The translations under genes and the position numbers were made by a program. 64,000 nt of DNA from sequence record ON862890.1; one strand, 5' to 3'. The first letter of the stretch is position 1, and every line of letters starts with the position of its first letter. The notes under the pieces are model-generated. The model saw nothing but the letters and a program-made list of their open reading frames with translations, was not told the DNA's origin and did no database searches. Positions 1 through 64,000 of this stretch are shown one piece after another. The stretch comes from Escherichia phage A221.

Positions 1-90
1 GCCGACGCCTGGCGTGATGATTACGAAGCAGGCAAGACCCCTCGCCAGTCTTGGGAAGATGAATGGGGTTGGGAAGAACAAGAAGGATAA
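1..90 (+). CDS. 3' end of upstream gene (partial, acidic Trp-rich C-terminus)
   Basis: Open frame from window edge to TAA at 88-90; start lies outside window. Confidence 0.35.
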   Translation, partial: ADAWRDDYEAGKTPRQSWEDEWGWEEQEG

Positions 91-150
91 CAGTTTCAAT
101 AACGGGGCGAGAGGTATTATTGCCCCGTCTACTTATCCGAGGGTTGTACC

Positions 151-375
151 ATGTACTTGAAAAAGATCGTGAAGAAGCCGAAAGCCGGTGTTGCCGAGGT
201 GTGCCTCATCGAGGTTTACGTTGATTCTTGTAACAATGAGCAGTGTTACTTCATGGTCGAGACGATGGTGTATGTTCCAGCCTCTCACCTGAACCGTGAT
301 TTCGTCACAACCGAAAATGTCGTCCGCTGGGAGATTGCAACGCAGTCCGATATCGACGAACACAACATTCTTTGA
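151..375 (+). CDS. hypothetical protein (74 aa)
   Basis: ORF track; GAGGG 7 nt upstream of ATG; preceded by GC hairpin 102-128. Confidence 0.4.
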   Translation: MYLKKIVKKPKAGVAEVCLIEVYVDSCNNEQCYFMVETMVYVPASHLNRDFVTTENVVRWEIATQSDIDEHNIL

Positions 376-392
376 AAGGAAGGATCTATATC

Positions 393-836
393 ATGTGTGA
401 TAAGAATTTCATTTTCATTAGTCCCGCCAAGAAACAGTTCTTCCGTAGCTCCGTTGGGGACAAGGTGGAAGGTTTCCGTAAATTCAAAGATTATCGCCTG
501 GCATGCGGTGATGTTGATTTTCAGAGCTTCGACAATGATCGCCAGGATTTGAACGATGAGGGTTGGACAGAAGTTCCATCCCCACAGTTTATCGATGTCA
601 AGCTGTACTACATGAAGGACAGTGGGAAGTATTATTCAGAGGGTGTGATCAAAATCAACCGTGGGGAGGCCGAGGCCGAACCTGCTAAGTCCTGGATGGA
701 GACTGTGGATAAAATCCGCTATCTGCTCGACTCAGGCAATTTGCCTGGTTTGGTTAAAGGTGCCCGGTACGAGGTCTTCGTGACCGGAGAAGGGCATCCA
801 GGTGGTTATCCACAACTGTTCCGCATTAACAACTGA
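393..836 (+). CDS. hypothetical protein (147 aa)
   Basis: Internal ATG of ORF 372-836 chosen because it carries the conserved AGGA-TCTATATC-ATG initiation motif. Confidence 0.5.
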   Translation: MCDKNFIFISPAKKQFFRSSVGDKVEGFRKFKDYRLACGDVDFQSFDNDRQDLNDEGWTEVPSPQFIDVKLYYMKDSGKYYSEGVIKINRGEAEAEPAKSWMETVDKIRYLLDSGNLPGLVKGARYEVFVTGEGHPGGYPQLFRINN

Positions 837-844
837 GGTCAAAC

Positions 845-1081
845 ATGATTATCAAAAAGATCGGCGCAAGTCCTCTCACTGGTACTATATTCCAGGGCAG
901 GTTGAACACCAAAACCAGCATGTGGGTTGGTGAGAAGACCGACGTGACAGATGACTGTGTGGCAGCTGTAGCCGAACACTTGCGTCACATCAAGAAAGAC
1001 TATTGCTTCCCAACGACGGATGGTAAGTTTCTGGTGCTGAGCGCCGAGGTTCACGACACCCTTCCTGATCGCTTCAAATAA
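845..1081 (+). CDS. hypothetical protein (78 aa)
   Basis: ORF track; GAGG upstream of ATG. Confidence 0.45.
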   Translation: MIIKKIGASPLTGTIFQGRLNTKTSMWVGEKTDVTDDCVAAVAEHLRHIKKDYCFPTTDGKFLVLSAEVHDTLPDRFK

Positions 1082-1101
1082 ATTTTAAATTTATTCAATA
1101 A

Positions 1102-1130
1102 ACGGGGTTTAATTCTTCAATAAACCCCGT
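1102..1130 (+). other. GC-rich hairpin (9-bp stem ACGGGGTTT/AAACCCCGT) overlapping promoter
   Basis: Inverted repeat read directly; no clear T-run so terminator function uncertain. Confidence 0.45.
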
Positions 1131-1135
1131 ATACT
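1107..1135 (+). promoter_or_regulatory. sigma70-like early promoter (GTTTAA-N17-TATACT)
   Basis: Matches the recurring TTTACT-N17-TATACT family; followed by conserved leader element. Confidence 0.4.
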
Positions 1136-1282
1136 TCATTCCATAAGCAGCACAACACTGACTTGAAATGAAGGAACTATCACCACTCTCGTTACAAAGT
1201 AACATTGCAGCAATTTGTTCTAAACCTTTGAACAGGGTATGTTAACCACATACCCTATCCCCTACAAATAGAGGACTTTATC

Positions 1283-1603
1283 ATGGCTAACAGCATCCCG
1301 ATTTTAGAAGCGGTCGTAAAAGAGAACCCTCGTGCGCGCAAACCACGTCGCCGCCTGACCACCAAGCTGGATCTTCTGAAACAGAAGTTCGGCGACCACA
1401 GTGTGTTCACTCGCATTCGAAATGCAATAAAGGAAGGGCGAACTGAGCTGGAGCTATATCGACCGAACGGTTCGACACGCGCGTATCAGACCACTGACGG
1501 CTTACTGGAACTGATCCGCCTGAGCGGGATGACGATCGAACCTCGTTCGTCAGGTACTCCTCTGTGCTCCCTGTACGTAATCGGCAATCTTGGGGCGCTG
1601 TGA
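1283..1603 (+). CDS. hypothetical protein (106 aa, basic N-terminus)
   Basis: ORF track; AGAGGAC-TTTATC-ATG initiation region. Confidence 0.5.
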   Translation: MANSIPILEAVVKENPRARKPRRRLTTKLDLLKQKFGDHSVFTRIRNAIKEGRTELELYRPNGSTRAYQTTDGLLELIRLSGMTIEPRSSGTPLCSLYVIGNLGAL

Positions 1604-1607
1604 TTCT

Positions 1608-2030
1608 ATGAAGAAGTATATCGTTCTCATTACGGGTTCCCGCTCAATCACCGAGCGGGATAAGGTATTCGCCAAGCTGGACGAACTCTTGGATCCTCGT
1701 GAGGTCTATACACTGATTGAGGGTGAAGCCTCTGGTGTAGACAAGATTTGCCGTGATTGGGCTGAAATCAATTATGTTCATATCACTCCTATGCCAATAC
1801 CTCCGAGCTATTATGAAAAGTATGGGAAAGGGATGGGCAACAAACGCAATCAGGACATGTTAGACAAGGCATTGGATCTCGTCAGACAGACCAAGCTGGA
1901 AGTGTATCCGATTGCGATGTGGGATGGTTCGTCCACTGGCACCCTGGACATGATCAACCGTTGCAAGAAAGCTGGCCTCCCTGTGGATATCACTCTAATG
2001 GGTAAGCCGAAGACCAAGCGCCTTTTGTAA
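1608..2030 (+). CDS. hypothetical protein (140 aa), possible Rossmann-like nucleotide-binding fold
   Basis: Internal ATG just after upstream stop; motifs ITGSRS and GEASGVD are suggestive only. Confidence 0.45.
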   Translation: MKKYIVLITGSRSITERDKVFAKLDELLDPREVYTLIEGEASGVDKICRDWAEINYVHITPMPIPPSYYEKYGKGMGNKRNQDMLDKALDLVRQTKLEVYPIAMWDGSSTGTLDMINRCKKAGLPVDITLMGKPKTKRLL

Positions 2031-2070
2031 CATACCATAAATAATTGAATACACACAGCGGAGATACATC

Positions 2071-2241
2071 ATGTTTGTCGTCATCAATCTGTTCTGTTAT
2101 ATCTTCACGGCGTACTTCTTGGGCGCGGTAGGGATCGAGACCTACAATGACCTGAAGGATGGGGAATACGCCAACCGAATGGTTTATGTCAAGAAGTTTG
2201 TTCGTAAGTTCTGGTCCAACTTCGTTTACAAACTACCATGA
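2071..2241 (+). CDS. small hydrophobic protein (56 aa)
   Basis: Translated by hand: MFVVINLFCYIFTAYFLGAVG...; GGAG 8 nt upstream; stop overlaps next ATG (ATGA). Confidence 0.35.
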   Translation: MFVVINLFCYIFTAYFLGAVGIETYNDLKDGEYANRMVYVKKFVRKFWSNFVYKLP

Positions 2242-3008
2242 TCCCTAAATACCCCCATCATCCATGGGGGTATTTTCTTATGAACGCACAGATCTATGAC
2301 GCCCTATCACAGGGCAACGCCTTTACCAATCCTCTCCCGTCCCTCAGCAGCGCCTCACAGGGGTTAATCACCAGTGGTAAGGCGACTACAGCGTCACTGG
2401 CTAACACCGGAAATGCGCAGATTCAGGAAGCGCTGACGGCAGGTGGGTTGACTACAGCCAAACTCAACGAATCTACAGCAATGTTCAACTCAGCCAACAA
2501 CAGCATCACTACTTTGAACAACTATGGCGACCAGTCAGTGAAAGAGGCATATTCCCGCATCGGTACATCTGTGTCGTATAAGTCCGCCCTGAAGTCTATA
2601 GGTCGAGAACCGAACAACTGTGATCTGATCAATAATGCATTTGGGGTTATTCAGAACCTCGGCAAACAGTGGATCAACACCATGCAAAGTGTTCTCACAA
2701 CTATCACAAACAAGATGAATGAGCTGGCTGAGTTGGTAGCTCAGGGCGTCGGTGCTGGTCTTGATGCTATTCAGGCACTGGCTGCTGAAGTTACTCAAGC
2801 CATCGACACCGCTGTCGCATCAGTAGCCTCTATTGCTCAGGACATCACGAACGGTATTGCAGCAGAGTTAGCCCATATCCAAGACATGGTTGGTAAGTGT
2901 CTTAACTTCTCTTTTGCCAACGTGATCTCAGAGTGGGCGAAAGATATCTGCGCCGGAGGTGTCATCAACAGCATTGGTTCCGATAATCTGAAGAACGCAC
3001 TGAAGTAA
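2238..3008 (+). CDS. hypothetical protein (256 aa, Ala/Ser/Thr/Asn-rich)
   Basis: ORF track; translationally coupled to upstream small ORF. Confidence 0.45.
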   Translation: MIPKYPHHPWGYFLMNAQIYDALSQGNAFTNPLPSLSSASQGLITSGKATTASLANTGNAQIQEALTAGGLTTAKLNESTAMFNSANNSITTLNNYGDQSVKEAYSRIGTSVSYKSALKSIGREPNNCDLINNAFGVIQNLGKQWINTMQSVLTTITNKMNELAELVAQGVGAGLDAIQALAAEVTQAIDTAVASVASIAQDITNGIAAELAHIQDMVGKCLNFSFANVISEWAKDICAGGVINSIGSDNLKNALK

Positions 3009-3416
3009 TCAGTGCTCCCGCGCCGGAAGAACTCCCACTGGTTCGATGCCATCCAACAGCAGGGAGTTCACACCCACATTACTCAGTCTGATCAAGATCG
3101 TTCCCCCTGGGTTAACTTCAAAGATACTCATCCCATTTCCAACCGCGTCGTTGTTAACGAACACGCCCTGAGTTGCGATTCGTACTGGTTTATCTGTGTC
3201 ATTCATGATCTTGAACGTCACGATTATATCCGATGTTGTACCCAGTCGTCCAACCATGCGTTGCTTCAGCTTGGCGTAGAATGATGGATTAAAGGTGATA
3301 ATGATGCTGTTGTTCTGAGAGTAATAAATACTTGCTGAAATGTATGGTATCTTCCCTTCATCGCCATGCCGCAGGAGAGGAATTGTGGTCTTCCAGTATG
3401 GCTTGAGGGTGCTCAT
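3009..3416 (-). CDS. hypothetical protein (135 aa)
   Basis: C-terminal 135 codons of minus ORF 3009-3824 look protein-like; start chosen at internal Met (alternative 3488); upstream part looks like antisense junk. Confidence 0.3.
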   Translation of the reverse strand: MSTLKPYWKTTIPLLRHGDEGKIPYISASIYYSQNNSIIITFNPSFYAKLKQRMVGRLGTTSDIIVTFKIMNDTDKPVRIATQGVFVNNDAVGNGMSIFEVNPGGTILIRLSNVGVNSLLLDGIEPVGVLPAREH

Positions 3417-3687
3417 GTTCTCATCAAAGCAACCTAAAGGTACGAGTTTCTGGAAGGGCTGGAACTCTTGCACGATGATGTCCAGCATACCCTTGTCACA
3501 AGTAGGAACGCTGGCCGACAACGTCACAGGTACAGTGCGCACTTCTGGGTTCCAGAATTCGGAAACAGAAATTATTGGCGTGACAAAGATGCGACAGCTC
3601 GTAAACAAGAGCATCGAGCATGCCAACAACAATCTACTGATCCCGCGCATCAGGGTCACAACATATCTCCACAGCAAAGGTGCTATT

Positions 3688-4200
3688 ATGTCCAACGTAC
3701 AATTCAAGAACGAAAACCCTAATTTCGCGGCGTCCGATAAGTGGCGTCTGACTATCGGAGACCTTATACTCCTAACCCGTAACATACACGACTTCAGTAT
3801 ACCAGGAGTGTACTCCGAAGGCATCGATGGTCCGTCTCCTGGTGACGTGTTGGTTTCTATACCTTCAGAGCGTTTAACCTATGACCCCGTAGTATTTACT
3901 TTCGTTATAGACGAGGACTGGAAATCATGGTTACAGATCCACCAATGGATTACCAGCAACGTCGGCAAGGATTTGCCTGTCAGCAAGGACATTACCATTG
4001 AATTGCTGGATAACCTCAACCGACCGATTGGCCTCACTCTCGTGCTGGAGGAAGCCCGCCCGACTGCTTTGGACAACGTACTGGTGGACGTAGACGCGGC
4101 TGTACCTCAGCTGGTGACGACAGTGACCTTCAAGTTCCAACAGCTGGTTCCACTATCTGGTGGGAAGGCGATTGATTCTAATCCGCAAAATGCGGTATAA
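3688..4200 (+). CDS. hypothetical protein (170 aa)
   Basis: Distal part of ORF 3340-4200 from internal Met (MSNVQFKNEN...); alternative start 3589. Confidence 0.4.
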   Translation: MSNVQFKNENPNFAASDKWRLTIGDLILLTRNIHDFSIPGVYSEGIDGPSPGDVLVSIPSERLTYDPVVFTFVIDEDWKSWLQIHQWITSNVGKDLPVSKDITIELLDNLNRPIGLTLVLEEARPTALDNVLVDVDAAVPQLVTTVTFKFQQLVPLSGGKAIDSNPQNAV

Positions 4201-4230
4201 TTCTATGACATTGACAAGCTGGGATATTTT

Positions 4231-4683
4231 ATGAAAGAACAACTACAGACAATGGCTACCGAGGACATCATGAACGAACTGGAGCCGCTGATCACAGTGG
4301 ACCCAGAAGACATGAACCTTGACCAGATCTCACTGAAAATCGGGCGCTCTTGGATGGCTGTGCAGCGGCATTATCTGCGCGAGGGGCGTTATCTTGAATT
4401 TCTCAACGGGCGCTTCCGCCAGATCGATCTCTATCTGCGCCGCTACTATGCAGGGGAGTTACCCCCTAACATCTACGCAGAGCGCCCCCTGAAGGTTCGC
4501 CCCCTGAAGTCTGACCTAGATACATGGGTCAAAGCGGACGATGACTATGTGGAGTTGTCTGTTCTGTTACAAGAACAAAAAGCAAAAGTCAAGTTCATAG
4601 AGACTTGTTTGGATCGCCTAAACAAACTGGGATACGAAGTGAAAAATGCTATTGAGTGGAGAAAATATATTGATGGTGTATAA
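4231..4683 (+). CDS. hypothetical protein (150 aa)
   Basis: ORF track. Confidence 0.5.
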   Translation: MKEQLQTMATEDIMNELEPLITVDPEDMNLDQISLKIGRSWMAVQRHYLREGRYLEFLNGRFRQIDLYLRRYYAGELPPNIYAERPLKVRPLKSDLDTWVKADDDYVELSVLLQEQKAKVKFIETCLDRLNKLGYEVKNAIEWRKYIDGV

Positions 4684-4698
4684 CGAGGATCACACATA

Positions 4699-5445
4699 AT
4701 GGCATCTCTCCAGGATCTACGCAAGCTGAATGACTTCGAAAACCGTCATTACACATTTCAGCAATACGAACTTCCTCATAAGGAACTGGAGTGTGTTACG
4801 ACGGAGAATGGTCGTCATTACGTTTCACCGTCTGGTGTAAAACTGACATCCGTCACGACTATGCTGGGGCGCACTGGAGATCATGAATGGCTTGAGTCTT
4901 GGAGGAAGAAGCTGGGCGCAGAGGCCGCTGACCTTGAGACCATGCGCTGTGCTGACCGAGGGGAGAAGCTGCACCTTGCGTGTGAACTGTATCTAAAGAA
5001 CCGCCCAATGAAAGAAGTGTTGGAAGCGGCTGGCGAATACATGTTCATGTTCAAGCAGCTGTTCCCTTACCTGAACAAGATGACAAAGATCTATGCTCAG
5101 GAGATCCCATTATATAGTGAGGTGCTTGGTCTTGCAGGTCGTGTAGACCTTATCGGGGTTTATGAGGGTAAACCTGCTGTCATCGACTTCAAGACATCGA
5201 ACACCATGAAGACGCGGGGCATGATCGAGGATTACAGTATCCAGCTGTGCTTATATTCGGTCATGTTCCAGCAGATGTTCGGCGTCAAGATCACCCGCCT
5301 CATCAACGTGATTGCCAACGAGTCTTCCCCTCTACCAACCGTCATTGAGTTCAACCGTGATGACATTCTGACAAAGATGTTTGAGCGTGTTCGTCTGTAT
5401 CATCGCATGGATAAAGAACAAAACGGAGTCTGGCCGGATCACTAA
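4699..5445 (+). CDS. PD-(D/E)xK-type nuclease (RecB/Cas4-like fold)
   Basis: GAGGA RBS; motif GRVDLIG...VIDFKTS resembles D...(I/V)DxK nuclease core. Confidence 0.5.
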   Translation: MASLQDLRKLNDFENRHYTFQQYELPHKELECVTTENGRHYVSPSGVKLTSVTTMLGRTGDHEWLESWRKKLGAEAADLETMRCADRGEKLHLACELYLKNRPMKEVLEAAGEYMFMFKQLFPYLNKMTKIYAQEIPLYSEVLGLAGRVDLIGVYEGKPAVIDFKTSNTMKTRGMIEDYSIQLCLYSVMFQQMFGVKITRLINVIANESSPLPTVIEFNRDDILTKMFERVRLYHRMDKEQNGVWPDH

Positions 5446-5473
5446 ATACCCCATAATCCTTGGGAGATTTTGT

Positions 5474-6982
5474 ATGGCAGACATTCAGATTGTTAAGGTT
5501 AACGAAGTCCGCATGCGTTGCATCGCAGATCTTTCTATCAGGGAAGAACTTAATGACTACTTCAAATTCGAAGACCCGAACTTCGTTCCCAACCCCTTCT
5601 CTAAATGGGACGGGGTTGTCCGCCTATTTACCAAGTCATCTGGTCTAATCGATATCGGTCTGCTGTTTGAGGTATTTAAGTTCTGTAAGAACAACGGATA
5701 CACCATTGAACTGGATCCGGCACTGAAGTACATTCAGGACATCCCAGATGAAGAAATCCGTGAATTCATCGACAGTCTGCATCCAAAGATCCGTACCGAA
5801 AATCACGAATATATCGATGCCGAGACTCGTGACTACCAGTATGACACCATCGCCAAGGCTATGCGTCAAACCAGATGCGTCTGTGAACTGGCTACGAGTG
5901 CCGGTAAGTCCTTTATTCTGTATGTCATGGCGCGGTACTACAGGCGGCGCAGAGAAGCTCTCGAAAGTCCTCTGAAGACGCTTATCGTGGTGCCGTCAAT
6001 CCACTTAGTCACTCAGCTGTACGACAACTTCGAAGAGTATGCGCATGGCAGTGATTGGAAGCCCGTTGTTAACACCCAGCTGATTTTTGAGGGCGCGACA
6101 AAGGAGATCAGCAAACCAATCGTCATCAGTACATGGCAAGGCATTCAAGATCAGCCGAAGGAATGGTTCCACCAGTTCGGTGATATCGTGGTGGATGAAG
6201 TGCACACCTCCAAGTCTGAGAAACTGTCTTACATCCTAAACAACTGCATCTATGCCGACCAGCGCCTGGGGGTTACAGGTACGCTGGCGAATACCAAAGT
6301 TGCCGGGCTTCAGGTGGTGGCTCACTTCGGGGCGTACCATAAGATCATCACGGCTCGCGATCTCATCAATCTCGGGTACGCCACTGACATCAAAGTGAAG
6401 ATGATTCAGCTGAAGCACACTCCGGCGGATGCTGTTGGTCTGGACGGGGATTATTCCAAGGAAATAGAATACCTCATTACACACCAGTCCCGCAACGAAC
6501 TGATCGCCAAGATGGCACTGAATCTGAAAGGAAACGTGGCCATCATGTTCGAGCGTATTGATGGTCACATGATGGTCGTGTATGATATGCTGAGCGCAGT
6601 CAAGCCCAACGTGTTTGTCATCAACGGGGAAGTGAAGATCGAAGACCGCCGCCGCATACAGAAAGCGATGGAGGATGGAGAGGACATCACCCTGTTGGCA
6701 TCATACGGGACAATGCAGCAGGGAGTGTCGATCAAGAAGCTACACCACCTTGTACTGGCACACCCGAGCAAGTCATATATCCGCGTCATACAGACATTGG
6801 GTCGTCTGATGCGTCAGCACTCCTCTAAGGACGTCGCGTGGATATGGGACTTAGTGGATGATGCATCGTACAACGCCAGCACGAACCACGCTCTTAGGCA
6901 CTCTCACGAGCGTTACAAGTTTTACCTGGCAGAGCGCCACCCTGTGGAATTCATGAAGGTGGCGCTGGGTAATCACGATTAA
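5474..6982 (+). CDS. uvsW: UvsW-type SF2 DNA helicase
   Basis: Internal ATG with GGGAG RBS; motifs WDGVVRLF, TSAGKS (Walker A), VVDEVH, KKLHHLVLAH, VWDLVDD match T4 UvsW. Confidence 0.85.
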   Translation: MADIQIVKVNEVRMRCIADLSIREELNDYFKFEDPNFVPNPFSKWDGVVRLFTKSSGLIDIGLLFEVFKFCKNNGYTIELDPALKYIQDIPDEEIREFIDSLHPKIRTENHEYIDAETRDYQYDTIAKAMRQTRCVCELATSAGKSFILYVMARYYRRRREALESPLKTLIVVPSIHLVTQLYDNFEEYAHGSDWKPVVNTQLIFEGATKEISKPIVISTWQGIQDQPKEWFHQFGDIVVDEVHTSKSEKLSYILNNCIYADQRLGVTGTLANTKVAGLQVVAHFGAYHKIITARDLINLGYATDIKVKMIQLKHTPADAVGLDGDYSKEIEYLITHQSRNELIAKMALNLKGNVAIMFERIDGHMMVVYDMLSAVKPNVFVINGEVKIEDRRRIQKAMEDGEDITLLASYGTMQQGVSIKKLHHLVLAHPSKSYIRVIQTLGRLMRQHSSKDVAWIWDLVDDASYNASTNHALRHSHERYKFYLAERHPVEFMKVALGNHD

Positions 6983-7350
6983 TCTTGATTCACATAGGCG
7001 GGGGTGGCCTCGCCTTCATCAGTTACTACACCGAACAATTTGTCCAGAGAAGCCAGACATTGTGAGTTCAGGTGTTCACTGATCGTATCCTTCAGCATTT
7101 GTTCGCTACCCAATTTGAATGGCAGAACCTTCGCTTCGATGCCGTTTTCAAACGTCACAACGCCAACATACAGACCAACTTTCAGGCCTGTCATCAAGCC
7201 AAGGGGGACAAATCGCGGCTCCGATGGTAAGTGCTTGTCTGACGCCAGCTGTGTCAGATAAACTGGGGTGCCTGTGATAAATTGACCTGTGGTGAGGTTG
7301 GCGTCTGGCTTACTACACCCGACTGCGTATAATCCTACGAACTGTTTCAT
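6979..7350 (-). CDS. hypothetical small protein (123 aa), possible lipoprotein
   Basis: Minus ORF more protein-like than overlapping plus ORF 7004-7261; N-terminal MKQFVGLYAVGC. Confidence 0.4.
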   Translation of the reverse strand: MKQFVGLYAVGCSKPDANLTTGQFITGTPVYLTQLASDKHLPSEPRFVPLGLMTGLKVGLYVGVVTFENGIEAKVLPFKLGSEQMLKDTISEHLNSQCLASLDKLFGVVTDEGEATPAYVNQD

Positions 7351-7541
7351 ATATTACTCTCGTGTGTTGGTTAACATGACATACATATTATTTCGCGTGC
7401 ATGTTTAGACCAAATAAATTATTTTTGCTGTTGAATAAAAACTGCTTTCTTGTTGAACAATGGCGTGGTATTATACGAGTTGTGAGCGTTAGCGAACAAC
7501 GAGTATTTGTTTTATGAGCGAAGCGAATAGGATTAATAAAG

Positions 7542-7598
7542 ATTATTATCTTTAATAAAGGTTATTATCTTTAATAAAGGTTATTATCTTTAATAAAG
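7542..7598. repeat. 3 tandem copies of a 19-bp unit GTTATTATCTTTAATAAAG with palindromic core CTTTAATAAAG
   Basis: Read directly; unit starts at 7543, 7562, 7581 in the 380-bp AT-rich region upstream of gp45. Confidence 0.8.
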
Positions 7599-7731
7599 TC
7601 CATAAATGCCGAAGGCATTTATTAATAACGCGTAGCGCAATTTGCCACTTGTTCTATAAGCAAAACACAGCGATACTAGATTGCGTCAAACATGACTTGA
7701 ACCCCCCACTATATTTTGAGGATACATACAA

Positions 7732-8400
7732 ATGCAAGAGATCACTCTCTCCGAACGTACACTTCAGTTGCTGGCCAACTTTGAGACCATCAACCCATCT
7801 ATCGTTCTGACACCGGGCAAGATGCTGCGCAGTATTAATGATTCTTCTACTGTGATCGCCGTGGCGCAGATCGAAGAAGACTTCCCGTTTGAGTTCCCGA
7901 TTCTGGACCTGACCAAACTTCTGGCCATCCAGCGCCTACCTTCCTTCAAAGGTGCCAAAGCCGAATTCCATCAGGACTACATCCTGTTGAAAGGCGAAAG
8001 TTCTCAGCTGCAATTCTGGCGTTCTGCTAAAGAACTCACTGTTGTTCCGGCTGACACCATTGAACTACCGTCTGTCGACTTTGAAGCGATCATCACTCCA
8101 GAGAAGATGAAAGAACTGACCCGCGCCTGTTCTACCCTCGGACACAAGACTGTGCGCCTGGTTGCTCAGGGTGGCAAAACTCGCCTGGTTGCAACCACCA
8201 CTACCCTGGACAACTCCAACAACTACACTGTTGAGCTGGGTGAAACCGCGCTGCCGGACTTCGTAATGCCGCTGGATGTTGCCAACCTGAAAATGATCGA
8301 AGGCAACTACACTCTGCGTGCATGTGCTGATCTACAGATGGTGAACTTCCAATCATCCGACGCGACGATCAATTACTTCGTCGGCGCACAGATTGAGTAA
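7732..8400 (+). CDS. 45: sliding clamp (gp45 family)
   Basis: 222 aa; N-terminal LLANFETINPSIVL and C-terminal ANLKMIEGNYTL resemble T4 gp45; sits before gp44/gp62. Confidence 0.85.
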   Translation: MQEITLSERTLQLLANFETINPSIVLTPGKMLRSINDSSTVIAVAQIEEDFPFEFPILDLTKLLAIQRLPSFKGAKAEFHQDYILLKGESSQLQFWRSAKELTVVPADTIELPSVDFEAIITPEKMKELTRACSTLGHKTVRLVAQGGKTRLVATTTTLDNSNNYTVELGETALPDFVMPLDVANLKMIEGNYTLRACADLQMVNFQSSDATINYFVGAQIE

Positions 8401-8481
8401 TCAATCTCCAGCCTGATGCTATAATGTGTGGGCGGGGGCGTTCCCCGCCTATTTGAAATGATTCTTCTACACGAGGCTGAA

Positions 8482-9471
8482 ATGTCTAATATCACAATTG
8501 TAAAAGACCAGTACGCTTGGGAAAACCGCTTCCGCCCTGACAACCTGGACGAGATTATCATCCCTCAAGACGTCCGCGCTAAAATCCATGGCTACATCAC
8601 CAGCGGTAACGGCAACATCCCGTCTATGCTGTTTTACTCCCCTCAGCCTGGTACTGGCAAGACCACTTCTGCTTTGGCCGTGTGTAATGAAATCGGTTGT
8701 AAGCAACCACTGATGATCAACGCATCCCTGGACAACAGCATTGACGTTATCCGTGACCGCGTGATTCAGTACTCTACTGGTGTGAGCGTATTCGGTGGCC
8801 GCAAAGTCGTTATCCTCGACGAAGTAGAGCGTCTGTCTATGGCGGCACAGGAGTCGCTGAAGGGTATTGTGGAGAAGGTCTCCAAGAACTGTTCATTCAT
8901 CCTGACCACCAACGCCAAGCAACGTGTGAACGAACCTCTGCGCTCTCGTTGCCGTGAAATCGACTTTATCTGGAATGAGACCGAGGCTGATGAGGTCAAA
9001 CTTCAGTTCATGCGCCGCTGTGCTGAAATCCTTCGCAGCGAAGGTGTTGAGTATGACCCTCCTGTGTTGGCTGCTATTGTCAAGCGCCATTTCCCTGATA
9101 ACCGCCGCATCATGGGTGTTCTACAGGATAACGTCACCACTTACGGCAAGATCGACGAACGTGCACTGGCTGTGTTAAAATCGGCCGATATGGGCATGTT
9201 GGTGAATATGTTGAAGGATAATGACTGGGCTGGGATGAAGCAGTGGGTGACCGACAACCAGAACTATATCACTGAAGACTTCTATTCCCGCTTCTTCCAG
9301 TTCTGTGTACCACAGGATAAAGAGAAGCAAATGTTGGTTCAGAATGAGTCTATCCCTGATCTGGTATGCGTGTGTGGTCAGTCTCAGATTGAACACCGTC
9401 AAGTCGGCGATGTCTGGCTGCATGCTGTGTTTTTCCTGACCAATGTCATGCTCAACATCAAGTGGAAGTGA
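8482..9471 (+). CDS. 44: clamp loader large subunit (gp44 family, AAA+)
   Basis: Internal ATG with GAGG RBS; Walker A PQPGTGKTT, Walker B VVILDEVE; follows gp45 as in T4. Confidence 0.85.
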   Translation: MSNITIVKDQYAWENRFRPDNLDEIIIPQDVRAKIHGYITSGNGNIPSMLFYSPQPGTGKTTSALAVCNEIGCKQPLMINASLDNSIDVIRDRVIQYSTGVSVFGGRKVVILDEVERLSMAAQESLKGIVEKVSKNCSFILTTNAKQRVNEPLRSRCREIDFIWNETEADEVKLQFMRRCAEILRSEGVEYDPPVLAAIVKRHFPDNRRIMGVLQDNVTTYGKIDERALAVLKSADMGMLVNMLKDNDWAGMKQWVTDNQNYITEDFYSRFFQFCVPQDKEKQMLVQNESIPDLVCVCGQSQIEHRQVGDVWLHAVFFLTNVMLNIKWK

Positions 9472-9475
9472 TATT

Positions 9476-9898
9476 ATGGCCGCCCTTGGATTGTTCGATT
9501 ACCTGGCTGCTCTGAACAGCAGCAAAGAAAACCTTTTGCGGTCTGATGACCCAGAAGTGTTGAAAGGATTCGACCCGTTTATGACGCGGCGTGGTTTAGC
9601 TCAGAGCAAAGACACTCTAGTGGCTGCGCAACAGATGAATAAGCTACATGCTATCACTCCATGGATGCAATGGTCATATGCCTTTTACACCATTCCGGCT
9701 CGGAAACGCTACGACAAATGGTCTAAGAAAGGTCCGATTGATCCTGACGTGAAGTTACTCTCAGAGTACTTCTACATCAGCATGGAGAAGGCATCGGAGT
9801 ACGTCCGTTTCTTGCCGAAGGAAGTCCTGGCCGAGATACGCGAGAAGATGAGACGCACTGAGCTGAACGCCAAAGCGAAACCGCGCAAGGCTAAATAG
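9476..9898 (+). CDS. 62: clamp loader small subunit (gp62 family)
   Basis: Start 5 nt after gp44 stop; motif PARKRYDKWSKK resembles T4 gp62 PRGKRYGKWAK; synteny. Confidence 0.65.
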   Translation: MAALGLFDYLAALNSSKENLLRSDDPEVLKGFDPFMTRRGLAQSKDTLVAAQQMNKLHAITPWMQWSYAFYTIPARKRYDKWSKKGPIDPDVKLLSEYFYISMEKASEYVRFLPKEVLAEIREKMRRTELNAKAKPRKAK

Positions 9899-9927
9899 TT
9901 CAAACTATTGTAAAAGGGGAATGAGTC

Positions 9928-10392
9928 ATGGCGCGTAATACGCTAGACATATTGAATATTTCAGCAGTCAACGATGAGGCCAGCATCGTTGATTGTATGG
10001 TTGAAGTTCAATTGAACCAAGATCGGCCAGGTATATTCCTGGGGATCAAGGAAACACTGAGTCGAATTGGGGTAAACACGCGCCAAGAGCCGAATACTCT
10101 GTATCAGACTTGCCATATTCTTCATAAGTGTGGCAAGTATTATATCGTCCACTTTAAGCATCTATTTATGCTGGACGGGCATTACAACGGATTTAACCGC
10201 GAAGATGTCCTGAGGATGAACCGAATCATCAAACTGCTGGAGCAGTGGAACATGGTGAAGGTCATTCATCCTGAACAGGTCACCGAAGCAGCCGATATGT
10301 CTCGCATTAAAGTGGTTAAACACGATCAGGTTCCTGAATGGAAACTGGTTCCAAAATACATCATCCGGCCTACGAAGGCAAAAAGCGAATAA
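9928..10392 (+). CDS. regA: RegA translational repressor
   Basis: LYQTCHILHKCGKYYIVHFKHL and C-terminal EWKLVPKYIIRP match T4 RegA; AAGGGG RBS; alternative start at 9997. Confidence 0.8.
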   Translation: MARNTLDILNISAVNDEASIVDCMVEVQLNQDRPGIFLGIKETLSRIGVNTRQEPNTLYQTCHILHKCGKYYIVHFKHLFMLDGHYNGFNREDVLRMNRIIKLLEQWNMVKVIHPEQVTEAADMSRIKVVKHDQVPEWKLVPKYIIRPTKAKSE

Positions 10393-10408
10393 CTGGAGTC
10401 GCTAAATC

Positions 10409-11281
10409 ATGACAACTACATTTTCCAAGAACGTGAATCTGAATCTGGCTTTCGGTAATGCAAAGGGCGACGTCACATCGCCCGACTTTGGTAAGATCCG
10501 CAATCAGGCGAAACTGGTGCTGGAAGAAACCCGTGAACTGCTGGAAGCGGCGTATTTCGACCACGAGGTGAAAATTGAGTTCACTGCATCTCCGCGAGTC
10601 CTGAAAGAACCCGTTGTTGTCGACATCAAAGACATTATGCGCCAGATCATGGATGCCCAGGGCGACATCACAACAGTCAACGACGGTGTGGCTCATATTG
10701 CTGGTTTCGACGGTGACGAATGTCTACAGCGCGTGTATGCCTCTAACATGAGCAAGTTCATCCGTAATGAAGGTGAAGTTGTGCCAGCACTGGATTACTA
10801 CTACAACAAAGGATTCCCACGCGAAAGTCTGCGCATCGAAGGGGAATTCCCTCAGGTGTGCATCAAAGTGGTAGACACCATCACTGTCGACGGCAAAGAG
10901 TACCCGGCTGGCAAGTTCCTGAAGAACATGGCAACCTTCAAAGAGCCTGACTTCTCTGATATGTTGACCGTCGAGCCTAAGCGCCAGATCACCGAAATCA
11001 TTCTGACGGGCACGGCCATTCCAGGCCAGCTCGGATGCAACGAACACGCTGGTGTTGCCTTCGCTCCGTTCGATTTTATTGACGAGATCATGGGATACAC
11101 CAAGATGGGCTTTCAGGCGTTCTCTGGCGAAACAGTCGAGAGCTACATTCCCGTGTTTGTTTTCAATGAAGACAACTTCCCAACTCTGCCGTTGATCTGG
11201 GGTGAATGGAAAGCCAACGTCCGTATCTATGTGGCCAGCCCAGTGCAATCATCTATCACCCAACTGACCCGTATCGATTAA
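10409..11281 (+). CDS. hypothetical protein (290 aa); weak all-alpha NTP-pyrophosphohydrolase-like N-terminal motifs
   Basis: ORF track; LEETRELLEA and DAQGDI are suggestive only. Confidence 0.5.
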   Translation: MTTTFSKNVNLNLAFGNAKGDVTSPDFGKIRNQAKLVLEETRELLEAAYFDHEVKIEFTASPRVLKEPVVVDIKDIMRQIMDAQGDITTVNDGVAHIAGFDGDECLQRVYASNMSKFIRNEGEVVPALDYYYNKGFPRESLRIEGEFPQVCIKVVDTITVDGKEYPAGKFLKNMATFKEPDFSDMLTVEPKRQITEIILTGTAIPGQLGCNEHAGVAFAPFDFIDEIMGYTKMGFQAFSGETVESYIPVFVFNEDNFPTLPLIWGEWKANVRIYVASPVQSSITQLTRID

Positions 11282-11349
11282 GATATACAGTTATTCACTA
11301 AACAACAGAGGCTATAATGGCCTCTGTTTTCGTATTCTAAGAGGATACC

Positions 11350-12570
11350 ATGAAAGATAAAGCCCTAGACGTCCCGTACTGCGGTGTCCGTGAAGAAAAG
11401 ATAAAGTCGGCCAAACCGGTTCTCAGTCCGACCCATACCAGCCTGTCTTACGAATGGATGCGCGATCGTTATCAGATCCACGTCAAGAAGGACGTCCAGC
11501 GCCTTCCTGCTCCTTGGACTGATAATCCCATATTACGGCAGGTCAAGTTCTGTAACGTCCGGAGAGAGCACGACAGGCAGTCTCTCAACCTGATCAACAA
11601 CATCGTCAACAACGATGCTCTGGGTATGGCCGACAAGATGTTCAACTGCGTGATGTTTCGCATGTTCAACCTCTGGGATCCAATCCAGGCTATCGGCGGC
11701 GCGATGACGATCAAAGAATTCGCCGAGATCAACCTCGATGCAACCCGCGAACGACTTCAGAAGTTCGAGGCCGACGGCGGTAAGGTATTCACCAATGCCT
11801 TCAACACGGGCGGCCTGAAGCAATGCCTGGCTTTCCCTGAGCTGGTTGTCAACCACAAGGAGCAGCGCTTCGGTGGGATGATGGTGAATCTGATCTGTAA
11901 AGATGGTTCAACCCAGAACATGGATTATAAAGAAGCCAAGGCGATAGCCGAAGCAGAACCGGACTTCTACACCATCGAAGGTTGGGAACCGTACATGCCA
12001 ATGCGTGTCATCCGCTCCCTGAAGGCATTCGTCAACAAGTATCCAAATTACTTCCATGACCTGCTGCGCCTTGGTACTCCTTTGGAAGTATACCAGCGCA
12101 TGTATGACGACATCGAAGGGCTTGGTCCATTCCTGGCCTATCAGATCTGGGTAGACTTCACTTACATTCCTGAATATCCTTTCAGTGAGAACCACTTCAC
12201 GGTTGCTGGACCAGGCTGTCGCGCAGGGATCGACCTGATGTTCCAGGACAAAGATGGCATGACGCATGAAGAATGCATCTTCTGGTTGCGGGACAATCAG
12301 GACGCGGTTTATGGCCCTCTTGGGTATAACAGGGAAGAATTTTGGTCTGCGGAAGAGCCTTGGGATCAGTGTATGAATGTGATGAGCATCGAGAATATGG
12401 CATGTGAATTGTCGAAATATACTCGTTGTGTAGAGGCCATACAGCAAGGTAAAAAACCGCGCGGGAAGGTTGGATATGACGGCGGTGGGGAATACAAAAA
12501 GCGCTGTGATGAAGTCGTGCTCAAACGTGGTTCCGTCAATTTGCTGGACCGTTTGAAGAAACCTGAATAA
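11350..12570 (+). CDS. hypothetical protein (406 aa)
   Basis: ORF track; AAGAGGA RBS; no family recognised. Confidence 0.55.
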   Translation: MKDKALDVPYCGVREEKIKSAKPVLSPTHTSLSYEWMRDRYQIHVKKDVQRLPAPWTDNPILRQVKFCNVRREHDRQSLNLINNIVNNDALGMADKMFNCVMFRMFNLWDPIQAIGGAMTIKEFAEINLDATRERLQKFEADGGKVFTNAFNTGGLKQCLAFPELVVNHKEQRFGGMMVNLICKDGSTQNMDYKEAKAIAEAEPDFYTIEGWEPYMPMRVIRSLKAFVNKYPNYFHDLLRLGTPLEVYQRMYDDIEGLGPFLAYQIWVDFTYIPEYPFSENHFTVAGPGCRAGIDLMFQDKDGMTHEECIFWLRDNQDAVYGPLGYNREEFWSAEEPWDQCMNVMSIENMACELSKYTRCVEAIQQGKKPRGKVGYDGGGEYKKRCDEVVLKRGSVNLLDRLKKPE

Positions 12571-12684
12571 AGATTCCCTTTACTTCGTTCTTCAATAACT
12601 CAATCCAGCGTATATTGACCTCACTTAAACGAAGCGCCCTGGCAAACGGGGCGCACATTTGAACTGAAACAGGAAGATTACATC

Positions 12685-14703
12685 ATGTCAGATTTTAAGC
12701 CCTTCGCAGTAGCTGTCAACAATAACGTGCTGGCCATGTCAGCAACTGGTCTGTTCATGACCAACATCGATAAAGATGCTCTGTGGGATCTGTATCTGTC
12801 TTCTTTCCCTGCTGGCACTAACCCGCTTTATCGTGAGCGTACCGAGCACGACTGCACCTGCTGTAAACAATTCATCCGTAACATCGGCGGTGTGGTCACC
12901 ATCGACTCCGACCTGAACGTGATCTCTATTTGGGATAACATTCAGCTGGGTAACGAATACGACGTTGTCGCTGCGGCGCTGTCAGCGTATGTTAAGCAGC
13001 ACGCAATCGTCGACGTGTACTTCAACGACACCAAGAAAGTTGGTGTTGAGTCGAATCACGAAATGAAAGACGGTATTGTCCGCACCTACAACCACTTCCA
13101 CACCGACCTGCTGGGCAGCTATGTTCTGCGGGCAGATACCATCGCTTCTAAGAAGGGTGAAATCCGCCAGGCGATTGAAGTGTTTGAGCGCGGCCTGCGT
13201 GAACTGTCTCTGGAATCGGCTGAAATCGTTCTTGAATTGATTGACCAGAATTCTCTGTATCGCGGTGAAGAGCACAAAGAGGCAGTGCAGGCGTTCGTGG
13301 TGAACAAGACCCTGTACGAACAAACTGCAGAAGAGAAACGCGCTCTGTGGGCTTGGCGCACTGGCTACCGTGCAAACGGTCATACCCCTCACGGCATTCG
13401 TAATACCGTGATTGGCTCTCTGCTGGTAGACCTCAATGAAGGCCGGGATCTGGAAACCGCCGTGAAGTCCTTTGAAGCCAAAGTCGCTCCGACGAACTAC
13501 AAGCGCCCAACCGCGCTGGTCACGAAGTCGATGATTGAAAACGCGCAGAAAGAAGTCGAAGCGCTGGGTCTGACTGATTCACTGGGTCGCCGTTATGCCG
13601 TGTATGACGATCTGACCATCAACAACGTTCTGTTCGCCGATCTGGCAGCTCAGAAGAAGATGGACCCGTTTGCTCAGCTGGCGTCTGAAGTGAAGACTCC
13701 GACCAAGTCCCTGGACAAGGTTGAAGAGATCACGATCGACGACTTCCTGACCAACGTGTTGCCAAAGGCGCATTCCCTGGAAGTACTGGTTGAAAACTCT
13801 CACATTGGCAACCTGATGTCCCTGATCGCTCCGGCTACCGCAGGCGCTCCTAACCTGTTCAAGTGGAACAACGGCTTCAGCTGGTCTTACAATGGCGAAG
13901 TGGCCGACTCTATCAAAGAGCGCGTAAAGACCGCAGGCGGCAATGTCGACAGTTTCCTCCGTGTGTCACTGGCTTGGCATAACAACGACGACCTGGATCT
14001 GAGCATGAACGATCCTCTTCACAACCACGTGTATTATCACAACCGTCGTTCGACAACTGGCGCAACTCTGGACATCGACATGAACGGTATGGACGGCATT
14101 GATCCAAACCGCCGTCCGGTGGAGAACATCTTCTTCAGCGATGAACGCAAGCTGCGTGATGGTCTGTACGAGTTCTATGTCACTAACTTCAGCCAGCGTG
14201 AAACCTGTGATATGGGATTCGAAATCGAAGTTGAATACAAAGGCCAGACCAAGCGTTTTTCGCATCCTGGCCTGAAGCACAAAGATCGCACTCTGGCTGT
14301 TGTGATTGATGTCCGCGCTGGACAAGTGGTAGACATCCGTTCTACCCTGAAAGACGACGCTCGCTCTCAGGAAATCTGGGGCATCAAGACCTCCGTCTTC
14401 CAGAAGGTACAGCTGGTTCTGAACTCACCAAACCATTGGGACGGCGAGCAGACTGGCAACAAGCACGTGTTCTTCATCCTGGAAGGTTGTGCTAACCCTG
14501 TCGGCACCCGTGGTTTCTATAACGAATATCTGAAGCCGGAACTTGATAAACACCGCAAGGTTTTTGAAATGTTAGGTGGTAAGATTAAAGTACAGCCAAG
14601 CACTGAGCAGCTGTCCGGTCTGGGCTTCTCTACCACCCAACGCAACCACGTGTTCGTGAAGGTGAGCGGCTCGTTCAACCGCACTGTGAAAGTTGTGTTC
14701 TAA
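12685..14703 (+). CDS. hypothetical large protein (672 aa)
   Basis: ORF track; AGGAAGATTACATC-ATG initiation motif; no polymerase, ligase or ATPase motifs seen. Confidence 0.6.
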   Translation: MSDFKPFAVAVNNNVLAMSATGLFMTNIDKDALWDLYLSSFPAGTNPLYRERTEHDCTCCKQFIRNIGGVVTIDSDLNVISIWDNIQLGNEYDVVAAALSAYVKQHAIVDVYFNDTKKVGVESNHEMKDGIVRTYNHFHTDLLGSYVLRADTIASKKGEIRQAIEVFERGLRELSLESAEIVLELIDQNSLYRGEEHKEAVQAFVVNKTLYEQTAEEKRALWAWRTGYRANGHTPHGIRNTVIGSLLVDLNEGRDLETAVKSFEAKVAPTNYKRPTALVTKSMIENAQKEVEALGLTDSLGRRYAVYDDLTINNVLFADLAAQKKMDPFAQLASEVKTPTKSLDKVEEITIDDFLTNVLPKAHSLEVLVENSHIGNLMSLIAPATAGAPNLFKWNNGFSWSYNGEVADSIKERVKTAGGNVDSFLRVSLAWHNNDDLDLSMNDPLHNHVYYHNRRSTTGATLDIDMNGMDGIDPNRRPVENIFFSDERKLRDGLYEFYVTNFSQRETCDMGFEIEVEYKGQTKRFSHPGLKHKDRTLAVVIDVRAGQVVDIRSTLKDDARSQEIWGIKTSVFQKVQLVLNSPNHWDGEQTGNKHVFFILEGCANPVGTRGFYNEYLKPELDKHRKVFEMLGGKIKVQPSTEQLSGLGFSTTQRNHVFVKVSGSFNRTVKVVF

Positions 14704-14747
14704 ACCTGATTTGAAATTGTAACCCATTCATCATTGAGGATAGTAAA

Positions 14748-15119
14748 ATGTTTGATAAAGCAACCCGTATGAAACTGCGCTTCGAGTCTAACAAAGGTCT
14801 GCTGTCTGTTGAGCAGGTCTGGGACCTGAGCCTGACTGCCCTGAACGAAATGGCGAAAGGTCTGAGCCGTCAGGTGAAAGCAGCAGAAACCGATGAAGAA
14901 GATTTCATTGGCACCAAAAGCAACGTTGACTCCGAACTGCAGCTGCGCTTCGACGTTGTCAAGCACATCATCGGCGTTAAGCTGAAAGAACGTGACGACA
15001 GCAGAGACGCGGCAGAGCGTAAGGCGAACAACCAGATTATCCTGGAGCTGATCCAGCGTAAGAAACAGCAAGAGCTGGAAAGCAAATCTGTTGAAGAACT
15101 GGAAGCGCTGCTGAAATAA
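14748..15119 (+). CDS. hypothetical charged protein (123 aa), codon-optimised
   Basis: GAGGA RBS; codon usage typical of highly expressed genes. Confidence 0.5.
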   Translation: MFDKATRMKLRFESNKGLLSVEQVWDLSLTALNEMAKGLSRQVKAAETDEEDFIGTKSNVDSELQLRFDVVKHIIGVKLKERDDSRDAAERKANNQIILELIQRKKQQELESKSVEELEALLK

Positions 15120-15141
15120 CCCTGTTGGCCTCGGCCTGAGC

Positions 15142-15168
15142 AACCCCGCCATGTGCGGGGTTTCTTTT
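15142..15168 (+). terminator. rho-independent terminator
   Basis: Stem AACCCCGC/GCGGGGTT followed by TTTCTTTT. Confidence 0.55.
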
Positions 15169-15179
15169 GGACAAAGAAT

Positions 15180-15590
15180 ATGAAACCTGTTATATGTGAT
15201 TACTGCGGCCTCCCAGCCGAATTCGTCGGTGGTGATGTTCTCTACCCTCATCGCCCTGACCTCCGCAATCTGAAGTTCTGGGTGTGCACTCCATGTGATG
15301 CCCGTGTCGGTTGCCATACCCATGGCGACGGCAGACAACCTTTGGGAAGGATGGCGAATGCCGCTCTCCGTGCTGCTAAGCAGGAAGCCCATAGATCGTT
15401 TGACCCATTGTGGAAAAGCGGAGAGAGGAGCAGGAGCGACGCTTATAGTTGGCTGGCGCATAAGCTGGGGATAAAGAAGCGTGAGTGTCATATTGGCTTG
15501 TTCGATATCGACATGTGCCGTAAAGTAGTTGTTGTCTGTCAACAATACGAGGCACATATCAATGTCAAAGGAAATACAAGAAGCGTTTGA
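15180..15590 (+). CDS. zinc-ribbon protein (137 aa)
   Basis: CDYCG...CTPCDARVGCH four-Cys motif; start chosen after terminator. Confidence 0.5.
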   Translation: MKPVICDYCGLPAEFVGGDVLYPHRPDLRNLKFWVCTPCDARVGCHTHGDGRQPLGRMANAALRAAKQEAHRSFDPLWKSGERSRSDAYSWLAHKLGIKKRECHIGLFDIDMCRKVVVVCQQYEAHINVKGNTRSV

Positions 15591-15867
15591 GAATCTAACT
15601 CAGGCGCTCACCAACTGCAACCGTCTCAACTATTGCAACGACCCATTGCAAAAGCTGAAGTCCCTGGTAGAATCAGAACTGGCTAAACTGGCCGAATACA
15701 ACGCCATCCAAGAAGACGTGGCGTTCATGTCGGACACGGTCGTAGACACCCTTCCGCGCGAAGTGTACAATGTCTTGGGCCGCATCACAAAGGTGGGTTT
15801 CCGTGAACCACAAGACGCCAAACCCACCCCCGAAATTCTTACATCCATCGTTGACTCGTTTAAGTGA
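15562..15867 (+). CDS. hypothetical protein (101 aa)
   Basis: Internal ATG with GAGG RBS; overlaps upstream gene by 29 nt. Confidence 0.4.
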   Translation: MSKEIQEAFENLTQALTNCNRLNYCNDPLQKLKSLVESELAKLAEYNAIQEDVAFMSDTVVDTLPREVYNVLGRITKVGFREPQDAKPTPEILTSIVDSFK

Positions 15868-15873
15868 GACGCC

Positions 15874-16107
15874 ATGTCTAAAGAGATTATCTTTACCGGG
15901 GCGGCGCTTGACACCATGTATGCCCTGTACAATCGTGGTCCACTGAGCATTGGCGATATCCCGTCTAAGTCAGGTCTGGACTTCCTGTTACGACATAAGC
16001 TGGTTGTGGCTGTGGTGGTCAGGGGTGAAACGCAATACGCCGGGTCGATGGCCATGGCTTCCCACTACAAACGTCAGACATGGAAGGGTGCTTCCTCCAA
16101 ATCCTGA
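15874..16107 (+). CDS. hypothetical protein (77 aa)
   Basis: ORF track. Confidence 0.4.
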   Translation: MSKEIIFTGAALDTMYALYNRGPLSIGDIPSKSGLDFLLRHKLVVAVVVRGETQYAGSMAMASHYKRQTWKGASSKS

Positions 16108-16261
16108 GTTTGTCAAAACCTTTTCAATATCAATAACGTCCAGTGTAAATGCTGGGCGTTTCAATTAACTCTTCGCAGTATAATATGCCATGACTAACAA
16201 ACAGAGGCCTGGCCCATGTCCGTGAAATACCTGGTGTTACTGAAGTGAAGGTCGACTAACC

Positions 16262-16432
16262 ATGACAGAACCATTCAAGAAAGCTGGTCTAGACACCATC
16301 GACCTCAGCTTTAAACCGAGCGAAACGCTGATGAGTCAGATTGAACTCAATCGCGACTTCCTTGAATATATGCTGGTCAAGCCGGAAGGTGAGGCCGAAG
16401 ACAACCCTGAAGAAGGCAATAACGATGATTGA
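16262..16432 (+). CDS. small acidic protein (56 aa)
   Basis: Translated by hand (MTEPFKKAGLDTIDLSF...EEGNNDD); stop overlaps vWA start. Confidence 0.3.
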   Translation: MTEPFKKAGLDTIDLSFKPSETLMSQIELNRDFLEYMLVKPEGEAEDNPEEGNNDD

Positions 16433-18626
16433 ATCATTAGAATTTAAGAATGCGGTTGCGACTGCTGCCCCGTCCAACCATGTAATCGTTGTAGACATTT
16501 CTGGCTCTATGTACCGTGCACTCCCTGAAGTCCGTAAGCATCTGAAGGAGAACCTGCCTTCCCTGGTGAAACCGGAAGACACTGTGAGTGTTCTATACTT
16601 CTCATCTCGTGGCGACTTTGGCACTGTGTTCGCTGGTCGCCAGGTTAGTGCTGCGTCTGACCTGAGCGAGCTGAACAAACTGATCGACCGCTTCCTACAA
16701 CCATCTGGCTGTACTGGTTTTGTTGAGCCGTTGAAACTGGCGATGGACACTGCTCGTGGCCTGAAGAAGCCTGGCTATGTCAACAACCTGGCGTTCATGA
16801 CTGACGGGTATGACAACTGCTGGCGTACCAACGAAATTCTACTGGTTGCTGAGACCCTGCCATTTGCTTTCGATAACATTACATTTATCGAATATGGCTG
16901 GTACTGTAACCGCGAACTGCTGGCGCAGATGGCCGAACGCTCTGGTGCTACTCACGTGTTTGCCGAAGGTCAGACCGAATACCAGACCGAGCTGGAAAAC
17001 GTGCTGAAGTCATCAGTGCCGAAGGTGGTTGTTGATGTGCCTCTGTTATACACCCATGCTATCTATGTTGAAAACGGCGTAGCAACTGTTCTGGCGGTAC
17101 AGCCGGATGAAGACCATCCTATCGGCCACGTGAGCATCCCTGAGAGCGTCACCAAGCTGTGGGTTGTAAACCCTAACATGATCGACCAGATGGATAGCCT
17201 GACGGACATCCAGGCGGCATACGTGCTGGCGTTCTACGGCGTACACATCATGGACGCGGACCTGGTGTGGGCTGCACTGAAGAAAACGGGTGACGTTCGC
17301 TTCATCAAACAGTACAGCAACTGCTTCACCAAGCAGGACTACTCCAACATCAAGAACGATCTGGTTCAGGCGATTGTTGACGACCAGCTGCGCGGCGTTG
17401 ACGGTATTGACTATGACCTGGTTCCAGCTGAAGATGCGACCACCGTCGTTGATGTGCTGACGTACCTGGCTGAAGCTGGTGTGCCTGTTGCTACCAAGCA
17501 TCCGATGTTCTCCTATAAGAGCATCGGGCGCGGTACTGTGCAGAAAACCGACGACACCGAAGACAAGCTGGCAGAACAGATCGCGAATGCTCAGTCCAAA
17601 GAAGAGCGTAAAGCCCTGGCTCTCAAGCTGGCAGAGCACGAAGAGTGGAACCCGACGTTCGAACCTACCAACGACCTGGGTGTTGTGCCAATCAGCGATT
17701 TGGTCTATAACTCCGAGCGCCCGAACATCAGTGTGCGTACAATTCAACACGGTACTGTGGCTGTGCCTGAATTCGCACAGAAGAAGTTTGGCCTGCCTGA
17801 AGAACTGGATACTTTCCAGTGGCGCAACTACACCATCGTCAAAGACGGTATCATTAACGTGAAGACTCTGCCGTTCAAGGCTGATATCGAAGTTGTACAG
17901 AAGCTGATCGAAATGGGTGTCCACGTGTTTGGTGGTCCGGAAGTGTTCATCCTGAACCTGGAAAGCGTACCGCTGGTCAACCGCGCCATGGTCAAAAACA
18001 TCAGTGCTGCTCAGTTCTTTGCGGATAATGTCCGTCTGGAAGCCCTGAAAGGCAAGCAGAAGGTGCTGAAGTTCTATCGAGACGCCCTGGTTGGTAAGGG
18101 CAACGCCAAAGGCCTGGCAGTACAGTACGGCGCTGAGGCGGCCGAGTTCCTGTCCTCCTACGGCATCCGCGATTACGGCTTCTCACCGAAGACTGAGACC
18201 AAAGAGTCTACCGACTTCTACATGAGCCGTGAGCTGAACGTGAAGATCGCTGGCGCTTCTTCTCTACCGTCTATCGCAGCGGTACAGAAGAAGATTGCCG
18301 AGAACAAGAAACTCAATGCTGGTGACTTGTTCATCGCCAATGCGCTGAAGGAGTACGAAGCATTCGTGAAGTCTCCTATGATCACTGCCGTGCCTGAAGC
18401 CTTACAGAAACAGCTGATCGAAAACTGGATCGACGCTGCTGCCAAGGCGGCCATCACCGAAGTCCGTGCCCTGAACAAGACACTGTCTAAAGTGGTGTAT
18501 GGTATCGTTGCTGGCCACGGCTGGTTCACCGACCTCGACCTGGAAGAGTCCACCATGGAAGTTGAAGTGGATGGCGTGAAGTACAAGGTCACTGCCGAAC
18601 TGACAGAGAAAGAAATCAAAATCTAA
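16425..18626 (+). CDS. large protein with N-terminal von Willebrand factor A (vWA) domain (734 aa)
   Basis: MIDAS-like VVDISGSM and downstream FMTDGYDN; about 500 aa C-terminal region unassigned; start at internal ATG. Confidence 0.7.
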   Translation: MIESLEFKNAVATAAPSNHVIVVDISGSMYRALPEVRKHLKENLPSLVKPEDTVSVLYFSSRGDFGTVFAGRQVSAASDLSELNKLIDRFLQPSGCTGFVEPLKLAMDTARGLKKPGYVNNLAFMTDGYDNCWRTNEILLVAETLPFAFDNITFIEYGWYCNRELLAQMAERSGATHVFAEGQTEYQTELENVLKSSVPKVVVDVPLLYTHAIYVENGVATVLAVQPDEDHPIGHVSIPESVTKLWVVNPNMIDQMDSLTDIQAAYVLAFYGVHIMDADLVWAALKKTGDVRFIKQYSNCFTKQDYSNIKNDLVQAIVDDQLRGVDGIDYDLVPAEDATTVVDVLTYLAEAGVPVATKHPMFSYKSIGRGTVQKTDDTEDKLAEQIANAQSKEERKALALKLAEHEEWNPTFEPTNDLGVVPISDLVYNSERPNISVRTIQHGTVAVPEFAQKKFGLPEELDTFQWRNYTIVKDGIINVKTLPFKADIEVVQKLIEMGVHVFGGPEVFILNLESVPLVNRAMVKNISAAQFFADNVRLEALKGKQKVLKFYRDALVGKGNAKGLAVQYGAEAAEFLSSYGIRDYGFSPKTETKESTDFYMSRELNVKIAGASSLPSIAAVQKKIAENKKLNAGDLFIANALKEYEAFVKSPMITAVPEALQKQLIENWIDAAAKAAITEVRALNKTLSKVVYGIVAGHGWFTDLDLEESTMEVEVDGVKYKVTAELTEKEIKI

Positions 18627-18632
18627 TCCAAC

Positions 18633-18657
18633 GGGCGGGGCAACCCGCCTTTCTTTG
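18633..18657 (+). terminator. rho-independent terminator
   Basis: Stem GGCGGG/CCCGCC, loop GCAA, then TTTCTTT. Confidence 0.5.
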
Positions 18658-18668
18658 GGAGAAGTAGC

Positions 18669-18992
18669 ATGAGCAGTAAACCAACATATGTTGAAGTCAT
18701 GCGTCATCTGGCTCAGTACGCCACCGACAATCTGAATATGGATCTGTGGCGTGACGATGACAAGCGCAAATTGCTGGACGACGTGGCATCTCAGAACGAG
18801 GACGCCCTGGACAAGCTGGCTGGCCTCCGTACCAAGAAAGACCTCGGTGGTGACGAACTGGATGCCATCGAAATCGTAATGGAACTAGAAGAAGAGTTTC
18901 AGGTCGAAATCGACGACGGGTGGCTAGGTAGTAAAGGCGATGACCCGACCATGGGTGAACTCGCTGAACTCGTGGTTGCCCTGCGCAAATAA
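18669..18992 (+). CDS. acyl-carrier-protein-like protein with Glu in place of the phosphopantetheine-attachment Ser
   Basis: DLGGDELDAIEIVMELEEEFQVEID parallels ACP [24 protein letters not shown]; GGGAG RBS. Confidence 0.55.
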   Translation: MSSKPTYVEVMRHLAQYATDNLNMDLWRDDDKRKLLDDVASQNEDALDKLAGLRTKKDLGGDELDAIEIVMELEEEFQVEIDDGWLGSKGDDPTMGELAELVVALRK

Positions 18993-18998
18993 CAGAAG

Positions 18999-19029
18999 TC
19001 CCCAACAAACGTTGGGGATTTTTACTTTT
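18999..19029 (+). terminator. rho-independent terminator
   Basis: Stem TCCCCAAC/GTTGGGGA followed by TTTTTACTTTT. Confidence 0.65.
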
Positions 19030-19034
19030 AGGGG

Positions 19035-19063
19035 TTTACTTCCTCTAAGGAATGTCCTATTAT
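19035..19063 (+). promoter_or_regulatory. sigma70-like early promoter (TTTACT-N17-TATTAT)
   Basis: Exact 17-bp spacing; directly downstream of terminator. Confidence 0.45.
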
Positions 19064-19114
19064 TCAATAACTGGCGAACGATGGGTTCACCGGGTTGAAA
19101 GGTAAGATTATATC

Positions 19115-19354
19115 ATGAAGAACAAAATGGTCGAAACTTCAGTAGAGATTGATCGCAATTGGGGATTGCTCCGCGCTAAAGGGTTCCGTCGTGTGTATGC
19201 GACCAAAGAAGTCTACGCACAGCGCCGTGACGTTATCATCAGCAAGAAAGGCAAAGAGTGGGTTGCTGAAGAAGTTGATGTCGAGACAGGCATCGTAGGA
19301 AAGGTAAAGGCCAAGGCCGTGATCCTCTTCGCTCTTCTGAAGCACATCAGTTAA
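19115..19354 (+). CDS. hypothetical protein (79 aa)
   Basis: TTGAAAGGTAAGATTATATC-ATG initiation motif. Confidence 0.45.
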   Translation: MKNKMVETSVEIDRNWGLLRAKGFRRVYATKEVYAQRRDVIISKKGKEWVAEEVDVETGIVGKVKAKAVILFALLKHIS

Positions 19355-19413
19355 TTCTATAACTTTGGGCGGGGTATGATTACCCCGTCTATTTGAAACC
19401 AAGAGACTATATC

Positions 19414-19788
19414 ATGAAAAAGTTAATCCTCGCTGTTGCCCTGCTGGGCGCTTCCTTTGCTGCTGTTTCCGCCCCTCCTGTCATCACCGGAGTGTCTACC
19501 AACGGTGTTTATGCTTTCAAGGCGTATGGCCAAGACCTCGTTCTGTATAAGAACGGGAAGATGATTGAGCGCTGCGTATCAGACGACGTGAATCGTGGGA
19601 TCGACAATCAGGGTAGCCCATACGTCCTGGACATCTATTCCTGCTCCAACGGGACGAAGTCCTTTGGCGTCAAGACCTTTGGCAACGTCGCCGACGGTGG
19701 CTGGGGCTTCATGTTCGAAACCCGCAACCACCACCCGGTCAAGACCATGCAAGAAGAGTTCTTGATCTCTGTCGGGGGTACGTTATGA
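19414..19788 (+). CDS. secreted protein (signal peptide)
   Basis: N-terminal MKKLILAVALLGASFAAVSA; conserved AGAGACTATATC-ATG motif. Confidence 0.5.
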   Translation: MKKLILAVALLGASFAAVSAPPVITGVSTNGVYAFKAYGQDLVLYKNGKMIERCVSDDVNRGIDNQGSPYVLDIYSCSNGTKSFGVKTFGNVADGGWGFMFETRNHHPVKTMQEEFLISVGGTL

Positions 19789-20072
19789 CACCATCAGAGA
19801 GAAGTTCTATCAAGGAGATGATCAGAGACAAGGCGTGTGTTGGTCATACTCAGTCAGAGAACATCTTGCGCCTGATGGTAATAAAGAACGATATCGATAA
19901 CAGCCGATTCCAATCAGCGCTCTACGGGCTTCTCGAGTTCGTTCTCCGCCAGGCTGATCTTGGTCCTGTCGGTACTCTTGATGATCTAATCAAGCTGTTG
20001 AACACGGGCGGGGAAACTTTCGACACCGCTCGTATCCTGATTGACGGTGGACCTGAAGAAGACGAGGTATAA
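19785..20072 (+). CDS. hypothetical protein (95 aa)
   Basis: ORF track; start overlaps upstream stop. Confidence 0.4.
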   Translation: MTPSERSSIKEMIRDKACVGHTQSENILRLMVIKNDIDNSRFQSALYGLLEFVLRQADLGPVGTLDDLIKLLNTGGETFDTARILIDGGPEEDEV

Positions 20073-20073
20073 T

Positions 20074-20232
20074 TTGGATAAAGAATTGGTTTGGGAAATT
20101 GTGAAGGGTGTCCTAGTAATAATCGCGGTGGTTTTCATCTTGGGTGGGAACTTCTTCTATTGGTTATTCCGATCCGACCAGAAACGTCGCGAACGCAAGG
20201 AGAAAGAGAGAAAGGATCGATGGATGCGCTAA
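20074..20232 (+). CDS. small single-pass membrane protein (about 52 aa), possible TTG start
   Basis: GAGGT 5 nt upstream of TTG; hydrophobic IVKGVLVIIAVVFILGG then basic tail; start uncertain. Confidence 0.3.
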   Translation: MDKELVWEIVKGVLVIIAVVFILGGNFFYWLFRSDQKRRERKEKERKDRWMR

Positions 20233-20264
20233 CTAAGGGATAACCCTATATCCCGAGGTGTGTC

Positions 20265-20714
20265 ATGTTCCTTACATCTTTTATTGACTGGTTGAACATC
20301 ATTAACGGCCTGAGGATTCCTGTTGGGAACCTCGGGCTTTCTCGTTCTTCTATGCCGCAAATCGATGCCGACAAACAAGAAGATTTTCACAAATATCTTG
20401 AAGACAACGGCGTGTCCATAGATGCTGTGCAAGTGCCCATCAAAATGCTTCGTCTCACCCAGAACGAAATCAACAAGATGAAGGTCTGGAAGATCATGAA
20501 GAACATCAGAAATAAGAAACCTATGGGTCGAGTTTGGGTGTCTTCTGACAATTACGTTGTTGACGGTTCTCACCGATTTGTCGCTGCGTTGAACATGGAC
20601 GGCAAACAGCGCATGAAGGTCTACAAAGTTGATTTGCCAGCGATGGAATTTGTTAAACTCGCTAAACAGTTTCAGGGTGTGCGATACAGAACGGTCTCAG
20701 ATTCGAGATACTAA
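20265..20714 (+). CDS. hypothetical protein, possible ParB-like nuclease domain
   Basis: GAGGTG RBS; motif VVDGSHRFVAAL resembles ParB/Srx DGxHR; weak. Confidence 0.45.
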   Translation: MFLTSFIDWLNIINGLRIPVGNLGLSRSSMPQIDADKQEDFHKYLEDNGVSIDAVQVPIKMLRLTQNEINKMKVWKIMKNIRNKKPMGRVWVSSDNYVVDGSHRFVAALNMDGKQRMKVYKVDLPAMEFVKLAKQFQGVRYRTVSDSRY

Positions 20715-20715
20715 T

Positions 20716-21549
20716 ATGGACGTCTATTCAGAACTTATCGAAATAGGAGCGAAACGTCATTTCGTAAACAAATATCTTTCGCTCATTTCTTCTTTTAGTC
20801 ATTACCAAGGCGTCGGGGAGAAGCATCACATATTACCTGTGGCATTGTTCCCCGAATATGCCACGGAATACGAAAACATCGTCAAACTGCCTCATAGGGT
20901 TCATTATATTGCCCATGTGTGTCTTGCTCTTGCGTTACCAGGTTCATGTATGGTAAATGCGATTATGATTTTGAAGCGGTTAGATAGTAGAGTCAACTCA
21001 CACCTGTTTGCGAAAATGCGCAAGAGATTCGCCGAAAGGCTTTCTGTGGTGAATGCAGGGGAAAATAATCCCATGTATGGCAAGAAGAGATCCCAGAAGG
21101 CAAAGAAAAAGACCTCGGAGTCTCTTAGAAATTTTTATAAATCTAAAAGAAAAGAAGATCCAGATTTAAAAGAATTTTTCTCGGAAAGGAATTCTAAAAT
21201 AAAACGGGGAAAAGATCACCATTCTTATGGGAATAAATTGACCAATAATCTTACTCCAGAACAAGAACGATGTAGAATAGAATCGGTCACCAAGACTTCC
21301 CGTGAAACCATGCCCTGGGAGAAGCCAAGATGGAAACCAGAAAGGGACAAATGGTGGTGTTGGGCTGCACATATACACTATCACATATTGAAAGGTAAGA
21401 CGAGAGGGGAAGCCCTGAAACAAGTATTCGGTTCCAATGACGCAGAAATTTGGGCACAGGTTCGGCCAATTATTCTACGGTTGGATAACGGTTGGGACCC
21501 TTTAACTTGCGAAAAATGGGTTAATCGTTATGGGGTGGAATACCAGTAA
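20716..21549 (+). CDS. HNH-family homing endonuclease with NUMOD-like repeats
   Basis: HHILPVALFPEY...LPHRVHYIAH HNH core; ENNPMYGKK and HHSYGNK repeats; AT-rich segment around 21100-21260. Confidence 0.65.
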   Translation: MDVYSELIEIGAKRHFVNKYLSLISSFSHYQGVGEKHHILPVALFPEYATEYENIVKLPHRVHYIAHVCLALALPGSCMVNAIMILKRLDSRVNSHLFAKMRKRFAERLSVVNAGENNPMYGKKRSQKAKKKTSESLRNFYKSKRKEDPDLKEFFSERNSKIKRGKDHHSYGNKLTNNLTPEQERCRIESVTKTSRETMPWEKPRWKPERDKWWCWAAHIHYHILKGKTRGEALKQVFGSNDAEIWAQVRPIILRLDNGWDPLTCEKWVNRYGVEYQ

Positions 21550-21643
21550 ACCACCCGTTTCTGAATACGATAGTTTATTGAATCCCTTTACTCATCATGG
21601 TGAGCCGCCTATCATTTCATCCAATGAAATAAGGAGAATCACC

Positions 21644-22330
21644 ATGAAACGTTTAATCCTCGGGGTTGTGCTGGCTGGTCTGGCATTACCCGCCGCTACC
21701 AAGCTGAACTCCACAGGTGATAAACTGTGGTCCGACCTTTCCTATTGTGCTGGGTTCTCCCAGGCGGTTGCCATCGACAAGTCTGGTTCCATAGAGAACT
21801 TCGCTGAACTCTGGAACACAGGCAACGTCTCCACCGCTGTCGTCAATGCCGGAATTGAGTTCAACCGTTACAAACAGGGAGCCTATAACCTCAAGGGCTA
21901 CCTCAATGACGAAGAATTTAACCGTGGAGGCATGGAGGCTGGCGATTTGATCATGACTGGGCGTATGGGCACCCAAGGCCGAATGACAGTCAGACAGTGC
22001 CGTTCGCTCCCTTCTCCGGCATTACAGAAGGGGGTGCAGATAGGCCGCCGCCACCTGAACCTTATCAACGATGGCAACCAGTGCGTCAAAGTATTCGAAT
22101 ACAGCGCTACGCAGACCTCTGATCGCGTCCTGAAGAAGGAATGGCGCACCCGCGCTCTTGGTCTCAGGGCATGGTTGGTGGAGAACGATTATTACTTTGA
22201 AGACAGGGTTCAGAACGGTCTGAAAGACCTGGCCACGAATCTGAGCGTGAACCTTGATGATCCTCGCATGTCGCGCGAACTCCAGCAGACTCGTGTTGAC
22301 TGCGACAATATGATGAAGGAGAACGAGTGA
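21644..22330 (+). CDS. secreted protein (signal peptide)
   Basis: Internal ATG with AAGGAG RBS; MKRLILGVVLAGLALPAA. Confidence 0.5.
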   Translation: MKRLILGVVLAGLALPAATKLNSTGDKLWSDLSYCAGFSQAVAIDKSGSIENFAELWNTGNVSTAVVNAGIEFNRYKQGAYNLKGYLNDEEFNRGGMEAGDLIMTGRMGTQGRMTVRQCRSLPSPALQKGVQIGRRHLNLINDGNQCVKVFEYSATQTSDRVLKKEWRTRALGLRAWLVENDYYFEDRVQNGLKDLATNLSVNLDDPRMSRELQQTRVDCDNMMKENE

Positions 22331-22656
22331 TGAAATGTAAAATCCTGCTCTTGTTGGTACTGATAGCCGGGTGTGTAAATGCCGCGCCACCGTCTAAACT
22401 GAACACATGTGTGGCATGGATGGAGACGTATCAGCAGTTCCACCCAGATGACAAAGACACATCTATCCTCCTGTCCGACTTCGAGGGGGAGCTGAAGCGC
22501 CTTGATCTGTTCAGTGTTGATCAGATAGAGAATGCGCTGGATCTTCCCATGATGCTGACTGCGGCTGATAACAGTCCACAAACGAAGAAAGACCTGATGT
22601 ATTGCCGGGGAATTGCCCAGGACTTTGTCGGATTTCAAAATAAAGTTTCGGGTTAA
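22330..22656 (+). CDS. putative lipoprotein
   Basis: MKCKILLLLVLIAGC lipobox-like; start overlaps upstream stop. Confidence 0.5.
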   Translation: MKCKILLLLVLIAGCVNAAPPSKLNTCVAWMETYQQFHPDDKDTSILLSDFEGELKRLDLFSVDQIENALDLPMMLTAADNSPQTKKDLMYCRGIAQDFVGFQNKVSG

Positions 22657-22692
22657 AATTTAGCCCTACATTGTGAACTGAAGGAATACACT

Positions 22693-23562
22693 GTGATGCT
22701 CCTGACCAAAACAATCGCTGCGGCGATTATCGAAAAGAATAAGGCTTTTGCCCCCAACGCAGCCAAAGTTATGTTGGTACACGAAGACGCTCGCGTGATC
22801 TTCGCCGAGAAGTTCGAGATGGGCGCGAAGTTCTGGTATGCCGACAACTTACGTGAGAGCAAACTTCAGGGTATCATCCACAAACTGACTCTGGTCGCCA
22901 AGCGTAATGACCAGGGTGACTGGGTCGGCGTTTCTGACTTCAGTACGAAGATCACCCCAAAGGCTCCGCTTTCTCGTCAAGAGCGCATTCTACAAGCCCA
23001 GGAAAAGCTGCGTGCGGCTCGGAGTACTCCAAAGGCGAAACCAGATGCAAGCCCTGTCATCAAGCCAGCGGTTGTTCCTAAGTCCAAATACCTCCCTCCC
23101 GTGAGTCAAAAGGCTGTGGAGCAATTGGTTGAGAAGCGCAAGGGTGACGTTGTGATGAAGTCTGACTCTTCAGTGGAGCCGTTCAAGCCGGATCCAGCAG
23201 AAGTACAGGCACTAGCAGAAAAGGTAAAGAATTCACAATTCATTTCCCTGCGTGAACTTGAACCGCCTACTCGCCGTCGTGTCGCCAACGAGCTGTTTGT
23301 GTCGTTCAGGTCGGATGGCAAGATCGTCCTGTGCAAAGCCCTGCGCGATGCAATCCCTTGGACAACTCTGAACATGATGGTCACTCGCGACTTCAAGCGT
23401 TTTGGTATCATGCAAGGCAAGGACTACAACGTCAACCAGAGCGGGACTTATGTTAATCGCGCCATGTGCGACAAATTGACCTTCCCAGAAGACACCGGAA
23501 CGATCCGTGTCGTTCTGAATTGGGATGACAATCTGAACATGTATGTTGGCGATTTCCAATAA
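22693..23562 (+). CDS. hypothetical protein (289 aa)
   Basis: ORF track; GTG/ATG start region with AAGGAA upstream. Confidence 0.5.
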   Translation: MMLLTKTIAAAIIEKNKAFAPNAAKVMLVHEDARVIFAEKFEMGAKFWYADNLRESKLQGIIHKLTLVAKRNDQGDWVGVSDFSTKITPKAPLSRQERILQAQEKLRAARSTPKAKPDASPVIKPAVVPKSKYLPPVSQKAVEQLVEKRKGDVVMKSDSSVEPFKPDPAEVQALAEKVKNSQFISLRELEPPTRRRVANELFVSFRSDGKIVLCKALRDAIPWTTLNMMVTRDFKRFGIMQGKDYNVNQSGTYVNRAMCDKLTFPEDTGTIRVVLNWDDNLNMYVGDFQ

Positions 23563-23618
23563 TCAATAACCTCGGGCGGCTTATCATAAAGCTGCCCTTT
23601 CATTTGAGTGACTATATC

Positions 23619-24281
23619 ATGGAAAAACTTTATTCTATTATCGTCGGTCCTGATCCTGACGGATTATTCTTCGCCCCGTTGTCTTATATTGCCCACGCCC
23701 GTATCGGTAGCTATTACGCATATTGCACACGTGGCCACGACGGTTCCAATATCCTCCATTATAGCCGCCTGAACGATTTCCTGGCACTTCAACCAGAAGA
23801 TGTTGTGCTGGCGCGTCGCGTGTTCATCGACTTCAACGCGATGCACAACAACGAAATCGACGCTCGCTATCATGCCATGCGTTCTATGGAAGGGGGAGAC
23901 TGCATTTATCGTATCGACCATTTTAGTGAGTTTACCGAATGTATTGATTGGTTTATCTCTGATAAAGTGATGGGTGAAAGAATCGTCACAACTCCGTGGG
24001 CGCATGCGGAACAACTTCGTGTGTCTACCGATGCGTACAAAGAAGTCGAAAATCTGTGCAACAAGTTCCGCATCTCGGTGGCCTGTAATCAAGACCTGGG
24101 CGAAGAGATACAATGGACAGCTGAGTCTCCTCATTTCAGTGGCCTGGTGATGACGGCCGAAACCCGTTCCCGTGCTGTTGTCCAGTTAGTACTCTGGGCG
24201 TTCTACCAGCGCACCCCGTTCTCATACATGGGGCAGAAAGAGATTGATGAACTCCTGAAGTCTCATGCGGTGGAGGTGTAA
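23619..24281 (+). CDS. hypothetical protein (220 aa)
   Basis: Internal ATG carrying GTGACTATATC-ATG motif. Confidence 0.5.
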   Translation: MEKLYSIIVGPDPDGLFFAPLSYIAHARIGSYYAYCTRGHDGSNILHYSRLNDFLALQPEDVVLARRVFIDFNAMHNNEIDARYHAMRSMEGGDCIYRIDHFSEFTECIDWFISDKVMGERIVTTPWAHAEQLRVSTDAYKEVENLCNKFRISVACNQDLGEEIQWTAESPHFSGLVMTAETRSRAVVQLVLWAFYQRTPFSYMGQKEIDELLKSHAVEV

Positions 24282-24282
24282 T

Positions 24283-24723
24283 ATGGCTGGCGTATGGTGT
24301 GATGTCTTGCTGGTTCGTTACAGCGTAAATGGGGGTGCCCAAGTTCGTTCCGCCTTCTATCCAGTACCGTTCTCCTCTGGTGGCCTTACAGCTCAGAGGG
24401 TGTTAAGTATCGAAGCAGAACTGAACGCGAAGACATATATCGGCGATACACAAGTGTTGGGATACGATCTTCTGAACGAAATGTTGATCGATGAAGATAA
24501 GGTAGAAACCATTATTGTTAGCCGTCAAGAAATGGAGGTCTTGATGAAACTGGAAGGCACCGAAAAGACTGAAGTTCAAACGGTGTCTGTGCCTGTCGCA
24601 CCAACACAGGAACACCTTGATGCCATTGCTGGATTATTCACGCATGGATTTTGTGATGATCGCATGGCTCGTGGTATCTATGCCGCCGCACTGGGCGTTG
24701 AGAAACAAACGGAGCAAATATGA
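24283..24723 (+). CDS. hypothetical protein (146 aa)
   Basis: GGAGG RBS; starts 2 nt after upstream stop. Confidence 0.45.
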   Translation: MAGVWCDVLLVRYSVNGGAQVRSAFYPVPFSSGGLTAQRVLSIEAELNAKTYIGDTQVLGYDLLNEMLIDEDKVETIIVSRQEMEVLMKLEGTEKTEVQTVSVPVAPTQEHLDAIAGLFTHGFCDDRMARGIYAAALGVEKQTEQI

Positions 24724-24848
24724 GCACAAAGACTGTAATCGTGGTGAAAGGCTATTAATTCCGCTTTATTCAATAAAATTTGTTAGTTAAACTGTAGTCC
24801 TCTTGTAGTGAACATGAAAGTAAACATTAACCCAACGGAGAAATCCAG

Positions 24849-25127
24849 ATGAATCGTACTGAATTTGTTGCCCACATTGCTTCGACCCAGAATATCACCA
24901 AAGGCGAAGCGGAGAAAGTAGTGGCATCCTTTATCGACGGTGTTAAAACTGCAGTTGCTGCAGGCGCATCTGTACAGCTGGTCGGCTTCGGTGCGTTCGA
25001 AGTGAAACACCAAGAAGCGCGTGAAGGCCGCAACCCTCTGAACGGCCAGACCATTCAGATTGCGGCGAAAAACGTTGTGAAATTCAAAGTGGGCGAAGGT
25101 CTGAAGAACGCTGCCAACGGCAAGTAA
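24849..25127 (+). CDS. HU/IHF-family DNA-binding protein
   Basis: 92 aa; VQLVGFGAFEV...REGRNPLNGQTIQIAAKNVVKFKVG is a typical HU arm signature. Confidence 0.8.
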   Translation: MNRTEFVAHIASTQNITKGEAEKVVASFIDGVKTAVAAGASVQLVGFGAFEVKHQEAREGRNPLNGQTIQIAAKNVVKFKVGEGLKNAANGK

Positions 25128-25169
25128 TTCTATCTGACGCGCGGCCAGGCTCTGCAATCAGGGCATGGC

Positions 25170-25200
25170 AAAAGAGAAAGCCGGAGCATTGTACTCCGGC
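25170..25200 (+). terminator. rho-independent terminator
   Basis: Stem GCCGGAG/CTCCGGC followed by TTTTTCGTT. Confidence 0.65.
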
Positions 25201-25255
25201 TTTTTCGTTCTTGGGGATCGGGTAAACTATAGGCGAATCCCATAGGAGGAAGAAA

Positions 25256-26974
25256 GTGACAGCATTCAACCAATATACCAAGGCGCTTGACGGCGTCGGA
25301 CCAGTCAGCATAGACCGCATCAAGTCTCTTGCCACTGAGTTCTTCCCGTATGACACCGCCAACCCCGGCCAGATGGAATGCATCGTTGAAGCCATTGATG
25401 CCCTTGTGAATAAGAAATTCAAACACGTGATCATCGAGGCTCCGACTGGTGTAGGTAAATCCCTCATCGGCACTACCATCCATAATGTGCTTCGCCATTT
25501 GGTTCTTGAGCACAACCCGTATGGTCAGTTCCGCACGTCTATCACGACGCCGACCAAAGGTTTACAGGATCAGTATGCAGCAGAGAAAGCCGTGGCGATA
25601 GATATCCTGAAGGGCAAGAAGAACTACCGTTGCCACATCAGTCCCGACCTATACTACAACGCCATTCAGTGCCGTATGGCATGCCGTGATGGCCACTGTA
25701 GTAAGAATCGTTGCCCATATGTTCAGGCGCGTCGACAGTGGACCGACGTCTCCTCCCTGCGCTGCACCAACGCCGCCATGATGGTGGAGATGTGCACGAC
25801 GATCTGTATGAAGCCGGAAAACCGCGCCGATATGCTGATCCTTGACGAGTGTCATAAGATGCCCTCTACGCTGCTAGAGCATACTATCATGGAATACAAC
25901 ATAAAGGCTGTGGAAGGGTTGCTTACGATCCCCGAGGGAGTGCCTATCGTGGAGACCATCAAGGATATCATCATCCGCACAGAGAACTATGAATTGGGCA
26001 AGCTGTATTCCCTGTCTGGTGAGATGCATGCGATATTTGATGAACTGCACGGCAAGGTTGAAGCCCTGTTGGAAACTCTTGAGGAACTGGTAGAGGACGA
26101 GCGCCTGACTGAAGCCCAGGTGATGAAGCTGTCTGATATTATTGATACTCTTCACAACCTCAGCGACTACTGTGGTATCATGGGGCAGACCAACGCCAGC
26201 ACTTTCATCGTACAGGAGAAGGACAAGGGTATGATTCAGTTCAAGCCTGTCATCGCCTCTGATGTATCCCAGTTCGGCCTGTTCCGCAAGGGTGACTACC
26301 ACGTCCACATGTCGGCTACCATTTGTGGGATTGACTCGTACGCCCGGTCACTGGGTATCCGCGAGGGTGAGTACCACAAGATACAGATCGGCAACCCTAT
26401 CCCGATTGAGAACCGGAAAGTCAACTACATGCCCATCATGAAGATGACAGCGAACATGGGTGACTACGAGATGAAGAAGCTGGCTGAATACGTGGATGAA
26501 ATTATCGCGTTCCACCCTGGGCAGTCTGGCATCATTCACACAGTCAGTTATGACCGCGCCCTGGCTCTACAAAAGTTCAGTAAGTACCGGAATATGATTC
26601 ACGTTCCTCGTACTCGTAAGGCTCTGATGGACATCATGGAACACGCGTTCAGGACGAAGACACCTTGTGTCATCGCCAGTCCGGCCATGGAAGAGGGGTA
26701 TGACTTCAAAGGCGATTATAGTCGATTTCAGATCTTGATCAAGGTGCCATATGATTACCTTGGTGATCCTCTGGTGGCCCACGTCAACAGTGTGGACCCA
26801 TCGGCGTACTTCAGGATGGCGGTACTGCGTATCGTTCAGATGTGTGGGCGTTCGGTCAGGGGTGTGAATGACTGGGCTGCGACGTACATCCTTGATTCTT
26901 CTTTTGAATCACTGATGATGCGCAACCCAGAGTTCTTCCCCGCTTGGTTCACTGATGCCGTGTTTGAGGTTTAG
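25256..26974 (+). CDS. XPD/DinG-like SF2 DNA helicase with Cys-rich insert
   Basis: GTG start with AGGAGGA RBS; Walker A APTGVGKS, DECH box LILDECH, Cys cluster between them. Confidence 0.65.
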   Translation: MTAFNQYTKALDGVGPVSIDRIKSLATEFFPYDTANPGQMECIVEAIDALVNKKFKHVIIEAPTGVGKSLIGTTIHNVLRHLVLEHNPYGQFRTSITTPTKGLQDQYAAEKAVAIDILKGKKNYRCHISPDLYYNAIQCRMACRDGHCSKNRCPYVQARRQWTDVSSLRCTNAAMMVEMCTTICMKPENRADMLILDECHKMPSTLLEHTIMEYNIKAVEGLLTIPEGVPIVETIKDIIIRTENYELGKLYSLSGEMHAIFDELHGKVEALLETLEELVEDERLTEAQVMKLSDIIDTLHNLSDYCGIMGQTNASTFIVQEKDKGMIQFKPVIASDVSQFGLFRKGDYHVHMSATICGIDSYARSLGIREGEYHKIQIGNPIPIENRKVNYMPIMKMTANMGDYEMKKLAEYVDEIIAFHPGQSGIIHTVSYDRALALQKFSKYRNMIHVPRTRKALMDIMEHAFRTKTPCVIASPAMEEGYDFKGDYSRFQILIKVPYDYLGDPLVAHVNSVDPSAYFRMAVLRIVQMCGRSVRGVNDWAATYILDSSFESLMMRNPEFFPAWFTDAVFEV

Positions 26975-27738
26975 TAACCCGCAACGAAGGACAGATGGCA
27001 CTTGACATTCGGTTCCAACGACGTCACAGAAACCGTCATATTGTCCGTATCTTGGCTGAAGTCAATGGTGGCGAGAGGTTTGGTCTGAATATGGTTGTAG
27101 ACACTGTAGATCAGATCCTCGCCACGATACCCTACCTTCCCGTCGGTGTCTTGCCAATGACCCAGTGTCTCATCGTAGACATGCACTCTGAACTCGATCA
27201 TATGGAAGAGTGCCTTGGGGATGTCCTTGAGTACGCTGGTGCCAACCACGGGAATTTCTATGCTGGAATCATTGGAGTTCCCTTCATAGACCGAAGCCCA
27301 TGCAAAGGTAGGATCACCCCCAGCAACAGGGGTTCGCTTCCAGTATTGGAATTCTGGGTTGCCCGAAGCGTTCTTCTGAAGTAGAATGACCTCACCACCT
27401 TTGAAGTTCGAGGTATCGATGTCGCCTCGCTGAAGTTCATCTGCTGGAGATCCAATAAATTTCCAGCCTTCGCGATCCAGTAAAGACTTATAATAGTCGG
27501 TGAACACGTTGCTGTCTTCTGCATCGTTGATGGCATCTTTGAGACCTTGGCCTGTCACCATCTCGTTGAGCTTCAACCACATGTTCTTGACAGCAGAAGC
27601 TGCTGCGACTTGTCCAGCAGTCCCACCTGCAGCATAATCATAGATGATATCTTCTGACTTGATAGCATCATAGATAGAGAGGAGCAATTGCTCAATCTGC
27701 GGGGCGGTGAGACTGAAACGATATGCGCGGGGTGCCAT
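26971..27738 (-). CDS. hypothetical late protein (255 aa)
   Basis: Start at internal Met with AGAGGAA RBS; exact TATAAATA 35 nt upstream on minus strand. Confidence 0.5.
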   Translation of the reverse strand: MAPRAYRFSLTAPQIEQLLLSIYDAIKSEDIIYDYAAGGTAGQVAAASAVKNMWLKLNEMVTGQGLKDAINDAEDSNVFTDYYKSLLDREGWKFIGSPADELQRGDIDTSNFKGGEVILLQKNASGNPEFQYWKRTPVAGGDPTFAWASVYEGNSNDSSIEIPVVGTSVLKDIPKALFHMIEFRVHVYDETLGHWQDTDGKVGYRGEDLIYSVYNHIQTKPLATIDFSQDTDNMTVSVTSLEPNVKCHLSFVAGY

Positions 27739-27773
27739 AGTTTCATTCCTCTTTCTATAAAACCAGTTTGGGA

Positions 27774-27781
27774 TATTTATA
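27774..27781 (-). promoter_or_regulatory. T4-type late promoter core TATAAATA
   Basis: Exact octamer on minus strand upstream of minus gene 26971-27738. Confidence 0.45.
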
Positions 27782-27783
27782 TC

Positions 27784-28311
27784 ATGATAGAAATTTATTC
27801 TGACGGGGGTTCTAACCCGAAGACCAACCAGGCCGCAGGATGGGCATTTGTCATCAGGCCAATAACGGGTATGCAATGGAAGGTGTTCTTCGGTCATCTA
27901 CCTCCCCCGTCCACTAACAATATCGCCGAGTTGTTGGGTGTGACCAACGCATTGAAGCTACTGTGGGCATTCTCAGGAAAGGGTGAGCGCAGAATACCAA
28001 AGGCAACAATTTGGTCTGACAGCCAATATGCTATCAAGAGCGTCACCGAATGGCGAGCGAAGTGGGAGTATCAGGGTTTCCCAGAAAAGAACGTTGAACT
28101 CATCAAAGATCTGTTCAGAATCTATGATCTCGTTTGTTCAATTTGTGATGTTGAACTAAAATGGGTTAAGGGTCATGCGGGGCACGAAGGCAACGAACTT
28201 GCCGATGACTGGGCCACAGCAGCCAAAAACGACAGCAACTTCCTGATTGAGAATGACAAGATCTCGGTGAAGAAGGTTGTTGGATCTTTTGATGAATTTA
28301 TCGGTATCTGA
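27784..28311 (+). CDS. rnhA: ribonuclease HI (bacterial RnhA type)
   Basis: IEIYSDGG, TNNIAEL, WSDSQYAI, KWVKGHAGHEGNELAD match RNase HI catalytic motifs; TATATC-ATG start motif. Confidence 0.8.
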   Translation: MIEIYSDGGSNPKTNQAAGWAFVIRPITGMQWKVFFGHLPPPSTNNIAELLGVTNALKLLWAFSGKGERRIPKATIWSDSQYAIKSVTEWRAKWEYQGFPEKNVELIKDLFRIYDLVCSICDVELKWVKGHAGHEGNELADDWATAAKNDSNFLIENDKISVKKVVGSFDEFIGI

Positions 28312-28322
28312 GGGATTTCATA

Positions 28323-29114
28323 ATGGGAATGAACTTCGTGGACAGAGGGGAGAATGTCGTCAAATATTTCACAGACGAAGATAACGAGCGTGTCATCAGT
28401 ATCCTTCGTGATTGGATCCCTGCTCGTAAGAAGGCTCTGGCTGAAGGCACCAGGCTTCCAAAGATCCCCAACTATGTTGCTCTACAGGTCCAGCGCATCA
28501 TCACCAAGATGAGCACCCGCTACAACTATCGCGACTATCCCTTCCGTGAAGACATGGTCTCTGAAGCAATAGTCAACATCTTGCGCTACCTCCACACATT
28601 TGACGTCGAACACATTGGAAAGAAAGGGAAGATCAACTTCTTCTCTTGGGTGACAATGTGTGCTGATCGATCATTCGCTCGTAAACTGAATATCGAAGAA
28701 GAGCACACGTACATTAAATTGCGCTCATTTGAAGAGGCGGGTGGGTTCGCAGGCCTGGCAGACGATCCCGACTTCCAACAAGAGGTCTTTGTTGATGCTA
28801 CAGGAATTGGCATGGACTTCCGTGAACGTATCGGCAACTTTGAGAACAAAAAGGACGCTCAAAGGCAGAAGGAGCGAGAGAAGGTGGAGGCAGCTCGTCT
28901 CGCAGAATCGAATAAAAAGATTGCGAAAGGCATACTTCAATACATGGCGCAGGCTAAGAATACGGTAACAGCGCAGGCCGAAGACAATTCAGATCAAGAC
29001 TTCGGCAAAACCCAATTCAATCTGGAAGATGATATCTGTGCGATGGAACCAGATTGGGAAGCCCTCAAACAAAGATTAGAAGAACGGGAGAAAAAGAACA
29101 ATGGCGATTGCTAA
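28323..29114 (+). CDS. candidate late-transcription sigma factor (gp55-like)
   Basis: Position immediately upstream of gp47/gp46 as in T4; weak resemblance only. Confidence 0.4.
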   Translation: MGMNFVDRGENVVKYFTDEDNERVISILRDWIPARKKALAEGTRLPKIPNYVALQVQRIITKMSTRYNYRDYPFREDMVSEAIVNILRYLHTFDVEHIGKKGKINFFSWVTMCADRSFARKLNIEEEHTYIKLRSFEEAGGFAGLADDPDFQQEVFVDATGIGMDFRERIGNFENKKDAQRQKEREKVEAARLAESNKKIAKGILQYMAQAKNTVTAQAEDNSDQDFGKTQFNLEDDICAMEPDWEALKQRLEEREKKNNGDC

Positions 29115-30216
29115 AATTGGCGATCTGCATATCGGGAGCCGTAATGGTTCTCGATACGTTCGCGACTTCATCAAGAACTATCTCATCAATTATTTCATTC
29201 CTGAACTTGCCGACTCTGATATCAAAGAGGTCTGGCAGTTCGGTGATACGTTTGATGTCCGCAAATTCATGTACGGGCGCGACAAAGACTGGCTGAAGGA
29301 TGAACTCACCCCTGCGTTGAAAGCGGCTGGTATCAAGTGGAATGGCATCGTGGGCAACCATGACATCACCCTGGAAGAGTCCAACCGCATCAACTGGCCA
29401 TCCTACCTGAACGAACTCGACCCGGATGTGTACTGCTATTACAGCGAACCGACCGAAGTGATGATCGAGGGTGTCAAGACTCTGCTGCTGCCTTGGATCA
29501 ACAAGGAGAACTATGATGCGTCTATTAAAGCGATACAAGATACAGACGCCGAGTACTGTTTTGCGCATCTGGAGCTGGCGGGGTTCAAAATGTATCAGTC
29601 TTCTACTTGTGATCACGGTCAGATCGACGTTGCTCTGCTTTCCAAGTTTACCAGGGTCGACACGGGGCATTTCCATACCCGTTCGATGGAAGGTAACATT
29701 CAATATATTGGGACTCCATATCACCTGAACTGGGAAGACTACAAAGACGGCACCAACCGTGGCTTCTATGTGGACGACATGCGTGGTGGTGAGATCTTTA
29801 TCCCGAACGCCGAGCACCAGACGCTGTTCCGCTATGTGGAATATGATTACACCAAGTTGTCCTCTGATGAAGAAGGTAATTGGATCGACCCGGAATGGTT
29901 GAACACAGGCTTGGGTATTGAAGGGCAAATTGTTAAGGTTATTGTACAGAACCGTGACAATGCTAAGCATTATGAAAAGTTCTGTGATGCGATGAAGCGA
30001 TGCAAGTGTATTGACTACAACTTCATCGACCGGACGATTACTGTTGCTGCCGAGAAGGTTGAGGTCACCGAAGAGATGGTGGCGACCGATGCGGTGGAAG
30101 TCCTGAAGAAGGATATCCGCGCAGGGAACAACATTCAGCGCCCCGACAACGTCTGTAAACTAGCAGAGCACTTCTATAATGCTGCCCAACAACGCCTGAA
30201 CAAACTGGATGCATAA
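29101..30216 (+). CDS. 47: recombination/repair nuclease subunit (gp47, Mre11/SbcD-like)
   Basis: Phosphoesterase motifs GDLHIG, GDTFDVRK, IVGNHD, GHFH, YIGTP. Confidence 0.8.
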   Translation: MAIAKIGDLHIGSRNGSRYVRDFIKNYLINYFIPELADSDIKEVWQFGDTFDVRKFMYGRDKDWLKDELTPALKAAGIKWNGIVGNHDITLEESNRINWPSYLNELDPDVYCYYSEPTEVMIEGVKTLLLPWINKENYDASIKAIQDTDAEYCFAHLELAGFKMYQSSTCDHGQIDVALLSKFTRVDTGHFHTRSMEGNIQYIGTPYHLNWEDYKDGTNRGFYVDDMRGGEIFIPNAEHQTLFRYVEYDYTKLSSDEEGNWIDPEWLNTGLGIEGQIVKVIVQNRDNAKHYEKFCDAMKRCKCIDYNFIDRTITVAAEKVEVTEEMVATDAVEVLKKDIRAGNNIQRPDNVCKLAEHFYNAAQQRLNKLDA

Positions 30217-32554
30217 CATGACTCAGAGCACAGATATCTTGACCAAATTTGGTAATCTTTTGAAGGAAGCCGACGCCCCGGTCGAGGTTGAAGTCCCATT
30301 TGAAGTGCGTAACGTTGTTACACACAAACTGACCTTCCGTAAAGGCCGCGCCAAGAACTTCCGCTCCATCGGCAATCAGTTCATGGAGATTGATTATCAG
30401 CGCAACCCGGCCACCCTTGTCACGTCTGATGACAACGGCGCGGGTAAATCCACGATGCTGGTATGGCTGCTGTTTTTCGTACTGTACAACGACACATACA
30501 GCAAGAAGGAGAAGAAGGCAGGCCTGGTTAACTCACAGAGCCGCAAGGAATGTGTGGGTGAGGTAGAGTTTGCCTGCCGTGGTAGCGAATGGAAGGTTCG
30601 CCGTGGCATTAAACCTGACTTTGTTGAAGTCTACCAGATGGTGGACGGCAAGTGGTTGCAGATCGATAACGAAGCAGCCAAAGCCGACATGAACAAGTAC
30701 ATCGTGAATCTCATCGGTGTAGACCAGAAGATGTTTGAGAACTCTCTGGTGCTGGGTAAAGAGAAGTTCATTCCGTTCACGGAGATGTACACAGCCGACC
30801 GCCGCGCGATGGTGGAGACTATCTGGGACTTGGGCTTCTTCAGCCTGATGAACGAAGATGTCAAGGCCGCCATCAAAAGGACAAATGCAACTCTGGACTC
30901 TATATCTAACGAATGCGCACTGAAGGTTGTTGACCACACCAACAAGAAGACGCAGCTTCAGCAGATCGAGCAATCCAACGCCCTGATCCAACAGCAGTCG
31001 GCCGATATCCTTGTACAGCAACAGGAAGCCCTGAATTCCTTGGATGCCGACATCGCCGCCCAGAATGAAGAGCGCACCCGCCTCACGGCTGTGGAGTTTG
31101 AAGCCACCCAGGAAATGAAGACGGTGGAAAGCCGCCTGCATGATGAATCCATGGTAGAGATCGAGGCTGTCAAGAAAGACTTTGATACCAAGATCCAGGC
31201 GGTGAAGGACGCCGCGCAGGACAAGGCTGACGATTATGAGCGCATCGAAGTGTCTACTGCGGAGCATGATCTTCAGGTCTTGCGTGACCGCGCCTTTACA
31301 GTGGCCGAACGCAAGAACACCCTGCTCACCGAGCGCAACACAAACCTGGACGCCCTGAACGCTGCTATCCAGCGCCGTCAACAGGGTGAGAACTTCCGTA
31401 TCAAGTTCCAGACCGAAATGGATGGCCACCAGTCGGCTATCAAGCGCTTCCACGACATGGGGACTTGCCCAACATGTACCCAACTGGTGTCCGACGATAC
31501 CAAGGCGCGTATTGAAAGCGAGTACAATCCTCAGATCCAGGAACTACAGTCGAAGTTAGATCAACTGGACAAAGTTACCGCCGATATCAATGTCCTGATC
31601 GATGATCACAAGGCTCAGGACGATAAGTTGGTTGCTGACATTGCTGTGTTGGACGCTGAACTGGACGCCATGCGCAAGCAGGCCGACGAAATCGTTGACA
31701 ATATCAAGCAGCTACGCCGTGATATTCAAGGGTTCCATGATGCTGCCACGATTGAGTGTAATTCGCTGAACCGTGAATGCCAACAGAAGATCCTTGACAT
31801 CCGTAAGGCACTGAACGTTCGTTTTGAAGACATCACTGCTTCACTGCAACAGACGCGAGAGAATGCCGTCAGCGGGATTAAAGCCGTCGATGATAAGATC
31901 GCCGAGCTGAAAGCCCGTCGTGCTCCTCTCGTGGCGTCTATTGCCGATCTGGAGCGTAAACTGGCTGTACAGCCAACACCTACCACCGACCTAGAGAACT
32001 CTATCGCTGCGTTGGAGGGTGAACTGGAGGATCTATACCAGCGCCGCGAGGATGCCGACCAGGAACTCCAGGACTTACAGCACCTGCTGTTCTTCTTGAA
32101 AGATGACCAGACCAAGGCGCGTATCATCGCCCTGTATCTGCCATTCCTCAATAGCAAGATCAACGAGTATCTTGAAGCCCTCAACATGTTCTTGGACATC
32201 GTTGTTGACGATACCTTTGAGATCACCATGAGCGCAGCAGGCCGCAAAGGACAGAGTATCTTCTCCCTGTCTACTGGCCAGCGCAGTCGTCTGAACCTGG
32301 CTGTGACATTAGCTCTGCGCGATGTAGCTAACCTCAAGGCGTCTGTACAATGTAACCTGTTCGTGCTGGACGAGATCCTTGAGAACATGAGCGAGCGCGG
32401 GGTGCAGGAATCGGTTGAGATGTTGAAGCATAAGTTCGGCGGGAACAACCTGTTTGTCATCAGCCAGCGTGAGCAGGAGTTCCAGGAATACTTCCAACAC
32501 AATATTCGCTATGGCCTGCGCAACGGCCTGACCGAAGTTATCAAGAAGGATTGA
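30209..32554 (+). CDS. 46: recombination/repair ATPase subunit (gp46, Rad50/SbcC-like)
   Basis: Walker A DDNGAGKSTM, long coiled coil, CPTC hook, signature LSTGQRSRL, Walker B LFVLDE; start ambiguous (30209 or 30218). Confidence 0.8.
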   Translation: MHNMTQSTDILTKFGNLLKEADAPVEVEVPFEVRNVVTHKLTFRKGRAKNFRSIGNQFMEIDYQRNPATLVTSDDNGAGKSTMLVWLLFFVLYNDTYSKKEKKAGLVNSQSRKECVGEVEFACRGSEWKVRRGIKPDFVEVYQMVDGKWLQIDNEAAKADMNKYIVNLIGVDQKMFENSLVLGKEKFIPFTEMYTADRRAMVETIWDLGFFSLMNEDVKAAIKRTNATLDSISNECALKVVDHTNKKTQLQQIEQSNALIQQQSADILVQQQEALNSLDADIAAQNEERTRLTAVEFEATQEMKTVESRLHDESMVEIEAVKKDFDTKIQAVKDAAQDKADDYERIEVSTAEHDLQVLRDRAFTVAERKNTLLTERNTNLDALNAAIQRRQQGENFRIKFQTEMDGHQSAIKRFHDMGTCPTCTQLVSDDTKARIESEYNPQIQELQSKLDQLDKVTADINVLIDDHKAQDDKLVADIAVLDAELDAMRKQADEIVDNIKQLRRDIQGFHDAATIECNSLNRECQQKILDIRKALNVRFEDITASLQQTRENAVSGIKAVDDKIAELKARRAPLVASIADLERKLAVQPTPTTDLENSIAALEGELEDLYQRREDADQELQDLQHLLFFLKDDQTKARIIALYLPFLNSKINEYLEALNMFLDIVVDDTFEITMSAAGRKGQSIFSLSTGQRSRLNLAVTLALRDVANLKASVQCNLFVLDEILENMSERGVQESVEMLKHKFGGNNLFVISQREQEFQEYFQHNIRYGLRNGLTEVIKKD

Positions 32555-32556
32555 TC

Positions 32557-32721
32557 ATGAACTACGAACAAATTAAACTCGCAATCCTGGTCTTTGCATG
32601 CATCATTGACATCGTTGCGTTTTCTCGTGAAGTCGAAAGGAAAAACTACCTGAAAGCACTGGGGTATCTCGGGTTCTCTGTCTGCTTCTGTTATCTACTT
32701 GCAGGTCAAATCCTGAAATGA
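32557..32721 (+). CDS. small membrane protein (54 aa)
   Basis: Translated by hand: MNYEQIKLAILVFACIIDIVAF...; stop overlaps next ATG. Confidence 0.35.
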   Translation: MNYEQIKLAILVFACIIDIVAFSREVERKNYLKALGYLGFSVCFCYLLAGQILK

Positions 32722-33047
32722 AAGTCGTCCACTTCAAGAAGGAGCCATATGACGTCTACATTGGTCGGCCTGGTAAATGGGGAAACCCGTTTGAGGTCAA
32801 AGACCATGGACGAGGCGTCTGTATCGAACTGTTTGAGGACGACCTGTATGTGCGCCTGATTGAAGGGGATATCACTGAGGATGAACTCCTTGATCTTGAC
32901 GGGAAGGTATTGGGGTGCTGGTGTAAGCCGCGCCCCTGCCACGGAGATGTTTACGTCAAAGTCATTGGTCGTATTAAACTATTCCGCAAGCTGGGTAAAT
33001 CCTTTACTGAACATCTGAGACAAACGTATGTCAGAAAACAAAGATGA
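32718..33047 (+). CDS. hypothetical protein (109 aa) with GRP..WGNPF...CWC.P..CH motif
   Basis: ORF track; motif recurs in phage proteins of unknown function. Confidence 0.45.
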   Translation: MKVVHFKKEPYDVYIGRPGKWGNPFEVKDHGRGVCIELFEDDLYVRLIEGDITEDELLDLDGKVLGCWCKPRPCHGDVYVKVIGRIKLFRKLGKSFTEHLRQTYVRKQR

Positions 33048-33312
33048 AATTCAGGAATCCTGTGACATTGCTGTGGAGATATGGAATCACAGGAATCCTC
33101 ATTACCAAGTGACCGTCACTCCGAATCGTTATCTTGAGCAGGGTGGTCTGATTGTGGTTGATGCTGTACTCGCTTTCAACAAGTACCAAGATATGCAGAT
33201 CCTGGACGGCAACTTTACCGTCGCGACCAAGACGGCATGGGATGACCCTCTACAGTTCGTCTATGGCTGGCTGGAGTGTATCGAGGAATCCTACCACCTC
33301 ATCTACGAATGA
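33028..33312 (+). CDS. hypothetical protein (94 aa)
   Basis: ORF track; weak RBS. Confidence 0.35.
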   Translation: MSENKDEIQESCDIAVEIWNHRNPHYQVTVTPNRYLEQGGLIVVDAVLAFNKYQDMQILDGNFTVATKTAWDDPLQFVYGWLECIEESYHLIYE

Positions 33313-33317
33313 GGCTG

Positions 33318-33351
33318 AAGGGCACTAAATACCACGTGCCCTTTATCTTTT
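33318..33351 (+). terminator. rho-independent terminator
   Basis: Stem AAGGGCAC/GTGCCCTT followed by TATCTTTT. Confidence 0.55.
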
Positions 33352-33409
33352 AACCCCTGTCAGGAGGCTCAAGCGAGCTGCAAGTCGACAAAACATAAGG
33401 AACGCCATC

Positions 33410-34024
33410 ATGACGATGACAACGTTGAAGGCCATGGCCTTGTCCGTGACCTTTACCATTGCCAGCGGGAATGTGCACGCTTCCCAAAGTACCACCCAAT
33501 GTGATTATAATTTCTCCGAGCAACAACTTAATACGATGGCAACCGCCTATCACGTAGGCAAGACACAAGATCTTGGCTACACTCTGGCCGCCATATCTTG
33601 GCGTGAGAGCCGCGCTGGCGAAGATGTAGTGTCAATGCGATACGGCCTCAAGGCGGCCAACATGGGAGCCTTTCAGAACAAGGTGAAGACAGTTGGTGAT
33701 CGCGAAGGTTGTAAGAATCGCAAGTGCTATGCCAATGTCGCTATAAAGTTGCTGACCGACCAAGAATATGCCGCGCAAGCCGCCCTCGATGAGATGCAGT
33801 TCTGGCTGACCTATCACAATCAGAATATCCGCAAATCCCTCTCCTCTTACAATGCTGGCTTCGCCCGTAATCCTGCATCGAACGCTTATGCTGCCGACGT
33901 CGTGAAGAAAGCTAAATATCTTCAGAAATGTGTGTCCTTCGAAGGCCGGACCATCTCCGAGGTAGATCCTCAGGTGATCGCCATGAACAAGCACACAATA
34001 GAGAAACTGAAGAGGACAAGATAA
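33410..34024 (+). CDS. secreted protein, possible transglycosylase-like
   Basis: Signal peptide MTMTTLKAMALSVTFTIASGNVHA; ISWRESRAG motif is weak evidence. Confidence 0.5.
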   Translation: MTMTTLKAMALSVTFTIASGNVHASQSTTQCDYNFSEQQLNTMATAYHVGKTQDLGYTLAAISWRESRAGEDVVSMRYGLKAANMGAFQNKVKTVGDREGCKNRKCYANVAIKLLTDQEYAAQAALDEMQFWLTYHNQNIRKSLSSYNAGFARNPASNAYAADVVKKAKYLQKCVSFEGRTISEVDPQVIAMNKHTIEKLKRTR

Positions 34025-34662
34025 TGAACATCACTCCATCTCAGGCCGGATATGAACATATCTTGGTCTTCATTGCTCTACAGGGTGCGAAGGAAGGCAT
34101 CATCGTATCCGAGTACTCAGGTACGGTTCGCCTTGCTGATTATGTCGCACCGGAGGCATTTATCAAGAAGTGTATTGACGCATGGTGCCTCTATGCCCTC
34201 AGCACATACCCTGCTCCTCCTGAGGGTGAGCTGTTGTTTACTGTGCCGACTCCGGCTGTTGGCGATACAGACGCGATCTTTGCCGATATGCTGACCAAGG
34301 GGTATCTGGTGTATGACATCACCCACGATGTCTATTCCTTTACCTCACTGAACACCGTGTTTGGATTCACTATCACATCTGAAGCCAACATCCCTGACTG
34401 GGGCATCTTGGCTTGGGGTGTTGACGGCCTGGGTGCAACCTACGCATCGTCTGACGTCGGTGCGGTTCTGATTGATGAGGGTGTCACCATGGAGCAGTAC
34501 CTTGCCCAGTTCCCTCAGCACAATATCACAGGCAGCGACATCATTTTGGTCCAGCCTGGCGCTATCGCTCTCCCCCGTTTGGTGGATGGATGGAAGCCTC
34601 AGCTGAAGGACATCATCGCAGGTATTCGATCCCACATTCCGGTTGTGAATCTGACGCCGTAA
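34024..34662 (+). CDS. hypothetical protein (212 aa)
   Basis: Internal ATG overlapping upstream stop (ATAATG). Confidence 0.45.
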   Translation: MNITPSQAGYEHILVFIALQGAKEGIIVSEYSGTVRLADYVAPEAFIKKCIDAWCLYALSTYPAPPEGELLFTVPTPAVGDTDAIFADMLTKGYLVYDITHDVYSFTSLNTVFGFTITSEANIPDWGILAWGVDGLGATYASSDVGAVLIDEGVTMEQYLAQFPQHNITGSDIILVQPGAIALPRLVDGWKPQLKDIIAGIRSHIPVVNLTP

Positions 34663-34675
34663 AAATAATTCAATA

Positions 34676-34700
34676 AAAGGGGCTTTCGCCCCTTTACTTC
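34676..34700 (+). terminator. rho-independent terminator
   Basis: Stem AAAGGGGC/GCCCCTTT, loop TTTC; T-run overlaps next promoter. Confidence 0.6.
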
Positions 34701-34721
34701 TTCAATATCCTTCCCTATACT
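34693..34721 (+). promoter_or_regulatory. sigma70-like early promoter (TTTACT-N17-TATACT)
   Basis: Exact 17-bp spacing; conserved leader follows. Confidence 0.5.
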
Positions 34722-34769
34722 TCATTCCATAAGCAGTACGACACCGACTTGAATAGCAGGAACTATATC

Positions 34770-35045
34770 ATGAAAATTATCCTCGACGCATATATCCGCC
34801 ACGGTCAGAAATACCTGATGGCCAAGGTTTACGACGGCGAAGAATTGATCCACGCCCAGACCGCCCCAGCTGCCCAGCTGCGCGAAATCATGTCACGCGA
34901 CTTCCCTGGCGTTGAAATGGTAGAGCCTGCCAACCAGGCTGAAGTAGACAAAGAGTGGGAGCGCGAATGGAGTCCAGCGGCTATCGCTCGGGCTGAAAAG
35001 AATTGGTCTAACCGCGAAAACGCAAACCGCCCTTTCCGCCGTTAA
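34770..35045 (+). CDS. hypothetical protein (91 aa)
   Basis: CAGGAACTATATC-ATG motif. Confidence 0.5.
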   Translation: MKIILDAYIRHGQKYLMAKVYDGEELIHAQTAPAAQLREIMSRDFPGVEMVEPANQAEVDKEWEREWSPAAIARAEKNWSNRENANRPFRR

Positions 35046-35067
35046 TTTGAACCGAAGGAACTATATC

Positions 35068-35403
35068 ATGACACAACTCAAGAACTTCACCGCCGATGAC
35101 ATGTTTGCCTTCCAGGGTGCTGAGCACTTTGCTGACGGCTCCGTACCTCGCATCTACTACTTCTCCGACGAAGAAATGGAAGATTTCTTCTCCCTGATGG
35201 AAAAGGACTACGAACCAGACGACTTCGTTTATATCATCCATCACGCTGAAGGACTGACATTGGGTTGGACGGCCAACAACGAACCAGAAGAAGTAAACTT
35301 TCCTGAAGGTATCATGTCAGAGCGCGTCGAATATCTACTGGAAGCTCTGGACCCCCACACCCTCCCGCTCTGGGCGATGTCTGTAGCCCAAGTTCAAAAA
35401 TAA
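35068..35403 (+). CDS. hypothetical acidic protein (111 aa)
   Basis: AAGGAACTATATC-ATG motif. Confidence 0.5.
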   Translation: MTQLKNFTADDMFAFQGAEHFADGSVPRIYYFSDEEMEDFFSLMEKDYEPDDFVYIIHHAEGLTLGWTANNEPEEVNFPEGIMSERVEYLLEALDPHTLPLWAMSVAQVQK

Positions 35404-35478
35404 GATAAGGGGGCTGACGCTCCCTTTTGGTTTCGCTAATTAGAAGAAACCGCCGTTAATTCAGTCAGGAGATATAAA

Positions 35479-38199
35479 ATGTCAAAGCTAAGTTTCCTCC
35501 AGTTCATGCAGGAAAGAGATCAGTTGGACGAAGCGTTCAACTCCGCTCCGTATGAGCTGACCATGGGCAAGAAGAACGCAGGCGATGTGTTCTTCACCTT
35601 CATCGACGAAGATGAAAAGGAATACCGTATTCAGTTCTATACCCCTCAGGGGCTGGGTAAGAGTGTTCGTCAGGTTTTCATCGGCCAGAAGCGCGGCTCC
35701 GTCTATCCTGACGCCATCGCTCGCTTCAAGAACCCAATGCGCGTTATCGCTTCCATGATCGAAGCGACCAAACAATTCATGGCGACTCCTCTGGGTAAGA
35801 CCATCGATGGCTTTGCTGTCAACTTCTCTAAGAAAGCGCTGGATCGCGGTATGACCCTGATTCCTAAGATCATCCGCCAGTCCGGCCTGAAACAGAAACT
35901 GAATGTCATGGACCTGACCTACGCGCCTGTCCCCGACCGTGGTTATGTGTGGCTGGTCCGCAAGGGTAAAGATCCGGCGCAGGTATTTGACGGTCCGAAG
36001 ATGCAGGGTATCACCTGGGACGACCCAGACAAGGTCGGTGACGTTCCGGTTCAGAACAATACTCCGGATGTGGGTGTGTCATCTTCTGTTGATAATTCCA
36101 ACGGATGGAAATTAACTTCAAACGGGGATCAGCCCATGTTGTTATGGGCTGGTAAGGAGAGAGGCCGCATGAACACGGCAAATATCGCTCCCCACTACAA
36201 TGAGCCGGGCGTGTATGTTGGCGCATACATGAATGAGAAACCTGTGCGTGGGCAAAGTGCTGATTTCATTGCTCGTCAGTTGAAATTACCGCAAGTCCCT
36301 ATCAATATCCTGAATGATTTCACCATGGCGTCTACAAAATTTTGGAAAGGTTCTCAAAACAGTTCAGACAGAAATAACCCAGCCAACATTATCGGTTCTG
36401 GAACTGCTGTTATTGATGCCAAACGACTTGGTGCTCGAGAAGTAAACGTGGAACGATTCAAAAACGGTGTTCGCATGCGTTCTCAAAACGGTGACGTCGA
36501 CATCAGTATTTCCGACCCAGACTTTTCAAATGCAGCAAGTGCGACTGATGCTGCCACTGCCTCTGTTGTGGTCAAAAACGGGCGTTACGAAGGTGCCATC
36601 AATTCAAAGCGCAAGATTGCCCGCATCTCGAACGAGCAGGGTACTGAATGGGATATCATCGGTGTCAACGGGGAAACCCTTGTCTCTATCAAGTTGAACA
36701 AAGTGTCTAAATCCGCATCGGATTCGACCGAGGGTGCAACCAGTGTTGATCAATTACGTGACAGCGGTTTCATCGCTCGTGTTCTGGGTATCATTGATAC
36801 CAACGTTGGGCTGGACACTTCTATTCTTCCTGGTGAAAACATCCGTCGTGTGGGCGCTGGTCGTTACACGACAGCAGGCGGGTTGGTTATCGTTGTCAAC
36901 TTCACAAACGTCCTCGCTGGTTTCGTTCAATACTCAGTTTTCAGCGAAATTGCTGAAGAGGAGAGCGTGGCCAAAGGTAGCGCCCGTGACGTCGCCAATG
37001 CGGTAATTGCGTCCATCTTTGAGGTTGCCAAGACCCAGTACACTGGCAAATGGGAAATTAGCGCAGTGCCAACAAGCGCTCCATATCCTATCAAAGCCAT
37101 TCGCCGTTCTCGGGGCTGGGGTTATGTGGAAACCGCAAACTGGACTCTGACAGTGTCCGACGCTGTCCTGAATCGTGTGAAGCCAGGGAAAACTGCTCTA
37201 CTGGAACTCATCAAAGAACCTCCGCGTGGCAAGCACCCGCTGGAAATCATCCCAGAGAAGGGCGACAAGACCCTGATGCTGAAAGATCGTATTACCGGGG
37301 CCATCTATGGTTCTATCGACCTGAATGCCCAAGGCGCTGATCTGGTCAACTCTGGAACCCTGAAGATACCAAGCAACGCCATGGTGTTTGGTGAGACTGT
37401 CAACGGTATGTCCATCACTTGGTCTGGCGTCAATTTCCCGAAAACTGGGAAGTATGATGGTGCTGTATTGACCACGAATGTGACCTATTACTACGACAAA
37501 GGCAAAGTGGCGATCACGCCTATTGTATCCAATAAAGGTCGTACCCTGAACAATCCGAAGACATATGAACTTACTTTGAAGAAAGATATTGTTCAGGCCG
37601 TGATCGATGAAATTTCTTCTAAAATGGAAATGATATCTCGGAATATACAAACTCTGAAAAGCACGTCGTATAATCCGAAACAAGTATTTTTGGACGACAT
37701 TTCTGTTGACAACAACGGTTCAGTCCTTTGGCGCGGGTACGACATGGCGGATCGCCGCACTAATGAATTTATGTTGGGTATCCTGTCCAAAGAAACCGAG
37801 AGACTGGAGAAAGAGTCGAGTACTGCGAAGAAGACTGGTGCCGACCTTGCGGCATACGCCGACTCCATCCGCGACAACGCACCAAAAGGCCGCGACCTGG
37901 ATTGGCAGATCTATGCAAGCCGTGATGGTCAGACTCTGAACGTGGACTGGGATATCACCTTCCGCCGCAACACAACTGAAGGGGCATATCGCGAGTTCAA
38001 ATCTCAGATTGACCGCGCCAACCAGTACCTGCAGACTCTGTACCGGGATGCGAAGTCCAAGGGTTACAACCCGACTGAACCAAACCTGATGACTCTGGAT
38101 AGCGCCCAGCAGTCTGACCAGTGGGCACGAGACTACGGGGAAGGCGCATACAGCGAGTACGAGCAGTCCCTGGGTGGCAACATGCAGATTAAGATCTGA
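35479..38199 (+). CDS. large hypothetical protein (906 aa)
   Basis: AGGAG RBS; long uninterrupted ORF; no family recognised. Confidence 0.6.
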   Translation: MSKLSFLQFMQERDQLDEAFNSAPYELTMGKKNAGDVFFTFIDEDEKEYRIQFYTPQGLGKSVRQVFIGQKRGSVYPDAIARFKNPMRVIASMIEATKQFMATPLGKTIDGFAVNFSKKALDRGMTLIPKIIRQSGLKQKLNVMDLTYAPVPDRGYVWLVRKGKDPAQVFDGPKMQGITWDDPDKVGDVPVQNNTPDVGVSSSVDNSNGWKLTSNGDQPMLLWAGKERGRMNTANIAPHYNEPGVYVGAYMNEKPVRGQSADFIARQLKLPQVPINILNDFTMASTKFWKGSQNSSDRNNPANIIGSGTAVIDAKRLGAREVNVERFKNGVRMRSQNGDVDISISDPDFSNAASATDAATASVVVKNGRYEGAINSKRKIARISNEQGTEWDIIGVNGETLVSIKLNKVSKSASDSTEGATSVDQLRDSGFIARVLGIIDTNVGLDTSILPGENIRRVGAGRYTTAGGLVIVVNFTNVLAGFVQYSVFSEIAEEESVAKGSARDVANAVIASIFEVAKTQYTGKWEISAVPTSAPYPIKAIRRSRGWGYVETANWTLTVSDAVLNRVKPGKTALLELIKEPPRGKHPLEIIPEKGDKTLMLKDRITGAIYGSIDLNAQGADLVNSGTLKIPSNAMVFGETVNGMSITWSGVNFPKTGKYDGAVLTTNVTYYYDKGKVAITPIVSNKGRTLNNPKTYELTLKKDIVQAVIDEISSKMEMISRNIQTLKSTSYNPKQVFLDDISVDNNGSVLWRGYDMADRRTNEFMLGILSKETERLEKESSTAKKTGADLAAYADSIRDNAPKGRDLDWQIYASRDGQTLNVDWDITFRRNTTEGAYREFKSQIDRANQYLQTLYRDAKSKGYNPTEPNLMTLDSAQQSDQWARDYGEGAYSEYEQSLGGNMQIKI

Positions 38200-38223
38200 T
38201 CATCGAAAGCCCCTTCGGGGGCT

Positions 38224-38231
38224 TATAAATA
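38224..38231 (+). promoter_or_regulatory. T4-type late promoter core TATAAATA
   Basis: Only exact plus-strand TATAAATA found; 24 nt upstream of ATG 38255; preceded by UUCG-loop hairpin. Confidence 0.45.
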
Positions 38232-38254
38232 ACTGAAATCCCGAGGAGATTAAG

Positions 38255-38560
38255 ATGAAACCGTTTATCGAATATTTTAAAGAACAAGCCGCTAAACCTC
38301 AGACCCATGCTGGTGTCCAGGGTAAGACCGTATCCATCACCAAGCAAGCTGACGGCACTCAGTGGTGCTCCGGTGCTACCGTGACCCAGATCACCCCTGA
38401 CAATCAGGCGGATGTCTACAACCTGGAGTTAACCAACGGCAACACTATCAAGGTGAAACTGACCCCAGACCAGACTCACGGTATCTCCCAAGGTCAGGAA
38501 GTCGTTGCTGTCCATGACGGTTTCGAATTCTTCTTTGGCAAGTCTGCCGACAAAGACTAA
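38255..38560 (+). CDS. hypothetical late protein (101 aa)
   Basis: GAGGAG RBS; late promoter upstream; strong terminator downstream. Confidence 0.5.
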   Translation: MKPFIEYFKEQAAKPQTHAGVQGKTVSITKQADGTQWCSGATVTQITPDNQADVYNLELTNGNTIKVKLTPDQTHGISQGQEVVAVHDGFEFFFGKSADKD

Positions 38561-38600
38561 GTGAAACCATCAAGATGACTCTGGTCAAACAGTGATTACA

Positions 38601-38632
38601 ATCCCCCTAAATACAGGGGGATTTCTTTTTCT
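38601..38632 (+). terminator. rho-independent terminator
   Basis: Stem ATCCCCCT/AGGGGGAT followed by TTCTTTTTCT. Confidence 0.7.
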
Positions 38633-38645
38633 GAGGAAACAAATC

Positions 38646-38999
38646 ATGGTTAACGCGAGTATTTTCATCAACCGTGGACTGCTTGCTATAGCCCACTCTC
38701 ATGCCTTACACTTCGTTACAACGTCCTATGCCAAGCACAAGGCACTCGGGGAGTTCTACGGGGAACTGGAGGGCTTGCTGGACACGTTTACCGAAGCATA
38801 CATCGGTGCGGGTGGTCAGTATGTTCCATCATTCGAGAATATTAAATTGTACAACCCAGACCCTATCTCCTATATTAACAGTGTGGTGATAGACGTCGAT
38901 GGCATCTACAAGCAGTGTGACTCCCACCTTCAGAGCACTCTTGACGATATCAAGACACTGTGTTATCAGACGATCTACAAACTGAAGCAGCTGTCGTAA
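38646..38999 (+). CDS. hypothetical protein (117 aa)
   Basis: Start after terminator with GAGGAA RBS. Confidence 0.4.
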   Translation: MVNASIFINRGLLAIAHSHALHFVTTSYAKHKALGEFYGELEGLLDTFTEAYIGAGGQYVPSFENIKLYNPDPISYINSVVIDVDGIYKQCDSHLQSTLDDIKTLCYQTIYKLKQLS

Positions 39000-39242
39000 G
39001 TCAATACGAAATAAAGGCATATAATTTGCTCATTATTCACCGAAAGGAAAGGACAATGAGCAAAATCTTTATCCCGTCACATGCGCAGCTACATGAATCT
39101 CTTGGACAACTTCGCCCACTTCGAGCACAACACGGCTGGTAAACAAATATTTTGTATAGAGGGCTTGTCGACCACTGTGTATAGCTCAAAGTCGTGATGT
39201 AGACTATACTGTGACCGAAGTGTTCCAGAGGCAGAAGATCTA

Positions 39243-40301
39243 ATGAAATTTCTTGATGAACAATTCATAAATTACGTTGCTCCCAGACTCGATAAATTCA
39301 AGTGGGAGCGCGTTGGTGCTGTCGCAAACTTCCGTTGTCCCCTGTGTGGAGATTCTCTCAAAAGTGCTAATAAGCGACGCGGTTATTTTTTCTTCGATCG
39401 AGATAATGACTGCTTCCGGTTTAAATGTCACAATTGCCATAACATGAATGGCTGGTCATTTGAGTTCTGGCTGAAGAAGTTCGACGAACGCCTCTCAACA
39501 GAGTACAACATGGAGAAGTTCCGTCTGCTGGGTGATACGTCGGGCAGACCACTTCCTTCCCTGAAGCCGTTGCCAAAGCTGACACAGACCGCCCGTATTG
39601 GCTCAGTGGCGGCGAAACGCGACGAGAGCCTCCTCGGCAATATGCTACGGCTTGATCTGCTACCGCCTGACCATAAGGCTCGACAGTACGTACAGTGGCG
39701 TGGACTGCCGGAGAGCGCTTTGTCCCTCCTGTATTACACACAGCACTTCCGCCAGGATCTACTCCAGTTCGAAACGAACCCTGAGAAGCAGCTGAAAATT
39801 CCCGATGACGAGCGCCTGGTAATCCCATTCTGGACTCAGGATGGTCGCATGAAGATCGTTCAGGGGCGTGCATTCGACAAGAATGCGACACTGCGCTACG
39901 CAACAGTCAAGCCCAAGGATGAAGACACTAAGGTGTATGGTGAAGACCGGGTGAACATTCACAAGACCAAGCTGGTTGTGGAAGGTCCGATTGACAGCCT
40001 GTTCCTACCCAACTGTCTTGCATCGGCCGACGCTGATCTACTGAGCGTGAAGGGTGACATTTATATCCCTGATAATCAGTACCGGAACCCGCAGGTGTGT
40101 GACAGTATTCAGAAGATGATAGATAAAGGTGTCAAAGTTGTACTGTTCCCACCAGACGTTCCTTGGAAGGATATCAACGACATGGTCATGCCATCAAAGG
40201 GCAACATGTCCATACAAGACCTCCTGAAACTGATCGCCAAGAACGTTTACCAAGGTATGGCTGCATCATTACAATTCGCTGAACTGAGGAAAGTGCGATG
40301 A
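39243..40301 (+). CDS. 61: DNA primase (gp61 family, zinc ribbon + TOPRIM)
   Basis: N-terminal CPLCGDSLKSANKRRGYFFF...CHNCHN and TOPRIM-like VVEGPIDSLF. Confidence 0.75.
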   Translation: MKFLDEQFINYVAPRLDKFKWERVGAVANFRCPLCGDSLKSANKRRGYFFFDRDNDCFRFKCHNCHNMNGWSFEFWLKKFDERLSTEYNMEKFRLLGDTSGRPLPSLKPLPKLTQTARIGSVAAKRDESLLGNMLRLDLLPPDHKARQYVQWRGLPESALSLLYYTQHFRQDLLQFETNPEKQLKIPDDERLVIPFWTQDGRMKIVQGRAFDKNATLRYATVKPKDEDTKVYGEDRVNIHKTKLVVEGPIDSLFLPNCLASADADLLSVKGDIYIPDNQYRNPQVCDSIQKMIDKGVKVVLFPPDVPWKDINDMVMPSKGNMSIQDLLKLIAKNVYQGMAASLQFAELRKVR

Positions 40302-40504
40302 CGTTAGAAGAACTGAACAAACTGGACGACGGAGAGATCGTGCGGGGGTACTTGAAATCTCGTGAGGGGTATGTCTTATCTGGGGAAGAATCTCCGAGTT
40401 TCATCCACGGCTGGAAGAATGGTCAGGCGGACTTCCATGGGGTTCCCATCAGTGATGAGCAAGCCGAATTGGCTCACGAGTTTGTAAGATTTCGCCCGAA
40501 CTAA
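40298..40504 (+). CDS. hypothetical protein (68 aa)
   Basis: GAGGAA RBS; start overlaps primase stop. Confidence 0.4.
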   Translation: MTLEELNKLDDGEIVRGYLKSREGYVLSGEESPSFIHGWKNGQADFHGVPISDEQAELAHEFVRFRPN

Positions 40505-40532
40505 AACTTTTTACTTCACATTACTTCCCTCC

Positions 40533-40556
40533 AGGCCTCATTCGACGAGGCCTTTT
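40533..40556 (+). terminator. rho-independent terminator
   Basis: Stem AGGCCTC/GAGGCCT followed by TTTT. Confidence 0.55.
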
Positions 40557-40569
40557 AAAATACTTCAAA

Positions 40570-40589
40570 AATAATTTTTAAAAATTATT
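40570..40589. repeat. perfect 20-bp AT palindrome AATAATTTTTAAAAATTATT
   Basis: Self-complementary, between terminator and promoter. Confidence 0.8.
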
Positions 40590-40598
40590 GAAAAAGAC

Positions 40599-40627
40599 TT
40601 TACTCTTCAATAATGATGCACTATTAT
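40599..40627 (+). promoter_or_regulatory. sigma70-like early promoter (TTTACT-N17-TATTAT)
   Basis: Exact 17-bp spacing, upstream of a codon-optimised gene. Confidence 0.5.
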
Positions 40628-40700
40628 AGTTCACATAGGGCGGCAACACACCGCCGAATGAAAAGTGAAACGCACCAACTACATTATGAGGAATTACATC

Positions 40701-41189
40701 ATGGCTACTACCAAAACTCTGATCACCAACGGCACCATCTCTTTCGAACTGAACACCGAAGTTGCTAAAGTTGAAATGTTCCGCATCGCTCAGGCGGCTG
40801 GCTTCACTGGTGGCAAAACTTCCTTCATGAACCTGCTGAACGGTAAAGTGAAATCGACTAACGGCTTCACCCTGGTAGAGCAGGTTGTGGTTGACAAAGC
40901 TGTGGTTGCTAAGACTGCTGACAAAGTTGGTATGCTGAAAAACCTGGGTCACGACATCCACATTGTCGAAGCAAGCACCGAAACTTACGGCACCATCGTA
41001 GTCGGTAAAGGTCGCATCCAGCTGAACCCGCTGAACAACGGTTCCTTCTCTGTGATGGTCTTCCCTAAGAAGGGGTATGACAACACCGACATCGTGAAAG
41101 CTGTTGGCGGCGAAGCAAAAGCTCAGTACGTCAAAATGGGTAAACTGAGCACCGACGCAGTTGAAGCTCTGGTGAGCAAACTGGCCTAA
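40701..41189 (+). CDS. abundant small protein of unknown function (162 aa)
   Basis: GAGGAATTACATC-ATG motif; codon choice typical of highly expressed genes. Confidence 0.6.
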   Translation: MATTKTLITNGTISFELNTEVAKVEMFRIAQAAGFTGGKTSFMNLLNGKVKSTNGFTLVEQVVVDKAVVAKTADKVGMLKNLGHDIHIVEASTETYGTIVVGKGRIQLNPLNNGSFSVMVFPKKGYDNTDIVKAVGGEAKAQYVKMGKLSTDAVEALVSKLA

Positions 41190-41338
41190 TCCATACGTGT
41201 AACATAGGGGAGGCAACTCCCCCTATCAGGTCTTGGGAGGAGATCACAGTCATTCAATCCTCTTTAGGCGCTCTCTGGGTTGCTGACACATTCAGAACAA
41301 AGTCTCCCCCAGCTCCTCGAGTAGTTCACTTTCACTTT

Positions 41339-41369
41339 AAATACCTCTGCATTCATTGTGGAGGTATTT
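41339..41369 (+). promoter_or_regulatory. hairpin sequestering the endolysin Shine-Dalgarno
   Basis: 9-bp stem AAATACCTC/GAGGTATTT; GGAGG at 41360-41364 lies largely in the 3' arm. Confidence 0.45.
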
Positions 41370-41373
41370 TCTT

Positions 41374-42168
41374 ATGGCCATTCTAAAACTTGGCAACCGT
41401 GGCACTGAAGTGAAGGCACTTCAGGATAGCCTCAACAAAATCGGCTTCACCCTCGTCGCTGATGGTGTCTTTGGCAAGGCAACAGAGAACGCCGTCAAGA
41501 CTGTTCAGGCGGGCGCGGGGCTTGTCATTGATGGTATCGTGGGTCCAAAGACCTCCTATGCTATTCGCAACGCCGGAGACGCCCATCAGGATCATCTAAC
41601 TGAGTCAGACCTGATTGATGCTGCTAACGATCTGGGTGTTGACCTTGCCTCTGTCAAGGCGGTGAATCAGGTTGAGTCGCGCGGCACGGGCTTCACCAAG
41701 TCAGGTAAGATCAAGACATTATTTGAGCGCCACATCATGTATAAGAAGCTGATGGCGAAGTTCGGACAGGCTCGGGCGAATGCCATGGGGCATATGTACC
41801 CGACGTTGGTCAACCCTTCTGCAGGCGGGTACACGGGCGGCGACGCGGAGTTGGATCGACTTCATGCGGCCATCAACATCGATGAGGATTGTGCGTACGA
41901 GAGCGCCTCTTACGGTCTCTTCCAGATCATGGGATTCAACTGCCAGGTCTGTGGATATGCCAACGCCAAGGAGATGTTCAACGACTTCCTGACAGGAGAA
42001 CGTGCTCATTTGATGGCATTCGTGAAGTTCATCAAGGCTGACGCCAAGCTCTGGCAGGCTCTGAAGGACAAGAACTGGGCTGAGTTTGCGCGGCGCTATA
42101 ATGGTCCGGCGTATGCCAAGAACCAGTACGACAAGAAGCTCACAGCAGCATACAAGAGTTTCAGTTAA
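41374..42168 (+). CDS. endolysin: N-terminal peptidoglycan-binding domain + C-terminal muramidase/transglycosylase-like domain
   Basis: LKLGNRGTEVKALQDSLNKIGF...DGVFGKATENAVKTVQ, then SYGLFQIMGFN. Confidence 0.75.
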   Translation: MAILKLGNRGTEVKALQDSLNKIGFTLVADGVFGKATENAVKTVQAGAGLVIDGIVGPKTSYAIRNAGDAHQDHLTESDLIDAANDLGVDLASVKAVNQVESRGTGFTKSGKIKTLFERHIMYKKLMAKFGQARANAMGHMYPTLVNPSAGGYTGGDAELDRLHAAINIDEDCAYESASYGLFQIMGFNCQVCGYANAKEMFNDFLTGERAHLMAFVKFIKADAKLWQALKDKNWAEFARRYNGPAYAKNQYDKKLTAAYKSFS

Positions 42169-42171
42169 CTC

Positions 42172-42197
42172 AAAGGCCGGAAACGGCCTTTTCTTTA
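42172..42197 (+). terminator. rho-independent terminator
   Basis: Stem AAGGCCG/CGGCCTT, loop GAAA, then TTCTTT. Confidence 0.65.
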
Positions 42198-42270
42198 TCC
42201 AATCCTCAGGTATGCTGGGGTTGTCACCTTAATTAGAGGTGATGACACCCTGAGATATAGGAAGGTTCCC

Positions 42271-43113
42271 ATGCAATCTGCCACCAAAGTTGTAAGTAAG
42301 AAGCCAGCGGGCAAGACCAAGTCAGCACGTAAGAAAGAGACAATCCAGAAAGAAGATGAATGGATGAAGTTCTCTAAAGGTGACTTCAGAATCGCTCCGT
42401 TCAATGGCCTCTCAGAAAATCAGAACCTCGCGTATCAATCTGCTCTTGAAGAAAACCTCACCATCGCAATCGGTCCGGCAGGCACAGGTAAATCGTATTG
42501 TGGTGCCTCAGCCGCCGCCAAGCTCCTGATCGATAAAGTGGTCAGTAAGATCGTCATCACGCGCTCTCCGCTGCCAACAGGCCAGACTGCAGGCTTCCGC
42601 CCTGGCGACACATACGAAAAACTGATGCCATATCTGATGCCCCTGATTCAGACACTGAAGAAGGTGCTGAAGACTGACACAGGCAGCGACGGTTTCTTCA
42701 ACTATCTGTGGGAGAAGCGGATCATTGAGATCCAGGATCTGGAGACCATCAAGGGAATGACCTTCGACGACACCTTCCTGATCATTGAAGAAGCGCAGGA
42801 ATGTGATATGGAGCAGCTGAAGAACCTACTGACCCGCGCATCCGACTCGACTTACATCTTCGTCAACGGTGACATCAAACAGTCCAACAAGCGCCTGCGC
42901 GACAGCGCCCTTGAAAAGTACGTCAGTTCCTTCCGCGACTTCAACGCCAAGCTGGAGACCGGAACCCTGAAGATCGATGGTGTTGGCGTCGGTGATGAGT
43001 ACCCTGAATGGGTTCAGCCGTTCAGTATCATCGAGTTCGACAAGTCTGACCGCAACGGGCGCGGCGACTTCACCCGCCTGATGCTGGAAGTCAACGATCT
43101 GTACGACATTTAA
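42271..43113 (+). CDS. phoH: PhoH-like ATPase
   Basis: Walker A GPAGTGKS; overall PhoH-family layout; AGGAAGG RBS. Confidence 0.8.
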   Translation: MQSATKVVSKKPAGKTKSARKKETIQKEDEWMKFSKGDFRIAPFNGLSENQNLAYQSALEENLTIAIGPAGTGKSYCGASAAAKLLIDKVVSKIVITRSPLPTGQTAGFRPGDTYEKLMPYLMPLIQTLKKVLKTDTGSDGFFNYLWEKRIIEIQDLETIKGMTFDDTFLIIEEAQECDMEQLKNLLTRASDSTYIFVNGDIKQSNKRLRDSALEKYVSSFRDFNAKLETGTLKIDGVGVGDEYPEWVQPFSIIEFDKSDRNGRGDFTRLMLEVNDLYDI

Positions 43114-43196
43114 GTAACTCGCCAACCCTCCCCGCCGCCTTCAATCTACGAGGGCGGCGTATAATAAAACCTGCGTAAACAAACCCGAGGAACACC

Positions 43197-45479
43197 ATGA
43201 TTAACGTTATAAAACGTGACGGATCTTCTGTCCCATTTGATATTGAGAAACTACACGCAGTCGTAGACCGCGCCTGTGATGGCCTGTCTGGTGTGTCAAT
43301 GTCAGAGGTGATCGCTGCATCGAAGATTCAGTTCACCGACAACATGAGAACAGATCGCATTCAGGATATCCTCATCCAGGCTGCGGCTTCACTGATCTCT
43401 GTAGACAAACCCAATTACCAGTATGTGGCTGCTCGTCTGAAGTCGTATGATCTGCGCAAGGCTGTCTATGGCCAGTACAAGCCGCCTCACCTGCTGGATA
43501 TCTTCGTCAAGAACATCAAACAGCGCGTGTATGATCGTGAGTTCCTTGATCTCTACACGACCGAAGAGTTCAACGAGCTGAACGATGTCATCAACCACAA
43601 ACGCGATAAGAACTTCACGTGGGCGGCCATGGGCCAGCTGACAGAGAAGTATCTGCTGCGCGACCGTTCCAAGAAAGACAGCAAGATCTACTACGAAACC
43701 CCTCAGGTCATGTACATGGGCATCTCCATGGCGTTGTTCTCTAACTGGGACAAAGACAGCCGCCTGGAGATGGTGAAAAAGTTCTATGAATATGCCAGCA
43801 CAGGCAAGTTCAGTCTTCCCACCCCGATTATGGCAGGTGTTCGTACTCCTACCCGTCAGTTTAGTTCCTGTGTGTTAATCAAGACTGATGACACCCTGAA
43901 CTCTATCAACGCAACAGCCAAGACCATCGTTGACTATGTGTCCAAACGTGCGGGTATCGGCTTCGACGTCGGGGCAATCCGTGGGATTGGTAGTCCTATT
44001 CGCGGTGGAGAGATGGTTCACACAGGCCTGATCCCGTTCATCAAGTATCTCACTGGGGCACTCAAATCGTGCTCTCAGGGCGGCATTCGTGGTGGTGCAG
44101 CAACAGCGTACATCCCTCTGTGGCATTACCAGTTCGATGACGTCGTTGTTCTGAAGAACAACCGTGGTACTGAAGAAAACCGCGAACGCCGTATCGACTA
44201 TGGCATTCAGATCAACCGCGTGATGTTTGAGCGCCTTGTTGCCAAGCAGCCTCTGTATCTGTTCGACCCGAAAGACAACCGCGAAATGTATGAAGCATAC
44301 TTCGCTGACGTTGACAAGTTCCGTACTCTGTATGAGAACATGATCAAGGCCGCTGATGCTGGTTTGGTTCGTGCTAAAAAGTTGCAGGCAGAAGAGGTGT
44401 TCCAGATGCTGTTGGACCAGCGTTCAGACACAGGCCGCATCTACATCGCGTTTGTCGATCACATGAATGAATATAGTCCATTCAACCTAGACACGATTTA
44501 TTCTTCAAATCTTTGTTTAGAAATCGCCCTACCGACCCGTGAGTTTGAGCAGTACAACGATGAAAACGGGCGCGTGGCTCTGTGCACCCTGGCTTCCTTC
44601 AACCTGACGGCGTTCGAAGATCCTACGGAAATGGAAGACGTGGCGTTCGTGTTGGTGTCTGCGCTGGACATGCTGTTGGAATATCAGGACTATCCAGCGA
44701 TTCAGGCTCGTAAAGCTGTTGAAGACTATCGTCCTCTGGGTGTTGGTATCGTGAACGTGGCTCACTTCTTGGCCAAGAACTTCACGGGCTATGGCTCACC
44801 AGCTGGTCTTGAAATGCTGGATGCGTGGATGGCACACCTGCACTTCTATCTGGTCAAGGCGTCCAACCGTCTGGCTATGAAGTTCGGGGCGTGTAAACGC
44901 AGAACCATCCATAATAATGGGCAGGTCACCGCCGACCTTCAGCCGCTTCCACTTGATATCCTACCAAATGGCAAGAAGCCAGAAGGGATGGCATACGGGC
45001 TGGATTGGGATGGGTTGAAGGATAATCTGAAGACCTATGGTATCCGCAACGCCACCCTGCTGGCAGTAGCCCCTACCGAAAGCTCCTCACAGGTCCTCAA
45101 CGCAACGAACGGCATTGAGCCACCGAAGGGCTTGGTGAGCATCAAGGGTAGCAAGGACGGCACTTATAAGCAGGTCGTCCCGGACGTTGAGACCCTTGGA
45201 CCGATGTATGACCTCAAGTGGGACCTGGACTGTATTGAGTACCTGAAGACCGCTGCTGTCATCCAGCGCTGGGTTGACCAGTCCATCAGTACCAACACGT
45301 GGTATGACCCAGAGAAGTACCCTGACAGCAAGATCCCTCGCGCCAAGATGATGCAAGATATCCTGTCGTTCTATATGTGGGGTGGCAAGACTCTGTATTA
45401 CAACACAAACAAGGACGCCAAGGAAGACGAAGAGCTGAAGCAGGCTGAGGAAACTCAGTGCGATAGTTGTGTTGTATAA
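43197..45479 (+). CDS. nrdA: ribonucleotide reductase class Ia large subunit
   Basis: N-terminal VIKRDGS ATP-cone; PTPIMAGVRT, SCVLI; 760 aa. Confidence 0.9.
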   Translation: MINVIKRDGSSVPFDIEKLHAVVDRACDGLSGVSMSEVIAASKIQFTDNMRTDRIQDILIQAAASLISVDKPNYQYVAARLKSYDLRKAVYGQYKPPHLLDIFVKNIKQRVYDREFLDLYTTEEFNELNDVINHKRDKNFTWAAMGQLTEKYLLRDRSKKDSKIYYETPQVMYMGISMALFSNWDKDSRLEMVKKFYEYASTGKFSLPTPIMAGVRTPTRQFSSCVLIKTDDTLNSINATAKTIVDYVSKRAGIGFDVGAIRGIGSPIRGGEMVHTGLIPFIKYLTGALKSCSQGGIRGGAATAYIPLWHYQFDDVVVLKNNRGTEENRERRIDYGIQINRVMFERLVAKQPLYLFDPKDNREMYEAYFADVDKFRTLYENMIKAADAGLVRAKKLQAEEVFQMLLDQRSDTGRIYIAFVDHMNEYSPFNLDTIYSSNLCLEIALPTREFEQYNDENGRVALCTLASFNLTAFEDPTEMEDVAFVLVSALDMLLEYQDYPAIQARKAVEDYRPLGVGIVNVAHFLAKNFTGYGSPAGLEMLDAWMAHLHFYLVKASNRLAMKFGACKRRTIHNNGQVTADLQPLPLDILPNGKKPEGMAYGLDWDGLKDNLKTYGIRNATLLAVAPTESSSQVLNATNGIEPPKGLVSIKGSKDGTYKQVVPDVETLGPMYDLKWDLDCIEYLKTAAVIQRWVDQSISTNTWYDPEKYPDSKIPRAKMMQDILSFYMWGGKTLYYNTNKDAKEDEELKQAEETQCDSCVV

Positions 45480-45549
45480 ATTGGTCTAAACATACTACCG
45501 TTATATCATCAGGGGTGAGAGATCACCCCTTATTAATCAGGAAAGAAAC

Positions 45550-46653
45550 ATGAGCGAACAGAAACAATTCTCCGTATTCGACCCAAGCTCGGACAACACT
45601 GGTCTACCGTTCTTCGGTGACCCAGTGAGCATTCAGCGTTACGATGTCGTGGCCTGGCCATTCGTACAGAAGTGGTATGAGAAAGGTCTCAGTCAGTTCT
45701 GGCGTCCTGAAGAGGTGGACATCACCAAGGACAAGGCAGACTTTGCTACCCTGAACGAAGCCGAGAAGCATGTCTACTTCAGCAACCTGAAGCGCCAGAC
45801 CATGCTGGACTCTATCCAGGGTGCGGCTCCGTTCGAGGCGTTTGGTCCATGGGCGTCTACCCCTGAAATGCAGTTTGCTGTCCTTGAATGGACGCGCCAG
45901 GAAGCCATTCACTCTTTATCGTACACCCACATTTTGCGCAACACTGTGAACGATCCAGGTATCGTGTTTGACCACGTACTGGATGTTGCAGAGATCGTGG
46001 ACTGTGCTCACCAGATCAGTGTGTACTACGATGACATGGTACAGTACAGTGGCATGCGTATGGCTGGACGCATCTTCACCCGAGAAGATCTGATGAATGC
46101 CAAACGCGCATTCTGGCGTGCTCTGTTTGCTGCCAACACACTGGAAGGCATCCGCTTCTACGTGTCCTTTGCATGCTCTTGGGCATTCACACAGTTTCAG
46201 AAGAAGATGGAAGGCAATGCCAAAATCATTCGACAGATCGCCCGTGATGAGCAGGATCACCTGATCCTGACCCAGACGCTGCTAAACCGCCTGCCTGGTA
46301 TGGACCCCGACTTTGCAATCATCCGTGAGGAACTGCGTGGTGAGATGACCCAGATGTTCCTGGACGTGGTCCATCAGGAGAAGGAGTGGGCGAACTACCT
46401 ATTCAAAGACGGTTCCATCCTGGGGCTGAACGCCAAGATCCTTCATCAGATGGTAGACTGGCTGGCAACCCACCGGATGGGCGCTATCGGGCATCCATAT
46501 CCCGGTGAACCTCGCAAGGAGAACCCAGTCCCATGGATTAATGACTGGCTAGATAATAAGGCAATGCAGTACGCGTTGCAGGAAGCGGAAGCTCCTGATT
46601 ATCTGATGGGTGTACTGACTGGTTCGGTATCCGATGGCCTCAAATTCGCTTAA
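45550..46653 (+). CDS. nrdB: ribonucleotide reductase class Ia small subunit
   Basis: 367 aa directly after nrdA; ferritin-like layout. Confidence 0.85.
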   Translation: MSEQKQFSVFDPSSDNTGLPFFGDPVSIQRYDVVAWPFVQKWYEKGLSQFWRPEEVDITKDKADFATLNEAEKHVYFSNLKRQTMLDSIQGAAPFEAFGPWASTPEMQFAVLEWTRQEAIHSLSYTHILRNTVNDPGIVFDHVLDVAEIVDCAHQISVYYDDMVQYSGMRMAGRIFTREDLMNAKRAFWRALFAANTLEGIRFYVSFACSWAFTQFQKKMEGNAKIIRQIARDEQDHLILTQTLLNRLPGMDPDFAIIREELRGEMTQMFLDVVHQEKEWANYLFKDGSILGLNAKILHQMVDWLATHRMGAIGHPYPGEPRKENPVPWINDWLDNKAMQYALQEAEAPDYLMGVLTGSVSDGLKFA

Positions 46654-46662
46654 AGGTGAGAA

Positions 46663-46887
46663 ATGATTACGATCTATTCCAAACAAGGTTGCGCTCAGTG
46701 TGTAACAGCCGAAAATCTGTGCAAAATGAAAGGGCTGGAACACAAGATCCTCAAGCTGGACAAAGATTACCGGCTGGAAGAACTTCAGCAGTTGACGGGT
46801 AAGCCGCGCGTGTCGATGCCTGTAATCGTCCTCGCTGACCAGACCGTGACCGACGTTAATGGACTCGCCGCCAGCATTAAACGCTGA
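46663..46887 (+). CDS. nrdH: NrdH-like glutaredoxin
   Basis: MITIYSKQGCAQC (CxQC redox motif); 74 aa; adjacent to nrdAB. Confidence 0.7.
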   Translation: MITIYSKQGCAQCVTAENLCKMKGLEHKILKLDKDYRLEELQQLTGKPRVSMPVIVLADQTVTDVNGLAASIKR

Positions 46888-46893
46888 CAAGCC

Positions 46894-46920
46894 AAAGCCC
46901 CTCATTGAGGGGCTTTACTT
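46894..46920 (+). terminator. rho-independent terminator
   Basis: 10-bp stem AAAGCCCCTC/GAGGGGCTTT, 3-nt loop; T-run overlaps next promoter. Confidence 0.65.
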
Positions 46921-46942
46921 CTATAATCCCTGCGCTTATACT
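46914..46942 (+). promoter_or_regulatory. sigma70-like early promoter (TTTACT-N17-TATACT)
   Basis: Exact 17-bp spacing. Confidence 0.5.
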
Positions 46943-46992
46943 TCCCAGTAATTCATTGGCATTCGCCACAAATTGAAAGCGGGAACTATATC

Positions 46993-47454
46993 ATGACAAA
47001 CAAAGTACTCACCAACCCACTGCACAACTTCGGTTACATTCAACTCCCTCTGGTGATCGACACCCTGTACGCCGACGACAAAGAAGAGATCTGCTGGTCA
47101 CCCACCGCACTGATTGAACGCGAAATCTTCAAGTCTGTTGTTGATGTCATGTTCCGTATCGGTCGCAATGGACCTCTGGTCTACCTCGGCAAGGTGACTG
47201 AGTTGAAGACAAGCCACAACGAACGCTTCCTTCGTATCGATACAACGGGGTGCTCTCATCAGGACTTCAACACATTGCGCAATTATGTTCTGGTCAACCG
47301 CCCGGTCAGTCAACACCGCCCGTATCTGACTTCAATGCACATCGACAATTTCATCACCGACGTGCACCTCCGCGCCGAAACCCTCCATGAAGAGGAAACA
47401 GGCCGAGCTATCGACACAGTCTTAAATATGGTTGTGATCACCCTGGCGGAGTAG
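46993..47454 (+). CDS. hypothetical protein (153 aa)
   Basis: CGGGAACTATATC-ATG motif. Confidence 0.5.
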   Translation: MTNKVLTNPLHNFGYIQLPLVIDTLYADDKEEICWSPTALIEREIFKSVVDVMFRIGRNGPLVYLGKVTELKTSHNERFLRIDTTGCSHQDFNTLRNYVLVNRPVSQHRPYLTSMHIDNFITDVHLRAETLHEEETGRAIDTVLNMVVITLAE

Positions 47455-47459
47455 TCCTC

Positions 47460-47810
47460 ATGCAAGATTACAAAGAGTTGAGAATGCAGCTGGCAGTCCC
47501 CATACCAGACAAAGGTTTATACCAAAACCTGCATCATCTGATGTCTGAAGGGCATATGCTGCCTTTGCGGTCTGAGGATGGATCTCAGATCGGTTATGCC
47601 ACCAGTTGCGTAGTCTACGACAAACCAGGAGACGAAGAGCGCGGACAGGTCAGTGTGGGTTCCAGATTTGTGTTGAACAAGAAGCTGGAGGGATCAGTGG
47701 TTGACGTCAGGCCGATGATTATCCTCTACCAATTCAACGGTAAAGAGATGTTCAGGTTATTGAGCCACTTCATGTTAGTCGTGGCTCAGGCATTCAGGAC
47801 GAAATTCTAA
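47460..47810 (+). CDS. hypothetical protein (116 aa)
   Basis: GGAG RBS; stop overlaps convergent gp25 stop. Confidence 0.45.
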   Translation: MQDYKELRMQLAVPIPDKGLYQNLHHLMSEGHMLPLRSEDGSQIGYATSCVVYDKPGDEERGQVSVGSRFVLNKKLEGSVVDVRPMIILYQFNGKEMFRLLSHFMLVVAQAFRTKF

Positions 47811-48187
47811 TTCGTCCTTTTCAACCACACGGTGTCTGTTATTGGATCTGGATTGTTGACCACATAGAATGTGATGGTCACGCCCAGAGAATGGTAATCC
47901 TCTGACAGACTCACCGTGACTTCTTCTACCTCTGCTCTGGGTTCATACAGGGCGATGGCGTCCTCTACTTTGTTCTTCACATCTACCTGGATAGTCGGTG
48001 TCGTGTTTTCACCCAGCAGCCCATAAAGCCCCGCGCCGATCCCAGGATAAGTGGGCCAGTCCCCGACTGAAGACATGACGATATTCCGCACGGATTGTAA
48101 GACAGCATACACACCTGATTTCATGGTGACATCTTTGGTCACTGGATGCATGCCGAACTTCAGATCGACATCTTTATACTCTTTCAT
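47807..48187 (-). CDS. 25: baseplate wedge protein (gp25/GPW family)
   Basis: 126 aa; ALYEPRAEVEEV and NNPDP resemble T4 gp25; GAGAGGA RBS. Confidence 0.7.
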   Translation of the reverse strand: MKEYKDVDLKFGMHPVTKDVTMKSGVYAVLQSVRNIVMSSVGDWPTYPGIGAGLYGLLGENTTPTIQVDVKNKVEDAIALYEPRAEVEEVTVSLSEDYHSLGVTITFYVVNNPDPITDTVWLKRTN

Positions 48188-48260
48188 TTCGCGATCCTCT
48201 CAGGATGCCTATAAGGAGCAGAGAGACGTGCTGCCCCTCTGCCACTAAACTTATACCAAC

Positions 48261-49871
48261 TTACTCTTTGGTGCCGAAATTACCACCATTGTCTTTTAAT
48301 TCTGCCTTGATGTCAATCTCACCCGGACCCGTAGGGGATGCAGGGGTTGCACCTGACAGAGAAGAAGCGCGACCAGCACCTTCGGCATATATGATGTTAC
48401 CATTGATCGTCTGAGCGACAGTCAGTTTGTCAGCGATTATCTCAGTCGTTAGAATCTTAGGAACCTTCAATGTCCCGCCGACCTCCAGAGTCTCGCAGAT
48501 AATGCGTAGAATATTCTGCGCTTGCATTTCCGCTAGGTCACTGAATTTCATCAGCGCTGTGCCCGCAACCACGTTGGAGTAATTGTTGGAATGCAAATGA
48601 TAGACCTCACCTGTCTTGCGCTGAACTTCAGTTCCTTTGACCGTCAGGTTGTGGTCCCCGCCGACATAATAACGCTTGTTGAACATCGTCAGGTCATAGT
48701 GGTCTTTGACGGACTTGTTGACCACATCACCATCCGGCAACATTTGCTTGTAAGACCCAGACTTATGCATCCAATGAAGACGTTCACCACCAGGGGTGTC
48801 ATCCACTTCCATAATATGCCCAGCTCGGGACACCATGACGTTATTGTACGGGTATTTAGAGCCACCCGCAGCCGGAACCATGGTTTCTCCAGTGTTGTCA
48901 ATATCCTGTACTCGTCCAGTAGGAGCCGGAGTCGGTTGTTCCTTTGGAGTACGATCTGGGATAGGTTCTGACCATTTACCATTCTGCTGCGCAGGCACGG
49001 CTGTGGCTGTGTTAGCAGGACCAGGCCAACGATATCCCAAGACCGAAGAACGTCTGAAACGACTAACCTTCACTGAATCGGATTGGTTGCCACCAATACA
49101 CCAGACATAGTTTGCATCGAACTTCTGCACAAACGCTACGTGTCCAAATGTAGGGTTGTTACCACGCCGGAAGACTACGATAGCGCCATATTGTGGTGCT
49201 GACAGTGGAGTGCCCCATGTAAGGTAAGATCGGGCAAGAGCGGAGCGTGTAGACGTGTATCCAGCCTGTATCATAACCCAACCCACGAACGCCGCACACC
49301 ACGACACTTCATCTTCAGAAGCACCAAGGGAGGTTGTCTTGTGATATTCTATAATGCGCGGGTTGTTGTTGAACTTTCCGGCATACTCCTTGATACCTAA
49401 TTCGCCACGAGCGATTGTCATCCACTTCTCTGGATCATACCCGCCAACAGGTGGTTGTGGATCTGGTTGTGGTTCGTCTTCTTGTTTCACAGGAACGTCA
49501 GTGACAGCGTTGTACGCCTGACGTTCTACAGATTGAACGACCTGCCCGAGAGCCAGTGGGTTTGTGTCGGCACCATCAGTAGGACTTGAACCAGTCCAAG
49601 TCCAGGTGATGCGTAAATTCTGGTATGCTTCGTCAAGGGCGAACCCCATAACCTCAGTGCCAGGAATGATACCCGTTGGAGACCAACCTAAACCAGCAGA
49701 GGAGGCATTTGAAGCAGGCATCAGTACCTTCGCCCATGGGAGTTTGTCTGTAGGCAGGAGGACGGGATCGTCGGTGTGTACGCCATATATGCGAACAGCA
49801 ACTCGCCCGTTTTGGTCTGGATCGTTGACATCTTCAACGGTGCCGTAAAACCATCTCATATTGTCTAACAT
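48261..49871 (-). CDS. baseplate central spike (gp5-like) with CHAP peptidoglycan hydrolase domain
   Basis: N-terminal RWFYGTVEDVNDP...GRVAVRIYGVH; CHAP Cys (SWCAAFVGW) and His (FGHVAFV); C-terminal repeat region. Confidence 0.7.
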   Translation of the reverse strand: MLDNMRWFYGTVEDVNDPDQNGRVAVRIYGVHTDDPVLLPTDKLPWAKVLMPASNASSAGLGWSPTGIIPGTEVMGFALDEAYQNLRITWTWTGSSPTDGADTNPLALGQVVQSVERQAYNAVTDVPVKQEDEPQPDPQPPVGGYDPEKWMTIARGELGIKEYAGKFNNNPRIIEYHKTTSLGASEDEVSWCAAFVGWVMIQAGYTSTRSALARSYLTWGTPLSAPQYGAIVVFRRGNNPTFGHVAFVQKFDANYVWCIGGNQSDSVKVSRFRRSSVLGYRWPGPANTATAVPAQQNGKWSEPIPDRTPKEQPTPAPTGRVQDIDNTGETMVPAAGGSKYPYNNVMVSRAGHIMEVDDTPGGERLHWMHKSGSYKQMLPDGDVVNKSVKDHYDLTMFNKRYYVGGDHNLTVKGTEVQRKTGEVYHLHSNNYSNVVAGTALMKFSDLAEMQAQNILRIICETLEVGGTLKVPKILTTEIIADKLTVAQTINGNIIYAEGAGRASSLSGATPASPTGPGEIDIKAELKDNGGNFGTKE

Positions 49872-49905
49872 ATTGAATTCCGGTTGTCAAACAAGGATTT
49901 GAAGG

Positions 49906-49913
49906 TATTTATG
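49906..49913 (-). promoter_or_regulatory. late-promoter-like element CATAAATA (one mismatch to TATAAATA)
   Basis: 34 nt upstream of gp5-like start, same spacing as the exact minus-strand sites. Confidence 0.3.
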
Positions 49914-50210
49914 CGCAGCTGATTTTGCCTTATATACTATAGGAAGCTCTGCTTCCGTTCATTTTATTTGTTTTATTCGATCCTATTCGCTTCGCTCATC
50001 AAACCGCCCTATGCGGGCAGCACCATTCCAATGCCATGGAGGCATAAGGGCGAGTCAATAACTGTACACCCCAGAACACTCCTTGAAAAATGGTATTTTA
50101 CTGACAATCTGATTCAAAACAGACAAACACCAACAAATGACTCGGGAACAAGCCCATTATAGCAATTTCAGGTAAAGAGAGTGCGTGTTAACCGATTTTA
50201 CAGTTAAGCC

Positions 50211-50240
50211 AATAAAAATCCCGCCGAAGCGGGATTACTG
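50211..50240 (-). terminator. rho-independent terminator (minus strand)
   Basis: Stem AATCCCGC/GCGGGATT, loop TTCG, then TTTTTATT on minus strand. Confidence 0.65.
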
Positions 50241-50383
50241 TTTCTTAGACAACCTGACCTTGAGGGCTTCGGTTAACAAGTCAAGATGCCATGGCATCGA
50301 CTCGTTGATTTCAAATATGCTATAGCCGTGTAACTTCAATTCATCACACATCACGAAGTAGGATAATAAATCAGTTTCAAACA

Positions 50384-51190
50384 TTAAATGAAAATTTCAT
50401 TAATACTATTGAATTCGATTTTGTGCTCCTTACCACATTTCGGACACTTGATCGAACTCTTGTAGTGGATGCGCGGTATTTTGTGGAAGAAGTTCTTCGT
50501 AATGCTGTCAATAACATCTGATTCGATGTTATCCTTCACCCATTCAACAAACGCTTCTTTCACACGGCGGCGCTCAGTAGCCTCTTCCGGAGTGATTCCG
50601 ATTTCTTCAGGATTCTCAACCTTCCACACCTGACCGTCATCATCGTACAGACAGTCGATAAAGGTGGCCAGCATCATCTCAACGCTTGCAGCATCAGACA
50701 GTGCCGTAGCGTCCGAGAAGGAAGGTTGGCGCATCTTGAGGTGATATCCACCTGGCAGGTCAAACGTCTCCCGGAAGCCGTCCTGAGCAATGCATTTGAC
50801 GTTGTTCAACGGGATAGGTAGAGTCAGTTCCTGCTCACAGGGAACCATCTGGTGCTTTTCTTGACCATCTCCCAGATCGATCATTTCTTCAATCTGATTA
50901 TTGCACTTATAACGAATCTTCATCAATTCACCGATGGAGATCATGCGCATGCGGATGAACACTTCCTCAACAACGCCGATTGGCAGTTTACTGAAAGGTG
51001 CGCCTGCATTTACACACTCGCTAAAGAGACTCTCCATCATGGCCGCGCGTTCTTCAATCGGCGTTTGCGGATCTGACACCTGAAGTAATAAAGTTTGTTG
51101 CCCCGCAGTAAAGGCGCGATATTTGATCACAGTAGGCCAAAAGTCGCTTTTATATGTCTTTTCTGTTCTGGGCAATGATGGTAAATTCAT
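50384..51190 (-). CDS. hypothetical protein (268 aa) with C-terminal zinc ribbon, possibly baseplate-associated
   Basis: Start at internal Met with GGAGAT RBS; C-terminal CPKCGKEH; context only. Confidence 0.45.
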   Translation of the reverse strand: MNLPSLPRTEKTYKSDFWPTVIKYRAFTAGQQTLLLQVSDPQTPIEERAAMMESLFSECVNAGAPFSKLPIGVVEEVFIRMRMISIGELMKIRYKCNNQIEEMIDLGDGQEKHQMVPCEQELTLPIPLNNVKCIAQDGFRETFDLPGGYHLKMRQPSFSDATALSDAASVEMMLATFIDCLYDDDGQVWKVENPEEIGITPEEATERRRVKEAFVEWVKDNIESDVIDSITKNFFHKIPRIHYKSSIKCPKCGKEHKIEFNSINEIFI

Positions 51191-51239
51191 AATGTATCTC
51201 CACGGTATATTGTAAGAGTAATTATAACGAGGAATGAAA

Positions 51240-51764
51240 ATGCGCGGATTTTGTTTTAGTGAAATAGGCAAAGAACTGTCTATACAATATCCCGATCCCA
51301 ACACAGACTTCTTTATCTTCCTGACCGATTATGCCAAGAAAGAGAATATCCTCCATGTGGCAATGAAACACGAAGATTATAAGTTCTGCCGGCTGGGTGT
51401 CAAAGACCTGCTGCGTTATGGTCTACAAGTGGTCATCGTAGACCCATACTACAGCCCTATCGACGATGAAGAAGTTCTGCCCGTATATGTTCACCGCAAC
51501 ATCAATACATTGGAAAAGCATTATCCAGATTGTATTGTCATCGGCGAACTCATCTCGTATTATCATCGTGTGCGAAAGCTGGAACAGATTAAAAGTTATT
51601 TTCAAGAGGGTGTTGGTCAATATAAGATGAATGCCCTTAGTAGTGGATGGATGGTGCTGTCTTCAGCAGGCAGTGCTGACTATATTAAGATGCGTGTCTA
51701 CCAATACGTTGTGGAGCGCGATTATGAACTGGAGAAAAGTAATGCAAAACGAAAAACCCGTTGA
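51240..51764 (+). CDS. hypothetical protein (174 aa)
   Basis: Second ATG chosen for 6-nt spacing from GAGGA. Confidence 0.45.
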   Translation: MRGFCFSEIGKELSIQYPDPNTDFFIFLTDYAKKENILHVAMKHEDYKFCRLGVKDLLRYGLQVVIVDPYYSPIDDEEVLPVYVHRNINTLEKHYPDCIVIGELISYYHRVRKLEQIKSYFQEGVGQYKMNALSSGWMVLSSAGSADYIKMRVYQYVVERDYELEKSNAKRKTR

Positions 51765-52233
51765 ACGTGCTCCGATTGAGGAAGTACAACAACACGTCCT
51801 GGACCTTATGAAACACACAGTTTCTGATGCCGAAGGTAAAGTGCCGGATGAGTTCATCGGTGCGTTCGATCAGGTGGCTTTCGATACCGAGGGAGTTCCT
51901 TTGATCCAGACGATCGCTGGTATGGTTTTGTTTGAACCGAAAGCAGTAGAAAATGGCGTAATCGTCTACTCAGCCAACATTGGTGTGGACGGTGAGTCCC
52001 TGTCTCTCGAAGTTAGCAACATTGCTAAGTACCTGATCAAGTGTGGTTATGATCTGCAGGTTGTGACAGCCCACTATATCGATCCTCAGGGGCAGATCTC
52101 CTACGGTGATGAAGCGCGCAAAGTGAAACGCCACATCGACACTACCGTGATCCTGCAGAGTATCCAACAGATGCAGAAGAACCTGGACCACCCTGGTCTG
52201 ATCCTGCCTGACAGCAAAATCATCACTCGTTAA
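51742..52233 (+). CDS. hypothetical protein (163 aa)
   Basis: Internal ATG with GGAGAAAAG RBS. Confidence 0.45.
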   Translation: MQNEKPVERAPIEEVQQHVLDLMKHTVSDAEGKVPDEFIGAFDQVAFDTEGVPLIQTIAGMVLFEPKAVENGVIVYSANIGVDGESLSLEVSNIAKYLIKCGYDLQVVTAHYIDPQGQISYGDEARKVKRHIDTTVILQSIQQMQKNLDHPGLILPDSKIITR

Positions 52234-52239
52234 CCCAGC

Positions 52240-52284
52240 GTAAATAGCCCATACACCAATGAAACTTTGTTATGGGCTATTTAC
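52240..52284. other. perfect 14-bp inverted repeat GTAAATAGCCCATA/TATGGGCTATTTAC with 17-nt spacer
   Basis: Right arm ends 1 nt before ATG 52285. Confidence 0.8.
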
Positions 52285-52875
52285 ATGAAATATTGCGGAA
52301 TCGACTACTCCTATGGTTGTCCATCCCTGTGCTTCTGGGATGATAAAGACCCTCTTGATTTTGATCATCTGCGCTTCTACGCATATTATACTGTGGAGAA
52401 GTACTGCACTCAGATTCGTCAGAACATCCTTATCATGAAGCAACCGAAGTGGGAGACCCCAGAAGAACGCTTCTATAACATCTGTAAATGGGCTGAGGCT
52501 GTCCTGTTGACTGAGAAGCCGGATGCGATCACTCTTGAAGGGTATGCTATGGGCAACTCTAAGAACTCCAACAACATATGCCAGACCGCAGAGAACACCT
52601 CACTGTTGAAGCAAGCCCTGCGCCGTAACAATTTCGACTTCCAGATCGTGACGCCATCCCATGTGAAGAAGATGTTCACCGACAAGGGCAACGCCGATAA
52701 ACACGCCATGATCGCTCACTTCGAGTCACTGTTCAATGTTAGCATGCGCGGTATAATGGATATGTTGGAAGTTAAGGATCCTAAGCCAATCGATGACCTC
52801 GTGGATTCGTTTGCAATAATGGCTTGTGGCTCTTACTTCATTGAGAATAATCCAGACTTCAACAGAGGTGTATAA
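52285..52875 (+). CDS. possible RuvC-like Holliday-junction resolvase
   Basis: N-terminal MKYCGIDYSYG, later TLEGYAMGNS and DSFAIMACGS resemble RuvC-fold acidic motifs; weak. Confidence 0.4.
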   Translation: MKYCGIDYSYGCPSLCFWDDKDPLDFDHLRFYAYYTVEKYCTQIRQNILIMKQPKWETPEERFYNICKWAEAVLLTEKPDAITLEGYAMGNSKNSNNICQTAENTSLLKQALRRNNFDFQIVTPSHVKKMFTDKGNADKHAMIAHFESLFNVSMRGIMDMLEVKDPKPIDDLVDSFAIMACGSYFIENNPDFNRGV

Positions 52876-53186
52876 TGGTCGATTACTGGTTGTTGGCGAA
52901 CTTCCTGACGTTCGCTTTGTTGTTAGTGGTTGTCTTGGTCTGGGTGAAGTCGTTCTTCACTCTGGTTCATGCGTATGTGTACCAGATCAACTTCTACACA
53001 CTGTCCCCACATCGTGACACGAACGTTCGTGCCGATCAACAGGCCGAGGCTATCCTCTCATATCAGTTCATCCACATGCGCGATAAAATGATCAAGCGTG
53101 TAGTGTTTTCTACAGTGATGTTGCTGGTTATCATTATGGTACGTTTCGTGCTGACAACCGTGGGGGTGTTCCATGCCGCTGTATGA
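52875..53186 (+). CDS. membrane protein (103 aa)
   Basis: Hydrophobic N-terminal and C-terminal helices. Confidence 0.45.
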   Translation: MVDYWLLANFLTFALLLVVVLVWVKSFFTLVHAYVYQINFYTLSPHRDTNVRADQQAEAILSYQFIHMRDKMIKRVVFSTVMLLVIIMVRFVLTTVGVFHAAV

Positions 53187-53418
53187 TTATCAATGCAAGG
53201 GCTGTGGTAACGCGATGACACTGCGTAAATCTATTGCAGATCGCCACGAGCCTGAATCCAACCCCTGTACTGAGTGCGGAGGGGAGATTAAAATGATCGT
53301 GGGTGCTCCCAAGATTGTCTCTGGGGTGAAGGGACCGCAATCAGCTCCAGACGGCTTCAAGGACGTCTTGCGTACGATAAAGAAGGGTTCGGGTAAGGGG
53401 AACACAATCGATGTCTGA
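53173..53418 (+). CDS. zinc-ribbon protein (FmdB-like)
   Basis: MPLYDYQCKGCG...CTECGG. Confidence 0.5.
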   Translation: MPLYDYQCKGCGNAMTLRKSIADRHEPESNPCTECGGEIKMIVGAPKIVSGVKGPQSAPDGFKDVLRTIKKGSGKGNTIDV

Positions 53419-53656
53419 CGAAAAACAGCCAGCGCTTGTGATGACACCAGAATTATTTTCTGAAATCGTCCTACTACGCGCTGCCCAAACCAAGGATAGT
53501 ATCCTTGAGACTCTGGCAGCTGTCTGTGAAGAGAACGACATAGACGAGACCAAAGTCAAAAAGATGATTACAGCACCATTGTTGTCACGACTGACAGCTG
53601 AGTGCTCCGATGCGCGCCTGATCAAAGACGCGCTAAAGTCCAAGAAATTAGTGTAG
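53411..53656 (+). CDS. hypothetical protein (81 aa)
   Basis: ORF track. Confidence 0.4.
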   Translation: MSDEKQPALVMTPELFSEIVLLRAAQTKDSILETLAAVCEENDIDETKVKKMITAPLLSRLTAECSDARLIKDALKSKKLV

Positions 53657-53663
53657 GTCTATT

Positions 53664-53903
53664 ATGAGCAAAGAATCAATTTACAGCGCAATGAAAGCCT
53701 CCGAGTTCCTTCCTGGCTCTATGCGCTGGCGTGTGGGTAGCCTGAACGAGCATGCCGACCAGACGGATCGTATTCGTTACGTTACCCCTGATGGTCGCTC
53801 ATATGTCGTTGAGTATCACACGCACGACGAAGGCAAGAAGACGTTTTCGGACGTGTTCGACATTATTGAAATTGACCCAGCAAATCAAGTGCTTAAAGGT
53901 TAA
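53664..53903 (+). CDS. hypothetical protein (79 aa)
   Basis: ORF track. Confidence 0.4.
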   Translation: MSKESIYSAMKASEFLPGSMRWRVGSLNEHADQTDRIRYVTPDGRSYVVEYHTHDEGKKTFSDVFDIIEIDPANQVLKG

Positions 53904-54002
53904 TTCAATGTAAGATCGGGGTATAATTACCCCGCTTTGTAGCAAACTGAAAATACATGTAACAGAATAGCCCTGAGGGGCGGAAACAGAGGAAATTAAG
54001 AA

Positions 54003-55019
54003 ATGGGTAATTTATTCGATCGTCTGAAAGCGTCCCGTGGCCAGCAAACTGAAGCTATGCAGGCGCGTCTTGCACAGCAAGGCCAGAAGTCCGGTTTCCA
54101 GAAGGATCCTCGCATCTGGAAATGGACTTGGAACAAAGATGGTATCTCCGAGAACATCATCCGCTTCCTGCCAGTCCCGCTGGTAGACCTCAAGGCACAG
54201 GAAGAAGGGACGATCGATAAAGATCAGATCCTCACCCCTTGTGCCATGATCATGAAACATCAGTTCCAGGGACCTGGTGGTTGGTACATTGAGAACTCAC
54301 CTCAGACGTTCGGCAACGACGATCCGGTGCGCGACCATGACCGTCCGCTGTGGGCGCAGCAGAAAGAAACGAACGACGAAAAGCTGAAGGACATCCTGAA
54401 GAAACGTCTACCCGACACCAAATACTACGCTAACATCCTGGTGATCAAAGATGTCAACGTACCGGAAAACAACGGCAAGGTCTTCCTGCTGGAATTTGGT
54501 AACGCCATCAAGAAAATCCTGGATCAGGCGCAGAATCCTAAGTTCCCAACCGACCCTAAATTCGATCCGTTCGATCTGTGGGAAGGTGCCAACCTGAACC
54601 TGAAGCTCTTTGGCGAGCAGAAGAAGTTTGGGAACTGGGAAGGTCTGGTGGCAAACTTCAGTAAGGTGGTGTGGGAGAACCCTGCCCCGCTGAGTGATGA
54701 CGAAGCGTATATGGAAGACGTCTGGTCTCGCGAGCACAGCCTGTTTGAATTCTTCAATCCGGCTAACTTCAAAGACTACGACTCCCTGGAAAAGCGCCTG
54801 CGCAAAGTTCTGGCAATCCCTGATGACCAGCCTCTGGTTGAAGGTGGTGCAGCCACGATGGCTCATGCTCCTAGCACCCAGACTACACATCAGCCAACTG
54901 CTCAAGACAGCCTGAAACAGCAACAGGCCGCGCCGTCGCAGGCTCAGGCTCAGGCTCAACCAGATGCCAGAAACACGGCTTCCATTGACGACTTCGAGCG
55001 GTATCTCAAGTCTAACTGA
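54003..55019 (+). CDS. 32: single-stranded DNA-binding protein (gp32 family)
   Basis: IRFLP, WYIE, YYANILVIKD...PENNGKVF, WEGANLNLK match T4 gp32; AGAGGA RBS. Confidence 0.8.
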   Translation: MGNLFDRLKASRGQQTEAMQARLAQQGQKSGFQKDPRIWKWTWNKDGISENIIRFLPVPLVDLKAQEEGTIDKDQILTPCAMIMKHQFQGPGGWYIENSPQTFGNDDPVRDHDRPLWAQQKETNDEKLKDILKKRLPDTKYYANILVIKDVNVPENNGKVFLLEFGNAIKKILDQAQNPKFPTDPKFDPFDLWEGANLNLKLFGEQKKFGNWEGLVANFSKVVWENPAPLSDDEAYMEDVWSREHSLFEFFNPANFKDYDSLEKRLRKVLAIPDDQPLVEGGAATMAHAPSTQTTHQPTAQDSLKQQQAAPSQAQAQAQPDARNTASIDDFERYLKSN

Positions 55020-55024
55020 TCAAC

Positions 55025-55052
55025 AAGCCATCTTCGGATGGCTTTTTATTTT
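55025..55052 (+). terminator. rho-independent terminator
   Basis: Stem AAGCCATC/GATGGCTT, loop TTCG, then TTTTTATTTT. Confidence 0.7.
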
Positions 55053-55990
55053 CCCAACACGTCTTGCAATATTCCCAACAGGCTTGTCTTCTCCGCCGCC
55101 GTCAGGTTATCGTTACCCATGATGTCACGAGAGATACCTACCGAGATGCGCTCGAAGTCCTGTATGCTTATCCCAGCCAGGTTGTTTACAAGTTGGTCAA
55201 GCTGTTTGTAAGCCAGGAGAGCCTCTCCTGTGAAGTTCCCTTCTTTCACCTTGCGATAAAGCTGTCCAGCTTTTGAGGCCGCAGTTTCCCAGTCACCACT
55301 GGTAAGAGCGTCAGCAATGCCGAGAGGAAGAAAATCGCTGGAAAGGCTGCGTGTTTCATATTCTGTCTCCGAAAGCACTTTGTTGTAAGAGAAAGAAATG
55401 TTGTACTGGTTGAACTGGTCTGTGGCACCTTTATCCAGCTCAATAGAACTGAAATTTATTGGGTGAGCCTCGACGATGTAGACGCGGTGGACCACTTGAT
55501 CTTCGGTGTCAAGCTGTTCAATGCATATGTCAGTCACGAAGTCTTCGTAATATCCCATTTTGGTGGTGTGTGGATCAAAGATCAGACTCTTCCACTTGTC
55601 CATCACAGACTTCTCATAATAGTCATTGGCTAATAAGAATGACAAGTCGAGGTCGACGTTGGACTTGTTGTTCGGCATCTTGATGTGATTACCGTTGTTT
55701 GTCATTGGAGTGGTGTCGATACCAACTCCTGGCAATGAGGCAACCATACACATCATCTGAAGGGAACGGGACGTCTGGTTTGTCCCTCCAAAGAAAGCGT
55801 TTACAATACGGGCTGACTGCTTAAACAAGTCACCGAAAGATGAATTGGTTCTATACGCCTTTCCGTCATTAGCCAGAGTGGCATTGGAGTCAAAGATCCC
55901 TGGTGGTAGAGGGATGGTCACTCTGAAGCGGTTCTTGCGCGACAAGCCCCGCTGTAATATCTGTGTGATAAAATTGCGATAGTCTTCCAC
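55046..55990 (-). CDS. late structural protein, possibly tail-tube/baseplate (gp48/gp54-like)
   Basis: GTG start with GGAG RBS; exact TATAAATA 34 nt upstream on minus strand; weak N-terminal resemblance to tail-tube family. Confidence 0.45.
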   Translation of the reverse strand: MEDYRNFITQILQRGLSRKNRFRVTIPLPPGIFDSNATLANDGKAYRTNSSFGDLFKQSARIVNAFFGGTNQTSRSLQMMCMVASLPGVGIDTTPMTNNGNHIKMPNNKSNVDLDLSFLLANDYYEKSVMDKWKSLIFDPHTTKMGYYEDFVTDICIEQLDTEDQVVHRVYIVEAHPINFSSIELDKGATDQFNQYNISFSYNKVLSETEYETRSLSSDFLPLGIADALTSGDWETAASKAGQLYRKVKEGNFTGEALLAYKQLDQLVNNLAGISIQDFERISVGISRDIMGNDNLTAAEKTSLLGILQDVLGK

Positions 55991-56024
55991 GGTGAGGACT
56001 CCACTTAAATAAAATAACTGTTAT

Positions 56025-56032
56025 TATTTATA
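56025..56032 (-). promoter_or_regulatory. T4-type late promoter core TATAAATA
   Basis: Exact octamer on minus strand upstream of minus gene 55046-55990. Confidence 0.45.
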
Positions 56033-56043
56033 GGAGTTGACAA

Positions 56044-56748
56044 ATGGCAAAGAATGCAGCTGGCGAAGAAGATCCGTTGCTGTTTCCGGCCGAGATGGAC
56101 GCCCCCGAGCTGGTCAAGCGTTACATCCGCAAGTACCGTCAACACTTCGGTCCAGAGGCGAAGCGTAACATCCGCCGTTCGCATGTGTGGTTCATGGAGC
56201 GTGTGTCTAAGGACGCCAACCTGAGTCCCAACCATATGAAACAGGCGTTTGCTGATCACAAACGTCCGGTACAAGGTGTGCGGTATATAGTCGGGCGTAT
56301 GTTCTATTTCAAATATGATGCTCTGACGAAGAATGAACTACCCTACTGGGATATGTACCCTCTGGTGTTCTTCTTCAACTTTGTCAAGGGTGATGGTATC
56401 ACCTTTGGAGAGAAGGGTGTGACATACCTCTGGGGGCTCAACATGCACTACCTGCCACCGAAGCTCAGGCTGTTGGTGTTTGAGGATCTGATCAAGTTGC
56501 GTAACGAACGGGCATACCGCTCAAAGACGCGTCTGAAGCTCACCTGGGAAGCCCTGAAGCGCTTCGCCAACCATCCGCTGTACAATCACTGTGTGAAGCT
56601 GTACCGCGCCGATCAGTTCCGTTCACAGCTTTACGAGATTGAGCCACAGTACTGGGAGATCGTTCTCTTCATGCGCACTGCCCGCTTCCAGAAACAGAGC
56701 CAGATGTCTGTGTGGAAAGATGCACGTCGTATGCATAAGAAGAAATAG
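56044..56748 (+). CDS. hypothetical basic protein (234 aa)
   Basis: AGGAG RBS. Confidence 0.5.
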   Translation: MAKNAAGEEDPLLFPAEMDAPELVKRYIRKYRQHFGPEAKRNIRRSHVWFMERVSKDANLSPNHMKQAFADHKRPVQGVRYIVGRMFYFKYDALTKNELPYWDMYPLVFFFNFVKGDGITFGEKGVTYLWGLNMHYLPPKLRLLVFEDLIKLRNERAYRSKTRLKLTWEALKRFANHPLYNHCVKLYRADQFRSQLYEIEPQYWEIVLFMRTARFQKQSQMSVWKDARRMHKKK

Positions 56749-56810
56749 TTCTATAACCCGTTCCGAGGGATAATTCGTGAACAGGTAATCCTAAATGATG
56801 AGGCTATAAC

Positions 56811-57560
56811 ATGTCACAAATTTATCGTATGTTCGGGTTAGAGTTTACCCCAGCTCGCCTTGATATGAAACTCCCAAATTTTGAAAAGAGTGGATTCGAA
56901 GTCGGTTGTGTTCTGGGTTTCGATCGAAACGGCAGATCCGTTCGTGAACAAAATATTTTCGATGTTCTGGGTGTGAAACCGGACAGTGAAACAGCAATCC
57001 GCTTCGAAGAGGACATCCGTTTTGGTCATTCCGACCTGTACGATTATGTCCGTGATGTGATCGCTGGTTATGAACACGCTAAAGCACACATGAAGATGGC
57101 CACCGATGCATGCCTGAAACTGGCGCATTGTCTATACTTCTTTGGTCGCAAGCGTCAGAATCTCGATATGGTATTCCCATCAGAACTGCTTGAACGCTTC
57201 TCTGAAACCGAATTTCTACTGAAGCAAGCCGACGGAGTTGCTGTCAAATCTAGTGAAGTATTCAAATACCCGATAAATCTGGTTTCTGGACATCTGCTGG
57301 TAGGGCGTGATCAGGTCGACCTGGCGATTCATCCGGATATGGAGTATGATCAGAACTCCTGTCGTGCCATCCACAACTACGTAGGTGTCATTCTAGAAAA
57401 CTTGTACTCAGCCATGGAAGAAGTGATGGCAGCAGAACAACAGGAAGAAGTGATTCGTCGTATCCGCGAAGATATCGAAGGGAAGGTGAAACAGGATGTT
57501 CTAGGGGAATATCCACCAGAGTATTTCCCTGAAGTTCCAAACTTCTACTTGTCCAAATAA
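56811..57560 (+). CDS. hypothetical protein (249 aa)
   Basis: ORF track. Confidence 0.5.
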   Translation: MSQIYRMFGLEFTPARLDMKLPNFEKSGFEVGCVLGFDRNGRSVREQNIFDVLGVKPDSETAIRFEEDIRFGHSDLYDYVRDVIAGYEHAKAHMKMATDACLKLAHCLYFFGRKRQNLDMVFPSELLERFSETEFLLKQADGVAVKSSEVFKYPINLVSGHLLVGRDQVDLAIHPDMEYDQNSCRAIHNYVGVILENLYSAMEEVMAAEQQEEVIRRIREDIEGKVKQDVLGEYPPEYFPEVPNFYLSK

Positions 57561-57574
57561 CTCCACTGTGAGAG

Positions 57575-57856
57575 GTGTGTATGAAACGTTATCTGAAGCT
57601 GACGACTGTCCTTGAGTCGATCATAGAGTATTTCATCATGCAACACCTCCGCGCCGACAACATGCATTTAGACGGTTGCCTGACGTATGACCACAAGATC
57701 ATTGTCCATTCTGTTGAAGTGGTGGATGATGATCTGATGATTGCAAATGTAGAACACTGTCTGTTTGATGAGTCGGTTGATGCGTACTGTCAACCACGGT
57801 TCGCAAAAGTCGAGCTAACAAATTGTTGGCCGCCGGAAATGGTTTTTCTATATTGA
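57575..57856 (+). CDS. hypothetical protein (93 aa)
   Basis: GAGAGG RBS. Confidence 0.4.
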   Translation: MCMKRYLKLTTVLESIIEYFIMQHLRADNMHLDGCLTYDHKIIVHSVEVVDDDLMIANVEHCLFDESVDAYCQPRFAKVELTNCWPPEMVFLY

Positions 57857-57948
57857 CGTAGAAAGTTAATATTCACGCAAGTTCGCGCTCCGCTTGGTCG
57901 CGCACCTTATAACACTAAGGTGTTAACTTTCTTTTCAATAAAAAGTAG

Positions 57949-57977
57949 TTTACATCTATGAAAATGCAGTATATTAT
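57949..57977 (+). promoter_or_regulatory. sigma70-like early promoter (GTTTACA-N17-TATTAT)
   Basis: Strong match to the recurring promoter family, upstream of a codon-optimised gene. Confidence 0.5.
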
Positions 57978-58045
57978 GTTCTCACTACACAGTCAGAACA
58001 ACAATATGCCGCGGATACGGTCTTAATAACGAAAGGGTTTTTATT

Positions 58046-58882
58046 ATGTCATATATTCTTCATGTGGAATCTGGAACCAAAATTGAAATTGAAGGCAAAG
58101 ACGTTGCTGCTATTCAGGCTGAAATCAAAGAAGCAGGTCTGATCATCGGAAACGTTACCCTGCGCCGTATGGTTGAAGGTGTTCTTCAGGCTGCCAACGG
58201 CTTCGAACTGATTGAAGGTCTGAGCGCCGAAGAGAAGGAAGAAACCCAGCAGGCTCTGGCGCAAGCCCAAGAGCAAGCCCAAGCTGAAGTATCCCTGAAA
58301 GTCGCTGAAACCGTTGATACTGAAGCACCGATCTCTGCCGATGCATGTGTAGCCCCAGTGTCCGACGCCCCGGTAGACGCGGTTGAAGATGCCGTCAACG
58401 CGGCGCTGGAAGAAGGCAATCAGCCGTCCGACGCGAAAATCGGTTCCTTGGCGTCTTCGATGCTGAAAGAAGCATCGAAGGGTAAGACCCTGACCCCGCA
58501 GGCAGCGCTGGTAGAGCGTAAACGCCGTCACACCAAACGTGAGGAAATGGTTGACTTGGCTCGCGCTTCTAATCACGGTCCGGTCTTGGCGGCGATTGAA
58601 GCTGGTGTTGTCCCCGGCGTGTTCCTGAGCTACGTGAACCCAGACATGCGTTGGTTCCAGTTCCCGGTCACCGAACTGGCTAACCCTGAAAACCTTCATG
58701 CTCGCACCAATACGTATGTCGACGTTGCGCCTATCGTTTCCGGTGGCTGGGGCTTCAGTCTGTACGTGAACGGCAAGTCCTTCACCAAACGTCAGAAGAT
58801 CAAAGAGTCTGATGCTGAGTCTCTGGTTAAGGCGATCAATGAATGGCTTCCACAGGCTCTGGCTGAAGCGAAAGCTGTGTAA
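58046..58882 (+). CDS. abundant early protein of unknown function (278 aa)
   Basis: Promoter upstream; codon-optimised; Ala/Glu-rich N-terminal half. Confidence 0.55.
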   Translation: MSYILHVESGTKIEIEGKDVAAIQAEIKEAGLIIGNVTLRRMVEGVLQAANGFELIEGLSAEEKEETQQALAQAQEQAQAEVSLKVAETVDTEAPISADACVAPVSDAPVDAVEDAVNAALEEGNQPSDAKIGSLASSMLKEASKGKTLTPQAALVERKRRHTKREEMVDLARASNHGPVLAAIEAGVVPGVFLSYVNPDMRWFQFPVTELANPENLHARTNTYVDVAPIVSGGWGFSLYVNGKSFTKRQKIKESDAESLVKAINEWLPQALAEAKAV

Positions 58883-58957
58883 ATTTAAGTTCAGAAACTG
58901 TTCAATAGATGAAGGGGTTGCTATAATAGCAGCTCCTTTTGTTTATCGGAGCAGTTT

Positions 58958-59617
58958 ATGTCCTACTCCCTGAAGGGGCTGATGAAGCGCCCCGTCCACA
59001 CATTCTTTAAACCACCCGTCGTAAAGGGGATCTACCCAGCACGAGGGCAAATCTACTACGTCAAAGGCTCCAATGGTAGCGGTAAATCCACTGTGCCGTC
59101 TCAGCTGGCGGAGAGGGATCCTCAGGCGTATGTCGTGACCCATAACGGCAAGGTAATGCTGACTGTCTGTCCTTCGTTCAACGTGGTCTGTATCGGTAAA
59201 TATGACAAGTCGAAGTCCAAGGGGGTTGATTCCCTGAAGGACACTGAGCAGATGTTGTTCGCGTTGTCTATTGCTGACCAACCAGAATACTTGAAATATG
59301 ATGTGATTTTCGAAGGTATCATTCCATCAACATTATTGAGTTCTTGGATCCCCCGCCTGACACGCCCACCACGTGAATTGGTTGTGCTCTTTATGGACAC
59401 TCCCCTTGAAACGTGTATCTCCCGCGTTAAATCACGTAACGGTGGTGTGGACTTCAATGAAGGTCTGGTGGTCGAGAAGTGGGAGAGAGTTCATGACCAT
59501 CGTCAACGACATAAAGACTTGTTCCCTACGGTAGCTGCGGGTATGATGAAGTCTCACGGCCTAACGGTAGACCAGGCTGTGATGGCATTCCTCTGTCGTG
59601 ATTTTGGGAGTATCTGA
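58958..59617 (+). CDS. P-loop kinase (nucleotide or modified-base kinase)
   Basis: Walker A GSNGSGKST; GGAG RBS; stop overlaps next start. Confidence 0.6.
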   Translation: MSYSLKGLMKRPVHTFFKPPVVKGIYPARGQIYYVKGSNGSGKSTVPSQLAERDPQAYVVTHNGKVMLTVCPSFNVVCIGKYDKSKSKGVDSLKDTEQMLFALSIADQPEYLKYDVIFEGIIPSTLLSSWIPRLTRPPRELVVLFMDTPLETCISRVKSRNGGVDFNEGLVVEKWERVHDHRQRHKDLFPTVAAGMMKSHGLTVDQAVMAFLCRDFGSI

Positions 59618-60663
59618 TGGAAATCAAAGCAATTAACAACAATGACATGCTGAAGCAGGCTGTCTTGGCTATCCGTGAATTCGGGATCGAATCTGATCCT
59701 GGTAATGCTGAAATAAATACTGATAGCACCCGCTTCCTTGATGGCGTGACCATAACCGTCGCCGACATCCGTGACCGCTGGCTATCCGTTGAAGGTCGTA
59801 ACTCATCGGCTATCGCTGCCATCGGCGAGACCTTCTGGGTTCTGTCCGGGCGCGATGACGTTCGCTTCCTGTCCCGCGTGTTGCCCCGCGCCGCCAACTT
59901 TTCCGACAACGGCCACACATGGCGAGCCGCTTATGGTCCGCGTCTGTACGCCCATGGCCAGCTGGATAGCGTTATCAACCGCCTGCGCAAGAACCCAAAC
60001 ACTCGCCAGGCGTACCTCACCATCTATGACCCGGCTCTAGATTCGGATGCTGGTCTGGCGAAGTTCAGCGAGAGCGGCGAAGCGAAGACCAAGGACATGG
60101 TGTGTAACTTGGCTCTGTTGTTCGCCATCGTTGAAGGTCGTCTGAACCTGACGGTCATCAATCGCTCACAGGATGTTCTTTGGGGGATGAGTTCAATTAA
60201 CTTCATTGAGTTCTCTATTCTTCAGGAAGTGATTGCTCGGGTGCTGGATGTTGATGTCGGTCAGTACAAGCTATTCTCTAATAATCTTCATTACTACAAC
60301 AATGAAGTCAGCCAGAAGCAGCTGGGCAAGATCACGAAGGACACCAAAGTAGAAGCTGGGTTCATCAACTCCATGATTCACTTCACGAACGTGACCAACC
60401 AGAACCATATCCGCAATCTGTTCACTGGTGTGCTTCATCACTGTGATATCGGCAGCCCGTGGGAAACTGTGGTCGCCCACCTGAAGGAATATGATGCTGA
60501 TCGTGGCCTGATTGTACAGATGGCGTACTGTCTGCACTGCAAACTGAACGAAAAGCTCATTAACCTGGACCTGATTCAGGATCATGGCTTGAACATCGCG
60601 CTCACCCATTCCCCGGTTGACCGCAAGATCGTTGATCCTAAGTTCCTGGAAGGTGTAGTATGA
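59617..60663 (+). CDS. thymidylate-synthase-family pyrimidine C5 methylase/hydroxymethylase
   Basis: NPNTRQAYLTIYDP; catalytic Cys in DMVCNLALLF; NRSQDVLWGMSSINF aligns to ThyA QRSCDVFLGLPFNIA with Asn retained; 348 aa. Confidence 0.75.
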   Translation: MEIKAINNNDMLKQAVLAIREFGIESDPGNAEINTDSTRFLDGVTITVADIRDRWLSVEGRNSSAIAAIGETFWVLSGRDDVRFLSRVLPRAANFSDNGHTWRAAYGPRLYAHGQLDSVINRLRKNPNTRQAYLTIYDPALDSDAGLAKFSESGEAKTKDMVCNLALLFAIVEGRLNLTVINRSQDVLWGMSSINFIEFSILQEVIARVLDVDVGQYKLFSNNLHYYNNEVSQKQLGKITKDTKVEAGFINSMIHFTNVTNQNHIRNLFTGVLHHCDIGSPWETVVAHLKEYDADRGLIVQMAYCLHCKLNEKLINLDLIQDHGLNIALTHSPVDRKIVDPKFLEGVV

Positions 60664-61229
60664 TGTACCCAAATCTTGAATTCTTTACGGGGCGCAAACG
60701 CTCCGGTAAGGACTTCTGTTTGGAGTCCCTCATCAGCTATCACCAACTACAGGGTGATATGGACATACAGCGCCTTTCTTTCTCTGATGAACTGCGCCGT
60801 GTAGCCAACTACATCTACCCATGGCTCCCAGCGGAGGTAGAGGATGCCGTGAAGGACGTTCCTTACGTGCACCCTGATAACCCCAAGGGCTTAACTCCAC
60901 GGCAGATCTGGCTTCATCTAGGCAGCGATACGGGCTTGCGTTACGTACAACCCGATCTGTTCCTGGCATTCTTCAAGCGCTTCCAGCTTCCTCTGGTAGA
61001 GCAGAACCCCCACGTCCATTATATCGTGAGCGATCTGCGTACCCCTCAGGAATATGAATGGGCGCTGAGTACGAAATGTCCTATCACCCGTATTTCAAAG
61101 GCCGACCGTGCTGGTATCATAGAGGATGATATAGAGGCTTTCATTGACCAAATGAAAGTGGACTACGAATTCCTCAATCCATTTGATGGTTGGGAACCGT
61201 TCGTTAAATTCTACGGAGAACGTAAATGA
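60660..61229 (+). CDS. deoxynucleoside monophosphate kinase (gp1-like)
   Basis: N-terminal FFTGRKRSGKD matches T4 gp1 LSGVKRSGKD P-loop. Confidence 0.6.
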   Translation: MMYPNLEFFTGRKRSGKDFCLESLISYHQLQGDMDIQRLSFSDELRRVANYIYPWLPAEVEDAVKDVPYVHPDNPKGLTPRQIWLHLGSDTGLRYVQPDLFLAFFKRFQLPLVEQNPHVHYIVSDLRTPQEYEWALSTKCPITRISKADRAGIIEDDIEAFIDQMKVDYEFLNPFDGWEPFVKFYGERK

Positions 61230-61780
61230 TCACAGCAGGGCATATCAAAAGCCTGCTCGAACTCCAAAAGGCCACCAACGTGGCCTACTTTGGGGAAGAG
61301 TGGAAGAATGTATGGAGTCAGAACGCAGTCATCAACTCTATCTATCGTGAGTGGGCAGAGTTCCTTGATGAAACCACCCGTGACTGGAAGGTCTATGGCA
61401 ACGACATCGGGTTTGACCATACGAACGCAGTTTATGAACTGGTGGACGTGGTACACTTCATGTTGTGCTTCATCCTTGTGGACCGCACCAAAGGTGAGAT
61501 CGAAGAAGAATTTGAAGTCCTTAGTAATCGCGAATTCACCCCATCTGCTTTGGGTGTTGTAGGGCATCGCAATGTTACGTACCGCCTTGGGCAATTCATG
61601 AACGATCCTTGCGTTGAGACTCTCATGTTCTTCCTGTCGTCTGCGTGTTCTTATATGGAGATCGACATTGAGACTTACATACTGGCACACAAACGCAAGA
61701 ACGATCGCAATCGCCTGCGTGCTGCTGGTGGCGCGGATTACGATAAGTCCGCAGAAACCCCTCTGACCCTGGAGTTCTAA
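61226..61780 (+). CDS. all-alpha dNTP pyrophosphatase (gp56-like)
   Basis: ELVDVVHFMLCF matches T4 gp56 ELVDIFHFVLNMF. Confidence 0.6.
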   Translation: MITAGHIKSLLELQKATNVAYFGEEWKNVWSQNAVINSIYREWAEFLDETTRDWKVYGNDIGFDHTNAVYELVDVVHFMLCFILVDRTKGEIEEEFEVLSNREFTPSALGVVGHRNVTYRLGQFMNDPCVETLMFFLSSACSYMEIDIETYILAHKRKNDRNRLRAAGGADYDKSAETPLTLEF

Positions 61781-62322
61781 TGTTTACAGTCGTCGTTTCA
61801 TATCATGCAGACAACGCGGCGAACGCATCCGCTAATTTCGCCGAGCACATCATCGGCGGCGGTCATAATGTATTCCTTACTGAATACACCAGGCCTGTTA
61901 AACCAGGCGACGGTCTTTCGGCGACTGTTACGCATAAGATCGCCAGCGAGCAACCAGAGTCTCTGTTCAGGATGATCGAAGAGTATGCCGGTGGTGGCAT
62001 CAAGATACCAGATGAACTGGTAGACGTCTATTTTGAAGGCTCGATCTATTACATCCACGCTATGCCAAAGGATGTAACCATTGAACAGATGATGTATATC
62101 CTGAATATAGCACTGAACACTGCGTGCATCAACCGCACGAACTACAACAATCTGCGCAATATGTACCTAACCGACCGGCATAATGACGCATCGTCACTTG
62201 TTGAGACAATGTCCCTGAAGAGCATCCAAGAGGCGGTTAACATTTTGTCCCAGAAGGTTATGGGTGTAGAATTATTAACGACGATCAACAATAAAGAGGA
62301 AGTGAAATGGCCAGTTCATTAA
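61780..62322 (+). CDS. hypothetical protein (180 aa)
   Basis: ORF track; ATG overlaps upstream stop. Confidence 0.45.
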   Translation: MFTVVVSYHADNAANASANFAEHIIGGGHNVFLTEYTRPVKPGDGLSATVTHKIASEQPESLFRMIEEYAGGGIKIPDELVDVYFEGSIYYIHAMPKDVTIEQMMYILNIALNTACINRTNYNNLRNMYLTDRHNDASSLVETMSLKSIQEAVNILSQKVMGVELLTTINNKEEVKWPVH

Positions 62323-63392
62323 TGGACCGCATGCTGAAGGTTGCTAAGAAACACGATGACCAGGCTTCAGTGCTGTCCAAATCCGACGCTCTGGAACCGT
62401 CTATCATCTGTTCTACTGGTATTCCCCTGATCGATATCGCATGGTCTGGGCGTATTGACGGCGGTCTGATCTCCGGTATCAAGATGATGGTGGGTGATTC
62501 CCGTACCTTCAAAACGATGTTCGGTCTGGTAGACGTCAAGGCGTACATGGACAAGTTCCCTGATGCTATCTGCGTCTTTGCGGACTCAGAAAAGGGTGCC
62601 AACGCCGATTACTGGACCTCTATGGGCATTGACATGGACCGCGTCCTGTACGTACCGATCGACAACGTTGAACAGACCAAGATCCGCTTGCTGCAGATCC
62701 TACAGGAAGTCAAGAAAGGTGACCATGTTATAATCTTCATCGACTCTATCAGCCAACTTCCCTCCACCAAGGAAGTTGAAGATGCGATCAAAGGGAACGA
62801 CACTCAAGACATGACCCGCGCCCGTGCCCTTAACAGCTTCTGGCGTGTCATGACTCCCGAAATCAACAGCAAAAATCTCGTGTGTGTTTGGATCAACTCC
62901 TATTACGATGAGATCGGCAACCAATATGCCGAGCCTAACATCAAAGGCGGCAAACAGGGCTTCTTATCCTCCAACTTGATCTGGTTTATCACCCGTTCTC
63001 AGGTGAAGGAAGACAAAGATCTGCTGGGTTGGAACTTCAACATAAGCATCATGAAAGGTCGCCATGTCAAAGAGAAAGCCAAGCTCCCTGTGACGGTACT
63101 GTACAACGGTGGTATTGATCGCTGGAGCGGCCTGCTTGAGATCGCTCGTGCTCTGGGTTATGTTGATATGCCGTCTTCCGGTTGGTATGTGCGTACAGCC
63201 AAGGGTGGTTTCGATCCTGAGAAGGAAAAGAAATATCAGAAGCGTCAGATGGATGATGATTTCTGGTATCCGCTGCTGGAGAATGTCAACTTCGCCGATG
63301 ACGTGAAGAAAATGTTCGGTGTTTCTAACGGTACTGTTATGCCTGCTAACATGCTGGAGCAAATGGACCATGTTATCAACACAAGCGAATAA
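62307..63392 (+). CDS. uvsX: UvsX recombinase (RecA-like)
   Basis: KTMFGLVDVKAYMDKFPDAICVFADSE, IIFIDSISQL, DMTRARALNSFWRVMTPEINSKN match T4 UvsX. Confidence 0.9.
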   Translation: MASSLMDRMLKVAKKHDDQASVLSKSDALEPSIICSTGIPLIDIAWSGRIDGGLISGIKMMVGDSRTFKTMFGLVDVKAYMDKFPDAICVFADSEKGANADYWTSMGIDMDRVLYVPIDNVEQTKIRLLQILQEVKKGDHVIIFIDSISQLPSTKEVEDAIKGNDTQDMTRARALNSFWRVMTPEINSKNLVCVWINSYYDEIGNQYAEPNIKGGKQGFLSSNLIWFITRSQVKEDKDLLGWNFNISIMKGRHVKEKAKLPVTVLYNGGIDRWSGLLEIARALGYVDMPSSGWYVRTAKGGFDPEKEKKYQKRQMDDDFWYPLLENVNFADDVKKMFGVSNGTVMPANMLEQMDHVINTSE

Positions 63393-63699
63393 CAGTGGAG
63401 GGGGAGGAGACTCCCCCAATAACTACACAATCATCGACCCTGGTGCTGATCAGCTGGCGATCATCAAGATCACTTCTGGCAAATTCCGTGGTGTTCAATT
63501 CCGGTTCGGCAAGGTGGCCATCAACGAAGTGGACTGCGAACCCCGCCTGTCTTTCGTGACTGATATATTGAAGAAACCATTGCGTCTGATGTTTGTGAAT
63601 TTGAAAGAAAATGACTTGTTCACTGAGGTGTCAGGGGATATCCTTGTAGACCTCATGCAGCGTAATGCTCAGGAATATAATAAATTTTTGGTGGGGTAA
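63319..63699 (+). CDS. small protein with hydrophobic N-terminus (start uncertain)
   Basis: Only in-frame ATG lies 74 nt inside uvsX; a GGAGGGGGAGGAG run at 63397-63410 has no canonical start after it. Confidence 0.3.
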   Translation: MFLTVLLCLLTCWSKWTMLSTQANNSGGGGDSPNNYTIIDPGADQLAIIKITSGKFRGVQFRFGKVAINEVDCEPRLSFVTDILKKPLRLMFVNLKENDLFTEVSGDILVDLMQRNAQEYNKFLVG

Positions 63700-63706
63700 G
63701 TGGCCA

Positions 63707-64000
63707 ATGTTACTCGAATCTGTCGTGCTTTCACAGTTGATTTACAATGAAGATTACCAAAGAAAGATCCTGCCGTACCTGAAAGCCGATTATTTTGACA
63801 ACGAAGGCGAAAAGGTCATCTTTGGTCTGATTGACAGTTATACCTCAGAGTACAATGCCCGCCCGTCTGTCGAAGCACTATCTATAATTCTTGAACGGAC
63901 AAAGCTGAACGAATATGTGTTTGACCAGGCGGTATCTGCCCTGGAGAACATCAACGACAACACCTTCAATGAAGAGTGGCTGGCGAAGGAAACCGAGGCT
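63707..64000 (+). CDS. 41: replicative DNA helicase (gp41 family), 5' partial
   Basis: N-terminal LSQLIYNEDYQRKILPYLKADYFD and EWLAKETEA match T4 gp41; runs off window end. Confidence 0.75.
   Translation, partial: MLLESVVLSQLIYNEDYQRKILPYLKADYFDNEGEKVIFGLIDSYTSEYNARPSVEALSIILERTKLNEYVFDQAVSALENINDNTFNEEWLAKETEA

Follow-up and report, generated by a model that had tools for sequence, protein, structure and literature searches.

Three copies of the octamer TATAAATA in the DNA of Escherichia phage A221 are very likely -10-type late promoter elements of an Ackermannviridae (Agtrevirus-like) phage. They lie in a stretch of 64,000 nucleotides from sequence record ON862890.1, the whole of which was analysed and is called the window here. 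All three are intergenic and on the same strand as the next gene. Judged from sequence comparison, the predicted recognition motif in the phage family of the window is (C)TAA[A>T,G]TA, with TAAATA as its discriminating core, and TATAAATA is a minority spelling of it. The boxes are already known as predictions, since the same sites were reported for phages Ag3 (2011) and LIMEstone1 (2012), and the finding is an ordinary one in that respect. It upholds T4-style late transcription of structural genes for the Ackermannviridae, as a prediction, and introduces no new kind of element.

The phage and its relatives

Positions 50000-62000 of the window were assigned by megablast to the Ackermannviridae, subfamily Aglimvirinae, and we read the whole window as Agtrevirus-like (ViI/Ag3-like). 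Identity was 98.9% to Escherichia phages PC3 and PH4, 97.8% to AV101, 92.8% to Shigella phage Ag3 and Salmonella phage SKML-39, and ~86% to Dickeya phage XF4, which is LIMEstone1-like. According to the AV101 and PC3 annotations, the plus strand of the window carries replication and nucleotide-metabolism genes and the minus strand carries short morphogenetic islands: gp25-gp5, gp26, gp54 and a gene for a 255-aa protein (orf255). Gene starts in the window are those of the deposited AV101 annotation, mapped by blastn. The complete AV101 genome, assembled from four pieces and with all 199 deposited CDS, was used for genome-wide tallies, and orthologous loci for the conservation comparison were taken from IMG/VR.

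The window also contains an insertion of ~850 nt (20716-21549) that is not in PC3 or AV101. Its product, ~277 aa long, has an HNH-like histidine stretch and a NUMOD3 motif (E=7e-9); the gene has atypical codon usage and was rejected by the gene caller. The protein is probably a free-standing homing endonuclease.

Position of the octamers relative to start codons

An earlier note on this DNA, made from the letters alone, had reported the exact octamer at three sites, each a short distance upstream of a start codon, and a one-mismatch box, CATAAATA, ahead of the gp5-like spike gene. Direct reading of the sequence confirmed each of these sites and the proximity to starts (Table 1), and the window holds no further exact copy. 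The starts at 27738, 38255 and 55990 match the deposited AV101 annotation, and a 768-nt gene in PC3 corresponds to the start at 27738.

The same note had cautioned that the number of octamers is near chance and that regular positioning is the real evidence, and both points were borne out. Three copies are present where 0.67 are expected, and three or more occur in 3 of 100 shuffled sequences. As a null for placement, we used the other 55 octamers composed of five A and three T, and counted copies 20-45 nt before a start on the same strand. All three copies of TATAAATA are placed in this way, compared to 17% of the copies of these control octamers in the window (P=0.005). AT-rich octamers in general concentrate in intergenic DNA, and across the composition-matched controls the share in the same positional range is 14-17%. 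A genome-wide tally against starts in AV101 found that 4 of 4 exact octamers are intergenic, co-oriented with the next gene and 23-35 nt before its start (P=4e-4), a result that is not independent of the test in the window, as three of the four are the window's own sites.

Products of the downstream genes

All three genes that follow the octamers have a LIMEstone1 orthologue recorded in GenBank as a confirmed structural protein. For the gp54-like baseplate tail-tube initiator this is ORF50, and for orf255 it is ORF093, identified by a computed mass of 28.32 kDa. The third, orf101, is a truncated copy of a virion protein gene and corresponds to ORF080 (189 aa; computed mass 20.27 kDa). In the published LIMEstone1 virion proteome, ORF93 (28.32 kDa, 41% coverage) and ORF80 (20.28 kDa), both confirmed by mass spectrometry, are listed as 'unknown structural proteins'. 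Since the products of the three genes are virion components, late expression would fit them. It should also be noted that orf101 encodes the N-terminal half only; the full protein has 189-192 aa in LIMEstone1 and AV101, and PC3 shares the short form.

A TAAATA core shared by structural genes

Inspection of all upstream regions in AV101 revealed that most structural genes are preceded by CTAAATA, often followed by a C-rich stretch, rather than by TATAAATA. Genes with CTAAATA upstream include those for the sheath, gp22, gp14, gp6, gp48, the tail-spike and the tail-fibre. The hexamer TAAATA occurs 58 times in AV101; although 92% of that genome is coding, 30 copies are intergenic, and 28 lie 23-42 nt before a start on the same strand (hereafter, placed sites). 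By a stricter measure that combines intergenic location and position, TAAATA scores 24 compared to 0-9 for 14 other hexamers of four A and two T. In the window, 12 of 24 copies are correctly placed, compared to 0-6 for composition-matched A4T2 hexamers. Placement is specific for both strand and distance, whether or not a hairpin is present.

The bases around the core are less uniform. At the 28 placed AV101 sites, the base immediately 5' of TAAATA is C in 13 cases, A in 7, T in 6 and G in 2. On the 3' side C is favoured (12-17 of 28 at each position), and five to seven bases downstream A is over-represented. A scan of single substitutions in the core indicated that placement enrichment is kept only with changes at position 4, to T or G. 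TAATTA is placed in 6 of 32 AV101 copies, including those before the portal, tail tube and gp26 genes, and TAAGTA in 4 of 24, including the one before the gene for the major capsid protein.

The three TATAAATA sites carry the TAAATA core at 23-35 nt from the start codon, within the range of the Ackermannviridae motif. The C expected 5' of the core is absent from all of them, each having A instead (TA-TAAATA). Because A rather than C precedes TAAATA, we regard these sites as variant, not consensus, copies of CTAAATAcCcc. The tetranucleotide 3' of the box is tccc at orf255, actg at orf101 and ataa at gp54.

This motif changes what can be said about the octamer. The earlier note had treated the T4 octamer as the sequence that is recognised, and this does not hold for the family: exact TATAAATA accounts for only 3 of the 12 placed TAAATA sites in the window and 4 of the 28 in AV101. 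As a rule for annotation, one would look for TAAATA, usually as CTAAATA, 23-42 nt before a start codon.

Conservation of the boxes and alternative explanations

Orthologous sites were compared across relatives. Of five distinct lineages, four have TATAAATA as the gp54 box, and LIMEstone1 has TATAAGTA. On the opposite strand of the same spacer, the gp2 box TTAAATA is invariant in all lineages compared. The 13 nt between these two boxes differ in sequence in nearly every lineage and are constant in length across genera. At orf255, the box is TATAAATA, TATAAGTA or ATAAATA among orthologues of 60-100% protein identity. The position before orf101 is occupied by TATAAATA, CTAAATA or CTAATTA depending on lineage, directly 3' of a conserved GC hairpin; because this one position alternates between them, we interpret the spellings as interchangeable alleles of one element. 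We also considered TATAAATA-spelled boxes as a distinct promoter class and rejected this, as orthologous sites switch among TATAAATA, CTAAATA, CTAATTA, TATAAGTA and TATAATTA.

Conservation bears directly on whether the boxes could be -10 elements of host σ70 promoters, early or middle, rather than gp55 promoters. TATAAA and AATAAT do resemble TATAAT, σ70-type promoters of the form TTCAAT-N14-TATAAT are clearly used elsewhere in the phage, and a σ70-like match, TTGCCA-16-AATAAT (10/12), overlaps the gp54 box. However, the -35-like hexamer of this match lies on codon 2 of gp2 and drifts synonymously among relatives (TTGCCA, TGGCCA, TAGCCA, TCGCCA), and AATAAT is not kept (AATAAC, AATATC, AATACC) while TATAAATA is conserved. 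Since neither hexamer is conserved in relatives, the σ70 reading of the gp54 box was rejected. No σ70-like match was found overlapping the orf255 or orf101 box, and the genes downstream of the boxes encode virion proteins. Taken together, host σ70 promoters are a very improbable explanation.

The octamers might also be chance AT-rich intergenic sequence with no role as promoters, the genes being expressed by read-through or from other signals. The marginal octamer count would agree with this, as would the general enrichment of AT-rich octamers near starts. Against it stand the conservation of the boxes across genera while neighbouring bases vary, and an enrichment of the core hexamer that is several-fold over every composition-matched control. 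The arrangement of the genes is a further objection. The orf255, gp54 and gp26 islands each have plus-strand flanks and divergent spacers of 45-53 nt, and a box is found in each. Since these islands are on the minus strand among plus-strand genes, they are beyond the reach of plus-strand read-through and would need promoters of their own. We therefore consider chance very improbable.

That the conserved boxes act mainly at the level of RNA or DNA structure (as hairpin, processing site or terminator), with the gp55 motif located elsewhere, is very improbable too. In its favour, many TAAATA boxes are in or beside conserved hairpins and the orf101 box adjoins one. Against it, the three TATAAATA boxes are outside strong hairpins (folding energies of -3.6 to -6.5 kcal/mol), the hexamer keeps its strand and its 23-42 nt distance with or without a hairpin, and coincidence would not account for so close a likeness to CTAAATA of Aeh1 and to the T4 box, which is established by experiment.

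The hairpin next to the orf101 box ends the 906-aa gene and is kept in relatives. The segment 38196-38260 folds at -17.8 kcal/mol with a z-score of -2.1. A terminator scan did not call the hairpin, for want of a T run.

Other candidate boxes in the window

Under the (C)TAA[A>T,G]TA definition, the window holds at least 16 candidate late promoters (Table 1). The scope of the first reading was therefore too narrow: most of these candidates were missed, including the gp2 box, which is only 13 nt from one of the flagged octamers. At gp26, TATAATTA of the window corresponds to TATAAATA in the LIMEstone1 orthologue, which carries a late-promoter annotation. Two further candidates precede genes whose LIMEstone1 counterparts are confirmed structural proteins. 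One is the DUF5856 gene, with the orthologue ORF078 and an annotated late promoter. The other is the 906-aa gene, for which the counterpart, ORF081, is a shorter protein matched by map position only.

Table 1. Late promoter boxes (predicted), genes and hairpin in the window. Gap, nucleotides between box and start codon.
Feature	Position	Strand	Start codon (gap)	Remarks
TATAAATA box, gp54-like baseplate gene	56025..56032	-	GTG 55990 (34 nt)	Predicted late -10 element; predicted transcription start ~56019
TATAAATA box, orf255	27774..27781	-	ATG 27738 (35 nt)	Predicted late -10 element; predicted transcription start ~27768
TATAAATA box, orf101	38224..38231	+	ATG 38255 (23 nt)	Predicted late -10 element, directly after hairpin; predicted transcription start ~38237
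CATAAATA, predicted late box, gp5-like hub/spike gene	49906..49913	-	ATG 49871 (34 nt)	Annotated in LIMEstone1
TATAATTA, variant late box, gp26-like hub gene	51219..51226	-	ATG 51190 (28 nt)	
TTAAATA, predicted late box, gp2 DNA-end-protector gene	56005..56011	+	ATG 56044 (32 nt)	Annotated in LIMEstone1
CATAAATA, 56-aa gene	2036..2043	+	2071 (27 nt)	
CTAAATAccccc	2245..2251	+	ATG 2280 (28 nt)	In 5' arm of hairpin; start matches PC3
CTAAATAcccc, UvsW-like helicase gene	5442..5448	+	ATG 5474 (25 nt)	
CTAAATA, regA-like gene	9891..9897	+	ATG 9928 (30 nt)	
CTAATTA, 906-aa gene	35436..35442	+	ATG 35479 (36 nt)	
CTAAATA, DUF5856 gene	38607..38613	+	38646	In loop of terminator-like hairpin
TTAAATA, endolysin/peptidoglycan-binding gene	41337..41343	+	41374	Late promoter annotated in LIMEstone1
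TTAATTA, phoH	42229..42235	+	ATG 42271 (35 nt)	
TTAAATA	47422..47428	+	47460 (31 nt)	Inside preceding coding sequence
GTAAATA, RuvC-like gene	52240..52246	+	52285	Late promoter annotated in LIMEstone1
gp54-like baseplate tail-tube initiator	55046..55990	-		phrog_3629, E=8e-177
orf255, virion protein	26971..27738	-		phrog_3833
orf101, truncated copy of virion protein gene	38255..38560	+		Residues 1-100 of 189-position phrog_4048
gp55-like late sigma factor, 263 aa	28323..29114	+		phrog_234, E=3.2e-52; annotated gp55 in PC3, AV101 and LIMEstone1
gp33-like late transcription co-activator	53411..53656	+		PF16805, E=8.5e-18; phrog_254, E=2.8e-20
gp45-like sliding clamp	7732..8400	+		phrog_223, E=1.1e-64
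GC-rich hairpin AGCCCC-UUCG-GGGGCU	38207..38224	+		Ends 906-aa gene and adjoins orf101 box; no U-tract

Candidates of the σ70 type, TTCAAT-N14-TATAAT, were located on the plus strand at 43140-43165, 12591-12616, 16160-16184, 58901-58927, 52732-52757 and 95-120. These family-specific elements stand before nrdA and other early genes. In the upstream regions of AV101, the -10 hexamer of such candidates is often in the loop of a GC hairpin.

Late transcription machinery and a proposed mechanism

The gp55-like gene that the earlier note had pointed to is supported by its match to the phrog_234 profile, and the window also encodes homologues of gp33 and gp45 (Table 1). By tblastn, the gp55 homologue is 24-36% identical to gp55 of cyanophages and vibriophages; other gp55s were reached too, with no T4 record among the 40 spread-sampled matches listed. 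A PDB sequence search with the same protein returned noise only (FtsZ, E=0.3). As the protein is very diverged, details of the T4 geometry may not transfer to this phage. A gp55 that is long (263 aa) and distant from known ones fits the altered consensus suggested by the box sequences. An acidic C-terminal extension (28947-29114) reaches ~55 aa past the PHROG late-sigma profile.

The proposal of T4-style late transcription made in the earlier note stands insofar as it draws on the position of the boxes, and it gains from their conservation across genera, the virion targets and the homologues of gp55, gp33 and gp45; the part that falls is the T4 octamer as the recognition consensus. The sequence, position and conservation of the boxes are shown here, as are genes for the machinery and products that are virion proteins. 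From these we infer promoter activity that begins at defined sites, comes late and depends on gp55, gp33 and gp45, as follows. Host core RNA polymerase carrying the sigma-like gp55 in place of σ70 would read the box with no -35 element. Initiation would be activated by gp33 and by the gp45 clamp loaded on replicating DNA. Transcription would begin ~6 nt downstream of the box, at the A residues whose positions are given in Table 1. The predicted leaders of 18 nt (orf101), 30 nt (orf255) and 29 nt (gp54) carry Shine-Dalgarno sequences.

Boxes within hairpins and boxes face to face

At 8 of the 28 placed AV101 sites, the box together with the C-rich bases after it supplies the 5' arm of a hairpin with a folding energy of -15 kcal/mol or below, compared to a strong-hairpin rate of 7% in control leaders. 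The Shine-Dalgarno sequence and the start codon lie in the 3' arm of these hairpins, and an RNA that starts at the predicted +1 would lack the structure. In the window, a late box is in the 5' arm of a hairpin reaching the start at 41339-41369, 52240-52284, 2246-2279 and 5443-5473, with folding energies of -16 to -21 kcal/mol. The hairpin before the endolysin-like gene (41374) pairs with the Shine-Dalgarno sequence GGAGG, and the hairpin before the RuvC-like gene (52285) extends to the start codon. In other genera, compensatory changes preserve the stems at 41374 and 52285: wobble shifts, a switch from A:U to U:A, and a paired base-pair deletion. For this comparison the 52285 leaders were folded one sequence at a time, since the paired one-base deletion misaligned the stem in a MAFFT alignment, on which RNAalifold reported no covariation.

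In the 53-nt spacer between gp54 and gp2, two boxes face each other 13 nt apart, the plus-strand TTAAATA and the minus-strand TATAAATA, and their predicted starts overlap (56017 on the plus strand and 56019 on the minus strand). The same layout is found between gp4 and gp48 in AV101 (37443-37470), with a spacer of 16 nt.

These two arrangements suggest a joint reading, in which a late box can do double duty by way of a start-sequestering hairpin, and face-to-face promoters share one melting region. We offer this tentatively, as a serious possibility that falls a little short of probable. If it is true, about one-third of boxes would double as a hairpin arm, among them the boxes of the endolysin-like and RuvC-like genes in the window and, in other parts of the genome, those of the tail-spike, tail-fibre and gp6 genes. 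Read-through RNA would then stay untranslated, translation being confined to transcripts that begin at the box, and this would amount to family-wide use of a device known from T4 genes e and 49. Facing late promoters in the 45-53-nt divergent spacers would fire in a mutually exclusive manner and their transcripts would overlap at the 5' ends.

A different combination is seen at 38600-38623, between orf101 and the DUF5856 gene. Here the loop of a terminator-like hairpin, AATCCCCC-TAAATA-CAGGGGGATT, contains CTAAATA, and a T run comes after the hairpin. By its sequence, this module would unite a terminator and a late box.

Comparison with known systems

Late promoters of T4 have TATAAATA at -13 to -6, and in many T4-like phages the T at -13 shows little conservation (PMC1524935). 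The mechanism, involving gp55, gp33 and gp45, is summarised in PMC3014915 and PMC1524935. With T4, the window shares the identical octamer at three sites, the lack of a conserved -35 element, the position of boxes before morphogenetic genes with virion products, and encoded homologues of gp55, gp33 and gp45. The family of the window differs from T4 in that the first two bases of the octamer are unconstrained, C is the commonest base before TAAATA, and T or G is accepted at position 4 of the core. It also differs in the C-rich stretch that often follows the box, and in its gp55, which is 263 aa long and very diverged. ViI-like phages hypermodify thymidine rather than cytosine, so that the box itself would hold modified bases.

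The hairpins described above have a T4 counterpart as well. In T4 genes e, soc, 49 and I-TevI, a late promoter lies inside the 5' arm of a hairpin that sequesters the ribosome-binding site (Uzan and Miller 2010, PMC3014915). By their predicted folds, the boxes before the starts at 41374 and 52285, and also those before 2280 and 5474, share this design, with stems that are conserved or compensated. In contrast, the leaders of the three TATAAATA genes fold weakly and the device is absent from them.

In Aeromonas phage Aeh1, late promoters are CTAAATA and gp55 is diverged (Nolan et al. 2006, PMC1524935). The shared features are the CTAAATA heptamer with C at -12, its derivation from upstream regions of late-gene orthologues, and the diverged gp55. 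However, Aeh1 belongs to another phage lineage, and the three TATAAATA sites have A before TAAATA.

Among ViI-like phages, the motif CTAAATAcCcc is presumably defined in the 2012 'Viunalikevirus' paper in Arch Virol. It is quoted in PMC7283392 as the published late motif for these phages, and the de novo motif obtained here matches it. The CBA120 paper of 2011 describes the late motif of the family as not yet identified (PMC3184105). Promoters and transcription are unmentioned in the 2024 review of the family Ackermannviridae, and our literature search turned up neither mapped transcript 5' ends nor a time course for any phage of the family.

Individual sites can be compared with two published lists, whose annotators arrived at the same sites independently. 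The Ag3 paper searched for TATAAATA with one mismatch and gives putative late promoters in its Table S2 (PMC3121705). The gp54 site of the window is letter-for-letter Porf072 in that table, 'tctttgccatttgtcaactcctataaata', and the gp5 site has the same CATAAATA box as Porf084, with one base different in the upstream flank (PMC3121705). Porf072 (window equivalent 56025-56053) is labelled gp2 in the table (PMC3121705), but the listed strand contains the reverse complement of the gp2 ATG and runs toward gp54. The actual gp2 box is TTAAATA, on the opposite strand from Porf072.

The LIMEstone1 paper predicted 33 late promoters (PMC3296691). In the LIMEstone1 record (HE600015), minus_10_signal features with the label 'putative late promoter' mark TAAATA at the orthologues of orf255, orf101, gp2 and gp5, and late promoters are also marked at the orthologues of gp26, the endolysin gene, the RuvC gene and ORF078. 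At the gp54 site LIMEstone1 has TATAAGTA, left unannotated there, in place of the TATAAATA of the window.

Follow-up and report, generated by a model that had tools for sequence, protein, structure and literature searches.

The stretch of DNA analysed here (the window) comprises 64,000 nucleotides of Escherichia phage A221 and belongs to an Agtrevirus-like (ViI-like) phage of the Ackermannviridae. It is approximately 98% identical to Escherichia phage PC3, which matches the whole window in nine blocks at 96.6 to 98.9% identity. At positions 58958-61780 lie four plus-strand genes, every one of them ATG-initiated (Table 1). PC3 also matches this module, at 98.2% along its full length (100%). Matches to the module come from 249 phage records, which are Ackermannviridae-type among the matches listed. 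Consecutive genes overlap by 1, 4 and 4 nt (ATCTGATGG, GTATGATG and TAAATGATC at the gene 1/2, 2/3 and 3/4 junctions, respectively), as the first-pass annotation had indicated in describing four tightly overlapping genes. A fifth gene overlaps the end of the fourth by a single nucleotide and is itself overlapped by the UvsX gene by 16 nt. The four reading frames are not chance ORFs because their products find strong family matches (PF18748, E=1e-108; phrog_3676, 1e-182; phrog_139, 1e-47; phrog_173, 3e-40) and because differences from the ViI orthologues pile up at codon position 3 of the plus-strand frames (24/8/102, 9/8/62 and 33/18/131 at positions 1/2/3 for three genes). The hairpin directly upstream, a pattern match of a type that is no more frequent in this region than shuffling would predict, likely marks the transcription-unit boundary of the module.

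Table 1 Features of the predicted base-modification module and of related genes in the 64-kb window
Feature	Position	Strand	Basis and remarks
MazG-like pyrophosphatase, ViI gp161 orthologue	10409..11281	+	adjoins gp160 orthologue; phrog_2144
ViI gp160 orthologue (aGPT-Pplase clade 1; Pfam 'HMUDK_hel')	11350..12570	+	tblastn, PF18723, phrog_2396
Terminator-like hairpin	58911..58939	+	13-bp stem then TTTTGTTTAT, directly 5' of module; consensus scan
RBS GGAG	58949-58952	+	ahead of gene 1
Gene 1: predicted 5-hydroxymethyl-dU DNA kinase (5-HMUDK), ViI gp67 orthologue	58958..59617	+	219 aa; PF18748 and synteny
Gene 2: predicted dUMP hydroxymethylase, TS fold with MilA-type C-terminal helical domain	59617..60663	+	348 aa; PF00303, phrog_3676
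Gene 3: predicted deoxynucleoside monophosphate kinase, T4 gp1 family	60660..61229	+	189 aa; phrog_139
Gene 4: predicted all-alpha NTP pyrophosphatase, dimeric dUTPase / T4 gp56 family	61226..61780	+	184 aa; PF08761, phrog_173
Phage ACT-like protein	61780..62322	+	PF24021, E=3.5e-79; translationally coupled, 1-nt overlap

The comparison with 5-hmU DNA kinase profiles that had been proposed as a check gave a full-length match for the first gene product, which aligns with positions 1-195 of the 196 in PF18748 (HMUDK_HMUD1; E=1.1e-108, 361.6 bits against a cut-off of 27). The protein is 88% identical over 219 aa to gp67 of ViI (YP_004327432), gene order is conserved, and the kinase gene adjoins the same thymidylate synthase (TS)-like gene as in ViI. 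Its Walker A residues (G37, G40, G42, K43 and T45) and R156/R160 are invariant with M6 gp54, ViI gp67 and ViI gp243, all of which have demonstrated kinase activity on 5-hmdU in DNA (PMC8989533). In the case of ViI gp67, 5-hmdU in SP8 DNA was phosphorylated with a gain of 80 Da, corresponding to a single phosphate (PMC8989533). The gene 1 product would likewise be expected to use ATP to monophosphorylate the hydroxymethyl group of 5-hmdU, yielding 5-PmdU, and its substrate is probably 5-hmdU already in DNA after replication rather than the free nucleotide, as shown for ViI gp67 (PMC8989533). The earlier suggestion that a P-loop kinase could phosphorylate the hydroxymethyl group thus gains a close relative with proven activity. 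Databases tell a different story, in which the protein is a small terminase subunit unrelated to base modification: it matches phrog_800, named 'terminase small subunit' (E=1e-67), and RefSeq applies this label to ViI gp67, M6 gp54 and the Ag3 and SKML-39 orthologues. We give this reading almost no credence, given the PF18748 match (E=1e-108), the demonstrated 5-hmdU DNA kinase activity of ViI gp67 and M6 gp54 (PMC8989533) and the presence in ViI of a separate small terminase, Vi01_162c, directly 5' of the large terminase gene. The label has the appearance of a misannotation carried over from record to record.

The second gene product matches PF00303 over residues 67-235 (57.7 bits, above the gathering score) and phrog_3676 (E=1e-182). 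Cys163 aligns with the catalytic Cys146 of E. coli ThyA, and Asn195 aligns with ThyA Asn177 and with Asp179 of T4 dCMP hydroxymethylase (T4dCH), the base-discriminating position thus being Asn (uracil) and not Asp (cytosine). Both residues, correctly picked out in the first-pass annotation, are found in 48 of 48 homologues, and Asp160 in 47 of the 48. Together with C163, residues E71, Y106, R130, R183, S184, D186, H225 and Y227 align with catalytic residues of E. coli TS, and the estimate of about 85 extra residues relative to ThyA is also accurate (348 versus 264 aa, a difference of 84). The profile match, the catalytic Cys and the dUMP-type Asn could also describe an ordinary thymidylate synthase making dTMP beside genes of generic nucleotide metabolism; most annotated records among the matches listed carry the label 'thymidylate synthase', and approximately 60% canonical T remains in ViI virions (PMC5889632). 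Several lines of evidence make that reading very improbable. Against seven NCBIfam TS equivalog models the protein scores 37-57 bits, all far below the cut-offs of 108-427 (the best being 56.6 bits for a cut-off of 327). Residues specific to TS are changed, with the Trp80 position deleted, Leu143 replaced by Asp160 and His147 by Asn164, and the C-terminal tail of TS gives way to a helical domain, some 85 extra residues, of the type described for MilA (PMC5175136). Asp160 lies three positions before the catalytic Cys and aligns with T4dCH Asp145, the proposed water activator, and with Leu143 of E. coli TS (PMC6400193); this acidic signature was defined on a dCMP hydroxymethylase and is extended to dUMP enzymes here by inference.

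Structural comparison points in the same direction. The closest solved structure is that of MilA, the CMP 5-hydroxymethylase of mildiomycin biosynthesis (PDB 5JNH, 5B6D), which is closer than any TS in both sequence (7e-18, versus 1e-8 to 1e-6 for thymidylate synthases) and fold. An AF2 model of the gene 2 product (pLDDT 93.9) matches the TS and MilA folds, with MilA ranking first among PDB folds (about 350 columns, TM 0.70 versus approximately 0.55 for thymidylate synthases) and providing the only match that covers the C-terminal helical domain. Both proteins are TS superfamily members with this additional domain, at roughly 21% identity. They differ in that MilA acts on CMP and has Asp where gene 2 has Asn195. 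Gene 2 also keeps Arg183/Ser184, mapped by homology to E. coli TS R166/S167, whereas the ribose-preferring MilA has Lys and Ala where TS and T4 CH have Arg and Ser (PMC5175136). More distant relatives sampled outside the family include enzymes of M6 (4e-27), SH-Ab 15599 (2e-46) and CP-51 (4e-24). The DNA of M6 and SH-Ab 15599 contains 5-hmdU or one of its derivatives, and CP-51 DNA contains 5-hmdU. Among near relatives, the protein is 76% identical to the ViI enzyme and 95.4% identical to orf073 of Escherichia phage CBA120, a phage that does not incorporate 3H-thymidine (PMC3184105) and in whose DNA 5-NeOmdU, a nucleoside of 301 Da, amounts to about 40% of T (PMC5889632). An ordinary TS is difficult to square with a 95%-identical enzyme in a phage lacking labelled thymidine incorporation (PMC3184105), and would leave the adjacent 5-hmdU DNA kinase without a substrate. 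A dUMP hydroxymethylase, predicted to convert dUMP and methylene-THF into 5-hmdUMP, is strongly favoured because of Asp160, the MilA-type tail, the proximity to MilA, the low TS scores and the thymidine exclusion and 5-NeOmdU of CBA120. The earlier opinion that methyl and hydroxymethyl transfer could not be distinguished from sequence was therefore too cautious, as all of these features bear on the choice. Our literature search found no purified-protein assay for any dUMP hydroxymethylase of the ViI group.

Genes 3 and 4 can be assigned to families known from T4. The gene 3 product shares phrog_139 with T4 gp1 (E=1.2e-47 and 1.8e-65, respectively) and has an N-terminal P-loop, GRKRSGKD, that resembles GVKRSGKD of T4 gp1. 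Identity is 90% with ViI Vi01_059c ('dnk') and 32% with the N-terminal half of gp18 from SH-Ab 15599 (E=1e-18); no PDB sequence match was found. The gene 4 product shares phrog_173 with T4 gp56 (3e-40 and 5.8e-39), scores 36.7 bits on PF08761 (dUTPase_2; cut-off 22.9), has a dimeric dUTPase (1w2y, E=0.0013) as its best PDB sequence match and is 61% identical to ViI Vi01_058c. The names 'gp1-like' and 'gp56-like' given in the first pass hold at the level of these shared PHROGs but not in pairwise BLASTP, where the two proteins reach only E=0.003 with gp1 and 0.005 with gp56, in each case over a short motif. The gene 3 kinase would convert 5-hmdUMP to 5-hmdUDP, a role suggested by its position next to the hydroxymethylase and by the published summary of hmU-phage pathways (PMC8989533). 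For gene 4, the C-terminal domain of SH-Ab 15599 gp18 is a syntenic but distant guide (E=6e-10, only 24% identity), and gp18 hydrolyses dTTP and dUTP while sparing 5hmdUTP (PMC13458397). Q14 and N18 of gene 4 align with the Q and N proposed to contact the base in gp18, whereas Y35 and W56, two of the four proposed specificity residues, have no identical counterparts in the alignment. The gene 4 product is probably a dUTPase/dTTPase, removing dTTP and returning dUMP.

In ViI, the counterparts of all four genes occur as Vi01_061c-058c (gp67 5-HMUDK, 'thyA' dUMP hydroxymethylase, dnk and dUTPase) with order and orientation unchanged, and in both phages the module is followed by the ACT-like gene and uvsX. 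The window's proteins are 88%, 76%, 90% and 61% identical to those of ViI. The two phages belong to different subfamilies, the window's to the Aglimvirinae and ViI to the Cvivirinae. They carry different alleles of the hydroxymethylase (76%), and divergence is marked in the pyrophosphatase and the ACT-like protein. CBA120 carries the equivalent genes as orf074-orf070, with flanking genes that are ViI-type (94-99% identical to ViI, 55-87% to the window), so that only the hydroxymethylase gene is highly shared with the window. Kutter et al. (2011) read the CBA120 genes as encoding an hmdU synthase, with a dNMP kinase next to it and a dUTPase that probably acts on dTTP too, an interpretation that agrees with the first-pass reading of the window. 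Their reading was supported by the lack of 3H-thymidine incorporation (PMC3184105) and, at a later date, by the finding of 5-NeOmdU. Module genes are conserved across the Ackermannviridae (PMC11721090, PMC6336734). We consider it very probable that the four genes form the conserved ViI-type thymidine-replacement module of this family, leading towards 5-NeOmdU, and the first-pass proposal of a pathway replacing dT with 5-hmdU or a hypermodified derivative fits well, as all of its elements match the published ViI-type pathway. Work on close orthologues has demonstrated the kinase activity and the exclusion of thymidine, as well as the chemistry of 5-NeOmdU.

The proposed pathway would begin before replication, when the pyrophosphatase would hydrolyse dUTP, and most likely dTTP as well, to monophosphates. 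The TS-fold enzyme would convert dUMP to 5-hmdUMP; where TS transfers a hydride to the exocyclic methylene intermediate, this enzyme would add water. The gp1-type kinase would produce 5-hmdUDP and host NDP kinase 5-hmdUTP, which the phage polymerase would insert in place of dT. After replication, 5-HMUDK would attach a single phosphate to 5-hmdU residues in the DNA, at their hydroxymethyl group. This phosphate would then be displaced by a serine:DNA transferase (gp247 type) to give O-serinyl-T, from which a PLP decarboxylase (gp226 type) would form 5-(2-aminoethoxy)methyl-dU (5-NeOmdU); both enzymes would be encoded outside the window. Leftover 5-hmdU would end as ordinary T (about 60% in ViI), and the modified DNA would be expected to resist many restriction enzymes. 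By homology we infer what the four proteins of this phage do, that the pyrophosphatase acts on dTTP, and which base is finally made.

The modification system extends beyond these four genes. An orthologue of ViI gp160, one of five ViI proteins used in the reconstitution of 5-NeOmdU (PMC5889632 Table 3) and given no function in PMC8989533, lies inside the window 47 kb upstream of the module, about as far from it as in ViI. It is 81.8% identical to gp160 over 407 aa (tblastn) and matches PF18723 (E=3.4e-81) and phrog_2396 (E=1e-155). The adjoining MazG-like protein is 59.6% identical to ViI Vi01_131c and matches phrog_2144 ('MazG-like pyrophosphatase', E=2.5e-131), with no match in Pfam or NCBIfam; it may act on the nucleotide pool and is an uncertain member of the system. 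No gene for the serine transferase (gp247 type) or the PLP decarboxylase (gp226 type) lies in the 64-kb window, nor does one for the second kinase. PC3 encodes orthologues of gp226 (90%), gp247 (88%) and gp243 (48%), and from this relative all three are predicted to be present in the window's phage as well. In PC3 the second-kinase sequence shares just 48% identity with ViI gp243 and forms part of a CDS that carries a homing endonuclease annotation.

It is conceivable that this lineage makes 5-hmdU DNA with an end base that differs from that of ViI, either unmodified 5-hmdU or another adduct. Our literature search found no chemical analysis of enzyme or virion DNA for A221 or any of the Aglimvirinae, including any Agtrevirus or Limestonevirus genome, and the PP35 paper describes the structure of the modification as 'yet to be determined' (PMC6336734). 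Related transferases take other donors, including glycine, putrescine and 1,3-diaminopropane (PMC8989533, PMC13458397), the second kinase of the nearest relative is divergent and lies in a longer CDS, and the pyrophosphatase (about 60%) and ACT-like gene (about 55%) are far more diverged from Kuttervirus than the kinase genes are. A different end base is nevertheless decidedly unlikely. The PC3 transferase, which selects the donor, and the decarboxylase are close to the ViI enzymes at the identities given above, and measurements have revealed 5-NeOmdU in two further genera, Kuttervirus (PMC5889632) and Taipeivirus (bioRxiv 10.64898/2026.05.19.726188). That the window encodes 5-HMUDK together with an orthologue of gp160 speaks against a pathway ending at 5-hmdU. 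The ViI-type route to 5-NeOmdU remains our preferred reading.

The ACT-like gene is found in 269 phage records and, in all annotated matches listed, lies between the pyrophosphatase and UvsX genes. The records are Ackermannviridae-type among the matches listed, and the hosts among these are enterobacterial save for single Enterococcus- and Pseudomonas-labelled records. An AF2 model of the protein is confident only in its N-terminal beta-alpha-beta-beta-alpha-beta half, and its top-ranking PDB hit, the ACT domain 1zpv, is a weak one (E=3e-3). One speculative and rather unlikely idea is that the gp160-type gene, the ACT-like gene or both carry out or regulate the conversion of 5-hmdU to T, a variant being that the Aglimvirinae bear an adduct other than 5-NeOmdU.

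More distant systems can help to place the module. Acinetobacter phage SH-Ab 15599, described for its alpha-dapT pathway (NAR 2026), encodes in gp17-gp18 a dUMP hydroxymethylase 36% identical to that of the window (E=2e-46). Kinase-like and dTTPase/dUTPase functions come next, with UvsX after them, as in the window. Its kinase-like and pyrophosphatase parts are fused into one protein of 391 aa, whereas the window has two genes overlapping by 4 nt, and its adduct is 1,3-diaminopropane instead of aminoethoxy. The T4 hmC pathway (gp56, gp42 and gp1) follows the same logic, in which the canonical dNTP is destroyed and the dNMP is hydroxymethylated by a TS-fold enzyme and re-phosphorylated by a dedicated kinase. 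The T4 target is cytosine (Asp179) and that of the window uracil (Asn195); T4 genes are scattered while those of the window overlap, and decoration in T4 is by glucosylation, in contrast to the phosphorylation and amino-acid transfer on DNA of window-type systems.

The system itself is already known. The gene set, its interpretation and its chemistry were published between 2011 and 2021 for near-identical phages, and the ViI 5-NeOmdU pathway was reportedly described by Lee et al. in 2018 and 2021. The module carries little weight as a discovery, as reviews already state the conservation of its genes across the Ackermannviridae. Its value lies in annotation, where the hydroxymethylase is called a thymidylate synthase in most records among the matches listed and the 5-hmdU DNA kinase goes under the name of a small terminase subunit in RefSeq and PHROGs. 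Since the modification blocks many restriction enzymes, the module is also relevant to phage therapy, DNA cutting and sequencing. The logic of the pathway was correctly recoverable by a reader using the sequence alone.

The thymidylate synthase (TS)-family enzyme of the module, a protein of 348 residues, is well supported as a predicted dUMP hydroxymethylase. The first-pass annotation had held that methyl and hydroxymethyl transfer cannot be told apart from sequence, a view that did not survive: hydroxymethyl transfer is strongly favoured by an Asp ahead of the catalytic Cys, a likeness to MilA (the CMP hydroxymethylase of mildiomycin biosynthesis), TS scores below cut-off and a link to phage CBA120. 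Residues were aligned with E. coli ThyA, the T4 dCMP hydroxymethylase gp42 (T4dCH), M6 gp58, CP-51 gp100 and the ViI enzyme. PF00303 spans residues 67-235, and the claimed catalytic Cys is kept as Cys163 (ThyA Cys146), along with Glu71, Tyr106, Arg183, Ser184, Asp186, His225 and Tyr227. The Asn noted earlier at the base-discriminating position is likewise present, as Asn195, which aligns with ThyA Asn177 and T4dCH Asp179 and is invariant in 48 homologues. The position of TS Trp80 is deleted, and TS His147 is replaced by Asn; mutants of TS at Trp80/82 leak 5-hmdUMP. Three residues ahead of the catalytic Cys, Asp160 (kept in 47 of the 48 homologues) aligns with T4dCH Asp145, the equivalent in E. 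coli TS being Leu143. Asp145 has been suggested to activate the substrate water (PMC6400193).

Structural comparison points the same way. The top PDB sequence match is MilA (7e-18), with thymidylate synthases at 1e-8 to 1e-6, and every NCBIfam thymidylate-synthase equivalog falls far below its cut-off (best 56.6 bits vs 327). Confidence is high along the whole of an AlphaFold2 model built from the 48 aligned sequences (pLDDT 93.9, pTM 0.93), and Foldseek aligns the model with MilA over ~350 columns (TM 0.70) and with thymidylate synthases over only ~265 (TM ~0.55). Because of this fuller alignment, the roughly 85 residues by which the enzyme was said to exceed ThyA can be explained as a C-terminal helical domain like that of MilA, a domain absent from TS and T4 CH (PMC5175136). 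This domain takes the place of the TS tail that closes over folate.

Sampling beyond the family brought in more distant relatives, among them the enzymes of M6 and SH-Ab 15599, phages with 5-hmdU or a derivative of that base. The CP-51 enzyme also matches, and CP-51 DNA contains 5-hmdU. Closer at hand, CBA120 orf073 is 95.4% identical to the 348-aa enzyme; CBA120 does not incorporate 3H-thymidine, and orf073 has been argued to be a dUMP hydroxymethylase (Kutter et al. 2011, PMC3184105). ViI, CBA120 and their relatives carry a 301-Da nucleoside, 5-NeOmdU, in place of ~40% of T (Lee et al. 2018, PMC5889632). While so close to the Agtrevirus-type allele of the window, the CBA120 hydroxymethylase shares only 76% identity with that of its fellow Kuttervirus ViI, which carries the other allele, whereas the flanking genes of CBA120 are ViI-like (94-99% identity). 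The gene thus looks mosaic across the family, as if a single-gene allele had been swapped between subfamilies. Phages of both alleles, CBA120 and ViI, have measured 5-NeOmdU (PMC5889632).

The four tightly overlapping genes described at 58958-61780 were borne out by their open reading frames, ATG starts and stop/start overlaps of 1, 4 and 4 nt at the three junctions. A GGAG ribosome-binding site lies just 5' of the first gene and, given that it and a hairpin are directly upstream, the run probably begins a transcription unit. Site counts in the promoter/terminator scan equalled shuffle expectation, this hairpin alone being noteworthy. It was found by pattern matching only, and TATAATA spans its loop and flanking stem bases; the stem-loop may act as a terminator, as a promoter element or as both. 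Relative to the ViI orthologues, substitutions in the module fall mostly at third positions of + frame codons (24/8/102, 9/8/62 and 33/18/131 at positions 1/2/3). Since they follow the + strand codon pattern, minus-strand ORFs within the module (59526-59918, 60271-60672, 61211-61690 and others) were taken as probable shadow ORFs. Two minus-strand ORFs can be mapped onto ViI, where one (60733-60969) is broken by a stop.

Features of the modification module and of its associated genes in the window
Feature	Coordinates	Strand	Product and start	Remarks
MazG-like pyrophosphatase	10409-11281			adjoins gp160 orthologue
gp160 orthologue	11350-12570			82% identity; Pfam PF18723
Terminator-like hairpin	58911-58939			just 5' of kinase gene; pattern scan
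DNA kinase gene	58958-59617	+	219 aa, ATG	
TS-family enzyme gene	59617-60663	+	348 aa, ATG	
dNMP kinase gene	60660-61229	+	189 aa, ATG	
Pyrophosphatase gene	61226-61780	+	184 aa, ATG	
ACT-like gene (fifth gene)	61780-62322			1-nt overlap with pyrophosphatase gene; followed by uvsX, 16-nt overlap

The first gene encodes an end-to-end match to Pfam PF18748, '5-hmdU DNA kinase' (E=1.1e-108), which is 88% identical to ViI gp67 (YP_004327432) and shares its gene order. ViI gp67, ViI gp243, M6 gp54 and others move one phosphate from ATP onto 5-hmdU in SP8 DNA to give 5-PmdU (Lee et al. 2021, PMC8989533), and the 219-aa protein shares its Walker A residues and two arginines unchanged with these validated kinases. 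The earlier suggestion that an extra P-loop kinase phosphorylates the hydroxymethyl group therefore holds as to role, with the amendment that the substrate is DNA and not a free nucleotide. Apart from P-loop noise from ABC transporters (E of at least 0.009), a PDB sequence search with this kinase turned up no match and hence no solved relative. NCBIfam searches returned no match for it, the dNMP kinase, the ACT-like protein, the gp160 orthologue or the MazG-like protein. In PHROGs (phrog_800) and RefSeq (ViI Vi01_061c, M6 gp54, Ag3, SKML-39 and others), the family is called 'terminase small subunit', a name that we reject as a propagated annotation error because in ViI a distinct small terminase is encoded immediately upstream of the large one.

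The labels 'gp1-like' and 'gp56-like' given to the next two proteins stand at the family level: the 189-aa protein matches phrog_139 (E=1.2e-47), which holds the T4 dNMP kinase gp1, and the 184-aa protein matches phrog_173 (E=3e-40), which holds the T4 dCTPase gp56. Beyond that they do not carry, direct BLASTP being marginal (E=0.003 against gp1 and 0.005 against gp56). The dNMP kinase found no solved relative in a PDB sequence search up to E=1; the pyrophosphatase exceeds the Pfam dUTPase_2 threshold and has a dimeric dUTPase as its best PDB match. A more informative counterpart is found in Acinetobacter phage SH-Ab 15599 (filed under Ackermannviridae), where gp18 (391 aa) is encoded between the dUMP hydroxymethylase and uvsX genes. 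The 189-aa kinase matches its N-terminal half (E=1e-18, 32% identity) and the 184-aa pyrophosphatase its C-terminal domain (E=6e-10, 24% identity), so the two overlapping window genes (60660-61780) correspond to the two halves of what is one fused protein in SH-Ab 15599 (11151-12326). The gp18 C-terminal domain hydrolyses dTTP and dUTP and spares 5hmdUTP (2026, PMC13458397). The fused counterpart supports a functional link between the two window genes and also the reading of the pyrophosphatase as a dTTPase/dUTPase, which was proposed in 2011 by Kutter et al. (PMC3184105). Of the four residues proposed to contact the base in gp18, just two, the Q-x3-N pair, transfer cleanly to the 184-aa protein, and so no specificity is claimed from residues; its dTTP/dUTP specificity is a prediction by homology. 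Gp18 was published as a dTTPase/dUTPase, and its N-terminal half is homologous to the window dNMP kinase; it looks like a kinase-pyrophosphatase fusion. Phosphorylation of 5-hmdUMP in SH-Ab 15599 has been ascribed to host enzymes (PMC13458397).

The gene of the ACT-like protein (PF24021) is coupled in translation to the module; in every annotated record among those listed, it stands between the pyrophosphatase gene and uvsX. With 55% identity to Kuttervirus, the protein is changing more quickly than those around it, and only 14 homologue clusters were found for it. Its AF2 model reaches pLDDT 69.6, with the N-terminal half alone confident, and Foldseek returned generic ferredoxin-like and ACT matches (E of at least 3e-3) from which no function was drawn.

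The four genes make up just one portion of a pathway whose genes are dispersed, and the system is already known. In the published route, 5-hmdU in DNA is converted to 5-PmdU by 5-HMUDK, to O-serinyl-T by gp247 and to 5-NeOmdU by gp226 (PMC8989533). Searching by tblastn for the five ViI proteins used in 5-NeOmdU reconstitution revealed two in the window, gp67 and gp160. The other three (PLP decarboxylase gp226, serine:DNA transferase gp247 and second kinase gp243) have no match in these 64 kb, and have counterparts in Escherichia phage PC3 (90, 88 and 48% identity, respectively). In PC3, the gp243 counterpart makes up the C-terminal ~295 aa of a CDS of 498 aa (136037-137533) that is labelled 'homing endonuclease F-LimXI'; either the two are fused or the annotation is at fault. 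Pathway genes are stated to be conserved family-wide (PMC11721090, PMC6336734), and 5-NeOmdU has been measured in a Taipeivirus too (bioRxiv 10.64898/2026.05.19.726188). The proposed resemblance to pathways that replace dT with 5-hydroxymethyl-dU or hypermodified derivatives is supported. We infer the final product in the Aglimvirinae lineage, since no chemical analysis of Aglimvirinae phages was found in the literature.

Matches to the 2.8-kb module came from 249 phage records; those listed are Ackermannviridae-type, with Salmonella, Escherichia, Klebsiella, Dickeya and Shigella hosts. The top match is PC3 (Aglimvirinae; 98.2% over 100% of the module), which aligns with the entire window in nine blocks of 96.6-98.9% identity. 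The neighbouring genes (gp32, gp2, uvsX and gp41) belong to the T4-like replication and baseplate set typical of ViI-like phages, and no tRNAs were found within the window. One 857-bp stretch (20696-21553) has no PC3 counterpart; its ORF (20716-21549) carries a NUMOD3 motif (E=7e-9) together with His-rich motifs of the kind that mark homing endonucleases, and the stretch is probably a mobile endonuclease insertion. Conversely, PC3 segments of ~650, 470 and 300 bp are missing at ~8481-8484, 41316-41325 and 45542-45547, among them PC3_000041, a hypothetical protein adjoining the clamp-loader gene. Four short stretches (15545-16410, 24516-24756, 34773-35044 and 36047-36362) are unaligned to PC3 at the megablast level. 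A 761-aa protein (16341-18626), whose N-terminal part holds a von Willebrand factor A domain (E=7e-6), is kept in PC3.
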